A stretch of 64,000 nt of DNA from positions 32,001-96,000 of the forward strand of contig JBFLWF010000004.1 of assembly GCA_040758355.1 (NCBI GenBank), read 5' to 3'. A program made the translations under genes and the position numbers. The stretch comes from Nitrospirota bacterium (GTDB taxonomy: Bacteria; Nitrospirota; Thermodesulfovibrionia; Thermodesulfovibrionales; Dissulfurispiraceae). The notes below the pieces were generated by a model. The model was not told where the DNA came from, ran no database searches, and was given only the letters and a program-made list of their open reading frames with translations. Positions 1-64,000 of this stretch are shown here, in pieces (positions within the stretch are counted from its first letter, which is position 1; each line of letters opens with the position of its first letter).

Positions 1-224
1 TATCGGCTATATGCACGCATCTCGGCTGCATCGTGAATCAGGTAGATTGGGGATTCCTGTGTCCATGCCACGGCTCGAGATACAATGAGCATGGAAAGGT
101 CATTGGAGGTCCTGCACCGAGGAGCCTTGCATGGCTCGAGATAAGCGAGGCTATTGACGGCAGCCTTGAAGTTGACACGGCAAAGAGTGTTCCTGTCGGG
201 ACAAAGCTCAAACTTTATGCATAA
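1..224 (+). CDS. Rieske 2Fe-2S protein of a Rieske/cytochrome b complex (5' end outside window)
   Basis: Frame from nt 3 reads SAICTHLGC...CPCHGSRY...GPAP, i.e. both Rieske boxes; cytochrome b follows. Confidence 0.93.
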
Positions 225-244
225 AAAATAAAGAGGTCAAGGCT

Positions 245-1801
245 ATGAATGAAATGAAACAATCCGGAATCGATGTATTTAAACATAACATTAAGTCTTT
301 ACTGGGGTCGTTTGCAGGCTCCTATCTGAGAAGCGGCAAGCCCACATCCGACAAGTCGAGGGCGGCTGCAATGTTCAATAACTTTTTCCTCCATGTCCAG
401 GGGGTCAAGACGCACATAAATACCTTAAGACCGACTTATACATTGGGTCTGGGGCTTATATCCTTCTTCCTTTTGATCATCACCGTCATATCGGGCGTCC
501 TTCTTATGGTCTACTACAACCCATCGATAGAGCACGGGTATACCAGCGTAAAGGACATAAACTATGTGGTCTTTGCCGGCAAACTGATAAGGAATGTGCA
601 TAAATGGGCAGGCGAAGGAATGATAATCTTTGTCCTGCTGCACATGGCAAGGGTCTTCTACACAAGCTCATACAAAAAAGGAAGGGAATTCAACTGGGTT
701 GTCGGCATAGTACTGCTGATACTCACATTCGGAATCAACCTATCTGGTTATATGCTTCCATGGGATCAGCTTTCATACTGGGCATTGGTTATTGTTGCAA
801 ACATCATACAATCTCCAAAAGAGATCACAGACTCGCTGGGCATAACAAACTTCTTCGATATCGGCGGCTTCTCTAAAGAGCTATTCCTCGGCGGTTTAAC
901 TGCAGGCAAGGAATCCCTCACAAGGGTCTATCTACTCCATATAATGCTCTTTCCAATCTTTTTATTCATATTCCTCGGCGTGCATTTCTGGAGGATAAGA
1001 AAGGATGGAGGTCTCACAAAACCGGATGTGTTTGAGCCAAAGCCCATCGATGCAGGATTGGCAGCAATTCCTGAAAAAAGAGGAGGCATATTCCCTACAA
1101 ACAAGACATATGGCCTTATGGAGCTTGCCCATGGCAGGACGCCTGTTGTTGACAGGGATGTGGAAAACACCGTGCTCAGCTGGCCGAATCTCTTAATAGC
1201 AGAGGCAGCGTTGTTTGTATTCTGCCTTGCCGGCGTCACTGTTTATTCATTCTTTATAGACGCGCCGCTTAAAGAATTAGCTAATCCGATGATACCAGAA
1301 AACCCTGCAAAGGCGCCGTGGTATTTTCTTGGTCTTCAGGAACTTCTCTCATACTCTGCATTTATGGGCGGGGTAGGCCTTCCGGGATTGGCGCTCTTAG
1401 GGCTTGCACTTATACCGTATCTTGACAGGGAAGAACAGCATGTAGGAATCTGGTTTTCTAACAAACAGGGGAAGCGTGTTGCCATCGAGGCGCTGATTGC
1501 TGGCACGATTGTAGTAATCGGACTTCTTGCATTCGTGATAAATTTCGGATGGTTCAGGAACTGGTGGCCCAATGTTCCGCAGCTTTTAATCACCCTCATA
1601 AACCCGGGTAATATCTGGGTGGGCTTTATGATTGCGTGGTCGATTTATGTGATAAAGAGGACAGGTTCAACGAGGATGGGTGCAATAGCCTTATTCACGA
1701 TGTTCCTGATCAGCTTTCTGATTTATACATATGTAGGAACTGAATTAAGAGGGCCAAACTGGGATTTCTTCTGGTCGAAGAGCCAGTGGCCGGCTCATTA
1801 A
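245..1801 (+). CDS. petB: Cytochrome b (b6-like domain fused to subunit-IV-like domain) of a Rieske/cytb complex
   Basis: Heme His pairs RNVHKW...LLHMARV and LLHIM...GVHFW; GYMLPWDQ; APWY variant of the PEWY motif; many TM helices. Confidence 0.92.
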   Translation: MNEMKQSGIDVFKHNIKSLLGSFAGSYLRSGKPTSDKSRAAAMFNNFFLHVQGVKTHINTLRPTYTLGLGLISFFLLIITVISGVLLMVYYNPSIEHGYTSVKDINYVVFAGKLIRNVHKWAGEGMIIFVLLHMARVFYTSSYKKGREFNWVVGIVLLILTFGINLSGYMLPWDQLSYWALVIVANIIQSPKEITDSLGITNFFDIGGFSKELFLGGLTAGKESLTRVYLLHIMLFPIFLFIFLGVHFWRIRKDGGLTKPDVFEPKPIDAGLAAIPEKRGGIFPTNKTYGLMELAHGRTPVVDRDVENTVLSWPNLLIAEAALFVFCLAGVTVYSFFIDAPLKELANPMIPENPAKAPWYFLGLQELLSYSAFMGGVGLPGLALLGLALIPYLDREEQHVGIWFSNKQGKRVAIEALIAGTIVVIGLLAFVINFGWFRNWWPNVPQLLITLINPGNIWVGFMIAWSIYVIKRTGSTRMGAIALFTMFLISFLIYTYVGTELRGPNWDFFWSKSQWPAH

Positions 1802-1850
1802 TTAAGAGAGCAAGTGAGTGATCAAATTTTAAGATAAAAGAGGGAGAGAC

Positions 1851-3266
1851 ATGCGCAACAGGTTCTTTTTATGGATATTGTTTTTGTCCGGAGCAGTTCT
1901 CTTTGTTTTTACACTGATTGCTGCTTACAGGGAGATATCGCCTGAATGGAAGAGATATCAGGCGCAATACAAAGAGCAGATCATCAAACTCGCAAAAGAC
2001 GATGCAGTGAAAAAAAAGGCAAAGGAATTGGTTCCGGCAGTGCAGCAGATGTACCTTGGAGCCCTTAACAGGATTGACCGCTGCACGAGCTGCCATATAG
2101 GCGTCGAAAATCCGATGATGGCGAATGCCAAACTGCCGCTTAAGCAGCACAGCGGTGATTATTTAAAGAATCATCCACCTGATAAGTTTGGCTGCACTGT
2201 CTGCCATTACGGACAGGGCCGCGCCACAAACAAAAAAGAGGCGCATGCTGCAACCCGCGATACGCATTGGGACTTCCCGACCATGCCATTAAAGTATATA
2301 CAGAGTTCATGCACGCAATGCCATGATTACGAGATGCTGAGCGCAAAGGGCTATGACAATATCGTTAAGGGGGCAAAACTCTTCAGGGAAAAAGGGTGCA
2401 GGGGATGCCACAAACTAAATGGCATCGGAGGCGCTCTCGGCAAAAAGCTCGATGTTGTCGGCTCACAGCCGATTGCATACTTCCCGATGAGATTTGTCGA
2501 AGGCGACAAGACAACCTACAACTGGCACAAACAGCACTTCACCGATCCGAGGGCGCTTGTCCCGGAGAGCGAGATGAAGATCAATGTTAAGCCGGAGGAA
2601 ACGGATTTGCTGGCAACCTATGCGCTCTCACTCCGCGCAGGGGAGATGCCCAAAGATTACAGGAGAATAAAGGGTACAATGACTGTAGAAAAGCCCGACG
2701 AAGGCGAAGCGCTTTACAAGATGTTCTGCATCGCATGCCATACAGATGGCAAGGAGAGCTACTTTGATGAGATATTCAACCGCACAGTCCCTGCGATTAT
2801 GAAACCTGCGTTCTTAAAGACTGCCGATGAAAAGTACATCAAAAAGGTTATGGAAGATGGTCGTGCAGGCACACAGATGACCTCATGGAAGGCAACTGCC
2901 GGAGGACTTACCGATGCAGAGATTAACAAGATAATCACCTATATAACAAAGGATAGACCGGCTGCAAAACCCGAGAGGTTTGATTTTGCCGGATTTAAAA
3001 CGGATTTAAAACGCGGCGAAGATCTATACAATATCCGCTGTGCGCTCTGCCACGGCAAAAAAGGTCAGGGCGGTGAGGGATTCCTTGGGCTTAACCTGAG
3101 AAATCCTGTGGTGCAGGGCGCCGACCCCGAGTTTCTTGCCATAACGGTCAGGGATGGAAGGTCAGAGACATCCATGCCTCCATTCGGCAAAAAAGGCGTG
3201 GGGCTTACAGACCATGATATAGCAGATGTGGTCTCTTATGTAAAAACACTGTCAAAAAAGAAATGA
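1851..3266 (+). CDS. Membrane-anchored hexaheme cytochrome c
   Basis: N-terminal TM; six CxxCH (CTSCH, CTVCH, CTQCH, CRGCH, CIACH, CALCH). Confidence 0.9.
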   Translation: MRNRFFLWILFLSGAVLFVFTLIAAYREISPEWKRYQAQYKEQIIKLAKDDAVKKKAKELVPAVQQMYLGALNRIDRCTSCHIGVENPMMANAKLPLKQHSGDYLKNHPPDKFGCTVCHYGQGRATNKKEAHAATRDTHWDFPTMPLKYIQSSCTQCHDYEMLSAKGYDNIVKGAKLFREKGCRGCHKLNGIGGALGKKLDVVGSQPIAYFPMRFVEGDKTTYNWHKQHFTDPRALVPESEMKINVKPEETDLLATYALSLRAGEMPKDYRRIKGTMTVEKPDEGEALYKMFCIACHTDGKESYFDEIFNRTVPAIMKPAFLKTADEKYIKKVMEDGRAGTQMTSWKATAGGLTDAEINKIITYITKDRPAAKPERFDFAGFKTDLKRGEDLYNIRCALCHGKKGQGGEGFLGLNLRNPVVQGADPEFLAITVRDGRSETSMPPFGKKGVGLTDHDIADVVSYVKTLSKKK

Positions 3267-3300
3267 TTGAAATTAAATATAAAGTGTGAGAGGATTGGAG

Positions 3301-4059
3301 ATGAAAGTTAAAGTATTTGTATTGTCGGTTATTCTCTTAATGTCTCAACAAACAGTCTTTGGAGCAGAGGCTCAAAAGGGCGATTTAGGCAAGAAGGTTT
3401 ATGAAGAGCGCTGCCAGATTTGCCATGGCGCAAAAGGCGATGGCAAGGGACTGGTGGGCGTTATGAAGAGGTCGGAAAAGAGTGGAAGAATTATAAATGT
3501 AGAGGCGAGGGACTTTACCCTCGGTGTCTTCAGGTTCCGCACCACCTCAACCGGATGTCTGCCTGCAAATGAAGACCTTGTATCTTTAGTAAATAAGGGC
3601 ATTCCAAGGTCATTTATGCCGCCTCATAAAGACCAGCTTTCAATGGAAGAAAAGAAGGCTGTTGCCGACCATATAAAGACCTTTTCAACGAGGTGGAAAG
3701 AGGAAGAACCCTGCAAATCCATACCTGTAAAAAAACCAAAATGGGTTGGCAGTCGTTCTTCTGTTGAAAAGGGCAAAAAGATATATAAAGAGATGAAATG
3801 CTGGGAATGCCACGGCGATGATGGAAAAGGCAAAGGACCAAAGTCGGATACGATCAAAGACGACTGGGGAAAACCTATAGTGCCGTTTGATTTTACTACA
3901 GGCGCTACCAAGATGGGAGATGCCCCTGAAAATGTTTATACAGCATATACAACAGGACTTGACGGCACGGGTATGCCTTCATATGAGGACTCTCTGAAAG
4001 AGGACGAGAGATGGCATCTTGTCTCATATACGCTCAAATTGATGGGAAAGGTTAAGTAG
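3301..4059 (+). CDS. Periplasmic diheme cytochrome c (paralog 1)
   Basis: Signal peptide; CQICH and CWECH; ATG 3301 preferred over upstream GTG. Confidence 0.88.
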   Translation: MKVKVFVLSVILLMSQQTVFGAEAQKGDLGKKVYEERCQICHGAKGDGKGLVGVMKRSEKSGRIINVEARDFTLGVFRFRTTSTGCLPANEDLVSLVNKGIPRSFMPPHKDQLSMEEKKAVADHIKTFSTRWKEEEPCKSIPVKKPKWVGSRSSVEKGKKIYKEMKCWECHGDDGKGKGPKSDTIKDDWGKPIVPFDFTTGATKMGDAPENVYTAYTTGLDGTGMPSYEDSLKEDERWHLVSYTLKLMGKVK

Positions 4060-4218
4060 GGCCTCTGAAGGCCTTTATCTTACAGCACAAGGGGGTGAAT
4101 ATCGAAGAAAAAAGCACGGGGGAATTAGATTAAGGGGTAGCAGTATCTTTTAAACAGTCGGGTAAAAGGAGCAACAAACAGTATCAATAAAAATTGATAC
4201 AAACGGGGAGGCAGAAAA

Positions 4219-5004
4219 ATGAAAGATAATAGTAAAAAGTTAACGACTGCTACAATAATCTTTTTAATGCTTCTAACATTGATCGTTGGAGCAGTTGCTG
4301 TGGATGCAGCAGAGAATAAGACAATCGAGTTGGGCAAGAAGGTCTATGAAAAACGTTGTGTTATCTGCCACGGCCCTAAAGGCGATGGCAAGGGGCTGGT
4401 CGGCATCGTTCACAGGTACCAGAAGAGGGGTGCTGTACAGACTATTTTCCCGAGGGATTTTACAACAGGAGTTTATAGATTCCGCACAACTGCCACAGGT
4501 TGCCTGCCGACAAACGACGATCTTCTGAGAGTTGTAACAGGCGGTATTCCGAGGGCATACATGCCGTCTCATGAGGATGTGCCATTGGATGAAAGGAAAG
4601 CCGTCGCAGAGTATATCAAGACATTTTCAAAAAGGTGGAAAGAGGAAGAAGCGTGCAAGCCTTTTATCGTGAAAGCTCCCAAGTGGGTTGGAAATTCCGA
4701 ATCAACGGATAAAGGTAAAAAATTATACAAAGAGATGAAGTGCTGGGAGTGCCACGGCGAGCACGGCAAGGGTGACGGTCCCAAATCAGACAGGCTGAAA
4801 GACGACTGGGGAGATCCGATACTTCCATTTGATTTTACTACTGGTGCCCTTAAACTGGGGTTTGCTCCCGAAAATGTTTACACAGCATATACAACAGGAC
4901 TCGATGGTTCGGGCATGCCGTCTTATGAGGACTCAATGAGCGAGGAAGATAGATGGCATCTTGTATCGTATACCCTGATATTGATGGGACGCACCAAGAA
5001 ATAA
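4219..5004 (+). CDS. Periplasmic diheme cytochrome c (paralog 2)
   Basis: Signal peptide; CVICH and CWECH; collinear with 3301-4059. Confidence 0.88.
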   Translation: MKDNSKKLTTATIIFLMLLTLIVGAVAVDAAENKTIELGKKVYEKRCVICHGPKGDGKGLVGIVHRYQKRGAVQTIFPRDFTTGVYRFRTTATGCLPTNDDLLRVVTGGIPRAYMPSHEDVPLDERKAVAEYIKTFSKRWKEEEACKPFIVKAPKWVGNSESTDKGKKLYKEMKCWECHGEHGKGDGPKSDRLKDDWGDPILPFDFTTGALKLGFAPENVYTAYTTGLDGSGMPSYEDSMSEEDRWHLVSYTLILMGRTKK

Positions 5005-5042
5005 TTTCTTCATGAAACCGAGAAAAAGAAGGAGGTTTGGAA

Positions 5043-6899
5043 ATGTCTGAAAATAAAAATAAAGACAAAAAGCTTGACAGAAGAGGTTTTCTTAAATTTT
5101 TAGGCGTTGCCGGTGCTGCTGCAGGCGCAGGCATGATTACAAAGGAAATTATCCCGGATTCGGCAAAGAAGACCATTGTAGCAAAGGCTGAGGCTGCTGC
5201 CAACGGCAAGCAGAAGTATGAGGTAAAGCCCGGCGAGTATGATACACACTATGGCTTCTGGAGCGGAGGCCATTCGGGCGAGGTAAGGATTCTTGGTGTC
5301 CCTTCAATGCGCGAGCTCAAAAGGATACCGGTCTTTAACCTGGAGTGCGGCTCCGGCTGGGGATATACCAATGAGAGCAAGAAGCTCCTGAGAGGCGTTA
5401 CTGTTGGAGATACCCATCATGTCCACGGCTCTTATAAAAACGGCACATATGATGGCAAATACCTCTTTGTGAACGATAAGATCAACAACAGGGTTGCGAG
5501 GATAAGGATCGATTATATGGAGGTGGATGCGATACTTGAAGTGCCCAATATACAGGGAATGCACGGACTCTTCCCGCAGAGGCATCCAAAGACAGAATGG
5601 GTTGTTGTAAACAGCGAATTTCAGGTGCCTTTCCCCAACAGGCCGGAAGCGCCGCAAAAGGAGTATTATGGAGCACATACCATAATAGATGCAGAAAGGA
5701 TGGCAGTAATATGCCAGGTCATGATAGAGGAAAACCTTGACCTTGCTGCAACAGATTATCAGGGCAAATACTCGATGGCTACTTCCTACAACACGGAGCA
5801 GGGTGTTGTCATCTCAGAGATGCTCGCAGCCGACCATGACTACATGATTGTCTTTAACTGGGAAAGGATAAGGAATGCGCTGAAGAAAGGCAATTACAAG
5901 ACTATAAACGGCGTGAAGGTCATAGACGGAAGGAGGGGTAAATCCGACATAGTTTTAAGGATACCTGTTCCGAAGAACCCGCATGGCGTCAACATATCGC
6001 CTGACGGGAAATATGCTGTCTGCTCAGGAAAGGTCTCTCCGACATGTACGGTTGTCGACCTCTCAAAGTTGGACCTTGCCTATGCAGGAAAGATAAAGCC
6101 GGCAGAATGCGTAGTTGCAGAGCCGTTCATAGGGCTTGGTCCGCTGCATACAACATTTGACGGCAGGGGCAATGCCATAACATCCGTATTCATTGACAGC
6201 ACCAATGTGAAATGGAATATTGCCAAGGCAATTGAAGCAGAAAGGCAGGGACCCGAGGCAAAGAAGAAGAACCCGCATATTGTGGATGTCCTGGATGTCC
6301 ACTACCAGGTAGGACACATGATGGCATCAATGGCCGAGACAAAAGAGCCGGACGGCAAATGGCTCATATCGCTTAATAAGATGTCAAAGGACAGATTCAT
6401 CAATGTGGGCCCGCTGAAGCCCGAGTGTGAACAGCTTGTGGACTGTAGCGGCGACAAGCTCAAGATCGTTCATGACGGCTCGGCTTATATAGAGCCACAT
6501 GACGTTATCCTTGTGAGGAGGGATTTAATAGAGCCGCATGTAAAAGACCGTTACAATATGTTTGAACATCCACTTGCAACAACAAAGAGCGGGGTTGAGA
6601 GGAAGGGGAATGATGTTATTGTCAGAATGACAGCAAATGCCCCGATGTACGGGCTTCAGGAAGTCAGGGTGAAGAAAGGCAACAGGGTTACTGTCATTGT
6701 GACGAACAATGATGAGATATCCGATCTTACGCACGGCTTTGCCCTTGAACGCCACAACATCAGCTTTGTGGTCGCACCCTTCCAGACAAAATCAGCGACA
6801 TTCACAGCAGACAAGCCCGGCGTATACTGGGCATACTGCACAAACTTCTGCCATGCACTACACCTCGAGATGAGGATGAGGTTCATAGTGGAAGCATGA
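5043..6899 (+). CDS. nosZ: Nitrous-oxide reductase, Tat-exported
   Basis: RRGFLK signal; CuZ motifs DTHHVH, MHG, PKNPHG, GPLH, DVHYQVGH, EPHD; CuA HGF...CTNFCHALHLEM; AGGAGG 7 nt before ATG 5043. Confidence 0.97.
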   Translation: MSENKNKDKKLDRRGFLKFLGVAGAAAGAGMITKEIIPDSAKKTIVAKAEAAANGKQKYEVKPGEYDTHYGFWSGGHSGEVRILGVPSMRELKRIPVFNLECGSGWGYTNESKKLLRGVTVGDTHHVHGSYKNGTYDGKYLFVNDKINNRVARIRIDYMEVDAILEVPNIQGMHGLFPQRHPKTEWVVVNSEFQVPFPNRPEAPQKEYYGAHTIIDAERMAVICQVMIEENLDLAATDYQGKYSMATSYNTEQGVVISEMLAADHDYMIVFNWERIRNALKKGNYKTINGVKVIDGRRGKSDIVLRIPVPKNPHGVNISPDGKYAVCSGKVSPTCTVVDLSKLDLAYAGKIKPAECVVAEPFIGLGPLHTTFDGRGNAITSVFIDSTNVKWNIAKAIEAERQGPEAKKKNPHIVDVLDVHYQVGHMMASMAETKEPDGKWLISLNKMSKDRFINVGPLKPECEQLVDCSGDKLKIVHDGSAYIEPHDVILVRRDLIEPHVKDRYNMFEHPLATTKSGVERKGNDVIVRMTANAPMYGLQEVRVKKGNRVTVIVTNNDEISDLTHGFALERHNISFVVAPFQTKSATFTADKPGVYWAYCTNFCHALHLEMRMRFIVEA

Positions 6900-6911
6900 T
6901 TGTATAAACAA

Positions 6912-6947
6912 GAATTGGGGTCAGGAAATCGCTCCTGACCCCAATTC
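6912..6947 (+). terminator. Stem-loop after nosZ (terminator or mRNA stabiliser)
   Basis: GAATTGGGGTCAGGA / TCCTGACCCCAATTC perfect 15-bp inverted repeat. Confidence 0.7.
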
Positions 6948-7018
6948 AATTCTTGATTATAAGAACAGATAGTAATTTATGTTAAAGTATAAATTATAAT
7001 TAGAAAGAAGGAACTGCC

Positions 7019-8098
7019 ATGAGAAAAACCATACTATCACTAATATTCCTTTTTGTTTTCATTTACACAGGCATTGGGTACAGTGAGCAATGGAAACTGT
7101 TTGAACATAGATACAGCTATAAATTGGAGGATGTGCTTCAGGCATCGAAATTTGTACAGAAAAAGGGCTACTGGGAAGGTTACAAAGATAATAAACTCGT
7201 AGGTTATGTCTTTATATCCAAGGATTGGACGAGCAAATTGGTCGGTTATGCAGGTAAGCATCTCGAAACGCTTATCGGTATGGATACAAACGGAAACATT
7301 ACGGGCGTAAAACTTCTCTTTCACTCGGAGCCTATAGTCCTGATCGGCCTTAAAGAGGAGCATTATCTGGACTTTATAAAACAATATAAAGGGAAAAACA
7401 TAAAGAGCCCCCTGTCTGTGGGCAGGGAAATATCGATGGATGTCATTACAGGGGCTACGGTTACTGCTGTCGTTCAGAACTCGATAATCCTCGAGAGTGC
7501 GAGAAAGGTTGCCGATGCCACAGGCGTGCTGAAGGTTGCAAAAGGCAAAGGTCGGAAGCTCAGCCAGAAATATGCAGCGCTCACATGGGATGAACTGAAG
7601 AAATCAGGCGCACTTAAAAACATCGTGATAAGGCACAAAGACCTGGGAATCGAAGGCGAAGACCCCTTTCTCGACCTCTATGTCGGAGTTGCGACACAGC
7701 CTTCCATAGGCAGGAGTCTTCTCGGAGATGCTCTCTACAGGGATATCATGGGAAGGCTGAAGAACGGCGAATCTGCGATAGTCATATTTTCAAGAGGGAA
7801 AGGGTCGTTTAAAGGCACCGGATTTGTCCGCGGAGGCGTATTTGACAGATTTAATATTGAACAGGGCGCCAAGGTTCATATGCTGACGGACAAGGATTAC
7901 AGGGTCTTATCCGAACTCCATGCAAAGGGCGCTCCATCTATAGATGAAGGGGGCGTGTTCATTATCAGGGGCAGGGATTTTGATCCGACAGAGCCTTTTA
8001 AATTGAATCTTATACTCCCTTACCGTGTTTCTGTTGCCAAAAAGGAGTTCAAATCTTTTTATACGGAGTACGAGATTCCGGAGAGGTTTTTAGAATAA
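7019..8098 (+). CDS. NosR-like periplasmic FMN-binding protein (N-terminal half of NosR)
   Basis: Signal peptide; GYAGK, HSEPI, flavinylation motif DVITGATVT, SFKGTGFVRGGVFDR. Confidence 0.85.
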   Translation: MRKTILSLIFLFVFIYTGIGYSEQWKLFEHRYSYKLEDVLQASKFVQKKGYWEGYKDNKLVGYVFISKDWTSKLVGYAGKHLETLIGMDTNGNITGVKLLFHSEPIVLIGLKEEHYLDFIKQYKGKNIKSPLSVGREISMDVITGATVTAVVQNSIILESARKVADATGVLKVAKGKGRKLSQKYAALTWDELKKSGALKNIVIRHKDLGIEGEDPFLDLYVGVATQPSIGRSLLGDALYRDIMGRLKNGESAIVIFSRGKGSFKGTGFVRGGVFDRFNIEQGAKVHMLTDKDYRVLSELHAKGAPSIDEGGVFIIRGRDFDPTEPFKLNLILPYRVSVAKKEFKSFYTEYEIPERFLE

Positions 8099-8101
8099 TT
8101 C

Positions 8102-10366
8102 ATGTCATCGTTTAGCAGCTTATTAAAGCATATCTTCGAAGATACAATTGAGACACTGAAAATTATCCCATGGATGCAGATATGGGCGCAGAAATGGGCC
8201 TCGATTGCCGTCTTCGCAATATTCCTGTTCGCATTGATAATGATGATGGTTTTCAAGGACAGGCTTGCTAAAAACAGGAAGGTGCTGAATATAGTCGCTT
8301 ACGGTATACTGCCATTTTCGTTTATATATGTTGGACTCGTACTAAAGGCGCAGCCCACAACAACCAACATCGTTATATTGATCAATGGAATAAAAGAAGG
8401 GTCTTTTCCTTTAGGCCTCTTTATCATGGAGCCGTATATATTCCTGTCATTTCTCTTTATTCTTTTAACCATCCTTTTATGGGGCAGGGGCGTTTTCTGC
8501 GGCTGGCTCTGTCCATATGGTGCAATGGTTGAACTTTTAAATAAACTTTATGATAGGTTTTTCCGCAGATTCAGGTTGAGCCTTCCAGAGAAGATTCACT
8601 GGAAGCTTATTTACCTTAAATATGTAATATTCGCAATCATATTAGGCGTATCTTTCTACAACTTCATGCTTTCCGAATACCTTGCCGAGGTCGAACCCTT
8701 CAAGAGCTTTGTATTGAAACTTCACAGGCAGTGGTATTTTGTCCTTTATTTTATCCTGATAACAGCAGGCTCGGTAATAATATACAGGGCGTACTGTCGC
8801 TACCTCTGTCCCCTCGGCGCTGCTTTGAGCTTACCCTCATTCATTAAGTTGATACCTCTGATAAAACTCAAAAGACATGACACGTGTAGAATATGTAAGA
8901 TATGCGGCAGGAGCGAATGCAATTATCAGGCCATTACACCGCATGGCAATATTAAAGTTACCGAATGCCTTAGCTGTCTTGAATGTCAGATAAACTTCTG
9001 GGATGAGGACAAATGCCCTGCATTGATAAAAAAGAAAAAGGAGGGTCGCTCTACAGTCTTCAGCCTTTTACCGTTTGCTTTTTTAATTATATCTGCAATG
9101 CTATTTGTCCCTTCGCTGACATATGCAAAGGCTATAATTGTAGGGACCGATTATCGCACAATCGGCGATGCCCTGAAAAAGGCTAAAAATGGAGATGTCA
9201 TAGAGGTCAAGGCAGGAGAATACAGGGAGAGGCTTAAGATAGATAAGGCCGTGCATCTTAAGGGTATAAACAACCCTGCAATCATTGAAAGCGGAGGGCT
9301 TATAATCACGATAGCGGGCAGGGGCGTTACTGTAGAAGGGTTTACAATCAGAGACGAAAATCCAACATCCCAGTTAGAGAGCGCCGGGATATATATTTCC
9401 AAAGGTTCCGATGGGGCTGTTATAAAAAACAACCGCCTTTACAGCGTTATGCACGGCGTCTGGAGCGTTAGCGCCAGAGGCATAAGGGTGGAAAACAATT
9501 ACATCGAGAGCAAAAAGGATCTCGATAGGAACTACAGGGGTAATGGAATATATCTCGTAGACAGTCAGGAAGCAACTATTATAGGGAACAGAATGGATCA
9601 CTGCCGGGATGGAATGTACATAGAGGTTTCTCACGACGGGAAAATAATGGGCAATGATGTAACAAACTCCCGTTATGCAGTACACACAATGTGGGTGGAC
9701 AGGGTTGTTTTCTCTAAAAACAGGGCATCAGGCAATCTGGTTGGGTTTGCTATTATGTATTCAAAGCAATCCGAGATTACAGATAATATTGCTGTGGGCA
9801 ACAGCACGCACGGCATCCTTCTGATTCAGACTGTAAGGAGCTACATAGCAAGAAATACAGTAATAGGCAATACCAAAGGGGTCTACTTTTACAACTCGAT
9901 ATTTAACAACTTAGTCTCCAATCTTATAATGAATAATAGTCTTGGCCTGCATAACTGGGGAGGTTCCGAAGACAATGCCGTGAATAAGAATTCCTTTATC
10001 GGCAACGAGGTTCAGGTAAAGTTTGTTGCAGGCAGAAACCAGCAGTGGGATAATAACTACTGGAGCGATTATCTGGGATGGGATATGAACGCCGACGGCA
10101 TCGGCGATATGCCATTCGAATCCAATACAGTGGTTGACCATATCTTATGGAGATACCCTGCTGCCAAGTTGTTGTATGCAAGTCCTTCTTTCCAGTTTCT
10201 CTGGATGCTCGAAAAGCAGTTTCCGGTTCTGAAGGTTCCGAGGGTGTTTGATGCAAAACCATCCATGCTTCCGTTGCACAAAGACTGGAAGGAGTTAAAG
10301 GCCAAATATCCATACGCCCCTGAAAAATACTACGGTGAGATGGAAAAAATCCCTGTTGCCCATTGA
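8102..10366 (+). CDS. nosD: Fusion of NosR C-terminal membrane/4Fe-4S region with NosD
   Basis: GRGVFCGWLCPYG, EVEPFK, CRYLCPLG and CxxCxxC clusters; then beta-helix NosD with RGNGIYL, RYAVHTMW, NYWSDYLGWDMNADGIGD; one uninterrupted ORF. Confidence 0.88.
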   Translation: MSSFSSLLKHIFEDTIETLKIIPWMQIWAQKWASIAVFAIFLFALIMMMVFKDRLAKNRKVLNIVAYGILPFSFIYVGLVLKAQPTTTNIVILINGIKEGSFPLGLFIMEPYIFLSFLFILLTILLWGRGVFCGWLCPYGAMVELLNKLYDRFFRRFRLSLPEKIHWKLIYLKYVIFAIILGVSFYNFMLSEYLAEVEPFKSFVLKLHRQWYFVLYFILITAGSVIIYRAYCRYLCPLGAALSLPSFIKLIPLIKLKRHDTCRICKICGRSECNYQAITPHGNIKVTECLSCLECQINFWDEDKCPALIKKKKEGRSTVFSLLPFAFLIISAMLFVPSLTYAKAIIVGTDYRTIGDALKKAKNGDVIEVKAGEYRERLKIDKAVHLKGINNPAIIESGGLIITIAGRGVTVEGFTIRDENPTSQLESAGIYISKGSDGAVIKNNRLYSVMHGVWSVSARGIRVENNYIESKKDLDRNYRGNGIYLVDSQEATIIGNRMDHCRDGMYIEVSHDGKIMGNDVTNSRYAVHTMWVDRVVFSKNRASGNLVGFAIMYSKQSEITDNIAVGNSTHGILLIQTVRSYIARNTVIGNTKGVYFYNSIFNNLVSNLIMNNSLGLHNWGGSEDNAVNKNSFIGNEVQVKFVAGRNQQWDNNYWSDYLGWDMNADGIGDMPFESNTVVDHILWRYPAAKLLYASPSFQFLWMLEKQFPVLKVPRVFDAKPSMLPLHKDWKELKAKYPYAPEKYYGEMEKIPVAH

Positions 10367-10376
10367 GGTGAATTTA

Positions 10377-11273
10377 ATGCTTGAGTTAAGTGAAATATCG
10401 AAGAACTTCGGAGATGTAAAGGCAGTAGACTCTGTCTCGCTGAAGATGAAGGAAGGCGAGATGCTCGGTCTTGTGGGGCCCAATGGTTCCGGCAAGTCGA
10501 CACTGCTGAAGATAATGCTCGGAATTACAAGGCCGTCGTCAGGCAAGGTCCTTTTCAGCGGCAAAGAATTGGCAGAAAGGGATTGGAAGGAGATCAGAAA
10601 GAGAATAGGGTACATGCCAGAGAGGGTTAACTTTTATGACAACCTCACAGGAAAGGAGACCCTTGAGTTGTTTGCAAGAATCAAAGGAGGAAATCTTAAT
10701 AATATCTCTGAGCTATTAAAAAAGGTTGGCCTTGAGAATGCAGTTGACAGGAGGGTTGGAGGCTATTCCAAGGGGATGAGGCAGAGGCTGAACCTGGCAC
10801 AGGCATTGTCCAATGACCCTGACTTTTTAGTTCTCGATGAACCCACATCAGGGCTTGATCCTGTCGGGACAAAGGAATTCTACAGCATACTCGATGATGT
10901 AAGAACGAGGAAAAAGCTCACGGTCATCCTTTCATCCCATATACTGGCAGAGATTGAAGACAAGATAGACAGGGTCGCAGTGTTGAAGTCAGGATCTCTC
11001 AGGGCAGTGGGGAGTCTTGAAGAACTCTATTCCGGATTCAATCTCCCTTTAAAGATTTCAATAGCCCTTAAGGAAAGGAATGAATCTCTGGAAGATCTTT
11101 TGAAAAAGGAAGGGGCTATGGATATTGGATATAAAGAAGGCTATATTACAGCCAGCATTCAGAGGGAAGATAAACTGAGGCTGCTTTCGGCAGTAATGGA
11201 GAAAAAGGAAAGTTTTGTCGACCTTTCCATAAGAGAGCCGAACCTTGAGGAGGTATTCTTTGGTATTCACTAA
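10377..11273 (+). CDS. nosF: ABC ATPase NosF
   Basis: GPNGSGKS, YSKGMRQRL, LDEPTSGLDP; lies between nosD and nosY. Confidence 0.88.
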   Translation: MLELSEISKNFGDVKAVDSVSLKMKEGEMLGLVGPNGSGKSTLLKIMLGITRPSSGKVLFSGKELAERDWKEIRKRIGYMPERVNFYDNLTGKETLELFARIKGGNLNNISELLKKVGLENAVDRRVGGYSKGMRQRLNLAQALSNDPDFLVLDEPTSGLDPVGTKEFYSILDDVRTRKKLTVILSSHILAEIEDKIDRVAVLKSGSLRAVGSLEELYSGFNLPLKISIALKERNESLEDLLKKEGAMDIGYKEGYITASIQREDKLRLLSAVMEKKESFVDLSIREPNLEEVFFGIH

Positions 11274-12090
11274 TGCTATGAGGGCTATAGCCCATAAAGA
11301 ACTTTCCGATAAATTGAAGAGCAGGTGGGTCCTGGTGATTGCTGTGGGATTTGCTGCGCTCACCATTGTTATTTCATATTTTGGAGGGGCTACTGCAGGC
11401 GTTGCAGGGTTCAGGAGCATAGATGCAACCATTGCCAGTCTCACGAGCCTCGTAACCTACTTTATACCTATCTTAGCCCTCACCCTCGGCGGCGGAATAG
11501 TTGCGGATGAGCGTGATAAGGGCACGCTCGAGATATATCTATCGTCCCCTATATCCATCGGTGAATTCATCATGGGAAAATTCTTCGGCCTCGCCATTGC
11601 CCTCGCCATCTCCACACTTGTGGGTCTCGGCGTTTCCGGCGCAATATTGCTGATAAATCTGGGCTTCGGCGCAATAGGCAGTTACAGCATATTCATGCTC
11701 AACTCTGTAGTCCTCGGCCTTATTTTCCTGAGCGTCTCATTTTTAGTGTCCATTCTCTTCAATGAGAGGGCAAGGGTTATTGCCTTTACCGTATTCCTCT
11801 GGCTTTTCTTCGCAGTGCTTTATGACCTGGGTCTGGTGGGCCTTCTCATAATAACCAAAGGCACTGTCGGAAATGAAATATTTTCCACCCTCCTGACATT
11901 AAATCCAGTTGATGTGTATCGCATTCTGAACTTCTTATCCATCGGTGAACTCAAGGTGTTTTTAGGACTGGCATCTGTCGAGCTTCCGTCATACATGAAG
12001 ACGCCTGTCCTATGGGTCATATCGCTGCTGTGGGTGGTGCTGCCCCTTATTGCGAGCTATCGCCTCTTTAAAAGGAGATATCTGGCGTGA
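11260..12090 (+). CDS. nosY: ABC permease NosY (start TTG 11260 or ATG 11278)
   Basis: IAHKELSD, ERDKGTLE, GKFFG, LNPVDVYR; multi-TM. Confidence 0.88.
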   Translation: MVFTNAMRAIAHKELSDKLKSRWVLVIAVGFAALTIVISYFGGATAGVAGFRSIDATIASLTSLVTYFIPILALTLGGGIVADERDKGTLEIYLSSPISIGEFIMGKFFGLAIALAISTLVGLGVSGAILLINLGFGAIGSYSIFMLNSVVLGLIFLSVSFLVSILFNERARVIAFTVFLWLFFAVLYDLGLVGLLIITKGTVGNEIFSTLLTLNPVDVYRILNFLSIGELKVFLGLASVELPSYMKTPVLWVISLLWVVLPLIASYRLFKRRYLA

Positions 12091-12890
12091 AACAAAGAAT
12101 AAAAAACATGGAGGTTAGTATTGTGATTAAGTGTCTTGTAGGTGTTGTATCTGCCCTGCTGTTTTTTGCTGGTGCAGCAATGGGGCATGAGGTTGTGGAT
12201 GTTAAGAATGGTGCAACCATTAAAGGTGTGGTTAAGTTCAAGGGTACTATGCCGCCTGATGAGAGTATTGCCATTGACAGAAATGTGGAGGTCTGCGGAA
12301 AGGAGCAGAAGCTCAATAAATACACTATTACCAACTCGATGGTAAAGAATGTAGTCGTTTTTATAGATGAGCCGAAGAAGGGCAAGCCGATTCCTAAAAA
12401 TACAGCGGTTGCTCTCACCATAAATAAGTGCAGGGTAGAGCCGCTGGTAAGTGTTGGGTTTGTGGGCGGCAAGTTTTTACTCAGAAACGATGATGATATT
12501 CTTCACACTCTTCAGTTAAAGCTCTGGCTTGAGTATCAGAGAAGGGTTTCAGCAAGGCCATTAGAAAATGGCGCAACTATTTACAACATTGCCTTGCCGC
12601 TCAAGGGCAAAAAGATAGAGAAGCCCATAAAAGAATCTCATAGATACCAGCCGGATACAGGGGTCATCAGGGTGACGTCCAATTCCCATTCATGGATGAG
12701 GGGATATGTATTTGTATTTGACCATCCGTATGCAGCAGTGACCGATGAAAAAGGCTCCTTTGTAATAGACAACCTGCTGCCAGGCGAGTATGTCTTGAAG
12801 GTATGGCATGAAGGCTTTGGCTTTCAGGAAAAGAAGATAAAACTTTCACCCAATGAGACGGCAAATATCGAGATAGTGTATGAAAAATAG
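12087..12890 (+). CDS. Exported cupredoxin-like/carboxypeptidase-regulatory-like domain protein (paralog A)
   Basis: Signal peptide; NDDDILH, HSWMRGYV, HPYAAVTDEKGSF, WHE; start uncertain. Confidence 0.7.
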   Translation: MKQRIKNMEVSIVIKCLVGVVSALLFFAGAAMGHEVVDVKNGATIKGVVKFKGTMPPDESIAIDRNVEVCGKEQKLNKYTITNSMVKNVVVFIDEPKKGKPIPKNTAVALTINKCRVEPLVSVGFVGGKFLLRNDDDILHTLQLKLWLEYQRRVSARPLENGATIYNIALPLKGKKIEKPIKESHRYQPDTGVIRVTSNSHSWMRGYVFVFDHPYAAVTDEKGSFVIDNLLPGEYVLKVWHEGFGFQEKKIKLSPNETANIEIVYEK

Positions 12891-13788
12891 GTGGCTCATA
12901 GCCATATTTTTTGTATTTCTTATAGTACTGGCTGTTAATTACAGTGCAGTGGCCAGTGCATTGGAAAAAAGCGCCATGGATTTCAGCCTCAACAACTGGG
13001 ACGGCAGGACTGTATCCCTGAAAGACCTGAAGGGGAAGGTGGTGGTTCTCACCTTTTCATATGCCTACTGTTCTGCCAGATGCCCGATTATAACAGGCCG
13101 CCTTTATTACCTCGATAAAACGATGAATGCACCCGGAGACGTGGTATATCTCCATATGTCTGTTGATCCTGATAATGATACGCCAGAAAGGCGGAAGAAA
13201 TACTTTAACCTATACGGCATAGATGCAACAAAAGACGGCAGATGGATGTTTTTATCAGGCCAAAAAAACAAGATGTCAGAGATATGGGGATTTTATGGGG
13301 TAACGGCAAAGAAGGTTAAAGACAGGAGACTGCCTGAGAAATATTACATGCAGTATGACCCGAAGGTAGTGGTTATAGACAGCAACGGTCTTATCAGGTA
13401 TGAGGTCGGCTTTGATTTTTCGGAAGAAGAAATAAAGTCCCTGATCGAAAAAATATCCTCTAAACCTTCCATAAGGTTTTCTGAAACTAAATTCGATTTC
13501 GGCACGGTTAAAGAGGGGGATATTGTAAGTCATGACTTTGAATTCATTAATGAGGGCAATGGCGTTTTAAAGATAAAAGACCTTATTCCGGCCTGAAAGG
13601 CATGCACGAGCGCCTCTGCCAGTTCGGCAGAGATAGGACCGGGGGAAAAGGGAAAGATCACAGTGACTTTAAACACAAAGGGAAGGTCTGGCAGATGGAG
13701 CAGGACAGTAGAGGTCTGGACGAATGATCCTGAAAAGAAGATGGTAGTGCTTTCGGTCTCGGTTAATTCAATAAAGGAGCGGCAGTGA
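12880..13788 (+). CDS. SCO/SenC-DUF1573 fusion, probable selenoprotein (UGA at 13594-13596)
   Basis: SCO CSARCP; the DUF1573-like domain FDFGTV...FEFINEGNGVLKI continues past TGA as U-KACT...IGPGEKGKITV...VWTNDP to TGA 13788, which overlaps the next GTG start. Confidence 0.8.
13614..13632 (+). promoter_or_regulatory. Putative bacterial SECIS hairpin
   Basis: CTCTGCC-AGTTC-GGCAGAG, 7-bp stem, GU in loop, loop 24 nt after the UGA. Confidence 0.65.
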
Positions 13789-14792
13789 TAAATAGGAGGG
13801 AGTTTCTTGCAGGTTCATTGATGCTGGCCGGCTATGCAGCGATGGGGGGCAGTAATGTCTTTGCATTGCCTGTCAGTGATGCAAAGGTAAAGGCTGTAAG
13901 CATGAAAATAACATGCACGATGGAGGTGTTGAAACCGCCAAGGAATAAAAACATAAATATATGGACGCCCATTCCATCCGACAACAGCGAGCAGAAAATC
14001 TCTAACCTCTCTGTCAAATCGAGGATGCAATACAAAATGACAGAAGATATCTCTAATAGGAACAGGATGTTCTTTTTCAATACAGACAAACTGACAGCAG
14101 GCGAAGCCATAACCATGAAATATATGATGGTCAGGAAGACTGCGGATGTGGCCGAAGACAGAGACGAAAGGCCTGAAAAACATATCGAGCCGTCTGAATG
14201 GGAAAGATGGGATGACAATATCGCAAGATATGTCGATGAACTTGTGGGCAAAGAAAACGATCCTGTAAAGATAGGAAGAAAGATATACGATGCGCTTATA
14301 GACAGCCTCAAATATGTTCATGAGGCATGCGGGAGGGGAGTAAGCACATTGATGTTTGAAGAGAAGATCGGCAGGTGCGATGAGTTCCATGCCCTCTTCA
14401 GGAGCATGATGATGTATAAGAAGATTCCGGTTAAATGGGAACAGGGCATGGCCCTGCCATATCCATCTGTTATTAAAAAGAGTGGCGAGGTCGAAGCAGA
14501 CTGCATAAACGCCCATAGCTGGGTGAAATTCTATATAGGCGACAACAAATGGATGCCTGTGGATTTATCGGAGGCAAAGAGGAGACCTGACTTGAGGGAT
14601 TTCTATTTTGGCAAGCTTGCTGCCAACAGGGTCAAGATGTCCAATGGAAGGGGGATAACACTTAATCCGCCGCAGAAAAGCCCTATGAATACTTTTCCGT
14701 ATACTTATGCAGAGGCAGACGGCATACCGTTGATATACGGTCATAACTACAAAAACAGGATGAAATACGAAGTAATAAAGATCGAGGCATAA
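13785..14792 (+). CDS. Tat-exported transglutaminase-like protein
   Basis: RREFL signal; GRCDEFH, HSWVKF, WMPVD (Cys-His-Asp triad). Confidence 0.78.
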   Translation: MINRREFLAGSLMLAGYAAMGGSNVFALPVSDAKVKAVSMKITCTMEVLKPPRNKNINIWTPIPSDNSEQKISNLSVKSRMQYKMTEDISNRNRMFFFNTDKLTAGEAITMKYMMVRKTADVAEDRDERPEKHIEPSEWERWDDNIARYVDELVGKENDPVKIGRKIYDALIDSLKYVHEACGRGVSTLMFEEKIGRCDEFHALFRSMMMYKKIPVKWEQGMALPYPSVIKKSGEVEADCINAHSWVKFYIGDNKWMPVDLSEAKRRPDLRDFYFGKLAANRVKMSNGRGITLNPPQKSPMNTFPYTYAEADGIPLIYGHNYKNRMKYEVIKIEA

Positions 14793-14798
14793 ACGAAG

Positions 14799-15287
14799 AT
14801 GAAATGGTTAGTAGCACTAATTTTATCGATTTCTTTGATATTGCCGGCATATGCTACGGAAGGAGTGAAAGAAGGCACGCCGGCGCCGACATTTGTGCTC
14901 CTCGATGAGAATAACAAGAACGTTGATATTGGCACATTTATGGATAGGCCGACGATCATATATTTCACGCACAATGCCTGTTTTTACTGCACACAGTTGA
15001 TATTGTACCTGAAAAGGGCGCAGGCAAAATTTGGAGAGAAGAACCTTCGAATTATAGGCATAAATATTATGGCTAAAGACCAGAAGCTGATAAAGGCATA
15101 CAAGGAAGAACTCGGCTTTATCTTCCCAATGTTTGCCGGAAACAGGGAAGATGTCCTCAGGGCATACAGGATAAATTATGTTCCTGTCATAGTATTTGTG
15201 GACTCAAAAAAAATAGTAAGAAAGGTGGTGGGACATTACATACACGAGGATGAGCTTCACAGAAATATAAAAAATATAATGAAGTAA
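14799..15287 (+). CDS. Exported TlpA/AhpC-TSA-like thioredoxin-fold protein
   Basis: Signal peptide; GTPAPTF, CFYC, cis-Pro YVP. Confidence 0.8.
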   Translation: MKWLVALILSISLILPAYATEGVKEGTPAPTFVLLDENNKNVDIGTFMDRPTIIYFTHNACFYCTQLILYLKRAQAKFGEKNLRIIGINIMAKDQKLIKAYKEELGFIFPMFAGNREDVLRAYRINYVPVIVFVDSKKIVRKVVGHYIHEDELHRNIKNIMK

Positions 15288-15333
15288 TGTGCAGGGCATT
15301 GTCCTGACGATTACTCAAACGAGGAGGAAGAAG

Positions 15334-16092
15334 ATGAAAAAGATGAAGAAGGTTTTTGCATTAGTTGTAGTTTTCTCTATGTTGCTTGCAGCAACCTCTT
15401 TTGCCTATGAGGTTGTGGATGTTAAGGGTGGAGGGAGCATTAAGGGTAAGATCAAGGCAACAGAAAAGATAAAAGACCCTGTAATCCCCATTAAGATCAA
15501 ACCAAAACCGGATCCAAAAGAGACCGAGCAGGAAAAGGCTACCTGCGGCGAAAGCCAGCAGGCAGGGATGTATATTATATCGGCTGCAAATGAGGTAAAG
15601 AATGTCTTTGTTATAGTAGAGGATGTGAAGAAGGGAAAGGCTGCGCCAAAGGCTGACCTCACAATCGACAACAATAAATGTTATTTTGTGCCGCTCGTAG
15701 GCATCACCTATAAAGGTTCTGATTTTATAGTGAAGAACAGCGACCCCCTTCTGCACAACACAAACCTTGGGCTAAAGCTCGATGACAAGAGAAGCACCGT
15801 GTATAATCTTGCCCTTCCGAGGAAGGATCAGGTCATAAAAAAGCCTGCAAGGAGAACAGGCCTTCACGAGGTGAAATGCGATGCCCATGAGTGGATGAGG
15901 GCATATGTATATGTTTCGGAGCATCCGTATGTAGCCATAACAGATGCAAGCGGCAGCTTCGAGATAAAGGACCTGCCTCCCGGAAAATACAAGGTAAGGA
16001 TATGGCATGAAGGATTCAAAGAGGTTACAAAGGATGTGGATGTATCCGCAGGCAAGGCTTCGGACCTGAGTGTGACTCTTACAAAGAAATAA
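15334..16092 (+). CDS. Exported cupredoxin-like/carboxypeptidase-regulatory-like domain protein (paralog B)
   Basis: GAGGAGG RBS; signal peptide; NSDPLLHN, KCDAHEWM, HPYVAITD, WHE. Confidence 0.75.
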   Translation: MKKMKKVFALVVVFSMLLAATSFAYEVVDVKGGGSIKGKIKATEKIKDPVIPIKIKPKPDPKETEQEKATCGESQQAGMYIISAANEVKNVFVIVEDVKKGKAAPKADLTIDNNKCYFVPLVGITYKGSDFIVKNSDPLLHNTNLGLKLDDKRSTVYNLALPRKDQVIKKPARRTGLHEVKCDAHEWMRAYVYVSEHPYVAITDASGSFEIKDLPPGKYKVRIWHEGFKEVTKDVDVSAGKASDLSVTLTKK

Positions 16093-16107
16093 GATGATGC
16101 TATTGCA

Positions 16108-16146
16108 AATATCGCAGGGCTTGCTAATGGCAAGCCCTGCGATATT
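16108..16146 (+). terminator. Perfect 17-bp stem-loop inside the operon
   Basis: AATATCGCAGGGCTTGC-TAATG-GCAAGCCCTGCGATATT. Confidence 0.65.
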
Positions 16147-16165
16147 ATAATTTAATACAAAAATT

Positions 16166-16639
16166 ATGAGACAGCTTTTTTGGGTAATAGTAGTTCTGTG
16201 CCTTGCAGCATGTGCCAGGGATAAGGGAGAAAAACCCCTTCCTGTCGAGTTTACCAGAGACCATGCATGCAATGTATGCGGAATGATCATAGTGGATTTC
16301 CCAGGTGCAAAGGCGCAGATACATTATAAGAACAAGAAATACGATGCATTCTGCAGCACGCTGGATATGTTCCTGTTTTACCTTCAGCCTGACCGTCCGG
16401 GAAATATCGTTGCCGTCTATGTGAATGATATGGGGAAGTCCGATTGGGAACATCCAAAGGGCAACTGGATAGATGCTGAAAAGGCATTTTATGTTTACGG
16501 AGGGGATGTGATGGGGCCTATGGGCGAGGCACTGGTCCCATTTTCTGATATAAAGGATGCCGAGGCATACATAAAGAAACACGGAGGCAGGATAATCAGA
16601 TTCAATGACGTGACAATGGAGATCCTTAAGCCAAGGTGA
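16166..16639 (+). CDS. nosL: NosL copper chaperone lipoprotein
   Basis: Lipobox LAAC; CNVCGM, WIDAEKAFYV, GPMG, HGG. Confidence 0.9.
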   Translation: MRQLFWVIVVLCLAACARDKGEKPLPVEFTRDHACNVCGMIIVDFPGAKAQIHYKNKKYDAFCSTLDMFLFYLQPDRPGNIVAVYVNDMGKSDWEHPKGNWIDAEKAFYVYGGDVMGPMGEALVPFSDIKDAEAYIKKHGGRIIRFNDVTMEILKPR

Positions 16640-16648
16640 AATTCTTAA

Positions 16649-16960
16649 ATGAAGGCCAATAAACTGATAATAACGATTGCCTTCCTTTTGGTATCATCCC
16701 TGCTTATTATTTTAAGCGAGTGGCATTTATGGAGAAATTATGAGTCTGTGAAGATGAAGGCGTTTCAAGGCTATGTGTGCGGGCTTGGGCTCGGTGCCGC
16801 TGTAAATCCTGCATGGGGTTTCATAAACTATGATGCGAGAATCGATTCTGTGGACGAGACACAATTATGGCCCATACCCGGAGGGTATAGCTATTCCCCT
16901 GACAGGGGGCTGTCTGTAAGTGATTTCAGAGAGCTTGCTTTTGAAGTAAGCCGCAAATAG
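16649..16960 (+). CDS. Small hypothetical membrane-anchored protein
   Basis: Fits operon spacing; N-terminal TM; GLGLGA, WPIPGGY. Confidence 0.6.
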   Translation: MKANKLIITIAFLLVSSLLIILSEWHLWRNYESVKMKAFQGYVCGLGLGAAVNPAWGFINYDARIDSVDETQLWPIPGGYSYSPDRGLSVSDFRELAFEVSRK

Positions 16961-16983
16961 AACCGATGAGGAGGTAGATAACG

Positions 16984-17424
16984 ATGAAGAAGACATTCCT
17001 ATCAACATTAATATTTTTATTCACAGTGACGGTATTGACGGGATTTGTCTTTGCCGAAGGTAAAAAGGCAAAGGCTGCTAAGAGCACCTCTGCAAGCAAT
17101 ATCCTTTATGTATGCAACTGCGGTCCTGAGTGTAAGTGTAATACCGTATCGACAAAGACCGGCAAATGTGCATGCGGCGCCGAGCTTGTCCCGATGCATA
17201 TCCTGAAGATCGAAAATGACGAGGCCATACTCTGCACATGCGGCAAGGACTGCACATGCAAGCTTGATCCTAACGACCCTTCAAAGTGCGGCTGTGGAAA
17301 GCAGGTAAGAAGGGTCAGCATAAAGGGCATGTATGCGTGCAGTTGCGGCGCTGGCTGCGAGTGCAATACTGTGTCTGACAAGCCAGGCAAGTGCAAGTGC
17401 GGCGCTGATTTGAAAAAGATATAG
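16984..17424 (+). CDS. Exported Cys-rich metallothionein-like protein
   Basis: GAGGAGG RBS; signal peptide; 18 Cys as nine CxC in three repeats. Confidence 0.75.
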   Translation: MKKTFLSTLIFLFTVTVLTGFVFAEGKKAKAAKSTSASNILYVCNCGPECKCNTVSTKTGKCACGAELVPMHILKIENDEAILCTCGKDCTCKLDPNDPSKCGCGKQVRRVSIKGMYACSCGAGCECNTVSDKPGKCKCGADLKKI

Positions 17425-17436
17425 ACGGAGGTCTTA

Positions 17437-17937
17437 ATGAACAGAAGAGGTATTTTTGTTTTTTTTGTTTTAGTATTTTTTTGTATCCCGGCAGTAAGTG
17501 TTTTATCTGCCGAGAAACTCGATATTGAACATCCTTTTAAGAGTCCGAAAAAATATACCGAAAAGGAGAAATGCGACAACTGCGGTATGAACTTGAATAA
17601 GTTTGCAAGGACGAGGTACGAGTTTCAGACATCGAAGGGTACATTCCATACATGCTCGATACAATGTGTTGCTGTAATGGGCATGAAGCTGAAAGAGGAA
17701 CCAAAAAATGTGAAAGCGGCTGAATATCTCCATCCGGAGCATATGCTCGATGCTGAAAAGGCATTTTTTGTCGTGGGTTCTACAGCGCCCGGGACAATGA
17801 CCACAAAGAGCAAGATAGCATTTCCATCGAAGAAAGAGGCAGAAAGGTTTGCTGCCAAATACGGCGGCACTGTGACCAATTATGAAGGCGCCCTGTCCGA
17901 GGCAAAGAAGGGTGTTTATGTCGGGCACAACCACTAA
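17437..17937 (+). CDS. nosL: Second NosL-family protein
   Basis: CDNCGM, CSIQC, DAEKAFFVVGS, GTM, AERFAAKYGG. Confidence 0.8.
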   Translation: MNRRGIFVFFVLVFFCIPAVSVLSAEKLDIEHPFKSPKKYTEKEKCDNCGMNLNKFARTRYEFQTSKGTFHTCSIQCVAVMGMKLKEEPKNVKAAEYLHPEHMLDAEKAFFVVGSTAPGTMTTKSKIAFPSKKEAERFAAKYGGTVTNYEGALSEAKKGVYVGHNH

Positions 17938-17964
17938 TCGAACAAAAGGCAATCGGTAGACTCT

Positions 17965-19131
17965 TTGAAGCACTTTAATCTTCTATATACTGCTATAGGG
18001 AATATAACAAGACACAGGCTGAGGAGTATTGTTGTGATCCTCTGCCTTGTGGCTATCCTGTTTCCGTTCATATCCGCAATTGCCATCCTGGACGGCGTTA
18101 AGTCCCAATCCCGCATTTCTGTGAATGAGGGGGCAAACATATATGTGACAATGGACATGTACGGCAGAAACGGTGTTACCCCCATCGAAATGGTCGAACC
18201 GATAAAAAAGGTAGATGGCGTCATAAAGGCAGTTCCGAGGGCCATCGGCAGGATATACATCAGCGGCAAGCTGGCAGTCCTGCTCGGAATACCAATTGAT
18301 GAATTGTCATCGGTAAGTTTTATCAGGGGAACATTGCCGAAGGCCGGTGAAATAGTCATCGGCAAAGGCATGGCAGATGCCCTCAATCTGAATATCAACG
18401 ACAGCATAACCATTGGAGTAAGGATAATGGCCATTATCGATGATACACCGTATATAATAAAAAGGCAGTATCGCATAGCAGGGATATTCGAACCACAATC
18501 AGGCATATGGGCATCCGACCTTGTTATGATGGATATCGATGATGCCAATTCGGTTTTTGAGACAGAGGGCTTTGCAACAGACATTGCTGTGTATGTAAAG
18601 CCCGGATATGAGTCGTCTGTGAGTAAAAGCATTCAGAAAATAAATCCCTTTTTCAGGATACAGACTAAAGGGCTTGTTAAGACCTATTTTGAGAGGGGAT
18701 TTAATATAAAGGGCGGCATCTTTGCCGCCCTTTACACTCTGGCCTTTGCCCTCGCTATCCCTGCAATCCTTGTCTCATCGGGCTTTGGCATGTCAGAGAG
18801 GAGGAAGGAGATAGGGATATTGAAGGCAGCCGGCTGGCAGACCCATGATGTTCTCGAGATGGTTCTTTTTGAGAATATTGTCCTTGCTATGATAAGCGCT
18901 CCGCTTTCCTTTATTATCTCATTCGTATGGGTGAGGTTATTCAACGGCTTTTTCATCGCCCAATTCTTTATTGCAGGCATAGAGAGCATCCCTTCATTCC
19001 CTGTGCCGTCTAAATTCATGCCTTTGCCGTTTTTGCTCTCCATATTCTTTTCCCTTGTCCTCACAATGGTAGGGAGCATCTATTCTGCGTGGAGGGCAGC
19101 CACTGTTCCACCTGCCGAGGCATTGAGATGA
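17965..19131 (+). CDS. FtsX/MacB-type ABC permease
   Basis: 1+3 TM with periplasmic domain; ERRKEIGILKAAGW; PPAEALR. Confidence 0.85.
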   Translation: MKHFNLLYTAIGNITRHRLRSIVVILCLVAILFPFISAIAILDGVKSQSRISVNEGANIYVTMDMYGRNGVTPIEMVEPIKKVDGVIKAVPRAIGRIYISGKLAVLLGIPIDELSSVSFIRGTLPKAGEIVIGKGMADALNLNINDSITIGVRIMAIIDDTPYIIKRQYRIAGIFEPQSGIWASDLVMMDIDDANSVFETEGFATDIAVYVKPGYESSVSKSIQKINPFFRIQTKGLVKTYFERGFNIKGGIFAALYTLAFALAIPAILVSSGFGMSERRKEIGILKAAGWQTHDVLEMVLFENIVLAMISAPLSFIISFVWVRLFNGFFIAQFFIAGIESIPSFPVPSKFMPLPFLLSIFFSLVLTMVGSIYSAWRAATVPPAEALR

Positions 19132-19799
19132 GTTTTATTCGGTGCGAAGGCGTATGGAAGATCTACAACGAGGCCAAGCCCTATGAGGTCAGGGCACTCG
19201 AGGATGCGAGTTTGGACATCGAGAAGGGTTCTTTTGCCATTTTCACAGGGCCATCAGGTTCCGGCAAGACAACCCTTATAAGCATAATAGGCTGCATTGA
19301 CAGACAGACAAGGGGAAGGGTATATATAGATGGAAAGGACCTGACCGATTTATCGGACATCGCACTTTCTTCATTAAGACGGAAAAGGATAGGTTTTGTA
19401 TTCCAGAACTTCAATCTCATACAGGGGCTTCCTGCATGGGAGAATGTATCCATGCCACTCATACCGATGGGAATGAAGGAGAATGATAGAAAACACACAG
19501 CAATTGAACTCCTGAAAAAAGTGGGATTGTCAGAGAGGTCTGAGCATTCGCCTGAAGAGATGAGCGGAGGAGAACAGCAGAGGGTTGCCATTGCAAGGGC
19601 ACTGGTCAACAATCCTGACATAATCATCCTCGATGAGCCTACATCGAATATAGATATCGATGCCGCATGTCTACTGATAGATATCCTTTCGGATTTAAAG
19701 CGGGAAGGCAAAACAATTCTCATGGCATCCCATGACGAAGGCATGCTGAAAATTGCCGATATAATCCATGAACTGAAACGCGGCCGTTTAGTAAAATGA
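19128..19799 (+). CDS. LolD/MacB-type ABC ATPase
   Basis: GPSGSGKT, MSGGEQQRV, LDEPT; ATGA overlap at 19128. Confidence 0.9.
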   Translation: MSFIRCEGVWKIYNEAKPYEVRALEDASLDIEKGSFAIFTGPSGSGKTTLISIIGCIDRQTRGRVYIDGKDLTDLSDIALSSLRRKRIGFVFQNFNLIQGLPAWENVSMPLIPMGMKENDRKHTAIELLKKVGLSERSEHSPEEMSGGEQQRVAIARALVNNPDIIILDEPTSNIDIDAACLLIDILSDLKREGKTILMASHDEGMLKIADIIHELKRGRLVK

Positions 19800-20803
19800 T
19801 ACTCAACGCTTTCACCATAATAATGCTCTTTATTGCAGTCCTCACAGGCGTCCTCGCCATCCCCCTCGGCATCCTCTCCTTTAAGGTTTATCAGAAATGG
19901 GGCAATGTCCTTTATGACGAGGAAAAGACCGCTATTATAAACAGGTCTTATCTCCTCGGTCTCATGGCCACTGTAATACTCTTTGTAAGGCTCCTTTCGT
20001 GGCCTTTGTTTTATGTGGCACTCCAGAGCTATGTTCCTGATGTCCACGGCGCAATGTGCATCTTTGGTGTTACAAGGCTCCAGCCAAATTTAACGGGGAT
20101 TGTCCAGGTATTAAAGCCCCTTGTATTTTTCTCGATTGGGGCATGGCTCCTCCTGAACCGCCTTGACAGGGCGACTGAGACCTCTCCGCTCTTCAGGAGG
20201 AAATTCCTCTTTCTTTCCATTGTGAGCGTTATGATAATCATGGACAGCACAGGAGACCTGATATACCTTACGGGATTTGATGTAAAGACATTTGTTTCTT
20301 GCTGCACTACCTACTTTGATCTGCCGGAAAGGCCTACAGCCGTGATTACAGAGTCATTATTGGGTGAAGGTTATGACCGCTATATGCTTCCCCTGTATTA
20401 TCTATCCGGCGCTTTATTCATTGCCGTGCAGTTTATCTCGTACCACCGCATGAGGAAAGGCTTTTCACATTCTATTAAGATCGGAATAATCGGCTTCGTC
20501 ATAGCTGTGATAAACGCAGTGATTACCGTTCTATCCATGTTTGAGGTTATTGCCCCTGAGATTATGAATATGCCTTTGCATCACTGCATCTATTGCATGT
20601 GGCAATATTCACCGCATTCCATTCTGATGACAACTCTATTTATTATTGGCACATTCTCGCCTGGATGGTCCCTTATCCTCAATGTAACAGGAAGGGACAA
20701 AGAGACAACGGCAGTTCTTGAAAGTTACCTTAAGAATCTCAATATACTCGGCATCGCAGGAATAGGCGCATCAGTATTAATGGCTACAGTGCATTTAGTC
20801 TGA
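19796..20803 (+). CDS. Polytopic membrane protein with Cys/His motifs
   Basis: Many TMs; HGAMC, SCCT, HHCIYC. Confidence 0.7.
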   Translation: MILNAFTIIMLFIAVLTGVLAIPLGILSFKVYQKWGNVLYDEEKTAIINRSYLLGLMATVILFVRLLSWPLFYVALQSYVPDVHGAMCIFGVTRLQPNLTGIVQVLKPLVFFSIGAWLLLNRLDRATETSPLFRRKFLFLSIVSVMIIMDSTGDLIYLTGFDVKTFVSCCTTYFDLPERPTAVITESLLGEGYDRYMLPLYYLSGALFIAVQFISYHRMRKGFSHSIKIGIIGFVIAVINAVITVLSMFEVIAPEIMNMPLHHCIYCMWQYSPHSILMTTLFIIGTFSPGWSLILNVTGRDKETTAVLESYLKNLNILGIAGIGASVLMATVHLV

Positions 20804-20906
20804 TTAAGGGACACACAATCCACATTTCGGGGCAATGATGTCCCATTTATCAGAGATGCATACCGTAATCTATAACCTATAGCCTTGTTTTTCAACGGCT
20901 TTTTTA

Positions 20907-20922
20907 TGGCATCTATTTTGCA
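20907..20922 (+). promoter_or_regulatory. Sigma54 -24/-12 promoter
   Basis: TGGCATCTATTTTGCA (GG-N10-GC). Confidence 0.6.
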
Positions 20923-20960
20923 ACGATATTGCATCGATGCCCTAAAACTGCAACTTCAAG

Positions 20961-20989
20961 TTGACATCCAACAGGGAGGTTTATAAAAT
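20961..20989 (+). promoter_or_regulatory. Sigma70 promoter, predicted start at the ATG (leaderless)
   Basis: TTGACA-17 nt-TAAAAT, ATG 7 nt downstream. Confidence 0.6.
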
Positions 20990-20995
20990 TAAATA

Positions 20996-21277
20996 ATGAG
21001 GCTGATTTCAGTAATAATTCTGATCGCCCTGAGCCTGTCGGTGATACCGCAGACGGTTGTTATACACCCATATGCCGGCACAGAGACGTCTATTTCGGTG
21101 CTTAATGTCTGCAACGGCTCCGGCACAGGCGTTCTGAGCAGCCTTGATATGCCATTTGTTAATGAATGTCCGTGCAAGCTTGTTCCATCGAGCTTTGCCG
21201 GTTTCCACGATATTCCAAATCCCATATTTAATCGATTCTTGGTAGCCTTTCAAAAAGAGCGCCCCCCTAAAGTCTAA
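20996..21277 (+). CDS. Putative metal-sensing leader/arrest peptide, copy 1
   Basis: Signal-like N-terminus, LNVCN, ECPCK, ends FQKERPPKV; paralog at 26965. Confidence 0.7.
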   Translation: MRLISVIILIALSLSVIPQTVVIHPYAGTETSISVLNVCNGSGTGVLSSLDMPFVNECPCKLVPSSFAGFHDIPNPIFNRFLVAFQKERPPKV

Positions 21278-21436
21278 TCTGTAGTTCCGAAGTTGCGAGT
21301 TGCTTTCATCTTACAGGCATTTCTGTGTCTGTATTTCGGATTGTCCATTAGGACATTCCTCCCCGTTTGACTCGGCTCCACTTCGGGAATCAACGCAAGA
21401 TCATAATCAAAAATTTCTGAAGTGGAGTCTTTTTTT
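21275..21436 (+). ncRNA. Structured cis-regulatory RNA / attenuator, copy 1
   Basis: 120-nt block nearly identical to 27250-27370; 17-bp terminator 21374-21429 plus T7; competing pairing of 21285-21301 with 21369-21388. Confidence 0.7.
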
Positions 21437-21459
21437 AAGATTTATCAGGAGGGTTTATA

Positions 21460-21642
21460 ATGGAAACAAACAATGAAGATGTAAATATGGGTTCGCTTTT
21501 AATTGAAACAGGTACAACAATTGCTTCTTTAATCCTGTTTCCGGTTCTGGCTCAGAGCTTGAAAATTCCCCCTGCACTTGTGCATGCTTTAAGAGTGATA
21601 AAAGCGAGAAGAAATGAATTAAGGGTTGAAACTACGAAATAA
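21460..21642 (+). CDS. Small hypothetical protein
   Basis: AGGAGG RBS; first ORF after the attenuator. Confidence 0.5.
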   Translation: METNNEDVNMGSLLIETGTTIASLILFPVLAQSLKIPPALVHALRVIKARRNELRVETTK

Positions 21643-21826
21643 AAATAAAGCAGATTTTAGCGGGTTGACAGAGAAGAGAAACTGTAAACTTAGATGCGAT
21701 CTCTGTCAGCTTGAGATAGAAGGGAAGCCGTTTGTTTTACATACAAAAGAAGGGGATAGATATTTCTGCTGTAAGGGCTGTATAGGAGTGTATGAAATTC
21801 TGCACTGGAATGAACTATCAAAATAA
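21626..21826 (+). CDS. Stand-alone metal-binding domain (CcoI N-terminal/TRASH-like)
   Basis: CDLC...YFCCKGC. Confidence 0.65.
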   Translation: MKLRNKNKADFSGLTEKRNCKLRCDLCQLEIEGKPFVLHTKEGDRYFCCKGCIGVYEILHWNELSK

Positions 21827-22004
21827 GGCAGACGTCAGGAGGTGATGGATATGGCTTCAAGGTTTAGATTCATAATACCGAGGGTAGCCCACTGTAGCGA
21901 GGGTTGCCATAGATAGTCCCGGGCATGACTTTAAACTGCCTGTTAGGAGCTTCTGGATAGCATGTGCCACCTGTAGCTTAAGACAGGAAGTTTTACGGGA
22001 GAAC

Positions 22005-22033
22005 TTGACGGAAGCAGGATTTCATATTACACT
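22005..22033 (+). promoter_or_regulatory. Sigma70 promoter
   Basis: TTGACG-17 nt-TACACT. Confidence 0.5.
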
Positions 22034-22068
22034 TGAGGTACGATTTGAAGAAATTCAGGGGGTGTGTT

Positions 22069-22446
22069 ATGGATCCGAAGATGATGGAAGAGTGCGCAAA
22101 GATGATGCAGGCTATGCAAGCTGGGGAAGGCAGTAAAATGGCTGCGGGTGCGACAGCAGGTGGTTATTTTCTGGGAAAGGGGATATTACGGAGACTCTTC
22201 GCAAGCCCTCTGGCAGTATTCGGCATCGGCGCTGCAGCAGGGATATTGGCTTATAAATATAGAAAAGAGATAATTAATGCCGTTGAACCTGCCAGGAAGG
22301 AAATTGTAAAGGCAGCCATGAAGGCGGCCGATGTTGGAAAGGATTTTGTCCTTGAGCAGAAAGAGAAGCTCTCCGATATAATCGCCGAAATAAAGGAGGA
22401 AGAGGAGGAAAAGGCCAAAAAACCCAAGGAAGCCCCTGAGAGATAA
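22069..22446 (+). CDS. Hypothetical membrane-associated protein of the P-type ATPase operon
   Basis: Met-rich N-terminus, Gly/Ala hydrophobic segments, charged tail. Confidence 0.65.
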   Translation: MDPKMMEECAKMMQAMQAGEGSKMAAGATAGGYFLGKGILRRLFASPLAVFGIGAAAGILAYKYRKEIINAVEPARKEIVKAAMKAADVGKDFVLEQKEKLSDIIAEIKEEEEEKAKKPKEAPER

Positions 22447-22450
22447 AGAT

Positions 22451-22996
22451 ATGAAAGGCCCGGGATCTGTTATAGATGATATCTACTTGCGTTATTCCGG
22501 AAAGGGGCATCTCAGGTTTTCCATCCCCCATGAGATATGTGGCGATGAGGCATCTGCTGTAATAGAGCAGGAGCTCATCCGGAAGGAAGGAGTTTACAGG
22601 GTCAGTGTATTTAAAAAGAGCAAGAAACTCTCGATCCGGTTTGATGAGACGGTTACGGGATTTAAAGATATATGCCTGAGCCTTAAGGAGATCGTGGAGG
22701 GGCTGCCCGAAACATCCCTGCAGAAGCCTGCCATTTCCGATCCCCCGGCCTTCTGGAGTGGACTGAAGGCAAAGATTAAGAAGGGGGAGAAGATACTTAG
22801 CGGTAAAATACCGATAACTAAAAAGGCAGAAAAAGAAGTAATAACCATCCTCAATGAAATTGCCGTATTCTACCTGATAGCACTCCACAGGGATGTTATC
22901 ACGAAAAAGCTGATCAAGAGCCCTCTTAAATATATTGGTGCATGGCTTACCCTCTTTTATCTTATTTTTCTCTATGTAAGACACAAGAAAGGCTGA
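22451..22996 (+). CDS. HMA-like domain protein
   Basis: GHLRF...EGVYRVSV...LSIRFD ferredoxin-like pattern; C-terminal TM. Confidence 0.6.
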   Translation: MKGPGSVIDDIYLRYSGKGHLRFSIPHEICGDEASAVIEQELIRKEGVYRVSVFKKSKKLSIRFDETVTGFKDICLSLKEIVEGLPETSLQKPAISDPPAFWSGLKAKIKKGEKILSGKIPITKKAEKEVITILNEIAVFYLIALHRDVITKKLIKSPLKYIGAWLTLFYLIFLYVRHKKG

Positions 22997-22997
22997 G

Positions 22998-25460
22998 ATG
23001 ACCGAAAAAACGCTCCCTTTCACCGTAGTCCACACACTTAAAAGGAGGTTGAGGGTCAAGGTCCCTGTTATAAGGAAAGACCCTCAAAAGGCATATATCC
23101 TTGAGATACTTTTGCGGAAGAGACCGGGGATAAAGGGTGTCAAATCCATTCCTCATACAGCAGGGGTTGTTATCCTTTTCGATCCATGCGAGCTTTCTCT
23201 AAATGACCTCCTCATGTTTTTAAAGGGTGTTGTCTCTGCACTCCCTGAGAAAAGGCTGTCATTCTTCAATAAGAAACATAGAAAAAAAACAACCTCATCC
23301 TTGCCATCAAGAGAGGTGAACCTTGCAATAGAAGGCATGACATGTCTGGCCTGTGCCCTCCTGATAGAGCTTGTTCTGAACAGGCATGATGATATAGAAA
23401 AGGCCTCAGTCAACTTCGCATCATCAACAGCCACGGTGCTTGGAGCGGCTTCGAGGGAGGAGATATTCGATTCCATCAAGAGGCTGGGTTATACGCCGCG
23501 GCCAATGGATACGCTCAGCCAGAGAAGGCTTCTCATGGAAAGGGAAAAGGAGCGCTTGAGAGAGGCAAAGAGGAGATTTATCTTCTCATCTCTGCTTACA
23601 CTTCCGGTTGTTGCAGCAGGCATGGCCATGCCAAGGTCGTTTGTTCCAAGATTTATCTCATTTCTGTTTGCCACGCCTGTGGTCTTCGGGGCAGGCAAAA
23701 CATTTTTTGCAAAGGCCATTAATCTGTCCAGGCAGGGAGCGACCAGCATGGATACCCTTATAGCCCTCGGCTCTGGTTCTGCATATTTCTACAGTACGGC
23801 AGCATTCCTTACAGGGAAAAGGGGTCTGTACTTTGATGCAGCGGCAGGGATAATAACGCTTATACTCTTTGGCAGATACCTCGAGGAAAAGGCAAAAGGC
23901 AAGGCAAGTGAAGCCGTAAGAAAGCTCATTGAACTCCAACCACTCACAGCCACAGTGATAAGGGACGGCGAGGAGAAAAGGATCGGGATTGATGAAGTGG
24001 TTGTTTACGATGAAATAATCGCGCGTTCCGGAGAAAGGATCCCTGTGGATGGAGAGGTTATTTTTGGAACTGCAGCAGTGGATGAATCCCTTGTTACCGG
24101 CGAGAGCATGCCGGTTGCTAAAAAACCAAAAAGCATGGTGACAGGTGGAACCATAAACATAAGCGGCACGATACGATTTAAGGCAACTGCCGTGGGAGCA
24201 GACACAATACTTTCCGGGATAATCAAAATGGTTGACCATGCACAGTCCTCAAAGGTTCCGGTCCAGCGACTGGCCGATAAGGTCTCCTCTGTCTTTATCC
24301 CTGTTGTTATGGGGATATCGGGAATGACATTTTTAGGATGGTTGCTCAGGGGCTATTCATTGTCAGCGTCCATGATGAATTCGGTCTCTGTGCTGTTAAT
24401 AGCCTGCCCGTGCTCCCTTGGCCTTGCCACACCCACGGCTATAATGGCAGGGACCGGAAGGGCGGCCAGGGAAGGGATATTTATAAGAAATGCAGAGGCT
24501 TTGGAAACTGCCTGTAAAATAGATGTCCTGATCATGGACAAGACAGGCACGATTACCGAGGGAATGCCTGCAGTGACAGACTTCCTGAACATCTCTAAGA
24601 TGAAAGATGATAAGGTGATACAATTTGCTGCCTCTGCCGAGTATTATTCAGAACACCATCTGGGCAATGCAGTCGTGGACTATGCAAGGTCAAAGGATAT
24701 AAGAATTGTTGAGGCATCTAAATTTAAATCCTTTATCGGCAAAGGGATTAAGGCGGTTGTAAATAAAAAGGAGGTAGTGGTTGGTAATGCTGTCCTGTTT
24801 AAAAACCAGAAAATACCTTTAGGAGGGTTGTTGAAAGAGGCAAGCCGATTGAGCGAACAAGGCAAGACCCCTGTTTTTATAGGAGTAGATGGTAAGGCTG
24901 TTGGTCTCCTTGCCATTTCAGACAGCCCCAGAAAGACATCCTCTGATGCAATAAAAAAACTCGGGTCAATGGGCATAGAGACCATCATGGTCACAGGCGA
25001 CAATCCGAGGACAGCCAGATATATTGCCGAAATGGTCGGAATAGAACATGTCATTGCCCACGCAGTCCCGGAGCAGAAGGTAAAGATAATAAAATCGCTG
25101 AGAGAAAAGGGGAGGGTCGTTGGGATGATAGGCGATGGCATTAATGATGCCCCAGCCCTTGCTACTGCGGATGTTGGGTTTGCCATAGGCACAGGCACAG
25201 ATATAGCGATTGAGACTGCCCAGGTTACCCTTGTGGGCGGGGATATCTCCAAGGTGCTGGATGCCATCTCTCTCAGCAGAAAAACAATGACCATTATCAA
25301 ACAGAACCTCTTCTGGGCATTTGCCTATAATACCCTCTCCATACCGCTGGCAGCCTTTGGTGCATTAAGCCCCACCATAGCTGCAGGGGCGATGGCCTTG
25401 AGTTCTGTTTCGGTTGTAACCAATTCCCTCAGATTGCAGAAATATAAGAGTGATATATAG
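22998..25460 (+). CDS. copA: Cu(I)-type heavy-metal P1B ATPase
   Basis: GMTCLAC, TGES, CPC, DKTGT, GDGINDAP, YN and MALSS. Confidence 0.9.
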   Translation: MTEKTLPFTVVHTLKRRLRVKVPVIRKDPQKAYILEILLRKRPGIKGVKSIPHTAGVVILFDPCELSLNDLLMFLKGVVSALPEKRLSFFNKKHRKKTTSSLPSREVNLAIEGMTCLACALLIELVLNRHDDIEKASVNFASSTATVLGAASREEIFDSIKRLGYTPRPMDTLSQRRLLMEREKERLREAKRRFIFSSLLTLPVVAAGMAMPRSFVPRFISFLFATPVVFGAGKTFFAKAINLSRQGATSMDTLIALGSGSAYFYSTAAFLTGKRGLYFDAAAGIITLILFGRYLEEKAKGKASEAVRKLIELQPLTATVIRDGEEKRIGIDEVVVYDEIIARSGERIPVDGEVIFGTAAVDESLVTGESMPVAKKPKSMVTGGTINISGTIRFKATAVGADTILSGIIKMVDHAQSSKVPVQRLADKVSSVFIPVVMGISGMTFLGWLLRGYSLSASMMNSVSVLLIACPCSLGLATPTAIMAGTGRAAREGIFIRNAEALETACKIDVLIMDKTGTITEGMPAVTDFLNISKMKDDKVIQFAASAEYYSEHHLGNAVVDYARSKDIRIVEASKFKSFIGKGIKAVVNKKEVVVGNAVLFKNQKIPLGGLLKEASRLSEQGKTPVFIGVDGKAVGLLAISDSPRKTSSDAIKKLGSMGIETIMVTGDNPRTARYIAEMVGIEHVIAHAVPEQKVKIIKSLREKGRVVGMIGDGINDAPALATADVGFAIGTGTDIAIETAQVTLVGGDISKVLDAISLSRKTMTIIKQNLFWAFAYNTLSIPLAAFGALSPTIAAGAMALSSVSVVTNSLRLQKYKSDI

Positions 25461-25887
25461 TATGCTGGTTTCTGTTATCAAGACAATTCTTGCAGTATTG
25501 CTGGTGTTTTATTATACTCATGCCTGCCGGCAGTATGAACCTGATTATGGACCCGACTGTGATATTGACAGGGGTCCCTGTACTAAAAGGATTGACAATA
25601 TAGAGATTGCCATTGACATAAACCCAAAGCCTGTGGAGGCAATGAAAGAACTCTCATTCACTGTTAATTTAAGAGGCAGCAGTGGCCATGAAAAATTAAT
25701 TGTCGACCTCGTTATGCCTGGCATGTATATGGGGGAAAACAGGGTTTTATTGAAAAAGTCTGCTGACGGTGAATTTACCGGCGTAGGTATAATACCGAGA
25801 TGTCCCAGCGGGAAAAGGCTGTGGCGTGCCACGATAGAAATACCCGATATAGGGAAAGTTGATTTTTTATTCAATGTTAAAAAGTGA
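25450..25887 (+). CDS. Exported YtkA/FixH-like hypothetical protein
   Basis: N-terminal hydrophobic segment; MPGMYMG, IPRCPSG. Confidence 0.6.
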   Translation: MIYSMLVSVIKTILAVLLVFYYTHACRQYEPDYGPDCDIDRGPCTKRIDNIEIAIDINPKPVEAMKELSFTVNLRGSSGHEKLIVDLVMPGMYMGENRVLLKKSADGEFTGVGIIPRCPSGKRLWRATIEIPDIGKVDFLFNVKK

Positions 25888-26563
25888 TTCCCTTTATATT
25901 TTGATGTTTACCTCAGGCCTCCTCGGCGGTTTTGGACATTGCATCGGCATGTGCGGCCCGATTGTAGCTACATATTCGCTGAATTTAAAGGGCAGGTACC
26001 TTCCCCATCTGCTCTACAATCTGGGAAGGATCACCACTTATACCATCATCGGCGGGATAATGGGATTAACAGGTTCATTTGTTGGTGTTGTTAAATTCAT
26101 AAAAGGCCTTCAGAATATAACGATGGCATTTGCCGGGATAATGATGGTCCTCATGGGGCTTGGTATTGGTGGATGGTTGCCATTTTTAAAAGGCAAAAAC
26201 ACCCCTTCTCTGATCCCTTTTATAGCCCGTGCAATGCGATCGATTTCCGAGGTGAAGACAATAAGTGCATTTTACCCAATGGGTGTTATACTCGGGTTTC
26301 TTCCCTGCGGAATCCTTTATACTGCCTTTATTGCAGCAGCGGGTGTGGGCATGGAATCCGGGAATCAAATCGAGGGATTTCTGAAAGGGATGCTCATGTT
26401 GTTTTTATTCGGGGTCGGCACATTTCCATCTCTTTTTCTCTTTGGGAAGTTTGTCTCAGTTATAGGCGAAAAGTTGAGGGGAAAGCTATATAAAGGCTCT
26501 GCAATCCTGATTATTTTGATGGGGATCATATTTGTTTACAGGTCATTAAAACTGTGGTACTAA
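25874..26563 (+). CDS. DsbD_2/UreH-like membrane protein
   Basis: GHCIGMCG, YNLGRITTY, GFLPCG, FGVGT. Confidence 0.85.
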   Translation: MLKSDSLYILMFTSGLLGGFGHCIGMCGPIVATYSLNLKGRYLPHLLYNLGRITTYTIIGGIMGLTGSFVGVVKFIKGLQNITMAFAGIMMVLMGLGIGGWLPFLKGKNTPSLIPFIARAMRSISEVKTISAFYPMGVILGFLPCGILYTAFIAAAGVGMESGNQIEGFLKGMLMLFLFGVGTFPSLFLFGKFVSVIGEKLRGKLYKGSAILIILMGIIFVYRSLKLWY

Positions 26564-26574
26564 AACTTTAATAT

Positions 26575-26702
26575 GCGGAAAACAAAGCATTTTCGCTTCA
26601 TTCTCGGCAGGCATCCAGCCTGCCTCCGAAGCAAAGACAGCCCGCTTAGGCATCCATGCCACGCTTGGGCTGTCCAAGTCGCTCCAATACTTTGTCTTCC
26701 GC
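26575..26702. repeat. Nested-palindrome dispersed repeat; partial inverted copy at 44839-44902
   Basis: Outer arms GCGGAAAACAAAG / CTTTGTCTTCCGC with inner hairpins; 55/64 identity to the second copy. Confidence 0.7.
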
Positions 26703-26827
26703 TTTGACTTGCGTAATTTATGAATTATAGGCTAAAAGAGGAGAAAATTGCGGCATAAATGTCACAGTGTGTTTGTGCAGGGGAATATGCCTTGCTGAAA
26801 ATAAAGCGTTTTTTCTCTGGTTTTAAT

Positions 26828-26843
26828 AGGCATAATATTTGCT
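26828..26843 (+). promoter_or_regulatory. Sigma54 -24/-12 promoter
   Basis: AGGCATAATATTTGCT (GG-N10-GC). Confidence 0.55.
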
Positions 26844-26964
26844 CTACACATATAATAATTTAATATTATTCTTTGGATTGAAGAAGTGCAGTTAGTTAAA
26901 TGGTAAGATTTTATAATTATAATTTGATATTGACATGGAAAGATTGCATAGTTTAAATTTCCAC

Positions 26965-27252
26965 ATGAAAATTAAAAGCATATTGGTTCTGATTGCTATA
27001 ATTGTCTCAATAGCATCGCCATTTCATCCCGCTGTTTCCTATGCATCAGACAGCAATGGAACAAAGATCTTCACTCTCGATGTATGCAACGCATCGAGCC
27101 CATCCCTGTCCGTAAATGCAGATATGCCGTTCGTTTACGAATGTCCGTGTAAACATATCTCTTTAGGATTTGCCAGCTTTTATGAAGGGTTAAACCCTGT
27201 ATTCAATACATTCCTTGTTGTCTTCCAGAAAGAATATCCTCCGGAAGTATAA
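26965..27252 (+). CDS. Putative metal-sensing leader/arrest peptide, copy 2
   Basis: MKIKSILVL signal, LDVCN, ECPCK, FQKEYPPEV; TTGACA at 26930 and a -10-like box at 26953-26959 just before the ATG. Confidence 0.7.
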   Translation: MKIKSILVLIAIIVSIASPFHPAVSYASDSNGTKIFTLDVCNASSPSLSVNADMPFVYECPCKHISLGFASFYEGLNPVFNTFLVVFQKEYPPEV

Positions 27253-27412
27253 TCTGTAGTTCCGAAGTTGCGAGTTGTTTTTCATCTTACAGGCATTTCT
27301 GTGTCTGTATTTCGGATTGTCCATTAGGACATTCCTCCCCGTTTGACTCGGCTCCACTTCGGGAATCAACTAAATCCATTTAAATTAATTTCTGGGGTGG
27401 AGCCACCTTTTT
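27250..27412 (+). ncRNA. Structured cis-regulatory RNA / attenuator, copy 2
   Basis: Same block as 21275-21394; 17-bp stem 27350-27404 with pairing-preserving changes, then a T-run. Confidence 0.7.
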
Positions 27413-27437
27413 AAAAAATCATAATCAGGAGGGTTGG

Positions 27438-29525
27438 ATGAGGTGTTTTCTATTGATATTATTATCTGTAGTGCTTTCTTGCAGCATTGTATTTGCAGAA
27501 GAAGCAAAGAAGCTTGAGGAAGTTGTTGTAACCGCAACGAGGACCGAGAGAACAACGGAAGAAATTCCAGCAGGCGTAAGCGTTGTGACAAAAGAGGATA
27601 TAAAAGACATGAGGATGTTCGGAGTAAGAGAGGCGCTTACAGGCATTGCGGGCGTACAGTCAGAGACAAAGAACGGAGGCTATGATGCGCGACTGATAAT
27701 AAGGGGCGCAGGCCTTAAGGCGAGATACGGCATAAGAGAGATCATGGTACTCCTTGACGGTGTTCCTCTCACAGATCCGGATGGCATGACAAATCTTGAT
27801 CGTGTCGACACCCAGCTTGTTGACAGGGTTGATGTTGTGAAAGGGCCAAATTCGACTCTTTACGGCGCAAATGCAGCAGGCGGCGTTATCAACATCATTA
27901 CCAAAAACCCATTTGAAGAAATAAAAAGCGTAAAAATCGGTTACGGCAGCGACAATACGCAGTTGTATAACCTGATTTACGGGACAAGTTTTGGCGGAAA
28001 AACTTATATCACGCTTTCCGGAAGCAGGCGCTCAACCGATTCATGGAGGGCATGGAATGAGTTCAGCACCAATCAGGCAGGCTTGAAACTCGGACACATG
28101 TTTGATGACAAAACCCTGCTTGAGGCGAACATCAGTTATACAAAGTCCGATTTTCAGCTACCGGGCGTGCTTACAAAGCCACAGTTTGACAGCGATATCA
28201 CACAGCTTACCAGCGAGAGGTGGAGACATTCCGGCAGGTACAGCGAGGTATTAAATACAAGCCTGAAGTTTGAAAAAGAGATTGGCAATGTGAAACTGAA
28301 GCCTCTTGCCTATTTCCAGTCATGGCATCATTACCATCCGGTTACGGCATTTATCAATGACGGAGGAGCAAATGTCTATGGCGCGGATATTCAGCTTGAC
28401 ATAAAGCACAAGATAGCAGGCATGGAAGGGGTGCTGACAGCAGGAATTACAGGACAGATAGATGAGGCGAGCGGAGATAAATATACTTATAGGGATGTGT
28501 TTCCATCTACCGCAAGATATCCTTCCACAGCAACCCTTGAGTATACCCTTTCCGATGAAAAGGATGCGCTTGCTGAAAAGAGCAGCGATACTACAACGAA
28601 GTGGGGTATTTATCTTCAGGAATCAATAAGGCCGTCTGATAAATGGATAATAGACCTCGGAGTGAGATACGACGAGGTGGGTTTTGATATCAGTACGGAC
28701 ACTTATATAAAGTATCGCTATGCCCCTCCTGGCGCTCCTAACAGGTATTATGCGAGCACAGAGACAATCAGAAGAGATAAGACTTTTGACTATGTGAGTC
28801 CGAGAGCAGGTGTTGTTTATAAGCTGAGCAAGATTTTTAATCTCTACGGCAATATTTCGACAGGGTTTCAGACTCCACAGTCATCTGAACTCAGCACCAG
28901 TTCAGACCTGAATCCTTCCGTGACTACCAATTACGAGGCAGGAGTAAAGGCAAGGTTTGACGGAGGACACAGTTTTGACCTTTCCCTATTTCATGCAATA
29001 GTGGATGACGAGATCGTGCAGATAAGGCAGCCTGACACCAGCACGACCTACAGCAATGCAGGCGAAACAAGAAAGAGGGGTGTTGAATTATCGGGCAGGG
29101 CGCAGGTATTAAAAGGTCTTTTCCTCGGGGGCTCTTATACATACAGCGATTTTAAATTTGTGAAGTTTACAGAGGTAATAAGCGGCGTCAACAGGAGCAG
29201 GGATGACAACAGATACCCTTATATCCCGATGCATCAATACAGCCTGTATGCTTACTACAAACACCCATCAGGCTTCAAGTTCAAGGTCGATACCTACACA
29301 TGGGGGAAATATTTTGTGGACAATGCAAACTCCGATACTTATAAAGGATATACATTCCTTACAAATGCCCTTATCGGATATGAGATGAAGAATTTTGATA
29401 TAACCTTTGATGTAAACAATGTCTTTGACAAGAGGTATGCCATGGAGGTGACAAAGGAGACAGACTTGAAATATCGGCCTGGAGCGCCTATGTCAATGAT
29501 GGGAAGGATAACATATAAATTTTAA
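27438..29525 (+). CDS. TonB-dependent outer-membrane receptor
   Basis: TonB box EEVVVTA, plug VVKGPNSTLYGANAAGGVINIIT, NVFDKRY, C-terminal F. Confidence 0.93.
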   Translation: MRCFLLILLSVVLSCSIVFAEEAKKLEEVVVTATRTERTTEEIPAGVSVVTKEDIKDMRMFGVREALTGIAGVQSETKNGGYDARLIIRGAGLKARYGIREIMVLLDGVPLTDPDGMTNLDRVDTQLVDRVDVVKGPNSTLYGANAAGGVINIITKNPFEEIKSVKIGYGSDNTQLYNLIYGTSFGGKTYITLSGSRRSTDSWRAWNEFSTNQAGLKLGHMFDDKTLLEANISYTKSDFQLPGVLTKPQFDSDITQLTSERWRHSGRYSEVLNTSLKFEKEIGNVKLKPLAYFQSWHHYHPVTAFINDGGANVYGADIQLDIKHKIAGMEGVLTAGITGQIDEASGDKYTYRDVFPSTARYPSTATLEYTLSDEKDALAEKSSDTTTKWGIYLQESIRPSDKWIIDLGVRYDEVGFDISTDTYIKYRYAPPGAPNRYYASTETIRRDKTFDYVSPRAGVVYKLSKIFNLYGNISTGFQTPQSSELSTSSDLNPSVTTNYEAGVKARFDGGHSFDLSLFHAIVDDEIVQIRQPDTSTTYSNAGETRKRGVELSGRAQVLKGLFLGGSYTYSDFKFVKFTEVISGVNRSRDDNRYPYIPMHQYSLYAYYKHPSGFKFKVDTYTWGKYFVDNANSDTYKGYTFLTNALIGYEMKNFDITFDVNNVFDKRYAMEVTKETDLKYRPGAPMSMMGRITYKF

Positions 29526-29528
29526 AAA

Positions 29529-29566
29529 GGGGGATTCAGTAAGGGGGACAAAGTCCCCCTTACTGA
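29529..29566. repeat. Short palindromic element (family also at 29629, 31745, 38595, 63481)
   Basis: GGGGGATTC prefix, then TCAGTAAGGGGGAC-AAA-GTCCCCCTTACTGA. Confidence 0.65.
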
Positions 29567-29568
29567 TT

Positions 29569-30603
29569 ATGGAAATGCGATTCTTTTTGAGTTTAGTTGT
29601 AGTTTTAATTGCAGTGGTCAATTCTGAAGGAAATTTCGGAAGGGGGACAAAGTCCCCCTTCCGTGCAGAGGCTATGTTCCTCTCCGAAAATCCTCCTGCC
29701 GGACATTCAGGCGGCCATAAAGAGCACAGGGGTGGAGAAAGAAGCGATAGGAAAAGCGGGCAAAGAGGCGGCGAACATTCGGAGCACAGGGCTGCGCCCG
29801 TAAAAAAGTTTTATCTCAATATTCATGACCTTTCTGACAGCGCAAAGGCTTATGTCCTGCGGCCTGATGGCTCAATAACAGAAGGCAGATTAAGCCATGA
29901 CGAAGGCGCATGGAGCGTTACATTCGATACAAAACCGATGGACGGCTCGATGGATGGGGTTTTTAATGTCTATGTAGTGGACAAGCAGGTTTCCGACGGA
30001 ACGCTCCTTATCAGGGTTGCAAAGATGAATGCAATAAACCATAGCTGCGGATGGGGACATAAGTACAAATTCGATAAGGAAAGGCAGAGGCCGAAACATC
30101 TTGATTCAATACCGCTTGAGATAGTAGGTCATGACCTGTGGAACAGCTACTTTCATACGCAGACAATGTCAGGCGATAAATTTGTTTTTTCTGTGTTGCA
30201 TAACGGAAAGCCTGTCAGTGCCTCTGTTAAAGTGCGGACTCAGAGCGGATGGATGAAGATGTTCAAGACCGATGACGACGGCAAGGGTTCATTCCAGCTT
30301 ATAAGGGATTATTACCCTGAAAAGTGGAATGATTTCAAGGCAAGGAAGAGGAGCGGTTTCGTAATCACGGCAGAGTATGAGGCCGATGAAAAAGGCATGT
30401 ATGAAGGCAAGAGCTATAACAGGATCAAGCTTGTAACGACCATTCCATGGAGATACCAGCCCCAGCGCAGTGAATATACATCTTACGCATATGGTCTGGG
30501 AATAGCAGTTGCCTTTGCTATTGCCGGAGGTCTTGCTGTTTATATTCACCGTGAGAGGCGCAAGAGGCCTTACAGAGAGGTAAGGTTTAATGAGAAGAAT
30601 TAG
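29569..30603 (+). CDS. Periplasmic His-rich DUF4198-like protein with C-terminal membrane anchor
   Basis: Signal peptide, GHSGGHKEH...EHSEH, HSCGWGH, PLEI...NGKP...TDDDGK, C-terminal TM. Confidence 0.6.
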   Translation: MEMRFFLSLVVVLIAVVNSEGNFGRGTKSPFRAEAMFLSENPPAGHSGGHKEHRGGERSDRKSGQRGGEHSEHRAAPVKKFYLNIHDLSDSAKAYVLRPDGSITEGRLSHDEGAWSVTFDTKPMDGSMDGVFNVYVVDKQVSDGTLLIRVAKMNAINHSCGWGHKYKFDKERQRPKHLDSIPLEIVGHDLWNSYFHTQTMSGDKFVFSVLHNGKPVSASVKVRTQSGWMKMFKTDDDGKGSFQLIRDYYPEKWNDFKARKRSGFVITAEYEADEKGMYEGKSYNRIKLVTTIPWRYQPQRSEYTSYAYGLGIAVAFAIAGGLAVYIHRERRKRPYREVRFNEKN

Positions 30604-31582
30604 GGAGTTTATCTATAGCGCAGACATAAATCGCTTCAGGATTTACTTCCAAGTATTCGCTTTCGGACTGCTCATATACGGAGGCTATCTGGCCATTGAT
30701 ATAAGCACAAACCTCCCGACCTTTGCCTGTCCTTTTGTAGGAAACAGCAGGGGAGGAACCTGCTATCTGTATCCGCTTCAACATCAGGTCAATATGCCTT
30801 TTGCACAGTTTATAGGCGGAAGGGGCATCGCCTTTTTGACAGGGCTTATAACGTTTGTGCTTCTGTTCATGCTTTTCAACAAGGCGTGGTGCGGGTTTGC
30901 ATGTCCCCTCGGCACAATTCAGGACTGGATAACAAAGCTGCGGAGCAAGCTCGGCACAAGATACAGCACATACCCTGAAGGCACATTTAACGGGCTGAAA
31001 AAAATAAAGTATATACTTCTTGCTCTACTCATTCTGTTGACGCTGGGCATGAGCAACGCTGTCCCGGGTATTGGGAAACTCTCCGAGGACTTCATGACTC
31101 CTTACTGTATGCTATGTCCAGGAAGGACAGTGCTTCCGATTTTCAATGGGGACATAAAACAACTCGTTGTGGATTTCAGTTCAAAGACAAAGCTTACCCT
31201 CACAGCGCTCGGCATGGCCGTTACAGGGACTTTTTTTGTGGGGGCGTTCGTTAAAAAACGCTTTTTCTGTTTTTTCTGTCCAATGAGCGCACTGCATTAC
31301 ATATTTTCGAAGGCTGGACTTTTGAGACTGATTAAGGACGGCTCAAAGTGTACGAAATGCGGCAACTGCTACAGGGTCTGCGATGTGGGGATAAAAGAGA
31401 TAGCGGATGACGTGGTCAGCAAAAACATAGTGAAGGATGACTGCATGATGTGTTTTAAATGCGTTGCAGCTTGCCCTGAGGAGAAGTGTCTTGATGTGAA
31501 ATTTTTAGGTTTGCCTGTTTATCGCTCTACAGAGCAGGGCTTTTTCAAAAGAATGGAGGGAAAAGTTAAAAATGGAAATTGA
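30590..31582 (+). CDS. NapH/MauN-like membrane 4Fe-4S protein
   Basis: CGFACP, CMLCP, CFFCP and two CxxCxxCxxxC. Confidence 0.85.
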   Translation: MRRIREFIYSADINRFRIYFQVFAFGLLIYGGYLAIDISTNLPTFACPFVGNSRGGTCYLYPLQHQVNMPFAQFIGGRGIAFLTGLITFVLLFMLFNKAWCGFACPLGTIQDWITKLRSKLGTRYSTYPEGTFNGLKKIKYILLALLILLTLGMSNAVPGIGKLSEDFMTPYCMLCPGRTVLPIFNGDIKQLVVDFSSKTKLTLTALGMAVTGTFFVGAFVKKRFFCFFCPMSALHYIFSKAGLLRLIKDGSKCTKCGNCYRVCDVGIKEIADDVVSKNIVKDDCMMCFKCVAACPEEKCLDVKFLGLPVYRSTEQGFFKRMEGKVKNGN

Positions 31583-32888
31583 AAGACTCGAAAGAATAAA
31601 AAAGACAACTGCGGTTCATCTCGCAATGGAGGCAAAGGATGCCCTGAAAAAGATAACAGAGGATTTCCCGGATAATCCTGATGCAATGGAATACTTTTAT
31701 TCCCTGCTTCATAAGTTTTATACAGATGGCGAGCTTTTTAAAGAGGGGGTTCGTGGGGTAGACAAAGTCTCCACCACGCTCATAGGAACGATGTGCATTC
31801 AGGTTCCTGAAGAGCTTATCTATGCAGCAGGAGCAAGACCGATAAGATTATGCAGCGGCGCTTACGCATATGATCAGACAGGCGCTGAATTCATGCCTGC
31901 GAAGTCATGCTCTCTGGTTAAGGCAACACTGGGGATGCTGAATATCAAAAATATGCCTTTCAAGGATTCATTGAGCGCCATAATAGTCTCTACAACCTGC
32001 GACCAGAAGAAAAAGGCGGCGGATATGCTAAAAGAAATGGGCTATAAGACATATACGCTCGAAATGCCTTCGGTAAAAGATACCGAGGAGGCGCGCTTTT
32101 ACTGGCAGAACTCGGTAAAGAATTTTGCATCTGCGATTGAGGATATATCCGGAAACAGGATTACAAAAAAAGGATTGAACGAAGCAGTGATGAAGACTAA
32201 CAGGGCAAGGGCTGAATTCAGGAGATTCAATAACTTCAGGAAGAGCGCACATCCGCTTATATACGGAAAAGACTCATTTGTTGTAGCCAATGCCTACTTC
32301 TTTGACGGCATCGAACAATGGACAGAGGCGCTTGCAAAACTCAACGCCGAACTCGAAGATAGAGACAATAGAGGGGTATCGGTTGCTAATAGGCATGCGC
32401 CGAGGATTTTGTTTACCGGCTCTCCTGCGATATTTCCAAATCTCAAGCTTCCTCTGCTTATAGAGCAGTCGGGCGGGGTTATCGTTGCCGATGAGGTATG
32501 CTCTTCTTCAAGGCTTCTGTATGACTCTGTGAGCTTCGATGAAGGCAATCTCTATGACATGATCCCTGCCATCGCAGACAGATATTTAAAGCCGTGCACC
32601 TGCCCATGTTTTGCGGAAAATGAAGACAGGAAGAGGAAACTGCTCGAAATGGTAAGAGGCTTTAATGTTGACGGCGTTGTGTATCAGGCATTTTCAGGAT
32701 GTCATCTATACGAGATGGAGCATAAGTCTGTAGGAAAATTGCTTGAAGCAGAAGGGGTTCCGATGCTCTATATAGAGACCGATTACAGCCCTGAAGATAC
32801 CGGACAGTTGTCCACGAGGATTGAGGCGTTCATGGAGTCTATTAAAAACAGGAAGAGAAGTAAATTGCAAGGAGGATGTGACAGGTGA
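31572..32888 (+). CDS. 2-hydroxyacyl-CoA dehydratase-family protein, double-cubane-cluster (DCCP)-like
   Basis: GTMCIQVPEELIYAAG, RLC, SC, TTCDQKKK, EVC, CTCPC, GCH, IETDYS, TRIEAF. Confidence 0.8.
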   Translation: MEIERLERIKKTTAVHLAMEAKDALKKITEDFPDNPDAMEYFYSLLHKFYTDGELFKEGVRGVDKVSTTLIGTMCIQVPEELIYAAGARPIRLCSGAYAYDQTGAEFMPAKSCSLVKATLGMLNIKNMPFKDSLSAIIVSTTCDQKKKAADMLKEMGYKTYTLEMPSVKDTEEARFYWQNSVKNFASAIEDISGNRITKKGLNEAVMKTNRARAEFRRFNNFRKSAHPLIYGKDSFVVANAYFFDGIEQWTEALAKLNAELEDRDNRGVSVANRHAPRILFTGSPAIFPNLKLPLLIEQSGGVIVADEVCSSSRLLYDSVSFDEGNLYDMIPAIADRYLKPCTCPCFAENEDRKRKLLEMVRGFNVDGVVYQAFSGCHLYEMEHKSVGKLLEAEGVPMLYIETDYSPEDTGQLSTRIEAFMESIKNRKRSKLQGGCDR

Positions 32889-33700
32889 AATATTTTGCCG
32901 GCATTGATATAGGCTCTACAGCAATAAAGATAGTCCTGATAGACGAATCAGGGGACATAGTTGCACACCAGACTTCCCCTACAGGCAGCCATTTCCATAA
33001 GAACACGCTGGACAGTTTCCATATGCTGCTTGAAAGGACAGGCACAAAAAAAGAAGACGTAGCCTATATCACATCCACCGGTTACGGCAGGAAGCTTTTT
33101 AAAGAGGCTGATGAGTCCATAAGTGAGATAACCGCAAATGCCGCAGGCGCCAGAATTATCGGAAAAGATTACGGAGCGGTGCGGACAATCATCAATATAG
33201 GAGGACAGGACTCAAAGGTGATACTCATCGATGATGCAGGCCATGTAAAAAACTTTACAATGAATGACAAGTGTGCCGCAGGCACAGGAAGATTCCTTGA
33301 AATGACTGCGAGGAATTTAGGTGTGGAGGTTGATGAACTGGGGACAATGCACCTGAACGCAAAAGATATTCCCTTAACCATCAACAGCACCTGCACTGTC
33401 TTTGCCGAATCAGAGATAATAAGCCTTTTGGCAAACGGACATGAAAGGGAGGAGATTATAGCAGGAGTTCACTATTCCATTGCAAGGAGGATAGTGCGCC
33501 TTGCAAAGCGGATAGGCATTGAAGACATGGTCTTTTTTGACGGCGGCCCGGCTATGAACAGGGGGCTTGTTGCAGCCATGGAAGACGAGTTGATGAGAAG
33601 TATCATAGTGCCTGAGATACCCCAAATTACCACTGCACTCGGTGCAGCAGTCATTGCCAGAGAAGCTTTTCTTGCAGAAGGAGAGAAGGTTCATGCATGA
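32885..33700 (+). CDS. BadF/BadG/BcrA/BcrD-type ATP-dependent activator/reductase
   Basis: GIDIGST, TGYGR, IGGQDSK, MNDKCAAGTGRFLE, STCTVFAESE. Confidence 0.92.
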   Translation: MKYFAGIDIGSTAIKIVLIDESGDIVAHQTSPTGSHFHKNTLDSFHMLLERTGTKKEDVAYITSTGYGRKLFKEADESISEITANAAGARIIGKDYGAVRTIINIGGQDSKVILIDDAGHVKNFTMNDKCAAGTGRFLEMTARNLGVEVDELGTMHLNAKDIPLTINSTCTVFAESEIISLLANGHEREEIIAGVHYSIARRIVRLAKRIGIEDMVFFDGGPAMNRGLVAAMEDELMRSIIVPEIPQITTALGAAVIAREAFLAEGEKVHA

Positions 33701-34304
33701 TGCAGCAGGTCTGTTTTTATTAGGACTGCTTTACGGGACAACCGTCTGCAGCCTCACATGCCTGCCCTATCTCGGCCCTTATCTTTTAAGCACCGGCAGG
33801 GGATTTACGGACGGCATGAAATCATCGCTTTTGTTTCTGTCAGGAAAACTGATCTGTTATATGTTTATAGGAGGACTTTCCGCATATCTCGGGAACGTCC
33901 TGATGCTTGACAAAAGCATGTCTGCAAAATTGATTATGGGCATAGCAATTATTGCCTTCGGCCTCTCCATCCCTTTTGTGAGCAGGGGAGAATGTTGCAA
34001 TAAAAGGCAGGTTATGGGTAAAAACATTTCTCTGTTTCTGGTAGGCATATCTACAAGCCTTATACCATGCCCTCCGCTTGTTACAATGTTTCTGCTCGCT
34101 GCAAAGAACGGCTCTTTAATCTCCGGGATCTCTTATGGCCTGATTTATGGATTGGGATTAACCATTTCTCCGCTTATTATTGCAGGCGGGGGATTATCTG
34201 TAATTTCAAAAATTATCAAGACAGAGGTCAAGGGCTTTGTACCATATCTGCAGGGCATCTCTGTAGTGATGATAGTGATAATGGGTGCAAGAATACTTAT
34301 TTAG
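33693..34304 (+). CDS. DsbD_2/UreH-like membrane protein
   Basis: CSLTCLP, IPCPP, six TMs. Confidence 0.7.
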   Translation: MHDAAGLFLLGLLYGTTVCSLTCLPYLGPYLLSTGRGFTDGMKSSLLFLSGKLICYMFIGGLSAYLGNVLMLDKSMSAKLIMGIAIIAFGLSIPFVSRGECCNKRQVMGKNISLFLVGISTSLIPCPPLVTMFLLAAKNGSLISGISYGLIYGLGLTISPLIIAGGGLSVISKIIKTEVKGFVPYLQGISVVMIVIMGARILI

Positions 34305-34320
34305 GAGGTTTGTATAAAAA

Positions 34321-34764
34321 ATGGAATGGCTTAACAGTATAGTCGATTATGGTGTGATAGGGTTTCTGACCCTATTGAGCATTGTAGCAATTGCTATAGC
34401 AGTTGAACGGCGTCTTGTCTACAAAAACATCAGGCTTGAGGATTTCTCCGACAAAAAGGAACTTGAGCTTGCTCTTACGAAAAAGCTGCATATAATAGCC
34501 ACAATCGGCAGCAATGCGCCGTATATTGGTTTGCTCGGAACCGTGTTGGGGATTATGGTCACCTTCTACACTATGGGGCAGGAAGGCTTTATGGCAACAG
34601 GAAAGATAATGCTGGGCCTTGCCCTTGCATTGAAGGCAACTGCAGTTGGTCTGCTTGTTGCGATACCTGCTGTTACGATTTACAACTTTCTTTTAAGGAG
34701 AGTGAAGGTGCTCATGATGCAGTGGGAGATAAAGTTTGCAAAGGAGGAGGAAAAATCCCAATAA
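34321..34764 (+). CDS. exbB: ExbB
   Basis: ATIGSNAPYIGLLGTVLGIM, LKATAVGL. Confidence 0.92.
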   Translation: MEWLNSIVDYGVIGFLTLLSIVAIAIAVERRLVYKNIRLEDFSDKKELELALTKKLHIIATIGSNAPYIGLLGTVLGIMVTFYTMGQEGFMATGKIMLGLALALKATAVGLLVAIPAVTIYNFLLRRVKVLMMQWEIKFAKEEEKSQ

Positions 34765-34877
34765 CCAATCTTCAAAATAACAAATAAATTCTAAATGTCA
34801 AATTCTAATAATCAAACATTTGGAGTTTGGAGTTTATTTGGATTTTGTGATTTGTAGTTTGGGATTTGTTTTTAGAT

Positions 34878-35258
34878 ATGGAAGATAAAGAGTTTGATTA
34901 TATGAATGTCATCCCACTCGTGGATGTGATGCTTGTGCTCCTCACCATCGTGCTTACAACATCCACATTTATAGCCACAGGGGTTATCCCTGTTGAACTG
35001 CCAAAGGCATCAAAGGGCAGCGAGGAGACGTTAAAGACATTGACTATAGAGATAGACAAAAGGGGCGTTATATACCTGAATTCAAGGATTGTGTCAATTA
35101 ATGATATAAGGGAAAACATGAAGTCAATGGACAAATCCACGCCAATATTAATAAGGGCTGACAGGGATATTGCCCTTCAGGTCTTTGTAAATGTGCTCGA
35201 TGTCGTGAAAAACCTCGGATTTAAGAGGGTCAGCCTTCAGACAGAGGAGAGGAGATGA
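34878..35258 (+). CDS. exbD: ExbD
   Basis: MNVIPLVDVMLVLL, LPKA, IRAD. Confidence 0.92.
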   Translation: MEDKEFDYMNVIPLVDVMLVLLTIVLTTSTFIATGVIPVELPKASKGSEETLKTLTIEIDKRGVIYLNSRIVSINDIRENMKSMDKSTPILIRADRDIALQVFVNVLDVVKNLGFKRVSLQTEERR

Positions 35259-35962
35259 CCCATCAATCTAAGGGATTACGGTTCTCCCTTATTCTCCATG
35301 CAGTGGTGATTGCATTTATCATCGCTTTCAGCAGCTCCATTGTACCGATAAACAAACCCATTGTTATCGACTTTAATATAGAGGATTCAGCCGATGCACC
35401 AAAAAAAAGCTCAAAGGAACTGCCTGCTCCTAAACCTGCAGTCAGAAGCCAGAAGCCTGAGGTCAAGGAACAGAAAAAAGAAATAGAAAAACCAGCTCCG
35501 GTAGCTGACGTGCATCCCACTCCGATAACAGAGTCTCAGGTGCCGATTCCTTCGGTTCAGCCACGCACCGAGCAAGTTGTTGCTAAAAATGAAGGACATA
35601 CCGCTGTATCTTCAAGAACAGACGCTTCTTCTGGCAGTAAAAAAGATACCGATGCAGTTGGAAATTCGGAAGAGAAGGCGAGGATGAGATATCTCAAGGA
35701 GCATTTTGGATATATAAGGGACACAATAATGAAGAATCTCTCTTACCCGCACATGGCAAGGAGGATGGGTTGGGAAGGCAGGGTGACAGTATCTTTTATT
35801 GTCTATGAAAGCGGACATGTGGAGAATATAAAAATATTAGAGAGTTCAGGATTTGGAGTACTTGATAAAAACGCAATGGAGACCATAAAAAGGGTGTGTC
35901 CGCTTCCCAAACCGCCTGTCAGGGCGGAATTGATAATGCCTATAGTGTACAGGTTGGAGTAA
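35255..35962 (+). CDS. tonB: TonB
   Basis: N-terminal TM SLILH, Pro/Lys linker, YPHMARRMGWEG, SSGFGVLD. Confidence 0.9.
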   Translation: MTHQSKGLRFSLILHAVVIAFIIAFSSSIVPINKPIVIDFNIEDSADAPKKSSKELPAPKPAVRSQKPEVKEQKKEIEKPAPVADVHPTPITESQVPIPSVQPRTEQVVAKNEGHTAVSSRTDASSGSKKDTDAVGNSEEKARMRYLKEHFGYIRDTIMKNLSYPHMARRMGWEGRVTVSFIVYESGHVENIKILESSGFGVLDKNAMETIKRVCPLPKPPVRAELIMPIVYRLE

Positions 35963-35981
35963 GGAAATGGTATAATTATAA

Positions 35982-37880
35982 ATGACATTCCACAAAAAAC
36001 TTACGAGACTCGACCTTACTCTAAAGGTCAGTATCTTAATAATCGTAATCGTACTTTCCACAAGCACTGTCCTGAACCTCGTATTTAGAGATTTTTTCAA
36101 GAATTATAGCATGGATGCCGTCTATCAGCATATCGTGTTTTTCTCAAGGACCGAAGGCAGACACTATGGTCACCACATCCTTGATGGGAACATCAAGATA
36201 ATACATAAGCACATACTGGATAACATATTGGCCCATAAAAACATCAATAATATCCACGTATACGACAGAGATGGCTGCCTGATCGTTGACAGATCTGGTT
36301 TAAAAAGAGAGAGACCCACTGATAAATGGATACAGGATTGTCTCAAATCTATGACAACGGTAAATAGGTTTGAGGGTTATCTTTTCAGGCACTTTGAGCC
36401 GATGACAGTTGAGGGGAAGGTAGCAGGCTTCCTGTATATAGAATTTAATGCTGATTTTCTGCTGACTGTACTGGCAAAGGGTAGAAACTTTTTTATTTAT
36501 ATGACAGGCATCCTAATATTGATTTTCGTATCGATAGGCGTGGTCATTTCAAAGAGGCTGATATCGCCGCTGATAGACATTACAGAGGCATCAAAGAGGG
36601 TTGCAGAAGGAGATCTTTCTGTATCTGTCCCTGTGAAAGCAAGGGATGAGCGAGGCATCCTGTCCGAAAACTTCAATCTGATGGTGAATAGACTGAAAGA
36701 AGCGCAGGCAGAGATTACAAACTATGCCAGAAATCTTGAGCATGTAGTAGAGCTGCGTACAGAGCGATTGAATAGTGCATTAAAGGAATTGCGGGAGGGG
36801 AAGGAATTCATTGAGAGGATATTCTCCACTGTCGGTGCATTGATTGTTGTTCTAAATGCAGAGGGAAGGATTGTTATGTTTAACAGGGAATGCGAGGATG
36901 TTACAGGATTCGGAGAGGATGAAGCGAAGGGGAAATATGTCTGGGACTTCCTCCTGCCAGAAAGATTCATCGCTCCTGTAATGGCGGTGTTTGCTGATCT
37001 GACAAACCAGAAATTACCCAATTCCCTTGAAAACCCATGGCTGACAAAAGACGGCAAAGAAAGGAATATACTCTGGAATAATACAGTTATCCCCGATGAA
37101 AATGGACAGATCAGATATGTTATCGGAACAGGCATCGACATCACAGAGAAAAAACTCATGGAAGAATACCTGATGGAATCCCAGAGATTGCGGTCAATAG
37201 CCACGCTTATAACAGGACTATCGCACAATTTCAATAATATACTCGTTGGCGTGCTTGGTTATGCAGGGCTGTTAAAGATGAAAATCGCATCTGGCGATAT
37301 TACTGACGCCGCGAAATATATCAAGATAATCGAGAGCTCTGCGGAAAAGGCATCAGATCTCATAAGACACCTTATGCTCTTCTCAAAAAAAGCAGAATAC
37401 GAGGTAAGAGAGATAAGTCTTAATGATGTTGTTAATGATGTCTTGAAAATAATTGCCCATTCATTTCTTTCATCCATCTCCATTAAAACCAACCTTCAGG
37501 AAGAACTTTATAAGATTAATGCCGACAGAAATAAGATACAGCAGGTCATCCTGAACATATGTCTCAATGCCAGGGATGCAATGCCCGAAGGCGGTGTATT
37601 AGAGATAGAGATATTCAATGAGGAGGTCTCAGAGGATATATTGCCGGTTAAGAAGGGCAGATATGCTGTCATAAGGATAAGCGACACAGGATGCGGCATG
37701 GATGAGGAGACAAAAGCGAGGATGTACGAGCCTTTCTTTACCACAAAAGGGCTGCTTGAGCACTTAGGCATGGGGCTTTCAATAGCATACAGCATTATTA
37801 AAGACCACAACGGCCATATCAGTGTTGACACCGAAATGGGCAGGGGAACGACCTTTAAAATCTATTTGCCGGCAGCATAG
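35982..37880 (+). CDS. HAMP-PAS sensor histidine kinase
   Basis: Two TMs, HAMP, PAS, SHNFNN, NARDAM, DTGCGM, PFFTTK. Confidence 0.9.
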   Translation: MTFHKKLTRLDLTLKVSILIIVIVLSTSTVLNLVFRDFFKNYSMDAVYQHIVFFSRTEGRHYGHHILDGNIKIIHKHILDNILAHKNINNIHVYDRDGCLIVDRSGLKRERPTDKWIQDCLKSMTTVNRFEGYLFRHFEPMTVEGKVAGFLYIEFNADFLLTVLAKGRNFFIYMTGILILIFVSIGVVISKRLISPLIDITEASKRVAEGDLSVSVPVKARDERGILSENFNLMVNRLKEAQAEITNYARNLEHVVELRTERLNSALKELREGKEFIERIFSTVGALIVVLNAEGRIVMFNRECEDVTGFGEDEAKGKYVWDFLLPERFIAPVMAVFADLTNQKLPNSLENPWLTKDGKERNILWNNTVIPDENGQIRYVIGTGIDITEKKLMEEYLMESQRLRSIATLITGLSHNFNNILVGVLGYAGLLKMKIASGDITDAAKYIKIIESSAEKASDLIRHLMLFSKKAEYEVREISLNDVVNDVLKIIAHSFLSSISIKTNLQEELYKINADRNKIQQVILNICLNARDAMPEGGVLEIEIFNEEVSEDILPVKKGRYAVIRISDTGCGMDEETKARMYEPFFTTKGLLEHLGMGLSIAYSIIKDHNGHISVDTEMGRGTTFKIYLPAA

Positions 37881-37951
37881 ATGGAGGGGCGAGGGGGTGC
37901 AAAGAAATAGATATGATGAAATGGCTCGAAATGATACAGCCTTCGGCGCGG

Positions 37952-37967
37952 TGGCATGCGCTTTGCA
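37952..37967 (+). promoter_or_regulatory. Sigma54 -24/-12 promoter
   Basis: TGGCATGCGCTTTGCA. Confidence 0.55.
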
Positions 37968-38032
37968 ACATATATTAAAATAAATAAAGTTATATGCTGG
38001 TTGCGGCATTATTGCCCCAAAATGTAGACTAA

Positions 38033-38464
38033 ATGTCCCTTATGAAACTTTTATATATCGCATTATCGTTGCTACTCCTCATATCATGCTCAAGGCAGCC
38101 TGTCTATCCGGTGCCTGCCATAGAGGGCACGGATATAGTTATAGATGCAGGGACGCTCGAGCCGGATATCCCAAAATTCTATACGTATCATTACCGTAAT
38201 AAGAATATAAACTTCTTTGTTATCAAGATAAACGGTAAAATCCTCTCGTTCCTCGATGCATGTATAAATTGTTATCCTGCAAAACTCGGGTACAGGTTTG
38301 ACAGCGGGTACATAATTTGCAAAAGATGTAGCGTGAGATATTCGGTATCCGAGGTAGAGAAGGGATTTGGCGGTTGCTTCCCGATTCGTATTTCAGGTCA
38401 TCTTAAAGGCAGCAAATACCTCATCCCTGTTTCAGTGCTCCAGAGAGAGTCTGGCAAGTTCTGA
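38033..38464 (+). CDS. DUF2318-like Fe-S/metal-binding lipoprotein
   Basis: Lipobox ISC; DACINC, ICKRC, GGCFP. Confidence 0.75.
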   Translation: MSLMKLLYIALSLLLLISCSRQPVYPVPAIEGTDIVIDAGTLEPDIPKFYTYHYRNKNINFFVIKINGKILSFLDACINCYPAKLGYRFDSGYIICKRCSVRYSVSEVEKGFGGCFPIRISGHLKGSKYLIPVSVLQRESGKF

Positions 38465-38524
38465 ACTGGGAATATGTGACTTAAGTTACTGACAGGTGTT
38501 TAATGATATGGATAAACTTTCCTT

Positions 38525-38634
38525 GCCCCTCCAAAACCCCTCAATGGCTGGGGCCTGTTTGGCATGAGACCTCCTTATTAAATACGGGCCCAGAGGGGAG
38601 TCGCGGGGGAGATAATTTCTCCCCCACTTTTTTT
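38525..38634 (+). ncRNA. Candidate small RNA with anti-Shine-Dalgarno loop
   Basis: Crp/Fnr-like site and promoter upstream, long hairpin exposing ACCTCCTTA, terminator 38606-38634. Confidence 0.45.
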
Positions 38635-38678
38635 AGGTTCTTGACGGAAGGCAGCAATAGAACATAAGATAAGTTATA

Positions 38679-39281
38679 GTGGTCAGGGAGCCTAAAAACT
38701 CAACAACTCTAATCAATGAAGTTGTTAATGATCGCAGAAAACTCAGGTCATTAATATCACTCCTGTACGATTCCGACATAGAAAATCGCTTCATGGCTGC
38801 AAAGGCATTAGGGGAAGTAGCCAGAGTCAAGCCCGAATTTATCATCTCCATATGGCGGCGCATCCTTGATGCAACCGACGATACCATGAGCTGCTGGGGA
38901 GTTGCAGAGGCCCTCGGAGAGATTGCGAGGAACATGCCTGAACTAAGGGGAAAGATCCTTCTTAGATTAAGAAAATTTCAAAAAGACGAGTCCACCTGTC
39001 AGGGATTTATATGGGCAATTTGCAGGATAGGACAGGTGGAGATAGATCGTGTAAAAGAGTTCATGCCTGATTTGATAAGTTTTCTTGAATCGAGAGAGCC
39101 ATGTATGTTGGGTCAGGCAATATGGGCACTGGGTGAATTAAGAATAACAGAGGCAATGGATAAGATAAAAACCTTTCTTAACGACAACAGGCAGACATGG
39201 GTTTATAACAACGACTCGGCATGCATAAAGACCGTCGGTCAAATTGCAGAAGAAGCTGTTAGGAAACTAAATAATTTTTGA
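38679..39281 (+). CDS. HEAT-repeat protein (DVU0298-like)
   Basis: Repeated AAKALGE / AEALGEI / AIWALGEL. Confidence 0.75.
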   Translation: MVREPKNSTTLINEVVNDRRKLRSLISLLYDSDIENRFMAAKALGEVARVKPEFIISIWRRILDATDDTMSCWGVAEALGEIARNMPELRGKILLRLRKFQKDESTCQGFIWAICRIGQVEIDRVKEFMPDLISFLESREPCMLGQAIWALGELRITEAMDKIKTFLNDNRQTWVYNNDSACIKTVGQIAEEAVRKLNNF

Positions 39282-39304
39282 GCTGTATCAGTAATTTTTC
39301 CCTA

Positions 39305-39320
39305 TATGATTTACATCATA
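39305..39320 (+). promoter_or_regulatory. Crp/Fnr-family operator
   Basis: TATGAT-N4-ATCATA palindrome about 42 nt upstream of the predicted start (-10 TACTCT at 39343). Confidence 0.6.
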
Positions 39321-39382
39321 GCACTGACCTGCCAATCGGCTGTACTCTAATAATAGAATCACAAAAAATTTGGAGGTAAACC

Positions 39383-39829
39383 ATGATTAACGAATGTCCA
39401 TCATGTTCAACAATTGGAGTAGTACAGGATAGCGCAGAGGCAAGTTATAAGCTCTCGCACTGGCCTATACAGATTAAGCTCATAGGAACGGTTGCTCCGT
39501 TCCTGAACAATGCAGACCTGCTTGTAGCAGCCGACTGCACAGCCTTTGCAGGCACAGAAGTTTACAGGAACTATATGAAGGATAAAAAGGTCCTCATAGG
39601 CTGCCCCAAGCTGGACGACGCAATGTTTTATGTGGATAAGTTCACAGAGATATTCAGCAACATTCCTATTCAGAAGGTCACATGCCTGAGGATGGAGGTT
39701 CCGTGCTGCGGCGGGATGACGGCGGTTTTGAAGGAGGCGATAAACAGGTCTGGCAAAAATATACCTCTGACTGAAACGATCATCGGCGTGAAAGGCGATC
39801 TGCTTGGTGAAAGAACGATCATTGAGTAG
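39383..39829 (+). CDS. Cys-rich Fe-S protein (hcp-associated ferredoxin C-terminal-like domain)
   Basis: HWPIQIKL, AADC, GCPKLD, MEVPCCGG. Confidence 0.75.
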   Translation: MINECPSCSTIGVVQDSAEASYKLSHWPIQIKLIGTVAPFLNNADLLVAADCTAFAGTEVYRNYMKDKKVLIGCPKLDDAMFYVDKFTEIFSNIPIQKVTCLRMEVPCCGGMTAVLKEAINRSGKNIPLTETIIGVKGDLLGERTIIE

Positions 39830-39831
39830 AG

Positions 39832-40221
39832 ATGGCAAAGATCGATGGTAAATGCAGAGAGGTAATGGATAAAACAGAATGGGTTGCCATCGTGACCTCT
39901 GGTGCCGATGGCCCCAATCTGGTAGCGACATGGGGAGAGTATGTGAGAACCATCGGGATAAAAGATGGTGAAGTAATTATCATCCCGGCAGGGGCGTACC
40001 ACAAAACAGAGGAAAATCTAAAAAACAATAATCGTATAGAACTTTTAATTGCCTCAAAACAGGTACAGGGAGCATACAGTCGTCTCGGACAGGGTTGTAA
40101 AATTTCCGGGAAAGGTGAAATTCAAGTCAAAGGGGAAATAGCCGAGATGGTAAAGGCGAAATTTCCCTGGGCAAGAGGAGCACTTGTTATAAAAGTGGAA
40201 GAAGTTAGAAGCCAGCTCTAA
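39832..40221 (+). CDS. FMN-binding split-barrel (pyridoxamine 5'-phosphate oxidase-like) protein
   Basis: AIVT...PNLVATW, IPAG, TEENL, FPWARGAL. Confidence 0.75.
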   Translation: MAKIDGKCREVMDKTEWVAIVTSGADGPNLVATWGEYVRTIGIKDGEVIIIPAGAYHKTEENLKNNNRIELLIASKQVQGAYSRLGQGCKISGKGEIQVKGEIAEMVKAKFPWARGALVIKVEEVRSQL

Positions 40222-40226
40222 GACTA

Positions 40227-41834
40227 CTATTTCACCTTTGCAAGTATCTTGATAAATGCCTTCAGAATTTCAGGGTCGTAGTTCCTTGCCTCTTTTGCGA
40301 AGACCGTCAGGGCCTGAAAGGGCGTCATGTTCGCCCTGTAAGGCCTGTTTGTCGTCAGTAGGTCGTATGCATCGGCAATGGCAGTTATTTTTCCGAAGAT
40401 CGGTATCTTATCCCCTGACACCCCGTGCGGATACCCCTTGCCTGTGAGTTTTTCGTGATGGTGCAAAACAGCCGAATACGACTCTATAGGAATGGCTTCA
40501 TGTTTGCGCAGTATTTTTACGCCCTCGGTTACATGGGTTTTAAATATCTCAAACTCTCTCATGCCCAATCTTCCCTGCTTGTTCACTATGTCCTCGCTGA
40601 TGGCGCCATGTCCTATATCATGCAGCAATGCACCGATTCCAAGCTTCTCGATGTTATCCCGGTTAAGACCCAATGCAACCCCTGCGCCTATGCTCATTAC
40701 AGCCACATTGACCGAGTGGATATGGGTGTAATAGTCACCGCTGTTCAGTGAAAAGAGGATATAAACAGAGTCGTTATTTTCCATGATACAATCGATAATC
40801 CGGTTTGCGATTGTAATGGCTGCCTGCATCTTTTCTTTATCTTCAGGGCTTGCAAGGAGTTCGCTTATTACTATATTGGCATTTTCTTTCAATATGTGTG
40901 TCTTTTTTAGATTATCGGATGCAGAGAATATGGCATGGAGCTTCTTTTGATAAACCGGCATATCGGATTTTTTTATGAGGATATGTTTTGCTGTATTCAG
41001 ATTATTTTCATCCACTGTGACTATTTTTTCAGGAGAGGCCTCGATAAGAGGGTCGTATACGAAATCGTTTGCCGTGAACAGACTGAAATCTATATCCTTC
41101 ATTTGTAAAAGAACGGTTTTATCCACGGGGTGATAGCTCTTTTTATTGAAGGAATACTCTTTAAATGAGACAATGTCCTCCCTATCGAAGACCTTCCTTT
41201 TTACCCTGTTCTTTTCGACATAGTCGTCGAGGGAGGATAGTTCGTCGGCCCTTATATAGATTCTGGATATGCCTTTCTCTTCGAAAAACTCCTGGGCAAT
41301 GCTGTCGCACGACAGCCCCTCTGCAAATAGATACTTTATCCCTTCTTCATCTCTTGTAAAAATCTCAAATGGGAACAATGTGCCATCGATGAGTTTGTTC
41401 AGGGGTATGTCTGTAAATTTTGTGTCAAAGTTAATCTGGTTTTTCTTCAAGAGTTCCCTTTCCCACTGGAAGACGAAGTTTATTATTAATTCCCTTATCT
41501 TATCGCTTGTATTGATGAACTTTATGAATGTCTGATAATGGTTGTTTTTTGTTTTTTCAACCCTGAGGACTTCTCCATAAACCCAGATGGTGATCTTTGA
41601 CGGCAGGTACAGGGCCATTATCATTTCGAGCATGTCGCCCCTGCTGTATTCCTTTGCGGACTTGAAACTCATGCCGCCTCCGCTTATATTGACGATGCAT
41701 GGCTTCAAGTCGCTGAAATCCTCTACCCTTGCAGCCACAGAATCCTTCAGGTGCGGCGGTACGACATTCACTTTCAACGGTATAAAGGTATCTATTCTGA
41801 AATATTCTCTTTTGTAAGTAGCCTTTCCTGCCAT
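40227..41834 (-). CDS. PilZ + HD-GYP c-di-GMP phosphodiesterase
   Basis: REYFR and NISGGG (PilZ); LLHDIG, HHEKLTGKGYP, ADAYD, RPYR. Confidence 0.88.
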   Translation of the reverse strand: MAGKATYKREYFRIDTFIPLKVNVVPPHLKDSVAARVEDFSDLKPCIVNISGGGMSFKSAKEYSRGDMLEMIMALYLPSKITIWVYGEVLRVEKTKNNHYQTFIKFINTSDKIRELIINFVFQWERELLKKNQINFDTKFTDIPLNKLIDGTLFPFEIFTRDEEGIKYLFAEGLSCDSIAQEFFEEKGISRIYIRADELSSLDDYVEKNRVKRKVFDREDIVSFKEYSFNKKSYHPVDKTVLLQMKDIDFSLFTANDFVYDPLIEASPEKIVTVDENNLNTAKHILIKKSDMPVYQKKLHAIFSASDNLKKTHILKENANIVISELLASPEDKEKMQAAITIANRIIDCIMENNDSVYILFSLNSGDYYTHIHSVNVAVMSIGAGVALGLNRDNIEKLGIGALLHDIGHGAISEDIVNKQGRLGMREFEIFKTHVTEGVKILRKHEAIPIESYSAVLHHHEKLTGKGYPHGVSGDKIPIFGKITAIADAYDLLTTNRPYRANMTPFQALTVFAKEARNYDPEILKAFIKILAKVK

Positions 41835-41855
41835 TTTTAATTATGACAGTTGGAT

Positions 41856-43217
41856 TTAACTATTTTCCAGCCCGTATTTTTTCAGTTTTCTCCACAGGGA
41901 TACCCGGTCTATGCCGAGTATCTGTGCTGCAATAGTCTTATTGCCGCCCACTTCGTTTAACACCCACTGGATGTAAGCCGTCTCCTGATCCTCGAGGGAG
42001 GGAATCTTGCCCTCCTTCTTTCTGAATGTCTTTATGTTCAACTCACGAAGGTCTTCAGGGAGATGGGCAATCTCTATAACATTTTCTGTAGTGAGGGCGA
42101 CTCCCCTTTCTATTATATTTTCGAGCTCCCTCACATTGCCGGGAAAGTCATAGTTCATCAATATGGCAATCACATCATGGGAAATTTCCGTGACGTCTTT
42201 TTTCATAAGAGCAGCATATTTTTTTAAAAAGTAGTAGCTCAGGAGCGGTATGTCATCCTTCCTTTCGGAAAGGGGCGAAATATAGAGCGAGACAACATTG
42301 AGCCTGAAATAAAGGTCCTGCCTGAATTGTCCGCCCTTTATAGCATCCTGAACATCCCTGTTCGTTGCTGCTATGAATCTCACATCCACCTTTATCGGCT
42401 TTGTTGCACCGAGCCTCAGCACTTCCCTCTCCTGAATAACCCTCAATAACTTAACCTGCATGGATGGGGGCATCTCTGTTATCTCGTCCAAAAACAGCGT
42501 CCCGCCGGATGCCATTTCTATCAACCCCTTTTTCATCGTGGTTGCGCCTGTAAATGCACCTTTTTCGTGGCCGAACAATTCATTGCCGAGGAGTTCTTCT
42601 GTGAATGCACCGCAGTTTATTGCAAAGAAAGGCCCCTCCGACCGTTTGCTGTTGAAGTGTATATAGCGTGCAAAAAGCTCCTTGCCTGTGCCGCTCTCAC
42701 CGCTTATAAGTACATTGCAGTCTGTCGGCGCAATCTGCCTTGCCGTATCAAGAAGCCTTTGCATATTGGCATCCTGAGTAATTATTTTTACCTTTCCCTG
42801 ATATTTTTCTATCTGCTCCCTTAACTGGGCATTTTCCTTTTTGAGCCTTACCTTTTCGCATGCCTCTCTTACGACCTTTCTTACCTCGTCAAGTTTGAAT
42901 GGTTTTGCGATGTAATAGAATGCGCCCTGTTTCATTGCGTTTACTGCCGACTCAAGGGTTGCATAGCCTGTTATCATTATTACCTCTGTGTCTGGATAAA
43001 GCTCATGGCATCGCTTCAATATCTGCATGCCGTCGACCTTTTCCATCCTTAAATCTGTAAGCACAACATCGAACCTCTGCTCATTGAGCAATTTTAAGGC
43101 ATTCTGTCCGCTCTGCGTTCCGACTACTTCATAGCCCTCCTTTTTCATCACATGTTCGAGATTCTTAAGGGCAATCTTTTCGTCATCAACTATTAATATC
43201 GTTGTATGGTTTTGCAT
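41856..43217 (-). CDS. Sigma54-dependent NtrC-family response regulator
   Basis: Receiver, GESGTGKE, GAFTGA, Fis-type HTH. Confidence 0.93.
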   Translation of the reverse strand: MQNHTTILIVDDEKIALKNLEHVMKKEGYEVVGTQSGQNALKLLNEQRFDVVLTDLRMEKVDGMQILKRCHELYPDTEVIMITGYATLESAVNAMKQGAFYYIAKPFKLDEVRKVVREACEKVRLKKENAQLREQIEKYQGKVKIITQDANMQRLLDTARQIAPTDCNVLISGESGTGKELFARYIHFNSKRSEGPFFAINCGAFTEELLGNELFGHEKGAFTGATTMKKGLIEMASGGTLFLDEITEMPPSMQVKLLRVIQEREVLRLGATKPIKVDVRFIAATNRDVQDAIKGGQFRQDLYFRLNVVSLYISPLSERKDDIPLLSYYFLKKYAALMKKDVTEISHDVIAILMNYDFPGNVRELENIIERGVALTTENVIEIAHLPEDLRELNIKTFRKKEGKIPSLEDQETAYIQWVLNEVGGNKTIAAQILGIDRVSLWRKLKKYGLENS

Positions 43218-43238
43218 TGTCATTACTCCTTTACTCAT

Positions 43239-44723
43239 CTACTCTTTTATCGGCAATCTTATTAAAAACGTCGTCCCTTTTCCTGCCTCGCTGTCTACAG
43301 CAATGCAGCCGTCATGCTCTTCTATGATTTCGTGGACAATGAATAATCCCAATCCAGAACCTTTCCCAACATCCTTTGTGGTGAAGAATGGGTCGAATAC
43401 CTTTGACAATAACTCATGTGGTATTCCTTCTCCTGTATCCCTTATCTCGATGTCCACGGTATCCTCTTCGAGAGTACACTTGCCGCGATACTTGAGATAG
43501 TTGTATATCTCTGTTTCGGCCTCTATCTTATCAATTGCCCTCCGCTTCTGCGCCCTGATAGATACGGTTCCCTCATCGGCAATGGATTCTATTGCGTTTT
43601 TTATGAGGTTCAGGAATGCCTGTTGTATTCGCTGTTTATCCGCGAAAATGAAGATGTCATCCAGCATGTCGATGCCTATGCTCACCTTTGTTGGAACCTG
43701 TCCCTTTACGAACCTGATGGTCTCTTCAAAGAGGGTTCTTAAGGGAATCTTTTCTTTTTTGAACTCCTTATCGCGCGAGAATTCCAGCAGGGAGCGGACT
43801 ATATTCCGGGCCCTATCTGTCTGTTCTTCTATCTGCAGCAGGAGATCCTTTTTATATTCCATATGGGCATCTTCGATTTCCTCTTTAAGTATTTCGCATG
43901 ATGTGGATATGTTTGACAAAGGATTATTCAGCTCGTGGGCGACTCCTGAAAGGAGTGTTCCGAGGGATGTGAGTTTTTCCGATTGTACGAGATGCCTCTG
44001 CCTCAATTCCAGTTCCCTGAGCATTTTGTTAAAGGCATTGGTGAGTGAAACGATTTCCCTGTCCTTTGATCTTATCTGTATGCTCTCGAATTTTCCTTCT
44101 GCAATTACTTCCATGCTGTTTTCGAGTTGTTTGAGCGGCCTGACGACCATTCTCGAAAGCACCTGTCCGATGGCTATGCCTAAAAGCGAGAGGGAGATAA
44201 TCGAAAAGATGAGGATGCTCTGTGAATTGTACAGCATCGCCTGAAGATTTCTTCTCTCTGCCTTTGATATGTCTTCGGCTGCTGTTATTATGTCCTTGCC
44301 GGTTTTTCTTATTTTACCCTCAAGGATTGTTTTTTGAATGCTGTGCCTTCTGTTTAAGCCGGCATATTCTTCCACAAGTTCTTTATATAGTTTAAGATCG
44401 TTTTTTAGGGATGATATCTGCTGTGGGCTGGCAATTGTTTCGAAGCCCTCGATATTTTTTTCGAGCAAGTCCTGTGCTTTTTTTACATACTCGGTGTTTT
44501 CGTAATAATCTGCCTCCTGGTTGTACAGAAAGTAATTCTTTTCAAACCTCCTGATCTCCAGCGTTGTGTCGAAAAATTCCGATATGGCTTCCCCGAACAT
44601 TATCTTTTTTTCCATGAACCTGAGCTCTATAAATGTGAATATAGACAGGCCGATTATGAGGGCCAGTATGGCGTAATAACCAAATGTAATCTTCTGTCTT
44701 ATGCTCGGCTGGTATTTAAACAT
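43239..44723 (-). CDS. HAMP sensor histidine kinase
   Basis: AHELNNPL, NAIE, DTGEG, PFFTTK, GSGLGL. Confidence 0.92.
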   Translation of the reverse strand: MFKYQPSIRQKITFGYYAILALIIGLSIFTFIELRFMEKKIMFGEAISEFFDTTLEIRRFEKNYFLYNQEADYYENTEYVKKAQDLLEKNIEGFETIASPQQISSLKNDLKLYKELVEEYAGLNRRHSIQKTILEGKIRKTGKDIITAAEDISKAERRNLQAMLYNSQSILIFSIISLSLLGIAIGQVLSRMVVRPLKQLENSMEVIAEGKFESIQIRSKDREIVSLTNAFNKMLRELELRQRHLVQSEKLTSLGTLLSGVAHELNNPLSNISTSCEILKEEIEDAHMEYKKDLLLQIEEQTDRARNIVRSLLEFSRDKEFKKEKIPLRTLFEETIRFVKGQVPTKVSIGIDMLDDIFIFADKQRIQQAFLNLIKNAIESIADEGTVSIRAQKRRAIDKIEAETEIYNYLKYRGKCTLEEDTVDIEIRDTGEGIPHELLSKVFDPFFTTKDVGKGSGLGLFIVHEIIEEHDGCIAVDSEAGKGTTFLIRLPIKE

Positions 44724-44838
44724 GTCTTATTTTAACAGTCCCGTATTGCAAAAAGCAACATGATTCATTTTAGGTGCAACGGTTGGATTTTTCAGGCGGT
44801 ATTTAATCCCGATTATTCGCAAATTAAGACGGCCATGC

Positions 44839-44902
44839 CGGAAGGCAAAGCATTGGAGCGACTTCGGCAGCCCATGCGTAACATGGATGTTTAAGCGGGC
44901 TG
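44839..44902. repeat. Inverted partial copy of the 26575-26702 repeat
   Basis: 55/64 identical to the reverse complement of 26638-26701. Confidence 0.7.
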
Positions 44903-44922
44903 GCGCTGTTTCGGGAGCCACA

Positions 44923-45029
44923 GTTGCAATCTGCAACAAAAGACCGATTTTAGGAAAATCTTGCAACACCAGAAAACGCAAATAAATCAAATGGTTATAG
45001 TGAGTTCTCCATCTGGCACGGAAAATGAT
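44923..45029 (+). promoter_or_regulatory. Probable enhancer palindrome plus sigma54 promoter
   Basis: GTTGCA-ATC-TGCAAC at 44923; CTGGCACG -24 box at 45013 with a degenerate -12. Confidence 0.5.
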
Positions 45030-45069
45030 ATTAGGAAAGGTAAAAATCAACAAAAAGGAGGAGTGAAAG

Positions 45070-45240
45070 ATGAAGGGTTTAACGGAAAAGCTGGAGAGAA
45101 TATTCTCGGCGGTAACATTTGCTGAGGCGGGAGAGTCCGAGACCGCAAGACAGACGCTGAAGGAAGAAGTAGAGGCCGAAAAGCCTGCTGTCAAATCTCA
45201 AAAGGGCATTCGGGTTCCGGTAACTGCAACCGAGTCATAA
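45070..45240 (+). CDS. 56-aa protein with AVTFAEAGE motif (not in ORF track)
   Basis: AAGGAGGAG RBS; MKGLTEKLERIFSAVTFAEAGESETARQ...; motif shared with the ORFs at 45249 and 51249. Confidence 0.7.
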   Translation: MKGLTEKLERIFSAVTFAEAGESETARQTLKEEVEAEKPAVKSQKGIRVPVTATES

Positions 45241-45248
45241 GGCAGGTT

Positions 45249-45719
45249 ATGGCGAAGCTGAGTAAGAAAATCGAGGACTTGATGTCGGCAGTCTCTTTTG
45301 CGGAAGAAGGTGAGTTCGATACTGCAAAGGAGATGTTAAAGGAAGAAAGAAGGGTGCTGTTGGCTGTGAAAAAAGGGCAGATGGATAAGAAGACATTCAG
45401 ATATGCCGTAAATGCCTGTAAAAGGATCGGTGCACATCTGGACATCCTTTGCATATCTCCTATAGAGGTCGCAGACCCTGTCCTTGAGGAATGCCTTTCA
45501 GAGATAAAGAGGGAAGGCATAAATTACAGACTGATGTATAAAAACGGCTGCTTAAAACAGGAAATAATCGACTACACAAATTCGAAAAAGGGAGTACTCT
45601 TTGCCGTCACCGAGTCTTCAGACTATCTGAATGTTGATTGCAGAGGCAAGGGTAAAAAGCTTTCCGAGGCGTGGCAGAATCTCAAGTGCCCGCTCGTGGT
45701 GGTTGCAGGCGGAGTCTAA
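45249..45719 (+). CDS. FAE-motif protein with degenerate Usp-like domain
   Basis: SAVSFAEEGEFDTAKE; ends CPLVVV. Confidence 0.7.
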   Translation: MAKLSKKIEDLMSAVSFAEEGEFDTAKEMLKEERRVLLAVKKGQMDKKTFRYAVNACKRIGAHLDILCISPIEVADPVLEECLSEIKREGINYRLMYKNGCLKQEIIDYTNSKKGVLFAVTESSDYLNVDCRGKGKKLSEAWQNLKCPLVVVAGGV

Positions 45720-45804
45720 ATAAGTAATTAAGTAAATGGGTGAATAAGTGATAACTCAATAACTTAATAACTTAATAACTTAAACATAAGAAGGAGGAAA
45801 TAAA

Positions 45805-46053
45805 ATGGGGAGTGGTTATGGAAAGAAGAAGCCCATTGGAAAGATGGTAATCATGGGCATTGTTTCGATAGCGCTGTATACAGCACTGCTGTTGAATCAA
45901 GAGACATTTAATAATTATTTCGGGAGAGGCGGCTTATACACCATACTGCCTATAGCAACAGCGTTTATATTCTCTTTCATACATGGTTCCTTTACAGGTA
46001 ATTTCTGGACAGTTCTGGGAGTAGAAGCTGCCAAGAAGAAGGAGGTCAAATAG
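45805..46053 (+). CDS. Small two-TM membrane protein
   Basis: AGGAGG RBS; FSFIHGSFTGNFW. Confidence 0.75.
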   Translation: MGSGYGKKKPIGKMVIMGIVSIALYTALLLNQETFNNYFGRGGLYTILPIATAFIFSFIHGSFTGNFWTVLGVEAAKKKEVK

Positions 46054-46054
46054 G

Positions 46055-47143
46055 ATGCATGATATTGTTAATGCAGCGGCTAATTTTATCAACCTCGATA
46101 TAGTGAATATAACTTACCTGTTTCTGGTAGGTTTTGTCGGTGGTCTTGTAAGCGGGTTTATCGGCTCGGGCGGTGCATTCGTTCTCACACCTGGCATGAT
46201 GAGCCTGGGCGTGCCGGGCCTTGTGGCAGTTGCAAGCAATATGTGCCACAAGTTCCCCAAGGCATTGGTCGGCGCAATCAAGCGCGCAAAGTACGGACAG
46301 GTTGATGTAAAACTTGGCATAGTGCTCGGCATCTCTGCCGAGGCCGGCGTTCTTTATGGAGCACATATACAGGAAAACATTAAGAAGGCATTCGGTGATG
46401 CAGGCTCAAACCTGTATGTCAGCGCTGCCTTTGTAGTGATTCTCGCTGTTGTGGGAACATTTGTATTGAGGGATGCATGGAAAACCTACAAATCTGGAAG
46501 TACTCACGAGGAAGAGAAGGTTACGAAGATTGCAAAATGGGTACAGTCAATTAACATCCCCGGTACGATGGTATATTTCAAGAGCCTTAATGCGAGGATT
46601 TCGGTGCTGTTCACCATTCCCCTCGGTTTTGCTACAGGCATGCTTGCAGCAACAATCGCAGTGGGAGGCTTCATCGGTGTTCCTTCTATGATCTATGTCC
46701 TCGGTGCGCCAAGCCTTATGGCATCCGCAACCGAGTTGGTTATTGCCTTTGTAATGGGATTGGGAGGCTCGTTCAAATATGCAATGCACGGTCTTGTTGA
46801 CATTCGCCTTGCAATGATCATCCTCGGCGGCTCTCTCTTCGGCATACAGTTGGGCGCAATAGGAACAACATATGTAAAGCCCTTCATGATTAAGGTGGTA
46901 ATGGGCGTTATAATGGTAATAGTCCTCTTCAGCCGTGCATTAATGGTGCCTGTATATATGTCCCAGTTAGGGCTTATCGGACAATTGGGCGATACCACTG
47001 TAAAGGCATTGAAGAGCACAAGCTTTGCCATAATGATATTCGCATTGGCACTCGGTGCATTTATAGTCCTGAAGGCGATGTGGCAGGGACGCAGAGCAGA
47101 AAAATTGTCTGCACAGGAAGTTATCGGACATAGCAAAGTGTAA
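46055..47143 (+). CDS. TauE/SafE (sulfite exporter) family protein
   Basis: GFIGSGGAFVLTP, AVGGFIGVP; multi-TM. Confidence 0.88.
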   Translation: MHDIVNAAANFINLDIVNITYLFLVGFVGGLVSGFIGSGGAFVLTPGMMSLGVPGLVAVASNMCHKFPKALVGAIKRAKYGQVDVKLGIVLGISAEAGVLYGAHIQENIKKAFGDAGSNLYVSAAFVVILAVVGTFVLRDAWKTYKSGSTHEEEKVTKIAKWVQSINIPGTMVYFKSLNARISVLFTIPLGFATGMLAATIAVGGFIGVPSMIYVLGAPSLMASATELVIAFVMGLGGSFKYAMHGLVDIRLAMIILGGSLFGIQLGAIGTTYVKPFMIKVVMGVIMVIVLFSRALMVPVYMSQLGLIGQLGDTTVKALKSTSFAIMIFALALGAFIVLKAMWQGRRAEKLSAQEVIGHSKV

Positions 47144-47162
47144 CTATGGGCCGAGTATAGTT

Positions 47163-48017
47163 ATGGGAAGGTATAAGAAAATGTTAGTGGCAATTGACGG
47201 CTCTGAATCCAGCATGCATGCATTGAAGGAGTCGTTCAAACTTGCCAGAAATGAAAAGAGCTGGATAACTGTTGTTTCTGTTGTGCCCGAGTATAAAGGC
47301 GACCTCGACCTGGTAGCGGTTGGAAATGTTATGGCATCCATGAGAAGACCCTGTGAAGATGCCCTTCATAAGGCTGAAGAACTGGCAAAGGCCGAAGGCG
47401 CATTGATAAAAACCGTGTGTGAAGAAGGCGAGGCATACGAGAGAATTATTGACCTTGCAGAGACAGAAAACTGCGAGCTGATAATAATGGGAAGAAGGGG
47501 ATCGAGCCGCCTTGAAAGGGCACTTGTCGGAAGCGTTACTGCAAGGGTCATAGGCTATAGCCAGAGGGATGTCCTTGTCGTGCCAAAAGATGCCGAAATA
47601 GGCTGGAGGAAAATCCTTGTAGCTACAGATGGCTCTAAATACAGCAAGACCGCAATATTGAGGGCAGTGGATTTTGCATCTGCATATGGAGGGGAGCTTA
47701 AAGTTCTCTCCATCGTTGATCTGCCTTCGGAATTTTATGGAGAAGCACCTCAGGCTGTTGAGGATCTGATAAAAAAGGCAAAGACATATGTTGAAGACGC
47801 AGCTAAACAGGCAGAATCAGAAGGGATAAATGTCGAGACATTTGTCAGGGAAGGCGAGGCTTACATGATGATACTTGATGTTGCAGAAGACCTCAATGCA
47901 GATGCCATAGTAATGGGGTCTCATGGAAGAACAGGATTAAGAAGGCTCCTTATGGGAAGCATTACCGAGAAGGTCATCGGGTATGCGTCTTGCCCTGTGC
48001 TTGTGGTAAAGTCGTAG
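47163..48017 (+). CDS. Tandem universal stress protein
   Basis: Two Usp domains (AIDGS/ATDGS; GSVT/GSIT; CPVLVV). Confidence 0.92.
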   Translation: MGRYKKMLVAIDGSESSMHALKESFKLARNEKSWITVVSVVPEYKGDLDLVAVGNVMASMRRPCEDALHKAEELAKAEGALIKTVCEEGEAYERIIDLAETENCELIIMGRRGSSRLERALVGSVTARVIGYSQRDVLVVPKDAEIGWRKILVATDGSKYSKTAILRAVDFASAYGGELKVLSIVDLPSEFYGEAPQAVEDLIKKAKTYVEDAAKQAESEGINVETFVREGEAYMMILDVAEDLNADAIVMGSHGRTGLRRLLMGSITEKVIGYASCPVLVVKS

Positions 48018-48023
48018 GGAGGA

Positions 48024-49637
48024 ATGTCGCTCAAGAAAAAAATAGCCCTCGGTTTTTTAATAAGCGCGTTTATCATTGCCATCCTCGCAGCATTCGAATA
48101 CATCAATTTCATCGAGATAAAAAAAGAGATAAGGAACCTTGAGCTTACCGACACAATAAGAAGCAAATCCCTTCAATTGAGAAGGCACGAGAAGAATTTC
48201 TTCCTCTACGGGATGCCGAAAGCTGTTGAGGAGTCAGAGGCTATTCATAAATATCTGAATGAGCTAAATGCCATCCTTGACAATAATCTCACAATTGATA
48301 AGACGGGCAAACTTTCCTATCTTAAGAAACGAATAAAGGAATATGGCGGAAGGTTCAATAAAATAGAGTCTTCAGTAAAAGACCTGACAGATGAGTTCGA
48401 AAAGATAAAGGACTCTTATGCCAGATACCATAAATTTTTCCCGCTCATAGAATCGACCTTTCTGGAGAGGCCGCATCAGGCAGCGGAATTTTTAGAGAAG
48501 GTTTTTTTATTGCCGCCTAATCACAGGCTTGTTATGGGACCGAGGGAGCTATATTCAGATATACAGATTCTCAGGAAGGACGGAGAAGACATAATCAATA
48601 TATCCAAGGATCTGGATAAAGTTGCGAGGGAAAATACAGAAGGCGTTATTCACATGTCTCAGATTGCGATCCTCATATTTTTCCCGTTGTTTCTTGTTGT
48701 AGGGATCGGGATGCTCTTTGTTATAAGCAATAATGTCGTGAACAGATTAAGACTGCTCATAGACTTTGTAGAGAAAACAGGGAAAGGGGATTACTCCCAC
48801 ATACCTGTTTCGTCCCAGAAGGCGGGGTCTCCAAAAAATCTAAGGATTTTTTGGGGTGAAGGTGACGAGGTTGGCGTTCTCATTCGAGAATTTAATGACA
48901 TGGAAAATCAACTGTCTCAGAGGGAAGAGGAGCTGGACAGAAAGAACAAAGAACTGCTCCAGTCCAAGAAGCTGGCAGCCATAGGAACCCTTGCATCGGG
49001 TGTTGCACATGAACTCAATAATCCGCTCAACAATATCTACATCTCTGCCCAGGTACTCGAAAGGGAGGCAAAGGATGAATGCTCTCCCATGATAAAGGAG
49101 ACCTTAGACGATATTATCGGTCAGACTTTAAGGGTGAAGCGCATCGTCGGCGACCTCCTCGAATTTGCAAGAGGTAAAGAACCTCAATCGAGGGAATTTG
49201 AACTTAATGAGCTTTTGATGGGGGCATACAAACTCGTAAGCACGACTACAAATACCGAAGGTATTAATTTCGTGATGGATACCGATCCTGCTGGTGTAAT
49301 AATAAATGCAGACAATGAACAGATGGAAAGGGTTTTTATTAACTTATTTACCAATGCCGTTGATGCCATGTCTGGAAAGGGCAGTCTGGACGTGAAGGTC
49401 ATGAAAGAAGCGGATTCCGTGACAATAAAGGTGTCGGATACCGGAAGAGGCATGCCTGCCGATGCTGTGGAAAAGATATTTGAGCCGTTTTATACTACAA
49501 AGGATAAGGGCACGGGTCTTGGGCTTGCCATTGTCTTTAATATAATCAAAAAACACGGCGGCGATATATCGGTAGAAAGCGGAGAGGGAAGGGGAACAAT
49601 TTTCACCATAACATTACCCGAGGAAAGACAGCCATGA
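48024..49637 (+). CDS. HAMP sensor histidine kinase
   Basis: AHELNNPL, NAVDAM, DTGRG, GTGLGL; sensor motif RRHEKNF resembles RRFEKNY of the kinase at 43239. Confidence 0.92.
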   Translation: MSLKKKIALGFLISAFIIAILAAFEYINFIEIKKEIRNLELTDTIRSKSLQLRRHEKNFFLYGMPKAVEESEAIHKYLNELNAILDNNLTIDKTGKLSYLKKRIKEYGGRFNKIESSVKDLTDEFEKIKDSYARYHKFFPLIESTFLERPHQAAEFLEKVFLLPPNHRLVMGPRELYSDIQILRKDGEDIINISKDLDKVARENTEGVIHMSQIAILIFFPLFLVVGIGMLFVISNNVVNRLRLLIDFVEKTGKGDYSHIPVSSQKAGSPKNLRIFWGEGDEVGVLIREFNDMENQLSQREEELDRKNKELLQSKKLAAIGTLASGVAHELNNPLNNIYISAQVLEREAKDECSPMIKETLDDIIGQTLRVKRIVGDLLEFARGKEPQSREFELNELLMGAYKLVSTTTNTEGINFVMDTDPAGVIINADNEQMERVFINLFTNAVDAMSGKGSLDVKVMKEADSVTIKVSDTGRGMPADAVEKIFEPFYTTKDKGTGLGLAIVFNIIKKHGGDISVESGEGRGTIFTITLPEERQP

Positions 49638-50983
49638 ACTTTAAGATTCTCATTGCAGAGGATGAAGATATAACGCTGAAGCATCTTGTCCATACCCTTA
49701 CAAAAGAAGGATATGAGGTGGCCGGCACAAAGAACGGCTGTGAGGCCATTGAAAAAATGGAGCATGAACATTTTGATGTGCTCATAACTGACATCAAGAT
49801 GCCGGAGATGAACGGAATAGAGCTTTTGGAAAATGCAAAGAAAAAGGACTACGAAATAGAGGTCTTAATCGTTACAGGTTTCGGCAGCATAGGCTCTGCA
49901 GTAGAAGCAATGAAGAAAGGGGCATACGAATACATCACAAAGCCCTTTGATCTGGATGAACTGATCCTCAAGATAAAGAATCTATACGAAAGAAAGATGC
50001 TGAAAAAAGAGAATGTGGCGTTAAAGGCATTTTTCGGCATGAACAAAAAGGTTTCCATTATCGCAAAGAGCGAGAGCATGAAGCACATACTTGATGTTAT
50101 CGAAAGCATCAAGGACTCCGACTGCAATGTCCTCCTAACAGGAGAAAGCGGCGTTGGAAAGAGCCTTCTGGCAAAGATAATCCATTTTACGAGCAGGAGG
50201 CAGAACATGCCATTCCTTTCCATAAACTGCGCCACCCTTACAGAAGAGCTTCTTGCCAGCGAACTGTTTGGACACGAAAGGGGTGCTTTTACAGGTGCGA
50301 TAAGGACAAAACAGGGACTTGTGGAAATTGCCGATAAAGGCACGCTTTTCCTCGATGAGATTGCAGAGATGGCAACAAACCTTCAGGCAAAGCTCCTCAA
50401 GGTAATAGAAGAGGGAGAATTCTTCAGGGTCGGAGGAACAAGGCCCATAAAGGTGGATGTGAGATTCATAGCAGCAACAAATCAGAATGTGAGGAGCGCC
50501 ATATCCGAAGGGAAGTTCAGGGAAGACCTTTACTACAGGCTGAATGTAATGGAGATATTCATTCCGCCCTTAAGGGACCGCGGGGATGACATCGAGCCGT
50601 TGAGCAGCTATTTTCTGCAGAAACATCTACCCAAATCCAGTAAAAAGATAAAAGGCATTTCGAAAGAGGCAATGAGCATCCTCAGGCATTACAGTTTTCC
50701 TGGCAATGTAAGGGAACTTGAGAATATCATCGAGAGGGCCATAATCCTTGAGAGGAGCACCCTTATTACCCCTGAAAGCCTTCCCCGGAGCATCGCCATG
50801 TTCCAGATAGAAACCATCGAGCCGGGGAAGATTAAGACCATGGACGAAATTAACAGGGAGTATGCGGAAAAGGTTGTGGAAATGTTCGGAGGCAATAAGT
50901 CGAAGGCTGCGGAGGTGCTTGGCATATCGAGGACAAGCCTCTGGAGGGTATTAAAAGAGGAACAGTCCGTTGATTCAAACTGA
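49634..50983 (+). CDS. Sigma54-dependent NtrC-family response regulator
   Basis: Receiver, GESGVGKS, GAFTGA, HTH. Confidence 0.93.
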   Translation: MNFKILIAEDEDITLKHLVHTLTKEGYEVAGTKNGCEAIEKMEHEHFDVLITDIKMPEMNGIELLENAKKKDYEIEVLIVTGFGSIGSAVEAMKKGAYEYITKPFDLDELILKIKNLYERKMLKKENVALKAFFGMNKKVSIIAKSESMKHILDVIESIKDSDCNVLLTGESGVGKSLLAKIIHFTSRRQNMPFLSINCATLTEELLASELFGHERGAFTGAIRTKQGLVEIADKGTLFLDEIAEMATNLQAKLLKVIEEGEFFRVGGTRPIKVDVRFIAATNQNVRSAISEGKFREDLYYRLNVMEIFIPPLRDRGDDIEPLSSYFLQKHLPKSSKKIKGISKEAMSILRHYSFPGNVRELENIIERAIILERSTLITPESLPRSIAMFQIETIEPGKIKTMDEINREYAEKVVEMFGGNKSKAAEVLGISRTSLWRVLKEEQSVDSN

Positions 50984-51196
50984 TCCTCTCAGAGGACACA
51001 CCAACGATACCTTAAGCCATTCGCAAATTTAAAGTATCTCACACTTTAGTTGTTCCAGATTAAAATAACAATGTCTATCAGTGTGCAATATTCCATGCCT
51101 ACTTTTCTATAACAAGCGTTCACTTTTGTTCAAAATTGAAACATCAAAATATCCTCCTGTCTTAAGAATGTTTTTAAAAAACAAACACTTGCCAGC

Positions 51197-51212
51197 AGGC
51201 ATGCCTCTTGCC
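51197..51212 (+). promoter_or_regulatory. Sigma54 -24/-12 promoter
   Basis: AGGCATGCCTCTTGCC; imperfect palindrome TGTTCAAAATTGAAACA upstream. Confidence 0.6.
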
Positions 51213-51248
51213 CTTATTGTTCTTAGATTTCAAATGCAGGAGGTGGCG

Positions 51249-51749
51249 ATGAAGAGAAAACAGCTTTTGTTTGTCGCCTATCATGACGAGGGTTTTGACG
51301 AAGGGCTTTCTTATGCCCTCGACCTTGCAAGGACCATGAACGACACCATTACTGTATTGATGATTTACAAGAGAAAGGCGATGGAAAGATTTGAAGACAT
51401 GATGGCAGCGGTTACCTTTGCAGAGGCCAATGAACATAAAACAGCGAGGGAACTGATAAAGGAGGATTATGAGAGAAACAATGAGGACTATGAAAGAAAG
51501 ATTGCTGGATTAAAAGAGAGGTGCGCTCAGGCAGGTGTTACAGCAGATGTCAGCTTTGCAGTGATGGATGTATTGTCCGCTGTAAGAAATTTCCTCAGGC
51601 ACTGCACCGGTGTTGACATGGTTCTGTTGAGTCCGGGCATCACGAATGACGGCAGAGTTACGTCAAAGGAATTGAACAGGCTCGTAAAAATTGCATCAAG
51701 GCCTATTGTTACCATGGCCAAACAACCGAAACACGCATATGTTGCTTAA
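51249..51749 (+). CDS. Usp-like protein with internal AVTFAEA motif
   Basis: AGGAGG RBS before ATG 51249; MAAVTFAEANEHKTARE; RPIVT. Confidence 0.7.
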   Translation: MKRKQLLFVAYHDEGFDEGLSYALDLARTMNDTITVLMIYKRKAMERFEDMMAAVTFAEANEHKTARELIKEDYERNNEDYERKIAGLKERCAQAGVTADVSFAVMDVLSAVRNFLRHCTGVDMVLLSPGITNDGRVTSKELNRLVKIASRPIVTMAKQPKHAYVA

Positions 51750-51774
51750 GAAAATAAAAAAGGAGGAGTAGTAA

Positions 51775-52692
51775 ATGTATCTTTATTTGCCGGTGGCTTT
51801 GACGAGTATTAACATCTTAATCCCTGTATGTCTCGGCCTTGCTGTAGGCCTGCTTTCAGGACTCTTCGGGGTCGGAGGCGGTTTTTTGATGACGCCTCTT
51901 TTAATAATGTTCGGCATACCTTCAACGGTTGCTGCAGCAACAGACTCAAACCAGATAGTGGCAGCATCCACTTCAGGTACATATGCACACTGGAAAGTGG
52001 GCAATGTGGATTTTAAGATGGGTTTTCATCTGCTTATAGGAGGATTTATCGGAGGCCTCTTAGGAGTTCAGGCTATAAAAATCTTAAGGGCAATGGGAAA
52101 TGCGGACTTTGTGATAAAGATGACATATGTATTGATGCTTGGCATTGTCGGCACATACATGTTTATCGAGAGTTTACAGAGCTTAAAGAAAAAGAAGGCA
52201 GAAGAAGAGGAGCCGAAAAGGGAGTCTGGTGTTACCAGATTTCTTAAGTCATTGCCGCTTCAGACGCACTACGAGAAATCGGGCGTTACCCATTCAGCAA
52301 TTGTTCCCATTGTCTTTGGAGGCTTTGTTGGAGTCCTTGCAGCAGTTATGGGTGTGGGAGGAGGCTTCTTAATGGTTCCTGTAATGGTTTATATCCTCAG
52401 AATGCCTATGCATGTTGTTGTGGGCACAAGTCTTTTTCAGATACTGTTTAACTGCATAGAGGTTACGTTCCTTCAGGCATACACCAATCACAATGTGGAT
52501 TTTATCCTTGCAGTGCTGCTGCTTTTGGGATCAACAATAGGGGCTCAGGTCGGAGCCGTGTTCGGAAGGAAACTAAAGGGCGAACAGTTGAAGATAATTC
52601 TTGCAGTGATAGTGCTTGTGGTAACAGTAAAGATAATCTTTGAGATCACATTAACCCCGTCATTATTGCTTGGACAGGCAGGAGGACACTAA
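51775..52692 (+). CDS. TauE/SafE family protein
   Basis: MYLYLPVA, GLFGVGGGFLMTP, GVGGGFLMVP, GTSLFQI. Confidence 0.9.
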   Translation: MYLYLPVALTSINILIPVCLGLAVGLLSGLFGVGGGFLMTPLLIMFGIPSTVAAATDSNQIVAASTSGTYAHWKVGNVDFKMGFHLLIGGFIGGLLGVQAIKILRAMGNADFVIKMTYVLMLGIVGTYMFIESLQSLKKKKAEEEEPKRESGVTRFLKSLPLQTHYEKSGVTHSAIVPIVFGGFVGVLAAVMGVGGGFLMVPVMVYILRMPMHVVVGTSLFQILFNCIEVTFLQAYTNHNVDFILAVLLLLGSTIGAQVGAVFGRKLKGEQLKIILAVIVLVVTVKIIFEITLTPSLLLGQAGGH

Positions 52693-53474
52693 TGAATTTT
52701 AAATTTCAGATTTCAAATTTCAGATTTTTAATTTTAATTATTTTTTTGTTTTTTGCAGATAAGGCGTCTGCAGAGCTTACTGCAACTGCAAATCATGACT
52801 ACATAAAGATAAACTTTTTTTATCATGGAAGCACAGTAAGCGTAAAAGGCATATCGGACCCCGGAGCCGACCTTGTTATAAAAATAACCTCTCCTGAAGG
52901 CCATCAGGCATTGCGCAAAAAGGGAAAGGTGGCAGGTCTCCTCTGGATGAATGTGGGAGAATTGAAATTAGAACATGCGCCTAATCTCTATTTTCTGTAC
53001 AGCACAAAGAACATTGATGATATTTTAAGTCCCGAAGAGAGGGATAAGCATATGCTCGGATACGCTTCCCTAAACAGGCATATAGAAATTTCGCCAGTCC
53101 AGAGCGAGGAAGAGAAAAACAGATGGTTTAACGAATTTGTGAAATTCAAGGAAAGTTCTAAGCTTTACGGTCTGTCAACCGGGAAGATATTACTAACAGA
53201 AAAGGACGGCAAACAGAATTACTATATCCTGACAGAATGGCCGTACCAGGCGGCTCATGGTAATTATACGGTCACCGTCTATGCCGTCAAAGATAAGAGG
53301 GTTGTGGAAAAGGCAGAGGCCAATGTGATGGTGGAACAGGTGGGTACGGTAAAGACCCTTGCCAATATGGCCAAGAACAACGGGGCATTGTACGGCATCA
53401 TATCTATAGTTGCAGCACTGGGAGCAGGCTTCGGAGTGGGCATGATATTCAGAAAGGGCGGAGGAGCACACTAA
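52692..53474 (+). CDS. TIGR02186-like periplasmic partner of TauE
   Basis: Signal peptide, RKKGKVAGLLWMN, GNYTV, C-terminal LYG-TM. Confidence 0.75.
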   Translation: MNFKFQISNFRFLILIIFLFFADKASAELTATANHDYIKINFFYHGSTVSVKGISDPGADLVIKITSPEGHQALRKKGKVAGLLWMNVGELKLEHAPNLYFLYSTKNIDDILSPEERDKHMLGYASLNRHIEISPVQSEEEKNRWFNEFVKFKESSKLYGLSTGKILLTEKDGKQNYYILTEWPYQAAHGNYTVTVYAVKDKRVVEKAEANVMVEQVGTVKTLANMAKNNGALYGIISIVAALGAGFGVGMIFRKGGGAH

Positions 53475-54331
53475 TGTATAAAAACATATTAGTAGCTTTT
53501 GATGGCTCGGAAGTCAGCAGGGCAGCGCTCATAGAATCCTCAAACTGGATAAAGCGGCATGGCGGTAAAGTCATCATGGTTCATGCGGTCTATTTTGACG
53601 AAGAGGAGTTTAGCCTTGCACCAGAACAGAGGGAAGAGCGTTTTGAACTTGGTAAAAAGGTGTGCTATCAGACGAGGGAGACAATCTCATCCGAGTTCGG
53701 TATAGAAGTGGAATCCCTCGTATGCGAGGGTGAACCACCTGATGTGATAACTGATATTGCGGCGGGGAAAAAGGCGGATCTTATCGCTATGGGAACCTAT
53801 GGCAGAAAGGGATTGAAAAGACTGGTCATGGGGAGTGTGACATCGAAGGTGATCATAAATGCACCCTGCGATGTCATGGTCGTAAAGAGGCCCTGCAGTG
53901 AATGCACAGGTGAGTATGAATCAATCCTTGTACCCTTTGATGGCTCTCAATTCAGCAAAAAGGCCCTTGAGCATGCCTGCGAGCTGTCAAGAAAGGATAA
54001 TGCAGAGATAACCGTTCTGTACGTAATTCCGCGTTATGAGGAAATGGTAGGGTTTTTCAGGACAGAATCCATAAAGCAAAATCTTTATCAGGAGGCCCAG
54101 AAAATCATGGATGAAGCGAAAAAGATTGCCGTTTCCAATGGTGTATCCATAAGTACGACAATTCAGGAAGGGCAGGCAGCAGAAAAGATTATAGAAACTG
54201 CCAATGCTTTAAAGAATGATTTGATGATCATGGGAAGTTACGGGTGGAGGGGGATCAATAAGGTGATTATCGGTAGTACAACCGAAAGGGTGATAATGAA
54301 TGCCTCATGCCCAGTGCTGGTTGTGAAATAA
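53474..54331 (+). CDS. Tandem universal stress protein
   Basis: Two Usp domains. Confidence 0.92.
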   Translation: MYKNILVAFDGSEVSRAALIESSNWIKRHGGKVIMVHAVYFDEEEFSLAPEQREERFELGKKVCYQTRETISSEFGIEVESLVCEGEPPDVITDIAAGKKADLIAMGTYGRKGLKRLVMGSVTSKVIINAPCDVMVVKRPCSECTGEYESILVPFDGSQFSKKALEHACELSRKDNAEITVLYVIPRYEEMVGFFRTESIKQNLYQEAQKIMDEAKKIAVSNGVSISTTIQEGQAAEKIIETANALKNDLMIMGSYGWRGINKVIIGSTTERVIMNASCPVLVVK

Positions 54332-54380
54332 ACAACGAAATGGAGTATTGGAGTAATGGAGTATTGAGAGGTGATAGAAG

Positions 54381-54800
54381 ATGAAAGGATATAGAAAGAT
54401 TTTAATAGCAGTGAATGGCTCAAAGGATGTTCTTAAAGAAGGATTGCAGCTTGCACATGATGAAAAATGCTGGGTTACTGTTGTGAAGGTTATCCCTCCC
54501 TATGATGGAGACCTGAATCTTGTGGGCATTAAGAATATCGAGAATGTGCTGGACGGCGATGGAGCGAAGGCCATCTCCGAGATGAAGGATATTGCAAAAA
54601 AAGAGGGTGCATTGATAAAGACGAGGCTCGAAAAAGGCGAGATCGATAAAAAGATCGTAGAGGTCGCTGAAGACGAGAGATGCGATCTAATCATAATGGG
54701 AGCAGACAAGAAGAGCTGGATTAAAAAGATTTTAGGCAATAATGTTGTGGAAAAGGTCATCAATCAGGCCCCCTGCCCTGTACTGGTGGTAGAGGCATAA
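54381..54800 (+). CDS. Universal stress protein
   Basis: YRKILIAVNGS...DLIIMG...APCPVLVV. Confidence 0.9.
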   Translation: MKGYRKILIAVNGSKDVLKEGLQLAHDEKCWVTVVKVIPPYDGDLNLVGIKNIENVLDGDGAKAISEMKDIAKKEGALIKTRLEKGEIDKKIVEVAEDERCDLIIMGADKKSWIKKILGNNVVEKVINQAPCPVLVVEA

Positions 54801-54911
54801 TTCAAAGAGCTTGCACTTGCCAATTGTTTTACTATCCCCAGATGCAGCAACAAAAATAAAAATTTCATAAGGTGTATAATAGGGTTCAGAACATTCAAAG
54901 GGGAGGTAAAT

Positions 54912-55088
54912 ATGTTCGGTCTTGGATTGCCTGAGATGATGGTTGTCCTTGTTATTGCCCTTGTGGTATTTGGCCCCAGCAAGCTTCCGTCCCTCGGAAA
55001 GAGTCTTGGAGAGGCAATAAGAGGGTTCAAGAAAGGGCTTGCGGAAGAGCCATCTGAAGAAAAAAAGAAGATAGAAGCGAATAATTAG
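54912..55088 (+). CDS. tatA: Twin-arginine translocase TatA (58 aa, not in ORF track)
   Basis: GGGAGG RBS; MFGLGLPE...VVFGPSKLPSLGKSLGEAIRGFKK. Confidence 0.93.
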   Translation: MFGLGLPEMMVVLVIALVVFGPSKLPSLGKSLGEAIRGFKKGLAEEPSEEKKKIEANN

Positions 55089-55099
55089 AAACACTCGGC

Positions 55100-55498
55100 A
55101 TGTCTGAGATGATCGAAGATAAAAAGTCTTCAAAGGTGCGCAATCGCCGTGTGCACATGGCGAATGAGAGGACATTTCTTGCATGGATAAGGACGAGCAT
55201 AGGGATAATGGCCTTTGGTTTTGTTGTTGAGAAGTTCGCTTTATTCGTAAAACAGATATCATATCTTTTAGGTAAAGAAGTCATCCCTCCTCCACGCGGA
55301 TATTCATCATTCTTCGGAATCTCTCTTGTGGCTCTCGGTGCTTTGATGGGTGTACTCGCATTTATCAGGTATAAGAAAGTTGAGAAGCAAATAGATAAAG
55401 ATACATATCAGCCCTCGTTAATACTCGACGTACTGCTCACCATCTCTGTCCTTGCAATCGGGATATTTCTTGTAATATATCTGATTCATAGTGTTTAA
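55100..55498 (+). CDS. DUF202/YidH membrane protein
   Basis: ANERTFLAWIRT. Confidence 0.9.
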   Translation: MSEMIEDKKSSKVRNRRVHMANERTFLAWIRTSIGIMAFGFVVEKFALFVKQISYLLGKEVIPPPRGYSSFFGISLVALGALMGVLAFIRYKKVEKQIDKDTYQPSLILDVLLTISVLAIGIFLVIYLIHSV

Positions 55499-55565
55499 GA
55501 CTCCTTTAAAATTTCAGGCAAAAGTTTTATAATACCAAGCCTTTTAAGAGGAGTATAATTTAAAC

Positions 55566-57380
55566 ATGCTCGAAAAAGAATCGCCCATAAAAGGAATCAT
55601 AAAATCACTCGGTCTCGTCTTTGGAGACATCGGGACAAGCCCTATTTATACGCTCACTGTTATCTTCCTCCTTACAAAGCCTACCCAACAAAATGTGATG
55701 GGTGTTCTTTCTCTTATCGTCTGGACACTAATTATACTCGTAACAGTCGAATACGCATGGCTTGCCATGAGCCTCGGAAAGAAAGGCGAGGGCGGCACTA
55801 TCGTGCTAAAGGAATTGCTCGTACCTCTGCTTAAGTCAGGCCGGAAGGCGTCATTCGTTGCGCTTCTCTCTTTCATAGGAATATCTCTTCTTGTCGGTGA
55901 TGGAGTTATTACACCAGCTATAAGCATACTCAGTGCAGTTGAGGGTTCGCTTCTCATTCCGGGATTTGAGAAGACGCCTCAGACGGTGCTCATACTTATA
56001 GCTGCCATTATCGCAATCACGCTATTTTCCTTTCAAAGAAAAGGAACGGGTAAGGTGGCAGGGGCCTTCGGTCCTATAATGGTTATCTGGTTTCTGTCCC
56101 TTTCGGTATCCGGTATCATATCTATTCTGCAGGTGCCGTCTGTTGTAAAGGCGGTGAATCCTTACTATGCCTTTAAGTTTTTTGCTGACAACGGGGTTTC
56201 TGGTTATCTTGTCCTTTCGGAGGTTATTCTCTGTGCGACTGGAGGGGAGGCCATGTATGCTGACATGGGACATCTGGGAAGAAAGCCTATACTTAAAGCA
56301 TGGAGCTTTGTTTTTATCGCCCTGTTGACGAACTATTTTGGACAGGGGGCATATATACTGCAGCATCCAGAGGCAAAGAATATACTTTTCAGTATGGTGT
56401 TTCATCAGGCGCCGCTTCTTTATGTTCCTTTTCTTTTATTGAGCATTGTTGCGACTATCATTGCATCTCAGGCAATGATCAGCGGCATGTTTTCCATAGT
56501 ATATCAGGGAATAAGTACCCGCATTATGCCCATGTTTAAAGTTGACTACACTTCTGAAGAAATGAGGGCACAGATATACATAGGCTCTGTAAACTGGTTT
56601 CTCCTTTTAGCAGTGCTGTTTATCATGTTTGAGTTTGGGGAGTCCAGCAAGCTTGCGGCTGCTTATGGCTTTGCGGTGAACGGAGATATGATCCTTACCG
56701 CTTTTTTGATGACATTGATTTTTTTCCTTAGAGGAAAGAGGTTAAATGCCATAATTTCCATGTTTATAATTGTTGTAGTTCTTTTGTTCTTTGGGGCAAA
56801 TATTTCAAAGATACCCCACGGCGGCTACTGGTCTATAATACTCGCCTCTATCCCTTTTTTAACAATAATGCTTTATACCAGAGGGCAGAGACGGCTTTAT
56901 AAGATGATGAAGTTCATGCCTTTAGAGGAGTTTCTTAATAAGTTTACAAAGGCATATCCCACAATAGCAAAGATAAAAGGCACTGCACTTTTTCTTATAA
57001 GGGATATTAAGGAGATACCCTTTTATATCACACAGACAATGTTCTATCACGGCATTATATACGAGGACAACATATTTGTATCCATAATCAAGCGAGACGA
57101 TCCCTTTGGTGTTACCGGATACTTCAAAGAGGACATTACAAAGGGTCTCAGGCTGTTTGAGATTCAGTACGGATACATGGAAGTAGTGGATGTTGAGGAG
57201 CTATTGAGGGAAGCAGGGATAGATGAAAAGACGATATTCTACGGCATAGAGGACATAACTACAAGAAGTGCTGTATGGAAGATGTTTTCCATAATAAAGA
57301 AAGTAACGCCTGCGTTCGTCCAGTTCTATAAACTCCCATCCCGAAAGCTGCACGGGGTTATTACGAGGGTCGAGATGTAG
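55566..57380 (+). CDS. kup: KUP/HAK/KT potassium transporter
   Basis: GDIGTSPIY, GEGG, GDGVITPAIS, TGGEAMYADMGH. Confidence 0.95.
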   Translation: MLEKESPIKGIIKSLGLVFGDIGTSPIYTLTVIFLLTKPTQQNVMGVLSLIVWTLIILVTVEYAWLAMSLGKKGEGGTIVLKELLVPLLKSGRKASFVALLSFIGISLLVGDGVITPAISILSAVEGSLLIPGFEKTPQTVLILIAAIIAITLFSFQRKGTGKVAGAFGPIMVIWFLSLSVSGIISILQVPSVVKAVNPYYAFKFFADNGVSGYLVLSEVILCATGGEAMYADMGHLGRKPILKAWSFVFIALLTNYFGQGAYILQHPEAKNILFSMVFHQAPLLYVPFLLLSIVATIIASQAMISGMFSIVYQGISTRIMPMFKVDYTSEEMRAQIYIGSVNWFLLLAVLFIMFEFGESSKLAAAYGFAVNGDMILTAFLMTLIFFLRGKRLNAIISMFIIVVVLLFFGANISKIPHGGYWSIILASIPFLTIMLYTRGQRRLYKMMKFMPLEEFLNKFTKAYPTIAKIKGTALFLIRDIKEIPFYITQTMFYHGIIYEDNIFVSIIKRDDPFGVTGYFKEDITKGLRLFEIQYGYMEVVDVEELLREAGIDEKTIFYGIEDITTRSAVWKMFSIIKKVTPAFVQFYKLPSRKLHGVITRVEM

Positions 57381-57549
57381 TTAGAAAATTGGAGAAATTA
57401 GTCAATAAGTAATTGAGTCATTGAGTCATTGGAAATTTTTAATAACTTAATAACTTATTTACTCAATTTCTAATTTCTGCAACTGGGGTTTACTTTTTTT
57501 ATTGTCTTATGCTACAAAATTAGCGATTGTTAAGAAATTGTAAACCGAT

Positions 57550-57852
57550 ATGACACTTGGCATACTTGTTACTACCGACAAATACAGGGATGATGTTGTG
57601 GGCATCACAGAGGCAGCAGTTGGCAGGGGACATCGGGTTGTTCTCTTTTTCATGGATGAAGGCTGCCGGTTGATAACAGACAGCAGAATTGTTTCCCTCA
57701 AAGACAGAGACGGCGTTTCCATGAGTCTCTGTGACTTTAACCGGAAGAAGATGGGGATTTCTGATGAAGAAGTTCCAGAGGGGATTATCTGCGGAAGCCA
57801 GTATGACAATGCGGTTATGAACAGGGAATCGGATAAAGTGATAGTTCTTTAG
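57550..57852 (+). CDS. DsrE/TusD-like sulfur-relay protein
   Basis: LFFMDEGC, SLC, GSQY, DKVIVL. Confidence 0.75.
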   Translation: MTLGILVTTDKYRDDVVGITEAAVGRGHRVVLFFMDEGCRLITDSRIVSLKDRDGVSMSLCDFNRKKMGISDEEVPEGIICGSQYDNAVMNRESDKVIVL

Positions 57853-57910
57853 CTGATAGCTGATAGCTGATAGCTCATAGCTGAAAATAAATAACTATGA
57901 GCTATGAGCC

Positions 57911-58189
57911 ATGAGCCATGAGCAAAAGAAAATAGCGGTAATTGTGAGGGAAAGACAGTCCGAGGCTTTGCGCATGGGCATAGGACTTTCAGTGCTAAAT
58001 GATGTGGATATATACATATTTGACAGAAAACTTGAAGCATCCGATGATATTTCATTAAACCTCGAAATGATCAAAGAAATGAGATTGTGCCTCTATACAA
58101 ATACTGCTTTAAATGAAGGTATAGAGTATATTCCAACAGAAGATATTGCGAAAAGACTTCTAAAATATGATAATATTTTGCCGTATTAA
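57911..58189 (+). CDS. DsrF/TusC-like protein
   Basis: KKIAVIV...EALRMGIGL...YDNILPY. Confidence 0.6.
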   Translation: MSHEQKKIAVIVRERQSEALRMGIGLSVLNDVDIYIFDRKLEASDDISLNLEMIKEMRLCLYTNTALNEGIEYIPTEDIAKRLLKYDNILPY

Positions 58190-58191
58190 TA

Positions 58192-58359
58192 ATGAAAATA
58201 CTTCATATATTAAAGACAGAACCCGAAGACAGCGTTAAGAAGATAATCGAAGAACATAGAAAAGGCAATGATGTGGAAGTCCTTAGCATGAATGAAAATA
58301 AAAATTACGACCTGATTGTAGAGTTTATAGAGAAGGCAGACAAGGTCATGGTCTGGTAA
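58192..58359 (+). CDS. DsrH/TusB-like 55-aa protein (not in ORF track)
   Basis: MKILHILK...NYDLIVEFIEKADKVMVW; starts 2 nt after the previous stop. Confidence 0.65.
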   Translation: MKILHILKTEPEDSVKKIIEEHRKGNDVEVLSMNENKNYDLIVEFIEKADKVMVW

Positions 58360-58401
58360 AACAAGCCTTTGGCTTGTCAATAAACAATACAGGAGGTTTA
58401 A

Positions 58402-59499
58402 ATGGAGGGGATACCACAGGCAAGCATTATGGTCTTGCTCAGCGGTGTGCTGGTAGGCGTTTTGCTCGGTTTTGTGCTTCAACGCGGCAGGTATTGAATG
58501 AACTCAGCGTTCAGAGACGTGATCTTTGTAAACGATATAACATTGCTGAGGGCATGGCTTCTGGCATTGGTAATTTCTATTATCGGTGCTAACTTTATTG
58601 AGGACATTGGACTTATGGGTGCTGACGGCTTAAGGCGTCAGGCATTTGCCCCTGTTGCAGCCATTGTTGGCGGCTATATCTTCGGTCTCGGAATAGTGAG
58701 GGCAGGCGGATGCGGCAGCGGCGTTCTGTACAAACAGGGTGAAGGGCAATTTGCTGCATTTGTTGCTGCACTCGGTTTTGGTGCAGGGCTTATAGCGACA
58801 ATGCATGGCCCGCTTAAGCCTGTAATGAAGTTTTTGAAAAGCTATAAGATGTCTGTAGGTACGGATGCGGATGGCGAACCAATAATGAGCCCTGCATTAT
58901 GGGATATATTTGGAGGCGGAAATATCAAGTGGATAGTTATTGCTGTGATTGCAGCGATAATAATTCCCATTGTGCTTAAGGGCAGGCCGTTTGCAAAAGG
59001 ACCCAAGAAGGGATGGTCATGGTCATTGGGTGGGTTTATACTCGGATTTGTCGTCATCTTTGCCTGGTGGACATCTTACTATTGGGGTGGGCAGGCAAGG
59101 GGACTTTCATTCTCCGGCCCGACATCTGATTTCTTTTTATTTACTCTTATTGGAAACAGTCAGGCGCCCTTTGACCCGATGTTCAATATCTTCGGCATAG
59201 GCATAGCTACATGGAGCGCACTGTATGTTATAGGTGTTCCGATAGGTGCATACATTAGCTCAAGAGGTCTCGGTGAATTTAAATTAACTGCTCCAAAGGA
59301 CCCGAGCGAACTGGTGAGGGTATTTACTGGAGGTATTATCATGGGATTCGGCGGCGCAGTTGCGGGTGGCTGAACTGTGGGTCATTCCTTGACAGGTATG
59401 TCAAGTCTGGCTTTACAGAGCATAGTCGCTACGGTGTTTATAATCCTCGGCAACTGGACAATGACTTACTTCATGTTCATAAAGCCGATGAAGGATTAG
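58402..59499 (+). CDS. yeeE: YeeE/YedE (TsuA-like) transporter with two selenocysteines (UGA at 58495 and 59371), 365 aa
   Basis: AGGAGG RBS; LQRGRY-U, AGGCGSG and AGG-U-TVGH occupy the three conserved Cys motifs; hydrophobic frame is open on both sides of each UGA. Confidence 0.88.
58508..58534 (+). promoter_or_regulatory. Putative SECIS for UGA 58495
   Basis: CAGAGA-CGTGA-TCTTTG on a CGTT/AACG lower stem; loop 20 nt after the UGA. Confidence 0.6.
59388..59405 (+). promoter_or_regulatory. Putative SECIS for UGA 59371
   Basis: CTTGACA-GGTA-TGTCAAG perfect stem; GGU loop 21 nt after the UGA. Confidence 0.72.
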
Positions 59500-59609
59500 C
59501 GGGCAAGAGGGAAGCGGAAATTCCCCTTTGGGAATCGGTTTCCTGTTTTAGGAAAGAGATTTGTTGTTGAAAACTTTAAGTTTGTTGTAAAATTAAGCAA
59601 ATGCATGCA

Positions 59610-59625
59610 TGGCATGTTAATTGCT
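59610..59625 (+). promoter_or_regulatory. Sigma54 -24/-12 promoter
   Basis: TGGCATGTTAATTGCT. Confidence 0.7.
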
Positions 59626-59655
59626 AAAATAAATAACGAAAGGAGGTGAAGTTGG

Positions 59656-59880
59656 ATGAAGAAGGTTTTAGCCCTGATCGTAGCACTGCTCTTCGTATTC
59701 GCTGTCTCAACAGTAGCTTTCGCTGCAGAGAAGGCAGACGCCCCTAAGGCTGAGAAGGCAGACAAGAAGGCAGACAAGAAGGCAGACAAGAAGGATAAGA
59801 AGGACGAGAAGAAAGACGAGAAGAAGGAAGATAAGAAGGACGCAGCACCAAAGAAGAAGAAAGCAATCGAGGGCTGCTAA
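59656..59880 (+). CDS. Small exported Lys/Asp/Glu-rich peptide ending in EGC
   Basis: AGGAGGTG RBS, AFA signal peptide, ADKK repeats, own promoter and terminator. Confidence 0.8.
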   Translation: MKKVLALIVALLFVFAVSTVAFAAEKADAPKAEKADKKADKKADKKDKKDEKKDEKKEDKKDAAPKKKKAIEGC

Positions 59881-59895
59881 TTCAGTTAACAATAA

Positions 59896-59930
59896 AGGGT
59901 GGAAGCTGAATGCTTCCACCCTATTTTTTT
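59896..59930 (+). terminator. Rho-independent terminator
   Basis: AGGGTGGAAGC-TGAAT-GCTTCCACCCT plus T7. Confidence 0.85.
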
Positions 59931-59944
59931 GACCAAAAAGAAGA

Positions 59945-60691
59945 ATGAGGAACTGGAAAGACAATATTTATTTCATTCTTGTTGAACCGAAAGAATCGGG
60001 CAATATCGGCGCATCTGCAAGGGCGATAAAGAATATGGGGTTTAAAAACCTCTGTCTTGTAAATCCTCCGTCTGTTATTACCGACGAGGCAAGGTGGCTT
60101 GCGTGCAATGCCCTCGATGTCCTGAATTCTGCAGAGATCTTTAACAGCCTTACAGATGCTGTAAAAGACAAGCCTATTATCGCAGGGACAAGCCGCAGAA
60201 AAGGCCGCCGAAGGGGTGTTTTCCTGAATGTTGAGGAAGGAGCTGGACGGCTTCATGACATTGCCCTGAAGAATAAAGTGGCTATCTTATTTGGCAGAGA
60301 GGATAGAGGGTTATATAACGAAGAAGTTGAAGAATGCGGATTTCTTATCACAATACCAACCAGCAAGGAGCAGCCTTCATTGAATTTAGCCCAGGCAGTA
60401 TTGATTGTCGCATATGAGCTTTCAAAATCAGAATACAGCGTTCAGCAGTCAGCAGTCAGCAGTCAGAAATCAAAGGCTGAAAGACTCTCAAGTCATAATG
60501 AACTAACTGCCTTATATTCAAGGATATCGAAAATATTAAAGCTTCTTGAGTATATTCCTAAAGGCGACAGAAACCTTGAAAAGAAGATCATGCAGAACCT
60601 GAAGCACTTCATAGGAAGGGCGGGGCTCACTGATTGGGAATTAAAAATGCTGCACGGAATATGCTCGCAGATAGAAAAGAAGATAAAATAA
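59945..60691 (+). CDS. trmJ: TrmJ/LasT SPOUT RNA methyltransferase
   Basis: GNIGASARAIKNMG, FGREDRGL, SLNLAQAV. Confidence 0.9.
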   Translation: MRNWKDNIYFILVEPKESGNIGASARAIKNMGFKNLCLVNPPSVITDEARWLACNALDVLNSAEIFNSLTDAVKDKPIIAGTSRRKGRRRGVFLNVEEGAGRLHDIALKNKVAILFGREDRGLYNEEVEECGFLITIPTSKEQPSLNLAQAVLIVAYELSKSEYSVQQSAVSSQKSKAERLSSHNELTALYSRISKILKLLEYIPKGDRNLEKKIMQNLKHFIGRAGLTDWELKMLHGICSQIEKKIK

Positions 60692-60889
60692 AGGTTGCCC
60701 AAGTCAGCAAAGCAGGCACGGCTACTAAAGCCTTTATCAATGCGATGAGATTATTTTGCTGCCTGTTTATACTGCTGAATGCAAAGGGTGATGCTGAATT
60801 TGCCCTTAAACAGTGGGAGGGCTCGGCTCTGAGGTATCGCTGATAAAGGCTTCTCACCCATGCCTGCTTTTTTTTCTGCAGGTGTTTCC

Positions 60890-61114
60890 TTATTTCTGCA
60901 GTCTCGGTTTTGCCCCTAATTTATACAGGATGTTTGCCATGAGGCAAAAGCCTGTTAGGGCGAATATAATTAAGTTTACTCCAACAAGCCCTGTTAAAAT
61001 CAACCAGTACGGGCTGTGGATAGCTGCCAATATAGCGCTGGATAGGGCAAATATGCCTCCTATGAGCCACGTCAGCCTCTCCAGATACCAGCTATCGGTT
61101 TTTGCGATATACAT
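60890..61114 (-). CDS. DUF2892 (YgaP-like) membrane protein
   Basis: AGGAGG RBS; LER...two TMs...TGFCLM. Confidence 0.85.
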   Translation of the reverse strand: MYIAKTDSWYLERLTWLIGGIFALSSAILAAIHSPYWLILTGLVGVNLIIFALTGFCLMANILYKLGAKPRLQK

Positions 61115-61133
61115 CTTATGCCTCCTGTTTTTG

Positions 61134-64000
61134 TTATTTAGGGATGAAGGACATTGATTTGCTTTTATATACATAATAAAGCACAGGAACCATTGTCCTT
61201 GAAAGCAGTGTTGCTGCTACTTCTCCTGCCATCAGCGAAATCGCCATTCCCTGGAATATCGGGTCAAATAGTATCACCGATGAGCCCACGACAACTGCAG
61301 CAGCAGTAAGTAGCATTGGCCTGAACCTTATTATTCCTGCCTGCACAACCGCCTCTTTGAGCGGCACTCCTTCCGAGAGCTTCAGCTCTATGAAGTCAAC
61401 GAGTATGATCGAATTCCTTACAACTATTCCTGCTCCTGCTATGAACCCTATCATCGATGTAGCGGTGAAGAATGCCCCCATGATGGCATGTCCCGGAAGT
61501 ATTCCGACAAGCGAAAGAGGAATAGGGGCCATTATCACAAGGGGGATCATGAATGACTTAAACCATCCAACAACCATTACATATATCAAGATCATAACCG
61601 CTGCGAATGCTATCCCTAAATCCCTGAATACCTCATATGTGATGTGCCATTCTCCGTCCCACTTCATGGAATATTTATCCTCAAGCCATGGTTGTATTGC
61701 AGAATATTGTTTTAATCCATATCCTTCGGGAAGCTTTAGTTTTTTGATGGCATCCTTCATCTTCAATATGGCATACACAGGGCTTTCTTCAGTCCCTGCA
61801 ACTTCGCCTGTGACATAGACGACCCTCTTCAGGTTTTTTCTGTAGATTGTCTTATCCTCGATGCCTTCTCTGACTTTTACAAGCTCGGCAACGGGAACCT
61901 GAATTCCTGATTGTGACAGGACCGTTATTTCCCTTAAATCATTTATGCTCGCCCTCTGGGAAATTGGAGTCCTCAGATGCAGTTCCACCGGCTCTTTATC
62001 CTTCTCGATGTGCGCAAGGCCTGCAGAAGCGCCGTTTAAGACCATATGGAGCGTCTGTGCCACTTTTTCCGTGTCTATTCCATGATATGCAGCCTTTTCT
62101 TTATCGACCTCGAATATGAGCTTCTTCTGGTCATCCTCCACATACCAGTCAACATCAACCACTCCTTTTGTGTCTTCGAAGACGTTTTTAATCTGTTTTG
62201 CAATATCAATCTGCCTGTTGAAATCAGGGCCATAAATTTCTGCAACGAGGGTGCTGAGGACAGGCGGGCCAGGAGGTATTTCTACAACCTTAATTTTTGC
62301 ATTGTATTTATCACCTATTTTTTTAATCTCTGGCCTCAGCCTTTTTGCAATTTCATGGCTCTGCGCCTTCCTTTCATCTTTAGGAACAAAGTTCACCTGA
62401 ATGTCTGCAACATTGCTCCCTGACCGCATAAAATAGTGCCTCACAAGGCCGTTGAAATTAAAAGGCGCTGCTGTGCCTGCATATACCTGATAGTTTGTGA
62501 CCTCAGGCACTGTCTTTAGATATTCTCCTATCTCCCTCGATAATGCAGCACTCTTTTCGAGGGTTGTGCCTTCCGGCATATCGATGATCACCTGAAGCTC
62601 GCTCTTGTTGTCGAATGGAAGCATCTTTACAGTGACGAGTTTAAGGGGAACAAGCATGAATGCAGCTCCCAGTAAAAGCATGACAATGCCTAAAAATAGC
62701 GTTCTCTTTTTTCCGTTTTCAAGAAGTCCTCTGAGATTTCTTTCATAAGCTCTGTTAAGAGCAGCAATTATCTTGTTTTCTTTTTCTTTGCTGACTGCTG
62801 ACTGCTGACTGCTGACTGCTGACTTGCGGAGCACTATATAGCTCAGCCACGGACTGATGATGAATGCAATGAGCAATGAAAGGAGCATTGCTGCCGATGC
62901 GCCAACCGGGATGGGGCGCATGTAAGGCCCCATCAGCCCTGAGACGAATGCCATTGGAAGGAGAGCTGCAATAACCGTAAATGTGGCGAGTATCGTGGGA
63001 TTGCCCACCTCATCCACGGCAGATACCGCTGTTTCGGTATCGACCTTTCCCATCTTGAAATGGCGGTGTATGTTTTCCACAACAACAATGGCATCGTCGA
63101 CAAGGATACCGATAGAAAATATGAGTGCAAAGAGAGTGACCCTGTTTAAGGTATATCCGTACATGTAGTTCACGAGTATTGTAAGTGCAAGTGTTACAGG
63201 CACTGCCACGCCTACAACTATTGATTCCCTCCAGCCCAGTGCAAGGGCTATGAGGATTGTTACGGAGATGGCGGCAATGAACATATGCTCGAGGAGTTCA
63301 TCCGACTTTTCCTTTGCAGTGTCTCCATAGTTTCTCGTGGGTGTTATCTCGATGCCGGATGGTATGACATTGCCCTTGATTGCCTCTATCTTTTTTAATG
63401 CCCTTTCTGCAATGTGTGTGGCGTTTGTGCCTTTCTTTTTTGCTATGGCGATGGTTACTGCTTCATATGTGCCTGTCCCCGGGGGGTTCGCGGGGGAGAT
63501 TCCATCTCCCCCGCGTTTAGCAGGGCCAAATCCCATGAATACATAGTTCGCAGGCTCTTCAGGGCCGTCGGTTATTTTTGCCACTTCCCTCAGATATACA
63601 GGCTTTCCATTGAATACACTCACAACCACATTCCCAACTTCCTGTGCGTCCTTGAGAAATCCGCCTGTCTCAACGAGTAATTCTTTATTTGATGAAGGGA
63701 ATGCACCTGATGGCAGGACAAAGTTTGCCTTCTGGAGAATATCTGTTATCTGTAAAGGAGAGACATTGTATGCCCTCAGCCGTGAAGGCTCTAAATTTAT
63801 CCTTACCTGTCTTTTCTGCCCTCCGATTATGTTGAATTCGGCTATATCACTGTCTTTTTTTAATTCATCAGCGACCTCAACCGCGACCCTTCTTAATTCA
63901 TAGCCTGTATACCTGTCGCTCCAGAGGGTGAATGAGAGAATCGGGACATCATCTATGGATTTCGGTTTTACAAGGGGCTGCGACACTCCATGCGGAATCT
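61134..64000 (-). CDS. RND efflux permease, AcrB/CusA family (5' end outside window)
   Basis: [36 protein letters not shown]. Confidence 0.93.

Follow-up and report, generated by a model that had tools for sequence, protein, structure and literature searches.

A clade I nosZ shares a predicted sigma54 operon with an anammox-related Rieske/cytochrome b complex and lies downstream of a candidate corrinoid sensor cassette in a Nitrospirota bacterium

The window, a stretch of 64,000 nucleotides whose positions equal the contig (C4) coordinates minus 32000, opens within a group of genes on the plus strand. These are the 3' part of a Rieske [2Fe-2S] gene (1..224), a gene for a 518-aa cytochrome b in which the b6 part is fused to a subunit-IV part (245..1801), a membrane-anchored hexaheme cytochrome c gene with 6 CxxCH motifs (1851..3266), two diheme cytochrome c genes with 2 CxxCH each (diheme 1, 3301..4059; diheme 2, 4219..5004) and nosZ (5043..6899). 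All the genes named in a preliminary description of this DNA, including the cytochrome b with its APWY motif, are thus present and co-oriented, with gaps of 20-159 bp (20, 49, 34, 159 and 38 bp from Rieske to nosZ), and its count of ten haems is correct (6+2+2 = 10 CxxCH). It missed the first gene of the operon, which lies before the window and encodes an NfnA/GltD-like flavoprotein of 611 aa (C4:29920-31755). The operon start is therefore 2 kb before the window. The flavoprotein gene overlaps the Rieske gene (C4:31748-32224) by 8 bp; the latter starts 252 bases before the window and has its last 224 bases inside it.

NosZ belongs to clade I: it carries a Tat signal and the CuA and CuZ motifs, is accompanied by nosR, and scores 815.7 bits against TIGR04244 (cut-off 625) and 482 bits against the clade II model. 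A strong hairpin of 15-16 bp follows nosZ (6912..6947, plus strand) and resembles a terminator or an mRNA stabiliser. Downstream, on the same strand, lie the N-half of nosR with its FMN motif, the C-half of nosR fused to nosD, nosF and nosY (7019..12090). NosR, although split, is still encoded, which argues against the earlier view of the complex as an alternative to it. The intergenic scan found no terminator-like site between the genes ahead of nosZ; overall, sigma70 and terminator scans gave chance-level numbers (19 against 18.5 and 8 against 10.2, respectively). No FNR-type box was found 5' of the flavoprotein gene in the close relative G078, nor in 45 of 46 other rows. A palindrome between the two diheme genes was rejected as an FNR site, its orientation being wrong for the FNR consensus.

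A second, housekeeping-type Rieske/cytochrome b set was found in the genome next to cmk-rpsA-ihfB. It has split b6 and subunit IV, YCLGG and PEWY motifs and no cytochrome c, and 13 of 15 relatives tested carry an ortholog (64-100%). Because this set exists separately, the nosZ-linked complex is an extra copy, as had been proposed, and is not the only one in the genome. The two copies also differ in their Rieske signatures (Gly-Tyr in the housekeeping copy, Ser-Tyr in the nosZ operon). The Rieske protein of the operon has a Tat signal, its Ser-Tyr signature predicts a high potential, and its best solved relative is 9RK4, that is Kuste4569 (E 8.5e-23), which matches better than the b6f Rieskes. 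The genome makes menaquinone, while this Rieske bears the Ser-Tyr signature.

The cytochrome b has 8 hydrophobic segments over threshold and departs from canonical bc1/b6f proteins: its Qo motif is PAKAPWY and not PEWY, its partner is the hexaheme protein (6 CxxCH) and not c1/f, and the haem ci Cys is missing. All four b-haem ligands are conserved (H119/H133/H232/H247), and there are two additional histidines, H50 and H57. Among 123 aligned cytochromes b, Thr, Ser or Pro occupies the haem ci Cys position in all 123, H50 is kept in 122 and R252/K253 in 123. H50 and R252/K253 are 202-203 residues apart, against 204 for His62/Arg266 and His43/Arg247 of the anammox models, an equivalence judged from spacing, as the Kuenenia cytochromes b and flavoproteins were not identified among the matches.

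The flavoprotein finds its best sequence and fold match in NfnABC (9BOV/9BP5). Its Fe-S cysteines and FAD/NAD motifs are kept, so that, at the sequence level, an NAD(P) oxidoreductase with FAD and four Fe-S clusters is encoded in the operon. A second Rossmann strand ending in Glu marks a preference for NAD over NADP. Among 64 sequences, 47 have Glu at the end of this strand, 5 have Arg-Glu and 1 has YRR (11 could not be parsed), and we read the flavoprotein as preferring NAD. Its K88 is invariant (63/63) and plausibly matches the buried Lys described in the available part of PMC12954380.

Of 89 scorable loci, which come from several phyla, 73 have the flavoprotein gene 5' of cytochrome b and the other 16 keep the core genes without it. 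A cytochrome b linker, KTYGLM at residues 287-292, follows the same partition: all 73 flavoprotein-bearing loci have it (66 exactly, 7 as variants judged by eye), whereas 14 of the 16 flavoprotein-less loci lack it, these 14 belonging to about four distinct lineages, and the remaining 2 have it. Locus L070, with a broken flavoprotein remnant, has no linker. Four more genomes gave three repeats of known sequences and one new locus, L138, which fits the rule and is close kin of two earlier ones. This co-variation, on which the docking is judged, suggests that the flavoprotein is very probably a genuine subunit of the complex, which would bind to its cytoplasmic face by way of the KTYGLM loop. 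H50 was discarded as a marker of the flavoprotein, being kept in loci with and without it.

Electron transfer on the high-potential side can be proposed with good confidence: quinol would give up its electrons at the APWY Qo site, one of them travelling by way of Rieske, the hexaheme protein, diheme 1 and diheme 2 to the CuA of NosZ. The preliminary description had drawn a single ten-haem chain. Its haem count stands and its single unit does not, since 29 of 30 genomes have diheme 2 directly in front of nosZ, even where the complex is missing. Diheme 1 accompanies the Rieske module and diheme 2, 65% identical to it, adjoins nosZ and is likely the NosZ electron donor.

For the second electron, the most likely single option, still a tentative one, is a route from the b haems along an Fe-S wire to FAD and NAD+, crossing the membrane perhaps through a His50-ligated haem at the dimer interface. 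If this step operates, N2O respiration would supply NADH to a Wood-Ljungdahl organism instead of driving a full Q-cycle. If potentials are assumed, with the Rieske at +300 mV, bifurcation to it and to NAD+ comes to -12 kJ/mol, or +2 kJ/mol with one charge moved across 150 mV; it would work only as long as N2O holds the high branch in the oxidised state. The Rieske signature was dropped as evidence for NAD+ reduction: Ser-Tyr/Ser-Phe is the same in 14/14 scored flavoprotein-less loci. Because both it and H50 are kept without the flavoprotein, neither is diagnostic. Genes for complex I and Rnf are present in the genome already, which was counted against the quinol to NAD+ reading.

The plain proton-motive Q-cycle originally suggested is doubtful, as an NAD-type Fe-S flavoprotein heads the operon and the haem ci Cys is absent throughout the alignment. 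An ordinary Q-cycling complex dedicated to NosZ, with the flavoprotein as an optional accessory or regulator, would suit the 16 loci that retain the core genes alone, the conserved b-haem histidines and the requirement for a bc complex in N2O respiration announced by the title of a Wolinella study. We consider it improbable: the flavoprotein keeps its cofactor motifs, the cytochrome b loop is lost along with it, and the usual negative-side quinone features are absent. Electrons could also run the opposite way, the flavoprotein oxidising NADH and feeding cytochrome b and a negative-side quinone (an activated Q-cycle) in a compact NADH to quinone to N2O unit. The same docking and linkage evidence serves this scheme, it is thermodynamically downhill, and the module is widespread in probable heterotrophs. 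We nevertheless regard it as rather unlikely, given the missing haem ci Cys and the presence of Arg252 at what we take to be the position of the bc1 Qi His. The conserved Glu320 might, together with His57, make up a remodelled quinone site, and such a His/Glu pair is noted in the available part of PMC12954380; the same source calls such a flow wasteful where complex I exists, as it does here.

Among 30 genomes of the class with a similar nosZ, 15 have the cytochrome b ortholog upstream of nosZ on the same strand, which makes the arrangement more than a chance one; 10 carry the ortholog elsewhere and 5 lack it. It is thus present in 25/30 nosZ genomes against 14/271 without that nosZ type, counts in which kin are not independent, and the linkage in the 15 genomes spans several families. 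The linkage to nosZ is conserved, but the Rieske/cytochrome b module as a type is not N2O-specific, against the dedication first claimed, and also pairs with other acceptors: among 38 close loci, nosZ follows in 9, a gene for a periplasmic nitrate-reductase-like enzyme in 7 and one for a cbb3-like oxidase in 5. The partners seen nearby are high-potential acceptors, and they change across the cytochrome b tree (a quick tree).

These swaps would suit a general high-potential donor serving pNar (periplasmic nitrate reductase), cNor or other c-type acceptors, placed beside nosZ merely through a shared transferred island, with NosZ fed by NosR and diheme 2. The operon block does look recently transferred, the genome has pNar and cNor genes at other places, and the 14 genomes with the ortholog lack this nosZ type. 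Such a donor is nonetheless very unlikely in view of the one predicted promoter without a terminator ahead of nosZ, the linkage across families and the excess of the ortholog in nosZ genomes. The path from Rieske through the hexaheme and diheme proteins to NosZ is compatible with it. Members of Verrucomicrobiota, Chloroflexota and Acidobacteriota carry the module as well, mostly heterotrophs with little need for reverse flow. This broad spread, together with the 5/30 nosZ genomes lacking the ortholog and the 10/30 in which it is unlinked, was counted against our preferred explanation.

Upstream of the flavoprotein gene lies a cassette encoding a corrinoid protein (C4:22776-23432), an MtaA-like protein (C4:23444-24460), a DUF1638 protein (C4:24468-25082), a RACo-type activase (C4:25079-26776), a GAF kinase (C4:26724-28175) and a sigma54 activator (C4:28159-29541). 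Activator palindromes at C4:29532 and 29642 precede a sigma54 box at C4:29723, which gives, as far as sequence can tell, a sigma54 promoter with its -24/-12 box, upstream activator sites and cognate enhancer-binding protein. When 2.77 Mb were scored with a matrix derived from 12 sites at other loci, these two sites took the top two ranks, and a sigma54-like box lies 80-82 bp downstream of three of the five best-ranked sites. The palindrome and box recur ahead of two metal-transport operons, with 80 bp between site and box in each: at 20828..20925 (plus strand), before a leader-peptide/heavy-metal ATPase operon at 20996, and at 26749..26845 (plus strand), before a leader-peptide operon at 26935 whose next gene looks by eye like a TonB-dependent receptor.

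Corrinoid protein, MtaA-like protein, activase, kinase and activator accompany nosZ of both clades in 9 of 12 genomes. The MtaA-like protein scores 186 bits against TIGR01463, below the cut-off of 235, and all 12 nos-group rows have Ser-Ile-Ala/Thr in place of the His-x-Cys...Cys zinc site of MtaA/CmuA. The corrinoid-linked kinase and the activator are likely to drive the nosZ-operon promoter and the two metal-transport operons, so that a vitamin-B12-protein sensor encoded just upstream probably switches on the operon. Cob(I)alamin is oxidised by N2O. The cassette is a candidate cobalamin-based N2O/oxidant sensor. Its signal might be cob(I)amide becoming oxidised by N2O directly; that a general oxidant or an N-oxide is sensed is about as likely. 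Specificity for N2O was dropped as an established property, as three cassette-bearing genomes have no nosZ: in two the cassette precedes the nitrate-reductase version, and the third is G180. A sister group of the cassette stands ahead of an ACIII/Qrc-like operon. These occurrences were counted against our preferred explanation.

Gene set, cofactor motifs and linkage, all read from sequence, are consistent with one sigma54 operon that combines NosZ with a menaquinol-oxidising, anammox-related Rieske/cytochrome b complex, the electron path and the sensor being as proposed above; we give this reading as a whole a probability of about 0.4. A bolder version, to which we assign little weight, is a transferable N2O island in which a corrinoid, kept as Co(I) by the ATP-driven activase and oxidised by N2O, would be the direct sensor for the kinase/sigma54 pair, and the induced complex would split quinol electrons between NosZ and NAD+. 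If true, a complete N2O-respiration island would hold two undescribed devices. NosZ is the known biological N2O sink, and electron delivery to it and N2O detection decide whether an organism acts as one. The operon offers a docking loop and residues to mutate, and the cassette is a testable N2O-sensing candidate that accompanies nosZ of either clade and seems to control metal uptake as well.

Neither the flavoprotein-Rieske-nosZ arrangement nor the B12-sensor cassette was found described in the main texts of the literature searched. The Qcr/NosGH chain of Wolinella, in which a bc complex is reportedly required for N2O respiration, likewise has electron-transfer genes in, or needed for, the nos cluster. 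Extra cytochromes near nosZ, which the preliminary description held to be more typical of clade II, are present here, and clade II nos clusters of Desulfosporosinus and Desulfitobacterium with Rieske and b/c cytochrome genes had already been published (PMC11096178); the present locus differs in its clade I Tat NosZ and retained NosR, and the available part of that paper mentions no flavoprotein. The complex shares with the APWY clade of Kao and Hunte (PMC4122944) and subfamily G/G' of Dibrova et al. (PMC5600118) the APWY Qo motif, a Rieske of predicted high potential, a long cytochrome b without CxGG, an oxidoreductase neighbour and a functionally unexplained operon. In the parts of both papers available to us those complexes have no N2O link and are suggested to work backwards, with a high-potential donor supplying the electrons, whereas the neighbour here is a terminal reductase.

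The sensor cassette shares corrinoid protein, UroD-fold partner and activase with MtaA/MtaC with RACo, the mec cassette (PMC9768040) and type 1 mlp clusters (PMC10418091), and a two-component system with mec (PMC9768040). Unlike these methyltransferase cassettes, as far as the accessible text of both papers describes them, it has a single MtaA-like protein without two of the three zinc ligands and no substrate methyltransferase, and is fixed ahead of a kinase and a sigma54 activator with sites at respiratory operons. The complex is closest to Kuste4569-4574/Kustd1480-1485 of Kuenenia stuttgartiensis as presented in the available part of PMC12954380, where NfnABC is the homologue used for Kuste4570 and the quinol to NAD(P)H mechanism is proposed, not shown. 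Common to both are an NfnA-fold NAD(P) oxidoreductase, a Rieske of predicted high potential, a b6-like cytochrome b with a putatively extended subunit IV, a multiheme c replacing c1/f, candidate interface His and Arg/Lys, and a menaquinone host, which here is a Nitrospirota anaerobe and not an anammox bacterium. The anammox NAD(P)-linked complexes have b6 and subunit IV as separate proteins and a covalently bound haem cN. Because the cytochrome b here is fused (518 aa) and has no Cys for haem cN/ci attachment, we read the complex as related to them without strictly belonging to their type, and not as an ordinary bc1. The same part of PMC12954380 proposes no high-potential acceptor for Kustd1480-85; the operon described here names one, NosZ, for a complex of this type.

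The preliminary description was borne out in that the listed genes (Rieske, cytochrome b, cytochromes c and nosZ) are all real and in the same orientation, but the first gene of the operon had been missed. This gene encodes a 611-residue FAD/Fe-S flavoprotein (C4:29920-31755) and overlaps by 8 bp the second operon gene, that of the Rieske protein, which begins 252 bases before the window. Downstream of nosZ are found, in order, a hairpin, a split nosR whose C-terminal half is fused to nosD, and nosFY; two nosL genes are also present. NosR is split at window 7019-10366, its membrane/Fe-S half being joined to NosD. This fusion gave a single continuous 730-800-residue match in seven loci of relatives (L120, L122, L126, L158, L160, L164 and L176), and the two proteins are separate in other relatives. 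Two paralogous secreted carboxypeptidase-regulatory-like proteins are encoded at window 12087-12890 and 15289-16092; an ortholog sits between both diheme cytochrome c genes in several relatives and also occurs in cbb3-linked loci. A small Cys-rich exported protein with repeated CxC motifs (window 16984-17424, between the two nosL genes) has no Pfam match and is a possible copper buffer.

The genome is 2.77 Mb long and 99% complete, the window covering C4:32001-96000, and cytochrome b and Rieske each have exactly two matches in it. The other pair (Rieske/b6/subunit IV, C2:65266-66892) follows cmk-ispH-rpsA-sppA-ihfB, has no cytochrome c gene and displays YCLGG, PEWY and a Gly-Tyr Rieske signature. 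Because of this context and these features, and since 13 of 15 relatives carry an ortholog at 64-100%, it is, as judged from sequence, the housekeeping copy. The operon complex is therefore not the only one in the genome; being the only one, together with transcription independent of nosZ and N2O, is what the preliminary description had named as fatal to its own model. Futalosine-type menaquinone synthesis, acetyl-CoA synthase, complex I subunits and Rnf are also encoded, as are cNor and a periplasmic nitrate-reductase-like enzyme; the genome search returned neither a match of NirS quality nor one to a cbb3-like oxidase. Tat-type NosZ is described as prevalent in the class Thermodesulfovibrionia (PMC11033732), in a paper whose main text does not contain the word "Rieske".

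A nosZ close to this one is present in 30 of 301 genomes of the class; three others have only a distant, clade II-like nosZ (two confirmed as Sec-type). In the 30, the cytochrome b ortholog lies upstream in the same run in 15 and elsewhere or on another contig in 10, and none was found in five; it is present in 14 of the other 271 genomes. Diheme 1 comes after the hexaheme cytochrome, and diheme 2 is the likely NosZ donor because its gene is immediately 5' of nosZ in 29 of the 30 genomes, the remaining case being at a contig start. A perfect 8-bp inverted repeat just 5' of diheme 2 (window 4177-4200) is identical in G078, a genome from a different genus. The operon arrangement is real and conserved, and we consider that the complex supplies electrons to NosZ (probability about 0.8). 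Of 38 close loci, nine have the module leading to nosZ, five have it leading to a cbb3-like oxidase, and in seven it encloses a periplasmic DMSO-reductase-type-II enzyme; the remainder are truncated or lack such a reductase downstream, except one Nap-like cluster recognized by eye. These partners are intermixed on a quick cytochrome b tree, and their variety indicates a plug-in donor that can serve different high-potential acceptors and in this operon is connected to NosZ. That the complex does not serve mainly NosZ in this genome is very improbable. The chain dedicated to N2O that had been proposed is right in outline, but the module is not N2O-specific as a type, and two features that make the locus unusual had escaped notice.

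In order to evaluate the flavoprotein as a subunit, 120 loci were examined and 89 scored, after removal of 31: 21 were duplicates, 4 had insufficient upstream DNA, 4 were truncated and 2 lacked cytochrome b. The flavoprotein is upstream in 73 loci, and the cytoplasmic linker of cytochrome b then carries KTYGLM (66 loci) or a variant read by eye (7 loci). It is absent from 16 loci, of which 14, from about four lineages, have also lost the linker; the two that retain it are Capsulimonas loci. In L070, a broken flavoprotein tail survives 5' of the Rieske gene. This joint loss points to the KTYGLM loop as the docking site of the flavoprotein. The high-potential Rieske signature and cytochrome b H50 remain in loci without flavoprotein, which cautions against over-reading. 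Two loci whose complex lacks both flavoprotein and loop (L138 and L060) have a different Tat molybdoenzyme before it and a pentaheme fusion after it. Two Magnetobacterium loci carry a tandem second Rieske gene (L063:9528-9980 and L066:9527-9979); in each pair one Rieske has the lower-potential Ala-Phe signature, and the second gene has no evident Tat signal.

Upstream of the window, C4:22776-29541 encodes a corrinoid protein, an MtaA-like protein, DUF1638, a RACo-type activase, a soluble GAF kinase and a sigma54 activator. A Crp/Fnr gene (C4:21976-22683) precedes this cassette; in many relatives without it, a Crp/Fnr gene is directly 5' of the flavoprotein gene. MtaA-like orthologs (at least 45%) occur in 12 of the 301 genomes, within ~14 kb of nosZ in nine; of these nine, two have clade II clusters and two have clade I clusters that lack the Rieske module. 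The cassette, noted here and at L159, L161, L160, L158, L182 and L183, travels with nosZ of both clades. G180 has the cassette and no nosZ. In G252 and L038, neither of which has nosZ, the cassette precedes a nitrate-reductase version of the module, and these two cassettes nest within the nos-linked clade. Of six metagenome matches at 55% or more, two reach nosZ, one reaches the Rieske module and three are too short. In L125 (genome G010), nosZ (13908-15129) and the MtaA-like gene (919-1931) are each in two pieces, through a frameshift or an assembly error. A dispersed repeat of ~130 bp, which in G078 lies between the genes for the corrinoid and MtaA-like proteins, has many matches in the present genome, one at window ~26570-26705.

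When a palindrome defined from this genome and G078 was sought in the 320 bp preceding a sigma54 box at ten other cassette loci, eight scored at least 12/14 and two scored 11; one of three control loci without cassette had a match, and the whole 2.77 Mb genome has 51 sites at 12/14 or more. A matrix built without the sites of these two genomes places the promoter of this operon first in the genome. In G130, where nosZ is on a separate contig, the palindrome is found in the upstream region there. In three loci palindromes precede a Crp/Fnr gene, and the sigma54 box there is imperfect. Activator sites with 80-bp spacing to a sigma54-like box are also predicted at window 20828, ahead of a leader-peptide/heavy-metal ATPase operon, and 26749, ahead of a leader-peptide/probable TonB receptor operon; a weaker one at 38002 has its sigma54 box 305 bp off.

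Two of the three zinc ligands are missing from the MtaA-like protein, which makes MtaA-type catalysis unlikely. Cob(I)alamin is oxidised by N2O, and this reaction suggests how the cassette might sense. It is equally likely that the signal is a broader oxidant one, because sister cassettes of the WLNITG type, with the same palindrome (L184:6536-11184 and L193:7184-12645), precede an alternative complex III/Qrc-like operon. The cassette is a candidate cobalamin-based sensor of N2O or oxidants; no published description of a corrinoid-based nosZ regulator was found in titles and abstracts, mainly outside subscription journals.

G078 shares 89-95% protein identity with this genome over the sensor, complex, dihemes, NosZ and NosR N-terminal half, and 87-93% DNA identity across ~17 kb; RpsA, by comparison, is 77% identical and housekeeping cytochrome b6 85%. 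Neither nosZ nor the cytochrome b ortholog was found in four same-genus genomes (RpsA 84-97%). The simplest reading of these identities and absences is a recent block transfer.

Clade II nos clusters with Rieske and cytochrome b genes are already known (PMC11096178); an NAD-linked complex of this kind in a nos operon was not found described in the same type of literature (titles and abstracts, mainly outside subscription journals). The best solved relative of the operon Rieske is Kuste4569 (9RK4), and NfnABC is the best match of the flavoprotein by sequence and by fold, as reported for Kuste4570 in PMC12954380. That paper puts forward a mechanism in which quinol electrons are bifurcated to NAD(P)+, and suggests that the dimer holds an additional haem at its interface. 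Here cytochrome b H50, R252 and K253 are kept at nearly the same spacing as their candidate anammox counterparts, and flavoprotein K88 and R584 are invariant. Reduction of NAD+ by the low-potential branch is the leading, though tentative, proposal here. Computed with assumed potentials, bifurcation lies close to equilibrium at the Rieske and depends on N2O to hold the high branch oxidised. The reverse, NADH input into the complex instead of NAD+ reduction, is somewhat less likely, and a plain Q-cycle is improbable. The cytochrome b carries APWY, present in 45 of 45 near rows and the motif of a clade called uncharacterised in 2014 (PMC4122944). In contrast to the anammox complexes, cytochrome b is fused and the haem ci Cys is missing in 123 of 123 aligned rows. 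The complex is classed as a relative of the anammox complexes that probably works like them, and not as a strict member of their group.

Follow-up and report, generated by a model that had tools for sequence, protein, structure and literature searches.

An open reading frame in a nitrous-oxide reductase (nos) cluster of a Nitrospirota bacterium stops at a TGA in the middle of a recognizable protein domain. Does this triplet end the gene or does it encode selenocysteine, and what would a selenoprotein be doing among the accessory genes of NosZ? NosZ is, to our knowledge, the only biological sink for N2O, and the assembly of its copper centers beyond the model proteobacteria is poorly known. The locus was analyzed within a stretch of 64,000 nucleotides, referred to here as the window. 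The best overall explanation, to which we assign a probability of roughly 0.8, is that the gene encodes an exported selenoprotein of 302 residues, with selenocysteine insertion directed by a hairpin, and that it belongs to an optional block of nos genes with a role that can be proposed from its context. Of the core of this explanation, a real selenoprotein tied to nos, we are highly confident.

The in-frame UGA and the frame beyond it

Under translation table 11 the open reading frame covers 12880–13596 and encodes 238 residues, with the TGA at 13594–13596 as its stop. Reading through this codon gives 63 further open codons, closing at the TGA at 13786–13788, which is followed by an in-frame TAA and overlaps, as GTGA, the next open reading frame, whose GTG start is at 13785. 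The initial annotation had described both the continuation and the overlap, and the table-11 frame and the read-through translation confirm them, as they do every other statement that it made at the level of sequence. As codon 239 lies inside a complete DUF1573 domain, placed by Pfam at residues 198–289, the TGA falls mid-domain. The gene has the following parts:

12880–13788, + strand: full putative selenoprotein gene, 302 residues plus stop, translated with TGA as U; Pfam domains flank the TGA, and tblastn aligns residues 1–302 in locus L021 and 12–302 in L022
12880–12957, + strand: N-terminal hydrophobic signal or anchor, residues 1–26 (MKNRWLIAIFFVFLIVLAVNYSAVAS), from sequence and an AF2 helix at 4–25
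12976–13389, + strand: SCO1/SenC-like thioredoxin-fold domain, residues 33–170 (PF02630, 69 bits against a cut-off of 22.8)
13069–13086, + strand: C64-S-A-R-C68-P69 motif, with C64, C68 and P69 invariant in 40 aligned homologues
13354–13356, + strand: Tyr159, occupying the site of the distal copper-binding His in canonical SCO proteins, by alignment to 4hde
13471–13746, + strand: DUF1573/OS_HP2-like Ig-type beta-sandwich, residues 198–289 (PF07610, 76.3 bits)
13594–13596, + strand: UGA codon 239, almost certainly selenocysteine; TGA at 25/25 homologous sites, aligned to the first Cys of C-G-C
13603–13605, + strand: Cys242, which pairs with Sec239 in U-K-A-C and does not vary among 36 aligned domains
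13614–13632, + strand: bSECIS-type hairpin, 7-bp stem, loop AGUUC, fold of −11.2 kcal/mol, core kept in 25/25
13786–13791, + strand: true gene end, tandem stops TGA TAA, the TGA overlapping the GTG start of the next gene

All 18 homologues fetched from databases (57–85% identity) terminate precisely one residue before the UGA, and query coverage is at most 79% for each of the 93 hits of the database homologue search. The window and 24 further loci from genomes and metagenomes provide 25 U-x-x-C sites, at which the codon is TGA in every case and never Cys; these independent loci share the TGA down to about 50% identity, and the frame downstream of it is conserved. The motif is U-[KRA]-x-C throughout (U239-K-A-C242 here), and the 25 loci also have in common a downstream peptide, VEVW[TS]ND. 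In the comparison with L021, 45 of the 63 downstream codons are identical, 11 differ synonymously and 7 non-synonymously. The alignment of homologues called for by the initial annotation thus returns UGA at all U-x-x-C sites and Cys in the Cys-type DUF1573 proteins: the latter include P0084 (PSC-GCT) and P0090 (TSC-GCT), which align to PA[U]KACT, and stop-free DUF1573 loci read C-G-C-T in six of six. A CGC-type motif had been expected for DUF1573 at this position, and homologues do carry C-x-C there, as CGC, CMC, CAC or CKC.

The 7-bp, GU-loop hairpin noted earlier was recovered as CUCUGCC-AGUUC-GGCAGAG, with GU within a loop of five nucleotides that starts 24 nt past the UGA. The legend to Fig. 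2 of PMC13188914 gives the constraints on bacterial SECIS elements as a loop of 3–9 nt, a stem of 4–16 bp, G in one of the first two loop positions, a spacing of 16–37 nt from the UGA and a minimum free energy of −7.5 kcal/mol or lower, and the hairpin agrees with all of them (AGUUC, 7 bp, 24 nt, −11.2 kcal/mol). Its core stem of 5 bp is kept in 25 of 25 sequences. Pair 30–42 occurs as UA (14), CG (7) and UG (4) and is never broken, both columns being third codon positions, and the loop keeps its G and U throughout, with either Ser AGU or Gly GGU as the codon. Across the 25 sequences, 93.7% of pairing cells can pair, compared with 35–48% when the partner is slid, and none of 500 shuffles reached the observed pairing or covariation score. 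Double changes are confined to one stem pair, and 357 of 500 shuffles had at least as many pairs changed on both sides. It is conservation, not stability, that supports the hairpin, because the 67 nt after the UGA are no more stable than shuffled sequence (z −0.36); some of that conservation could be owed to the peptide A-S-S-A-E, which is itself conserved. A search of 13500–13800 against Rfam at E values up to 10 returned no SECIS family, just a chance snoRNA match.

The same genome contains the complete machinery for selenocysteine, which the initial annotation had named as a check. Profile searches found selA (637.7 bits), selB (385 bits), selD (328 bits) and tRNA-Sec (selC; 69.4 bits), all above their curated cut-offs; ARAGORN also calls a tRNA-SeC with anticodon tca, and selD itself has an in-frame TGA in a G-U-A-A-K motif and is Sec-containing. 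In the proposed mechanism SelB and tRNA-Sec would recode UGA 13594 to selenocysteine under the direction of the hairpin at 13614–13632, and translation would stop at the tandem TGA-TAA at 13786. The predicted signal segment suggests that the product is exported; in the AF2 model the helix at residues 4–25 stands apart from the folded domains.

Two other readings of the codon need to be considered. The UGA might be a real stop, leaving a 238-residue SCO-like product with a broken DUF1573 stump that arose as a pseudogene, by nonsense mutation or through sequencing error, or, in a milder form, selenium might control a choice between truncated and full products. Gene callers stop at the UGA in all public records seen, SCO-only versions of this slot end near the domain border, and no RNA run is listed with the stretch. 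This reading is nevertheless highly improbable: stand-alone forms of the domain, and forms fused to the upstream CarboxypepD_reg-like neighbor, would be left with half a domain, the hairpin and the selenocysteine machinery would have to be accounted for, and the TGA and its downstream frame recur in 24 further loci, which speaks strongly against a sequencing error or private nonsense mutation. Contigs from two groundwater runs of another study also cover the TGA with zero differences there. A third contig, X4, spans the gene too with 72 differences, and the agreement on the TGA comes from the other two. Reassignment of UGA to a standard amino acid, with no involvement of selenium, would explain the open frame and nothing more, and can be given next to no weight, as TGA closes this gene (TGA TAA), many of its homologues and the SCO-only genes, the map of open reading frames in the window is coherent under table 11, and tRNA-Sec, selA, selB and selD are present. 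With the UGA conserved, the machinery and hairpin in place and Cys-type DUF1573 proteins carrying Cys opposite this codon, UGA 13594 almost certainly encodes selenocysteine, as judged from sequence, and the hidden selenoprotein of the initial annotation is upheld.

The SCO-like domain and an optional block of nos genes

The description of the protein as an SCO–DUF1573 fusion with a U-x-x-C motif in a nos cluster is supported by the Pfam domains and by gene context. The surrounding genes, all in the same direction, are:

5037–6899, + strand: NosZ, TAT-type nitrous-oxide reductase (TIGR04244, 815.7 bits against a cut-off of 625)
7019–12090, + strand: NosR-N-like FMN-binding protein, NosR-C/NosD fusion, NosF and NosY
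12087–12890, + strand: CarboxypepD_reg-like protein (CPDreg1), the upstream neighbor, from Pfam
13785–14792, + strand: transglutaminase-core protein with a twin-arginine (RREFL) signal, the downstream neighbor, from PF01841 and sequence
14799–15287, + strand: TlpA/ResA-like periplasmic thioredoxin with C-F-Y-C, from Pfam (AhpC-TSA/Redoxin), NCBIfam (ResA-like) and sequence
15289–17937, + strand: second CarboxypepD_reg-like protein, NosL, two small open reading frames and a NosL-like protein, from Pfam

The SCO part is the only full SCO1/SenC domain in the genome, and its best Foldseek matches are ScoI (4txo_D, E 6.5e-13), BsSco (1xzo) and human SCO1. The entry 4txo, the best structural match, is a mixed-disulfide complex of TlpA and ScoI. 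The initial annotation had noticed that the domain keeps CxxxCP and seems to lack the distal His, and this proved correct: CSARCP occupies residues 64–69, and when HMMER aligns the domain to 4hde, an SCO structure from Bacillus anthracis, Tyr159 (in YMQY) stands opposite the His of VIHGTSFYLID, which we take to be the SCO copper ligand. All 18 fetched homologues have Tyr or Phe at this position. His92 is invariant in 40 SCO-like homologues, yet is Gln in L031–L033. The domain is thus like SCO1, SenC and ScoI in its thioredoxin-like fold, its CxxxCP motif, the TlpA-like gene two genes away and the presence of a CuA protein, NosZ, which a PF00116 search identifies as the sole CuA (COX2) domain of the genome. 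It is unlike them in having Tyr or Phe for the distal His in the whole subfamily, in being fused to a selenoprotein domain and in belonging to a genome without PCuAC: a search for PF04314 gave no match in the genome (99.18% completeness) and none on the 302-residue protein.

The SCO part is absent from 18 of the 25 loci that carry the selenocysteine module. CPDreg1, the transglutaminase-like gene or both adjoin the module in 24 of 25, the 25th being a 1.4-kb contig, and in eight loci (L034, L035, L036, L038, L039, L042, L065 and L067) CPDreg1 is fused to the Sec domain; a PDB sequence search with CPDreg1 gave only a match of the CarboxypepD_reg repeat type. The transglutaminase-like gene comes immediately after the Sec or SCO module wherever a locus has sufficient flanking sequence. 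Its product has a Cys-His-Asp core (G-R-C-D-E-F ... H ... D), and no NCBIfam model matched it. As the invariable neighbor, it may be the real partner of the module instead of NosZ.

Sixteen genomes with a TAT-type NosZ above the cut-off were compared. In nine the nos cluster includes the Sec module and in six the SCO-like module only, while in the remaining genome, G086, the SCO or Sec, transglutaminase-like and TlpA-like genes are all absent from the cluster. The SCO-like and Sec modules substitute for each other between genomes, and because of this mutual replacement, together with one nos cluster that has neither, neither can be essential for NosZ generally. The arrangement may be summarized as an optional nos block between nosDFY and nosL, in which an SCO-like module, a Sec-DUF1573 module or both are followed by the TAT-exported transglutaminase-like protein and the TlpA-like protein. 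The block resembles NosL, NosDFY and NosR/NosX in belonging to the same co-directional cluster, between nosY and nosL, and differs from them in that the Sec protein is homologous to none of them and that the block is not universal, an SCO-like module, a Sec module or both occurring in 15 of the 16 NosZ-positive genomes and neither in one.

A nos-linked branch of the DUF1573 selenoproteins

The family to which the Sec domain belongs is not new, because DUF1573/OS_HP2 selenoproteins with U-G-C have been catalogued since 2007 (Zhang and Gladyshev 2007, Table 2 of PMC1976440; catalogue entries in PMC9312934 and PMC13188914). The present domain, the only DUF1573 in the genome, matches PF07610 with 76.3 bits (cut-off 26.1) over profile positions 1–91 of 98, and NF041425 (OS_HP2) with 73.6 bits over residues 201–294, below the cut-off of 100. 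AF2 models it with a pLDDT of 95.4, and the best fold match is 2qsv (Z 14.6). The full-length model has a pTM of 0.80 and is the sole hint as to whether the SCO-like and DUF1573 domains dock. The fold search with the DUF1573 domain returned Ig-like PapD, ASH and MSP domains and one protein of uncharacterized function, and no metallochaperone; no PDB sequence matched the DUF1573 profile at an E value under 0.5. His218 was considered as a third metal ligand and rejected: L058 and L060 have Arg there, and several U-G-C forms have Tyr.

Like the catalogued family, the nos-linked proteins have an Ig-like DUF1573 domain with Sec at the first Cys of the C-x-C-T motif of Cys forms, and in both branches the hairpin loop AGUUC lies over conserved A-S-S codons. 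They differ in the U-x-x-C motif, one residue longer than U-G-C, in a diagnostic VEVW[TS]ND strand, in a score under the NF041425 cut-off, and in fusion to an SCO-like or CarboxypepD_reg-like domain. Some have two Sec, the second tandem copies reading U-x-x-A, without the partner Cys. In the same phylum, the surroundings of DUF1573 genes with U-G-C or C-G-C (14 + 1 + 6 loci) contain no nos genes; the nos-linked U-x-x-C group is set apart by motif and context only. A Cys form of the branch does not occur among the 25 related sites. In a profile search of 1.84 billion representatives, none was seen among the best 150 of 25,227 matches, which are mostly giant repeat proteins and so ill-suited to exclude a Cys form of the nos branch; these 150 contain C-x-C[TSA] 148 times and C-x-x-C[TS] five times. 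Four features appear to be new: the U-x-x-C branch, so far encountered in nos clusters alone; the failure of these searches to find a Cys form of it; the fusion of Sec-DUF1573 to its SCO-like or CarboxypepD_reg-like neighbor; and the company of a TlpA-like thioredoxin and a transglutaminase-like protein exported by TAT.

Possible roles of the selenocysteine protein

Sections 6.3–6.4 of PMC7558416 describe a TlpA/ScoI/PCuAC pathway of CuA assembly, and the same source reports diminished N2O reduction at low copper when senC2 or pcuC is mutated in Paracoccus denitrificans. By analogy with TlpA-ScoI-PCuAC, the block could tentatively be seen as a periplasmic thiol/selenol system that builds or repairs the copper centers of NosZ. 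Electrons would come from the TlpA-like protein, the His-less SCO-like domain would act as a thiol-disulfide oxidoreductase, and the Sec-Cys pair would either hold Cu(I) or form a transient selenenyl-sulfide with a client cysteine. Cox11 and PCuAC, which are periplasmic Cu(I) chaperones with a small beta-sandwich fold, offer an analogy only: the Ig-like sandwich of DUF1573 similarly places Sec/Cys at the end of a strand, but the domain has no sequence match or ranked fold match to them. The motif of Cox11 is presumably C-F-C-F.

The initial annotation went further and proposed a selenium-dependent redox/copper chaperone for the CuA site of NosZ. Of this, the selenoprotein in a nos cluster stands; the copper role and the specificity for CuA go beyond what sequence and context show, given the fold search without a metallochaperone, the many loci lacking an SCO part and the nos cluster of G086 that has no block. 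Counted against a copper role are also the missing His ligand of the SCO-like domain, the lone Sec of the U-x-x-A second copies and the variability of His218. From gene context it is reasonable to link selenium supply to N2O reduction, and we infer the partners, the chemistry and the selenium dependence of N2O reduction likewise. A bolder version holds that, in an anaerobic Nitrospirota clade, maturation or repair of NosZ is selenium-dependent, with an obligate Sec that either donates Cu(I) from a selenolate or serves as selenenyl-sulfide redox partner of the NosZ CuA cysteines; we regard this as doubtful. The Sec domain would then fill the place that PCuAC and ScoI have in cytochrome oxidase assembly, with the TlpA-like reductase and the TAT-exported transglutaminase-like protein as its partners.

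The same genes can be read differently. The Sec/SCO/TlpA block might serve the downstream TAT-exported transglutaminase-like protein and not NosZ copper, for example by keeping its catalytic cysteine reduced or by joint processing or cross-linking of a periplasmic client, so that the link to N2O would be indirect. The constancy of this gene behind the module, the GTGA overlap with the module's stop in the window, the joint loss of the three gene types in G086, and the Cys-His-Asp core and RREFL signal are all in keeping with such a role. We consider it unlikely, however, since all occurrences of the block to date are within nos clusters, between nosDFY and nosL, a role in CuA assembly is documented for the SCO fold and a TlpA-like partner (sections of PMC7558416), and the transglutaminase-like protein has no function on record. 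Alternatively, the Sec-Cys pair could handle sulfur or oxidants rather than copper or CuA thiols, through a selenenyl-sulfide/persulfide relay to the sulfide of CuZ or a peroxidase-like repair of oxidized NosZ. Here U-x-x-C is a typical redox motif in the catalogue tables of PMC9312934 and PMC13188914, other DUF1573 domains are fused to rhodanese (P0086) or cytochrome c (P0084) domains, the gene adjoins nosDFY, which PMC7558416 in its relevant part describes as needed for CuZ, and the second tandem copies indicate that a lone Sec is enough in some cases. Pfam and NCBIfam, on the other side, detect no rhodanese or sulfur-mobilizing gene in this cluster, and the DUF1573 part has neither fold nor sequence ties to peroxidases; the account is speculative and quite improbable.

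The preferred reading, an exported selenoprotein within an optional nos block, provides a concrete and testable tie between selenium and N2O reduction in the form of a conserved, unannotated selenoprotein; a search of titles and abstracts pairing selenoproteins or selenocysteine with nosZ or the maturation of N2O reductase returned nothing relevant. The inventory of nos genes gains an accessory block composed of an SCO-like module, a Sec-DUF1573 module or both, with transglutaminase-like and TlpA-like proteins. Selenoprotein biology gains a DUF1573 branch with U-x-x-C that is tied to nos and has so far yielded no Cys form, proteins with two Sec, and a functional context for the DUF1573/OS_HP2 family, whose role has been unclear since 2007. 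For annotation, these genes require Sec read-through to be called correctly, as the 18 of 18 fetched public records that end at the UGA illustrate. With the Sec protein encoded beside accessory genes of the enzyme that removes the greenhouse gas N2O, the assembly or upkeep of nitrous-oxide reductase may call for selenium in some bacteria of groundwater and sediment, and if that dependence is real, selenium supply would limit how much N2O is consumed by communities in groundwater, sediment and mine water.

The UGA codon and its reading frame

The gene at 12880..13788, on the forward strand within a nos cluster, is very probably a real selenoprotein gene that has escaped annotation. Its parts are as follows.

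12880..13596, + strand: ORF of 238 aa under translation table 11, with TGA 13594-13596 as its stop
13614-13632, + strand: bSECIS-type hairpin CUCUGCC-AGUUC-GGCAGAG, its loop beginning 24 nt after the UGA
13786-13788, + strand: true gene end, a TGA followed by an in-frame TAA, the frame being open for 63 codons past TGA 13594

The initial annotation held that the ORF ends mid-domain and that its frame continues into a GTGA overlap with the next gene. All of its sequence statements are confirmed. Pfam assigns SCO1-SenC to residues 33-170 and a complete DUF1573 to residues 198-289 (profile positions 1-91 of 98), so that TGA codon 239, in the motif I-P-A-U-K-A-C-T, splits the DUF1573 domain; the terminal TGA overlaps, as GTGA, the GTG start of a gene for a transglutaminase-core protein.

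The same interruption recurs in relatives. A collection of 5.8 billion proteins yielded 93 matches, none spanning more than 79% of the query, and all 18 homologues fetched (231-242 aa, 57-85% identity) terminate one residue before the UGA, at ...DL[IVL]P[AS]; gene callers therefore halt at one conserved codon each time. DNA loci were drawn from a set with one genome for each species, from 401 sampled genomes of the phylum and from a metagenome scan; they gave 25 U-x-x-C-T sites, counting the window, leaving out L025 (the same record as the related locus L021) and including two near-duplicate pairs, L054/L056 and L063/L064. The initial annotation had proposed aligning homologues for Cys or UGA here, and the search pattern permitted either: TGA stands at 25/25 of these sites and a Cys codon at 0/25, and the six stop-free DUF1573 loci fetched read C-G-C-T. 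The peptide 3' of the UGA is conserved (...A-S-A-S-S-A-E-I-x-P-G...V-E-V-W-[TS]-N-D), and over the 63 codons past it the window and L021 share 45 identical codons, with 11 synonymous and 7 non-synonymous changes. Contigs from two groundwater runs, of a study other than that of the probable source run, span the TGA with zero differences. Because the TGA and the downstream frame are conserved and contigs of independent runs agree, a private nonsense mutation or sequencing error is excluded. In the probable source run itself, Logan contigs are interrupted near the UGA and the hairpin (13581-13610), where a low-depth variant contig (depth 5 vs 237, 20 differences over 199 nt) suggests a second strain.

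The full selenocysteine machinery, on which the initial annotation made recoding depend, is present in the window's genome (2.77 Mb, 99.18% complete): selA (637.7 bits), selB (385 bits), selD (328 bits) and a tRNA-Sec (69.4 bits; called by ARAGORN as tRNA-SeC, anticodon tca). The selD gene (L010, G000:C13:51565-52479, minus strand) itself encodes a selenoprotein, with U in R-A-A-G-U-A-A-K and a small hairpin with a GU loop, GGGUCC-GUC-GGACCU, 14 nt downstream of its UGA.

The hairpin downstream of the UGA

The bacterial SECIS model, as given in a figure legend (PMC13188914, Fig. 2), has an apical loop of 3-9 nt, a stem of 4-16 bp, a G within the first two nucleotides of the loop (mostly N-G-[G/U]-N-N), a UGA-to-loop distance of 16-37 nt and an MFE no higher than -7.5 kcal/mol. 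The hairpin that the initial annotation had described is where it was said to be, with 7 bp, a 5-nt loop A-G-U-U-C, 24 nt spacing and -11.2 kcal/mol.

Across an ungapped alignment of the 25 sequences the five inner stem pairs are intact in 25/25, and the two outer ones are broken in 8 and 3. Pair 30-42, both columns of which are third codon positions, is U-A in 14, C-G in 7, U-G in 4 and never broken, while the G and U of the loop never vary, with either a Ser AGU or a Gly GGU codon. Pairing occurs in 93.7% of 175 cells, vs 35-48% with the partner shifted by 1-3 columns. The observed pairing or covariation score was attained by 0/500 shuffles, a test in which kinship alone can let related sequences outscore shuffles, structure not being needed; double changes occur in one stem pair only, and the count of pairs in which both partners change was attained by 357/500 shuffles. 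The 67-nt region after the UGA showed no extra stability relative to shuffles (z -0.36), and a search of Rfam returned no match. The U-G-C branch of DUF1573 selenoproteins likewise has a hairpin at this position, also with an AGUUC loop, and the sharing of this loop despite a different stem sequence and register argues for a family-wide constraint at the RNA level.

A nos-linked branch and its variable slot

Selenoproteins of this family are catalogued as OS_HP2 in Table 2 of Zhang and Gladyshev 2007 (PMC1976440), and tables of two reviews list a 'DUF1573 domain-containing protein, PF07610, motif UGC' (PMC9312934, PMC13188914). Sec-DUF1573 is common in the phylum, since 110 of 125 DUF1573-part-only rows among the 150 matches listed for the phylum sample have an in-frame TGA and 15 have none (hand count). 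Whereas the OS_HP2 motif is U-G-C, that of the window's branch is U-x-x-C, one residue longer, with a VEVW[TS]ND strand; the window's protein scores 73.6 bits vs a cut-off of 100 against NCBIfam NF041425, 'OS_HP2 family (seleno)protein'. Genes of the nos cluster directly adjoin 24/25 U-x-x-C loci, the remaining one being a 1.4-kb contig; none were found near U-G-C loci (14 short loci and one of 10 kb) or near six fetched stop-free DUF1573 loci, all C-G-C-T. The protein belongs among the known DUF1573/OS_HP2 selenoproteins as a new U-x-x-C variant linked to nos, set apart by motif and context, and in the window it is fused to an atypical SCO-like domain. A literature search at title and abstract level turned up no paper that links a selenoprotein to nos genes.

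The surrounding cluster includes the following features.

5037-6899, + strand: NosZ, TAT-type (TIGR04244, 815.7 bits, clade I type)
within 7019-10366, + strand: NosR-N-like FMN-binding protein, 359 aa (NosR positions 30-373, 241 bits)
within 7019-10366, + strand: NosR-C::NosD fusion, a 754-aa ORF joining the NosR 4Fe-4S membrane part to NosD
12087-12890 and 15289-16092, + strand: CarboxypepD_reg-like paralogues CPDreg1 and CPDreg2, 267 aa each, ~35% identical to each other
13785-14792, + strand: transglutaminase-core protein, with twin-arginine signal V-I-N-R-R-E-F-L and core G-R-C-D-E-F...H...D
16984-17424: 146-aa ORF between two NosL-like genes, conserved in L021

The order runs NosZ, NosR-N-like, NosR-C::NosD, NosF, NosY, CPDreg1, selenoprotein, transglutaminase-core protein, TlpA/ResA-like thioredoxin (C-F-Y-C), CPDreg2, NosL, two small ORFs, NosL-like protein and an FtsX/ABC pair. 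In L022, L058 and L060 the NosR-C/NosD region gives two tblastn pieces, and the fusion is therefore not universal. The transglutaminase-core protein has no match in NCBIfam. In the CarboxypepD_reg-like paralogues the family match (CarboxypepD_reg) is confined to the last ~60 residues, and for the first 200, in which Cys and His residues are conserved, Pfam, NCBIfam and PDB sequences gave no match. For the 146-aa ORF a plant metallothionein family was the sole hit, and a weak one (E 0.0091, below cut-off).

The slot that separates CPDreg1 from the transglutaminase-like gene differs in content from locus to locus. It holds an SCO-like::Sec domain fusion in 7 loci (the window counted), a CPDreg1::Sec domain fusion in 5, CPDreg1 joined to a pair of DUF1573 domains, the first U-x-x-C and the second U-x-x-A, in 3, a stand-alone Sec domain in 10, and an SCO-like protein only in 7 further loci; in L026, of the stand-alone type, a separate gene downstream of the transglutaminase-like one encodes an SCO-like protein. 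The three double-domain loci (L035, L065, L067) have an in-frame TGA in each DUF1573 domain, predicting two Sec per protein, the second in a motif, U-[KR]-[RS]-A-T, without partner cysteine. TAT-type NosZ above cut-off occurs in 16/401 sampled genomes of the phylum and is absent from 4/4 other sampled genomes of the genus. Nine of the 16 have a Sec module in the nos cluster, six an SCO-like module only and one, G086, neither. In that genome (L083, G086:C55:66000-85000) CPDreg1 is followed directly by CPDreg2 in a cluster otherwise of the same type, and the SCO/Sec, transglutaminase-like and TlpA-like genes, being jointly absent, behave as one optional block.

Predicted structure and possible function

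The full-length AlphaFold2 model (69-row alignment, pLDDT 93.8, pTM 0.80) shows a helix near the N-terminus (residues 4-25), followed by a thioredoxin-like domain and a beta-sandwich. The best solved match of the SCO-like domain is Bradyrhizobium ScoI in the TlpA-ScoI mixed-disulfide complex (4txo_D, E 6.5e-13), followed by BsSco and human SCO1. The CxxxCP motif, already noted in the initial annotation, is kept as C64-S-A-R-C68-P, and C64, C68, P69, H92, E153 and Y155 are invariant among 40 aligned homologues, with Tyr159 nearly so. The distal His was rightly reported missing: Tyr159 aligns with the His of 4hde VIHGTSFYLID, which we take to be the copper ligand of SCO proteins, and the position is Tyr or Phe across the whole SCO-like subfamily. 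Modelled by itself (36 rows, pLDDT 95.4), the DUF1573 domain is predicted as an Ig-like sandwich; across 36 aligned domains U, C (+3; +2 in U-G-C forms) and the next T are invariant. The closest fold to this domain is the Porphyromonas protein 2qsv (Foldseek E 6e-6; VIA-align Z 14.6, rmsd 1.4 over 100 residues), followed by HYDIN, ASH, PapD, MSP and VesB Ig domains, with no copper chaperones near the top of the matches.

Beyond the recoding signals, domains, context and distribution, which are observed, we infer a biochemistry for the block from a known system. In cytochrome oxidase CuA assembly, as described in a review (PMC7558416, sections 6.3-6.4), TlpA acts as the reductant of ScoI and of the CuA cysteines, ScoI-Cu docks on subunit II, and copper is delivered by PCuAC; the same review reports lowered N2O reduction, when copper is low, in Paracoccus strains mutated in senC2 or pcuC. 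The cluster matches this with a TlpA-like protein, an SCO-like domain and a small beta-sandwich bearing a Sec/Cys pair, beside the cell's only CuA protein. NosZ provides the sole COX2/CuA domain of the window's genome, the gene under study holds its sole full SCO1/SenC and its sole DUF1573, and no PCuAC was found there.

We prefer to think of the block as a periplasmic thiol/selenol system for assembly or repair of the NosZ copper sites, a tentative reading to which we give a probability of about 0.4. The His-less SCO-like domain would act as an oxidoreductase, and the Sec-Cys pair might either hold Cu(I) or be a fast-reacting selenenyl-sulfide partner. A simple copper-chaperone reading is weakened by the missing His ligand, fold matches of which none is chaperone-like, a candidate His218 that is not conserved, the second DUF1573 copies lacking the partner Cys, the swapping of SCO and Sec modules between genomes and the G086 cluster without the block. 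The transglutaminase-like gene is the invariable, translationally coupled neighbour of the Sec block, which speaks for a block serving that protein, an option we consider unlikely; a role in sulfur relay or oxidant protection appears improbable. Under the preferred reading of copper-site assembly or repair, it is plausible that maturation of N2O reductase in these bacteria would depend on selenium, and this may be taken as a testable proposal.

Follow-up and report, generated by a model that had tools for sequence, protein, structure and literature searches.

Why should a member of the Nitrospirota, which are largely uncultured anaerobes known from subsurface and groundwater samples, keep two related small open reading frames (ORFs), each followed by nearly the same stretch of RNA, ahead of two different operons? 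These ORFs (hereafter A and B) lie in a window of 64,000 nt, the whole stretch of DNA analysed here, to which all coordinates refer. A preliminary description took them for a divergent CruR/CutF-like family of leader peptides with a CxC motif, preceding a CopA operon and a TonB-receptor operon and acting through an attenuator that follows. We think it reasonably probable, if far from certain, that the two modules are ribosome-position transcription attenuators driven by an exported leader peptide.

Two paralogous leaders and their family

The leaders, their promoters and the operons that they head are as follows:

20961-20989, + strand: promoter of leader A (TTGACA, 17 nt, TAAAAT; 11 of 12 consensus matches), 6 nt short of the ATG
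20996-21277, + strand: leader ORF A, 93 aa, with predicted N-terminal export helix, Cys39 in LNVC, CPC at 58-60 and the end ERPPKV-stop
21263-21268, + strand: Pro-Pro codons of ORF A
21460-26563, + strand: operon A (60-aa membrane ORF, TRASH-domain protein, two small ORFs, Cu-type P1B ATPase, 145-aa ORF, DsbD_2 protein)
22998-25460, + strand: Cu-type P1B ATPase of operon A
26914-26927, + strand: AT-rich palindrome TAATTATAATTTGA, 5' of the leader B promoter
26930-26959, + strand: promoter of leader B (TTGACA, 18 nt, TAAATT), 5 nt short of the ATG
26965-27252, + strand: leader ORF B, 95 aa, with predicted export helix, Cys in LDVC, CPC and the end EYPPEV-stop
27238-27243, + strand: Pro-Pro codons of ORF B
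27438-34304, + strand: operon B (TonB-dependent receptor, DUF4198-like protein, NapH-like ferredoxin, double-cubane-cluster reductase with activator ATPase, DsbD_2 protein)
27438-29525, + strand: TonB-dependent receptor gene, directly after ORF B

ORFs A and B are paralogues far beyond chance (BLASTP: 41 identities in 95 positions, i.e., 43%; E 8e-26), with a DNA identity of only about 60%; the 95 aa of ORF B are counted from an internal ATG, its longest frame beginning at 26935. Both share L[ND]VCN, DMPFVxECPCK and FQKE[RY]PPxV-stop, both have PP at positions -4 and -3, and the BLASTP alignment, free of gaps in that region, gives 29 residues from CPC to PP in each, all in agreement with the preliminary description. 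What did not survive is the meaning it gave to these 29 residues, namely the length of the ribosome tunnel: CPC is not conserved, 'ECPC' being present in 27 of 141 family members, and the argument therefore stands on a non-conserved motif. The spacing that is conserved runs from the invariant Cys of L-D-V-C to PP, and its 51 residues (in 116 of 141 members; 49-52 in 139 of the 141) exceed the ribosomal tunnel.

Both ORFs belong to a Nitrospirota family of 176 clusters (E <= 0.001), for which no Pfam match was found. Of 201 genomes from the order, 96 carry it (profile search), as do 91 of 301 from the phylum, with 2-5 diverged paralogues per genome, each ahead of a different operon; in this genome the profile search finds A and B only. 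Cys39, P90 and P91 are invariant in 145 family sequences, E/D88 is found in 141, and the end is PP followed by exactly two residues in 132 of 153 members, the Arg before Pro-Pro being swapped for His, Gln or Tyr in many of them. Some constraint is also seen across the whole mature part (TLDVC, D51, P53, E57 and a hydrophobic pattern), and the N-terminus combines Lys/Arg at position 2, a hydrophobic stretch at 3-17 and a conserved Pro18, with a helix predicted at 2-15. AlphaFold2, given an 87-row alignment, models the N-terminal helix only and leaves the remainder as coil (pLDDT 50-65, pTM 0.24), which fits a leader peptide with no fold of its own. What marks the family in its sequences is a predicted export helix at the N-terminus, a single invariant Cys and a spacer fixed at 51 residues before the C-terminal consensus [ED]-[RHQ]-P-P-x-x-stop. 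In this anatomy of putative export signal, Cys and C-terminal Pro-Pro the likeness to CruR and CutF stands on comparative grounds, whereas CxC as a conserved sensor falls.

A -35-like TTGACA hexamer lies 34-42 nt ahead of the ATG, and no Shine-Dalgarno (SD) sequence, in 61 of 64 family loci. Since promoter A stops 6 nt before its ATG, the transcript of leader A is probably leaderless, and the promoter spacing suggests the same of the leader mRNAs of the family.

Terminator and three-way junction past the stop codon

The elements between each leader and its operon are:

21285-21301, + strand: 5' strands of P1, the helix that closes the junction, copy A (P1a UUCCGAAGU at 21285-21293, beginning 7 nt past the stop; P1b CGAGUU at 21296-21301)
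21313-21364, + strand: hairpins of copy A (P2 at 21313-21332, P3 at 21338-21359) and conserved junction CCUCCCC (21358-21364)
21369-21390, + strand: shared segment, copy A (P1b 3' strand GACUCG at 21369-21374; P1a 3' strand ACUUCGGGA at 21380-21388)
21374-21390, + strand: terminator 5' arm, copy A, containing the shared P1 3' segment
21413-21436, + strand: terminator of copy A (3' arm 21413-21429, U-run 21430-21436)
21447-21453, + strand: SD AGGAGGG of operon A, followed by the first operon gene (ATG at 21460)
27260-27366, + strand: three-way junction, copy B (P1a 5' strand 27260-27268, P1b 5' strand 27271-27276, P2 27289-27308, P3 27314-27335)
27345-27350 and 27356-27364, + strand: 3' strands of P1b and P1a, respectively, in copy B; terminator 5' arm at 27350-27366
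27388-27412, + strand: terminator of copy B (3' arm 27388-27404, U-run 27408-27412)
27427-27433, + strand: SD AGGAGGG of operon B, followed by the TonB-dependent receptor gene (ATG at 27438)

The attenuator of the preliminary description is real. About 118 nt 3' of each stop (21278-21394 and 27253-27370) are nearly identical between copies A and B and lead to a long hairpin with a U-run, and both the terminator and the antiterminator covary across the family. In the alignment, the terminator is paired in 93.6% of cells (33-52% when the partners are slid), with 7 of its 14 pairs changing on both sides and a U-run following. The three-way junction, scored on an alignment that had itself been fitted to its model, has pairing in 84.7% of cells (31-53% when slid) and two-sided changes at 25 of 31 pairs, a result that 0 of 500 shuffles match; these changes include 6 of 6 pairs in P2 and 9 of 11 in P3, P1b is paired in just 71% of cells, and P1a hardly covaries because its sequence is nearly fixed. 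The P1 3' strand (alignment columns 160-178) overlaps the 5' arm of the terminator (columns 164-177), and as junction and terminator have columns in common (164-178), they are mutually exclusive folds. When folded, the nascent transcript adopts the junction (-40.6 kcal/mol), and the full transcript favours the terminator (-50.1 and -51.9 kcal/mol versus -43.5 and -46.7 with P1a forced).

Since P1's 3' strand overlaps the terminator, as in a riboswitch, one may ask if the junction is an aptamer for a cytoplasmic ligand or protein that decides termination alone, the ORF being a neighbour or a second input. CUCCCC after P3 (conserved at 90% or more) and GUAU after P2 (70% or more) would not be needed by a plain antiterminator, and the junction is near-identical in both window copies despite their diverged ORFs. 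However, whole-genome searches in two samples of 151 genomes each found the RNA adjoining a family ORF in 46 of 48 matches (order sample) and 20 of 21 (phylum sample), mostly with a spacer of 6-9 nt, for which a free-standing riboswitch offers no reason. Three RNA matches have no ORF, as a riboswitch would allow, but in one of these (G089:C244), apparently a remnant, the P1 5' strand is missing as well. A mutual-information scan gave no extra tertiary pairs in the junction; Rfam 15 gave nothing at E <= 1 overlapping the element in 18000-34000, and its top score in 21240-21470, 15.7 bits, compares with a gathering score of 44, so no known family comes near threshold. We consider an aptamer acting alone very improbable.

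The covariance model places the RNA immediately past the stop of 49 of the 67 leader ORFs having downstream DNA, and together with the protein profile it can annotate leader genes missed by gene callers and Pfam. The spacer from stop to P1a measures 6-9 nt in 39 of these 49, and the distance from PP to P1a is 15-17 nt in 35 of them; the single member ending in PP plus one residue compensates with a 9-nt spacer. The RNA is absent from the other 18 of the 67, and from all 17 further loci chosen from genomes with a profile-found ORF and no match to model R1. Some of those 17 loci have shorter intergenic regions with a hairpin and an SD.

This persistence of the ORF in lineages and loci lacking the RNA is what one would expect if the ORF encoded a working periplasmic peptide (a metal/thiol carrier or a precursor) and the RNA were a partial terminator setting the first-gene ratio, with no stalling. 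Such a product would also account for the constraint throughout the mature part, and radical-SAM and beta-propeller genes follow the leader in three loci. Even so, 87 sequences give no confident fold, the tightest constraints fall on the PP-to-stop position and the stop-to-P1a distance, both unexplained by a partial terminator, and a mutually exclusive, covarying antiterminator implies a switch. To our knowledge, precursor peptides normally have no Sec-type signals. We find this explanation unlikely.

Operons, proposed mechanism and candidate signal

That the leaders precede metal-transport operons is true of B, which stands directly at the receptor gene, and in a looser sense of A, which heads the operon of the P1B ATPase but is separated from it by four small ORFs (21460-21642, 21626-21826 with the TRASH domain, 22033-22446 and 22451-22996). 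The first downstream gene starts 182 nt (A) or 185 nt (B) past the leader stop. In the survey of downstream genes that the preliminary description had proposed, metal-transport genes (TBDT, NosL, CopD, TonB, FtrD, YtkA or CbiM) were among the first three in 28 of 57 loci, so that the linkage holds for about half of them. A Tat-exported split-Soret-cytochrome-like protein is the most frequent neighbour, and multihaem cytochromes and outer-membrane receptors are also common. The family would mark a regulon of split-Soret-cytochrome-like Tat proteins, NosL, TonB-dependent receptors, CopD, CopA, and multihaem cytochromes with rhodaneses. Four of the 61 non-window leader loci with enough flank have no co-directional downstream gene, three having their first large ORF on the opposite strand and one a flank of only 635 nt. 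One RNA run gave a single contig, and this falls outside the leader.

An intrinsic terminator does lie between leader ORF and operon, as expected of an attenuator, and the layout appears to position its mutually exclusive antiterminator for ribosome control. In the mechanism we propose, the leader mRNA probably begins at its own AUG, so that the first ribosome would closely trail the polymerase, and the nascent chain has a predicted export helix and the invariant Cys, 51 residues ahead of [ED]-[RHQ]-Pro-Pro, two codons and the stop. A ribosome stalled at Pro-Pro would have its edge at about the stop codon, leaving free the P1 5' strand that lies 15-17 nt past the Pro-Pro codons; the junction could then close and sequester the sequence of the terminator 5' arm, so that the polymerase would proceed into the operon. 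A ribosome reaching the stop, on the other hand, would cover some 10 nt beyond it and invade P1a, so that the thermodynamically favoured terminator would form and transcription would stop at the U-run. A stall would mean ON in this reading. The stalling itself, its polarity and its signal are what we infer from this arrangement, Cu(I) being the likeliest signal because CopA, NosL and CopD genes adjoin the leaders. The fixed geometry (Pro-Pro, two codons, stop, about 7 nt, helix) makes the mechanism testable, in that a 9-nt shift of the ribosome should flip the terminator.

The proposal has its weak points. E-R-P-P is not RAPP or RGPP, so EF-P might clear what would be an ordinary Pro-Pro pause, and a single invariant Cys is a thin basis for a metal site, 15 of 141 members having no other. 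The antiterminator falls 5-7 kcal/mol short of the terminator in stability, so antitermination requires a kinetic or tertiary advantage, and P1 would form without any ribosome, so tight coupling of translation to transcription is required.

SecM-type substrates are monitors of the export pathway, and the same attenuator could likewise be run by a Pro-Pro pause that monitors Sec/SRP export or translation/EF-P capacity instead of a metal/thiol ligand. A conserved helix predicted for export and a fixed 51-residue Cys-to-PP distance would suit a sensor of pulling force, and the commonest downstream genes encode exported proteins (Tat-signal split-Soret-like proteins, multihaem cytochromes, outer-membrane receptors). 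TatC follows in two loci. RAPP-type arrest peptides are indeed described as best known ahead of sec and yidC genes (PMC10987492, PMC12992588), yet the downstream genes of the 57 loci included neither sec nor yidC nor secDF. An invariant Cys together with acidic D51 and E57 points to chemistry beyond pull, and 2-5 diverged paralogues before different operons fit varied signals better than one housekeeping signal. A monitor of this kind seems to us quite unlikely.

A rather improbable extension of the attenuator we propose is a switch with two inputs, in which a leaderless exported arrest peptide would report a periplasmic signal (Cu(I)/thiol at the invariant Cys) and the junction with its CUCCCC would be an aptamer or protein site for a cytoplasmic signal, termination integrating both compartments. 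If true, a near-identical RNA platform with diverged sensors would make one design usable for different signals or opposite polarities, and an uptake-like operon and a CopA operon would be served by it alike.

Comparison with known leader-peptide systems

Exported copper-sensing leaders are described from two proteobacterial systems, CruR (acting through Rho) and CutF (through a hairpin hiding a ribosome-binding site) (PMC9426467, PMC9973294). CruR (Bp2923 of Bordetella pertussis) is presented as the prototype of Pfam DUF2946 (PF11162); its arrest at a proline motif in the C-terminus leaves the genes downstream switched on until copper relieves it, and its features are CXXC, R-A-P-P plus three residues, a Cys-PP spacing of 45 residues and Rho termination (PMC9426467). 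Like CruR, the window leaders are the small first gene of a metal operon, one including a TonB-dependent transporter, and their family has a fixed Cys-to-PP spacing, of 51 residues instead of 45. Unlike CruR, they have [ED]-[RHQ]-P-P plus two residues, one invariant Cys in the family in place of CXXC, an intrinsic terminator, conserved and opposed by a covarying three-way-junction antiterminator, where CruR uses Rho, and a leaderless-looking promoter, and they belong to Nitrospirota, not Proteobacteria. Membership of DUF2946 was considered and rejected, given CPC in place of CXXC, no C-terminal RAPP and no match to the model: neither of the two window proteins matches at E <= 0.01, 3 of 87 family members do so weakly (best E 0.0011), and the top match of a genome-wide scan lies elsewhere and reaches 12.5 bits where the cut-off is 23.7.

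CutF of Rhodobacter capsulatus is described as stalling in an export-dependent manner at a C-terminal Pro motif (PMC9973294; bioRxiv 10.1101/2025.02.05.636593) and as a control on translation, where it melts the stem-loop that otherwise conceals the next gene's ribosome-binding site (PMC9973294). Sensing of the periplasm by a co-translationally exported nascent chain that stalls its ribosome is likewise what we propose for the window leaders. The 'CutF-like' rule asks for a protein shorter than 150 aa that starts with a signal and has PP among its final 15 residues, and for a gene on the same strand no more than 1000 nt downstream (PMC9973294); ORFs A and B pass its filters of size (93 and 95 aa), PP position (-4, -3) and downstream gene (182 and 185 nt). 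The main text of that survey makes no mention of Nitrospirota, NosL or attenuation (PMC9973294). The read-out in the window differs from that of CutF in being a terminator/antiterminator pair of about 160 nt; no stem-loop hiding the next ribosome-binding site was found there, both SD sequences sitting 3' of the terminator U-run.

With trpL-type attenuators and Bacillus subtilis bmrB the modules share a leader ORF, a mutually exclusive antiterminator and intrinsic terminator, and a lead ribosome whose position would decide between them. They differ in having neither regulatory codons for a scarce amino acid nor an antibiotic, in a putative pause site formed by the conserved Pro-Pro of a 95-aa peptide predicted to be exported, and in an antiterminator that is a three-way junction, not a simple hairpin. 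Robust arrest that withstands EF-P is reported for RAPP and RGPP (PMC12992588, PMC10951233). As in ApdA, ApdP and ApcA, the candidate arrest motif of the family lies close to the C-terminal end of a small, putatively secreted protein ahead of regulated genes (PMC10951233, PMC12992588), and by analogy a Pro would be expected in the A site at arrest; unlike in these, Arg immediately precedes Pro-Pro, with no Ala or Gly between.

The window leaders, built like CruR and CutF yet outside DUF2946, probably represent a new version of a copper-sensing design that is already known. If this is true, the leader-peptide principle extends to Nitrospirota with a different stall motif and a single invariant Cys, and the stall has, next to Rho and the hidden ribosome-binding site, a third read-out, in which a covarying three-way-junction antiterminator competes with an intrinsic terminator.

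The two leaders and their surroundings

Leaders A and B are small ORFs, each closing with Pro-Pro and two further residues, which head operon A, with its CopA-type P1B ATPase, and operon B, with its TonB-dependent receptor.

20996-21277, + strand: leader ORF A, 93 aa
26965-27252, + strand: leader ORF B, 95 aa counted from an internal ATG
20961-20989: near-consensus promoter of leader A, ending 6 nt before the ATG
26930-26959: near-consensus promoter of leader B, ending 5 nt before the ATG

The two can be aligned from end to end with 41/95 identities (E 8e-26), and their preliminary description as paralogous ORFs with common motifs is borne out by L[ND]VCN, DMPFVxECPCK and FQKE[RY]PPxV-stop, all present in both, as is the gap of 29 residues between CPC and PP. 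Neither has a match in Pfam, and a profile search of their own 2.77-Mb genome returns A and B as the only family copies. That the leaders precede metal operons is directly true of B, which lies immediately 5′ of the TonB-dependent receptor gene; A reaches the Cu-type P1B ATPase only after four small ORFs. The first of operon A encodes a 60-aa membrane protein (21460-21642) and is probably a real small gene, since a look-alike directly follows the family leader at locus L110 of another genome, G187. Further along operon B (30590-34304) are genes for a ferredoxin membrane protein that is NapH-like, an anaerobic reductase with a double-cubane cluster (370 bits, the cut-off being 350), the activator ATPase of this reductase (BcrAD/BadFG type) and a DsbD_2 protein, which is an unusual set to find behind a TonB-dependent receptor.

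The stretch 26575-26805, which separates leader B from the DsbD_2 gene, has a contig depth about 4- to 30-fold above that of the flanks in three DNA runs (in run X1, for example, 978 compared with about 232), and many contigs break off there or continue into unlike sequence; it is probably a repeat common to other places or organisms. Contigs of run X5, from a related population, join leader A to leader B (21223 to 27199, omitting 5975 nt) and also connect position 25873 to the end of module A (from 21470, omitting the ATPase operon, 4402 nt). Such joins could reflect structural variants, or else the assembly may have jumped via the repeated leader module.

A -35-like hexamer stands 34-42 nt 5′ of the ATG in 61/64 loci, and no Shine-Dalgarno sequence is visible 5′ of the leader ATG in the surveyed family loci, all of which points to leaderless mRNAs. 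Adjoining the -35 in most family loci is an AT-rich partial palindrome (consensus AATTnTAAnTTnA; TAATTATAATTTGA at leader B, 26914-26927), which may be an UP element or the operator of some regulator; a palindrome-based regulon search of the leaders' own genome found copy B and one site with three mismatches inside an unrelated gene. From one metatranscriptome run came just one contig, 21873-22086, and it lies outside the leader.

A family of leader peptides in the Nitrospirota

Leaders A and B belong to a family of 176 clusters at E <= 0.001, as counted by scanning all 1.84 billion representatives with HMMER, against only 6 recovered by a word-indexed search. Six-frame searches place it in 96 of the 201 genomes of the window's order and in 91/301 genomes of the phylum, including 49/64 genomes of one taxonomic family in another class, often with 2-5 copies per genome. 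Matches in the ESM Atlas are to unnamed clusters, with Bacteroidota the commonest source, and serve at most as a lead.

Across an alignment of 145 members, Cys39 (the Cys of L-D-V-C), Pro90 and Pro91 are invariant, and Leu36, Asp37, Val38, Pro18, Pro53, Glu57 and Glu/Asp88 nearly so, with residue 89 being Arg in 88, His in 31 and Gln in 10. The geometry of the C-terminal end is kept as well: PP is followed by exactly two residues in 132/153 members, and 51 residues separate it from the invariant Cys in 116/141. The CPC motif, earlier put forward as a feature of the leaders, does not extend to the family, given that 'ECPC' occurs in only 27/141 members and that 15/141 have no Cys besides the invariant one. 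AlphaFold2, supplied with an 87-row alignment, predicts an N-terminal helix (residues 2-15) and otherwise coil, at pLDDT 50-65 and pTM 0.24.

Two other readings of the peptide were rejected. Taken as a lipobox, L-D-V-C would have Asp and Val at -2 and -1, which misfit the lipobox consensus, and its Cys lies about 20 residues past the hydrophobic stretch. The 3951-aa protein P0018, in which the domain was suspected to be fused or repeated, gives no match to the family profile.

An RNA element with two exclusive folds

The attenuator postulated after the leader is indeed there, as a conserved junction and terminator 3′ of the stop, at the same place in other genomes. Nucleotide identity between A and B is about 60% within the ORFs, rises at the stop codon to nearly 100%, and drops again beyond a stretch of about 118 nt (21278-21394 and 27253-27370). 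A mobile repeat or MITE as the cause of this identity was rejected, as there are two copies only in the genome and the same post-ORF site is conserved in other genomes. The element is a three-way junction with these parts, in order:

P1a 5′ strand: UUCCGAAGU
P1b 5′ strand: CGAGUC
P2: variable hairpin
P3: hairpin with a conserved CCUCCCC at its end
P1b 3′ strand: GACUCG, inside the 5′ arm of a long hairpin, after which comes a U-run
P1a 3′ strand: ACUUCGGAA, inside the same 5′ arm

A covariance model trained on 30 sequences finds the element after 49 of the 67 leader ORFs with sequence on their 3′ side, every match starting at or near the stop codon. In an alignment that had been fitted to the structure, 84.7% of the junction cells are paired, whereas shifting the partners by 1-3 columns leaves 31-53%; 25/31 pairs change on both sides, the sequence of P1a being almost invariant, and 0/500 shuffles equal the observed values. 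The terminator, with 93.6% paired cells against 33-52% when shifted and 7/14 pairs changing on both sides, provides the fairer test, because the model left its 3′ arm unpaired. At column 170 there is covariation both with the partner in the junction and with that in the terminator, and the two folds are mutually exclusive, columns 164-178 being common to both. Up to the P1 3′ strand the transcript of the window copies is predicted to fold into the junction (-40.6 kcal/mol), whilst for the complete element the terminator is favoured in both window copies (-50.1 and -51.9 kcal/mol, against -43.5 and -46.7 with P1a forced). A mutual-information scan for pseudoknots and tertiary pairs put junction and terminator pairs at the top, with no convincing extra helix, and no Rfam family matches the element.

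The RNA is closely tied to the peptide. When whole genomes were searched with the model, 151 from the order gave 48 matches, of which 46 lie directly 3′ of a family ORF, and 151 from the phylum sample gave 21, of which 20 adjoin one. Several complete, single-contig genomes of the order carry the module, G006 among them. The three matches that have no ORF are a truncated one beside a tRNA gene (L094, G089:C244), with a promoter-like TTGACA and without the P1 5′ strand; a weak one, likewise in G089; and another weak one after a superoxide dismutase gene (L132, G282:C1:132374-132554). Conversely, 18/67 ORFs have no RNA element, nor do any of 17 further loci (L096-L112), which were chosen from genomes with an ORF and no RNA match. 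Their leaders end in tails such as YPPEN, HPPESA or DQPPKTV, and their intergenic regions are shorter, with a hairpin and a Shine-Dalgarno sequence; in several, a CCUCCC...GGGAGG hairpin just 5′ of the next gene's Shine-Dalgarno may, by analogy, be a CutF-like translational read-out. Since the RNA is nearly always beside the ORF and the ORF is often without the RNA, the peptide is older and more widespread than the junction-terminator, which is one of its read-outs.

Where both are present, their distance is kept. The spacer from stop to P1a is 6-9 nt in 39/49 cases (mode 7), PP lies 15-17 nt from P1a in 35/49, and the sole member with one residue after PP has a 9-nt spacer, so that the total from PP to P1a is maintained. 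The ORF ends also have base preferences (n=70), with CCU for the first Pro in 49/70, CCA for the second in 40/70 and C as the second base past the stop in 60/70. The CCU-CCA-AGA-GUC codons at the ORF end resemble the P3 3′ and P1b 5′ strands, and the window copies do not share them; the preferences may reflect pairing in the RNA, the context of the stop or simply codon usage.

A possible switch, its signal and its relatives

A conserved peptide anatomy, two exclusive RNA folds, a fixed distance from the stop and a near-obligate linkage of RNA to ORF are the elements from which a switch may be proposed. A ribosome protects about 15 nt 3′ of the first P-site base. By this geometry, one with Pro-Pro in its P and A sites would have its edge at about the stop codon and leave P1a free, whilst one with the stop codon in its A site would cover about 10 nt past the stop, and with them the first 3-4 nt of P1a. 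A stall at Pro-Pro, should E-R-P-P indeed cause one as proposed, would let the junction close and sequester the 5′ arm of the terminator (ON), whereas an unhindered ribosome would intrude on P1a, so that the more stable terminator would form (OFF). Such a plain antiterminator leaves two things unexplained, the conserved CUCCCC of the junction and the identity of the junction within a genome, and for this reason the junction may still be a riboswitch-like or factor-binding element.

The signal for such a proposed switch might be sought in the genes that follow. Outside the window, 57 loci have a co-directional ORF downstream (4 further loci showed none), and their first genes are listed here.

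First downstream gene in 57 non-window family loci
Tat-signal C_GCAxxG_C_C protein: 20/57
TonB-dependent receptor: 7/57
NosL: 7/57
Multihaem cytochrome, often followed by rhodaneses: 5/57
Beta-propeller: 3/57
YtkA: 1/57
One other family: 1/57
No Pfam match: 13/57

The C_GCAxxG_C_C protein has split-Soret cytochrome c as a relative, scoring 141 bits where the cut-off is 400. In 28/57 loci the first three genes include one for a TonB-dependent receptor, NosL, CopD, TonB, an FtrD-like protein, YtkA or CbiM. Judging by such neighbours, copper would be the likeliest signal because of CopA, NosL and CopD; the signal may instead be a thiol or redox one, given the cytochromes, rhodaneses, TusA, redoxins and DsbD_2.

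The proposed switch would follow the logic of trp attenuation, and its polarity, with arrest as the ON state, would be that of CruR of Bordetella pertussis, whose arrest keeps the downstream genes on (PMC9426467). Unlike the arrest peptides with RAPP or RGPP, the forms demonstrated to arrest and to resist EF-P (PMC10951233, PMC12992588), the family has E-R-P-P, which belongs to neither form. Of the earlier suggestion that the leaders are divergent relatives of the DUF2946 type, the overall design holds, being common to the family, CruR and CutF of Rhodobacter capsulatus; membership in DUF2946 itself is not supported, as there is no CXXC and no RAPP, and the Pfam model matches neither window protein and only 3/87 members weakly (best E 0.0011). 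Both window ORFs agree with the rule-based 'CutF-like' filters of PMC9973294 in length, Pro-Pro position and downstream gene, and have a putative N-terminal signal peptide; the main text of that paper has no mention of Nitrospirota or attenuation. Open-access literature on CutF and copper stalling, DUF2946, RAPP arrest, C_GCAxxG_C_C and attenuation in Thermodesulfovibrio yielded no description of the family or its RNA. As comparative sequence evidence goes, the family and its RNA element are well supported, and it is in the proposed read-out that they would differ from CruR and CutF: an intrinsic terminator opposed by a three-way junction that covaries, on an mRNA that is probably leaderless.
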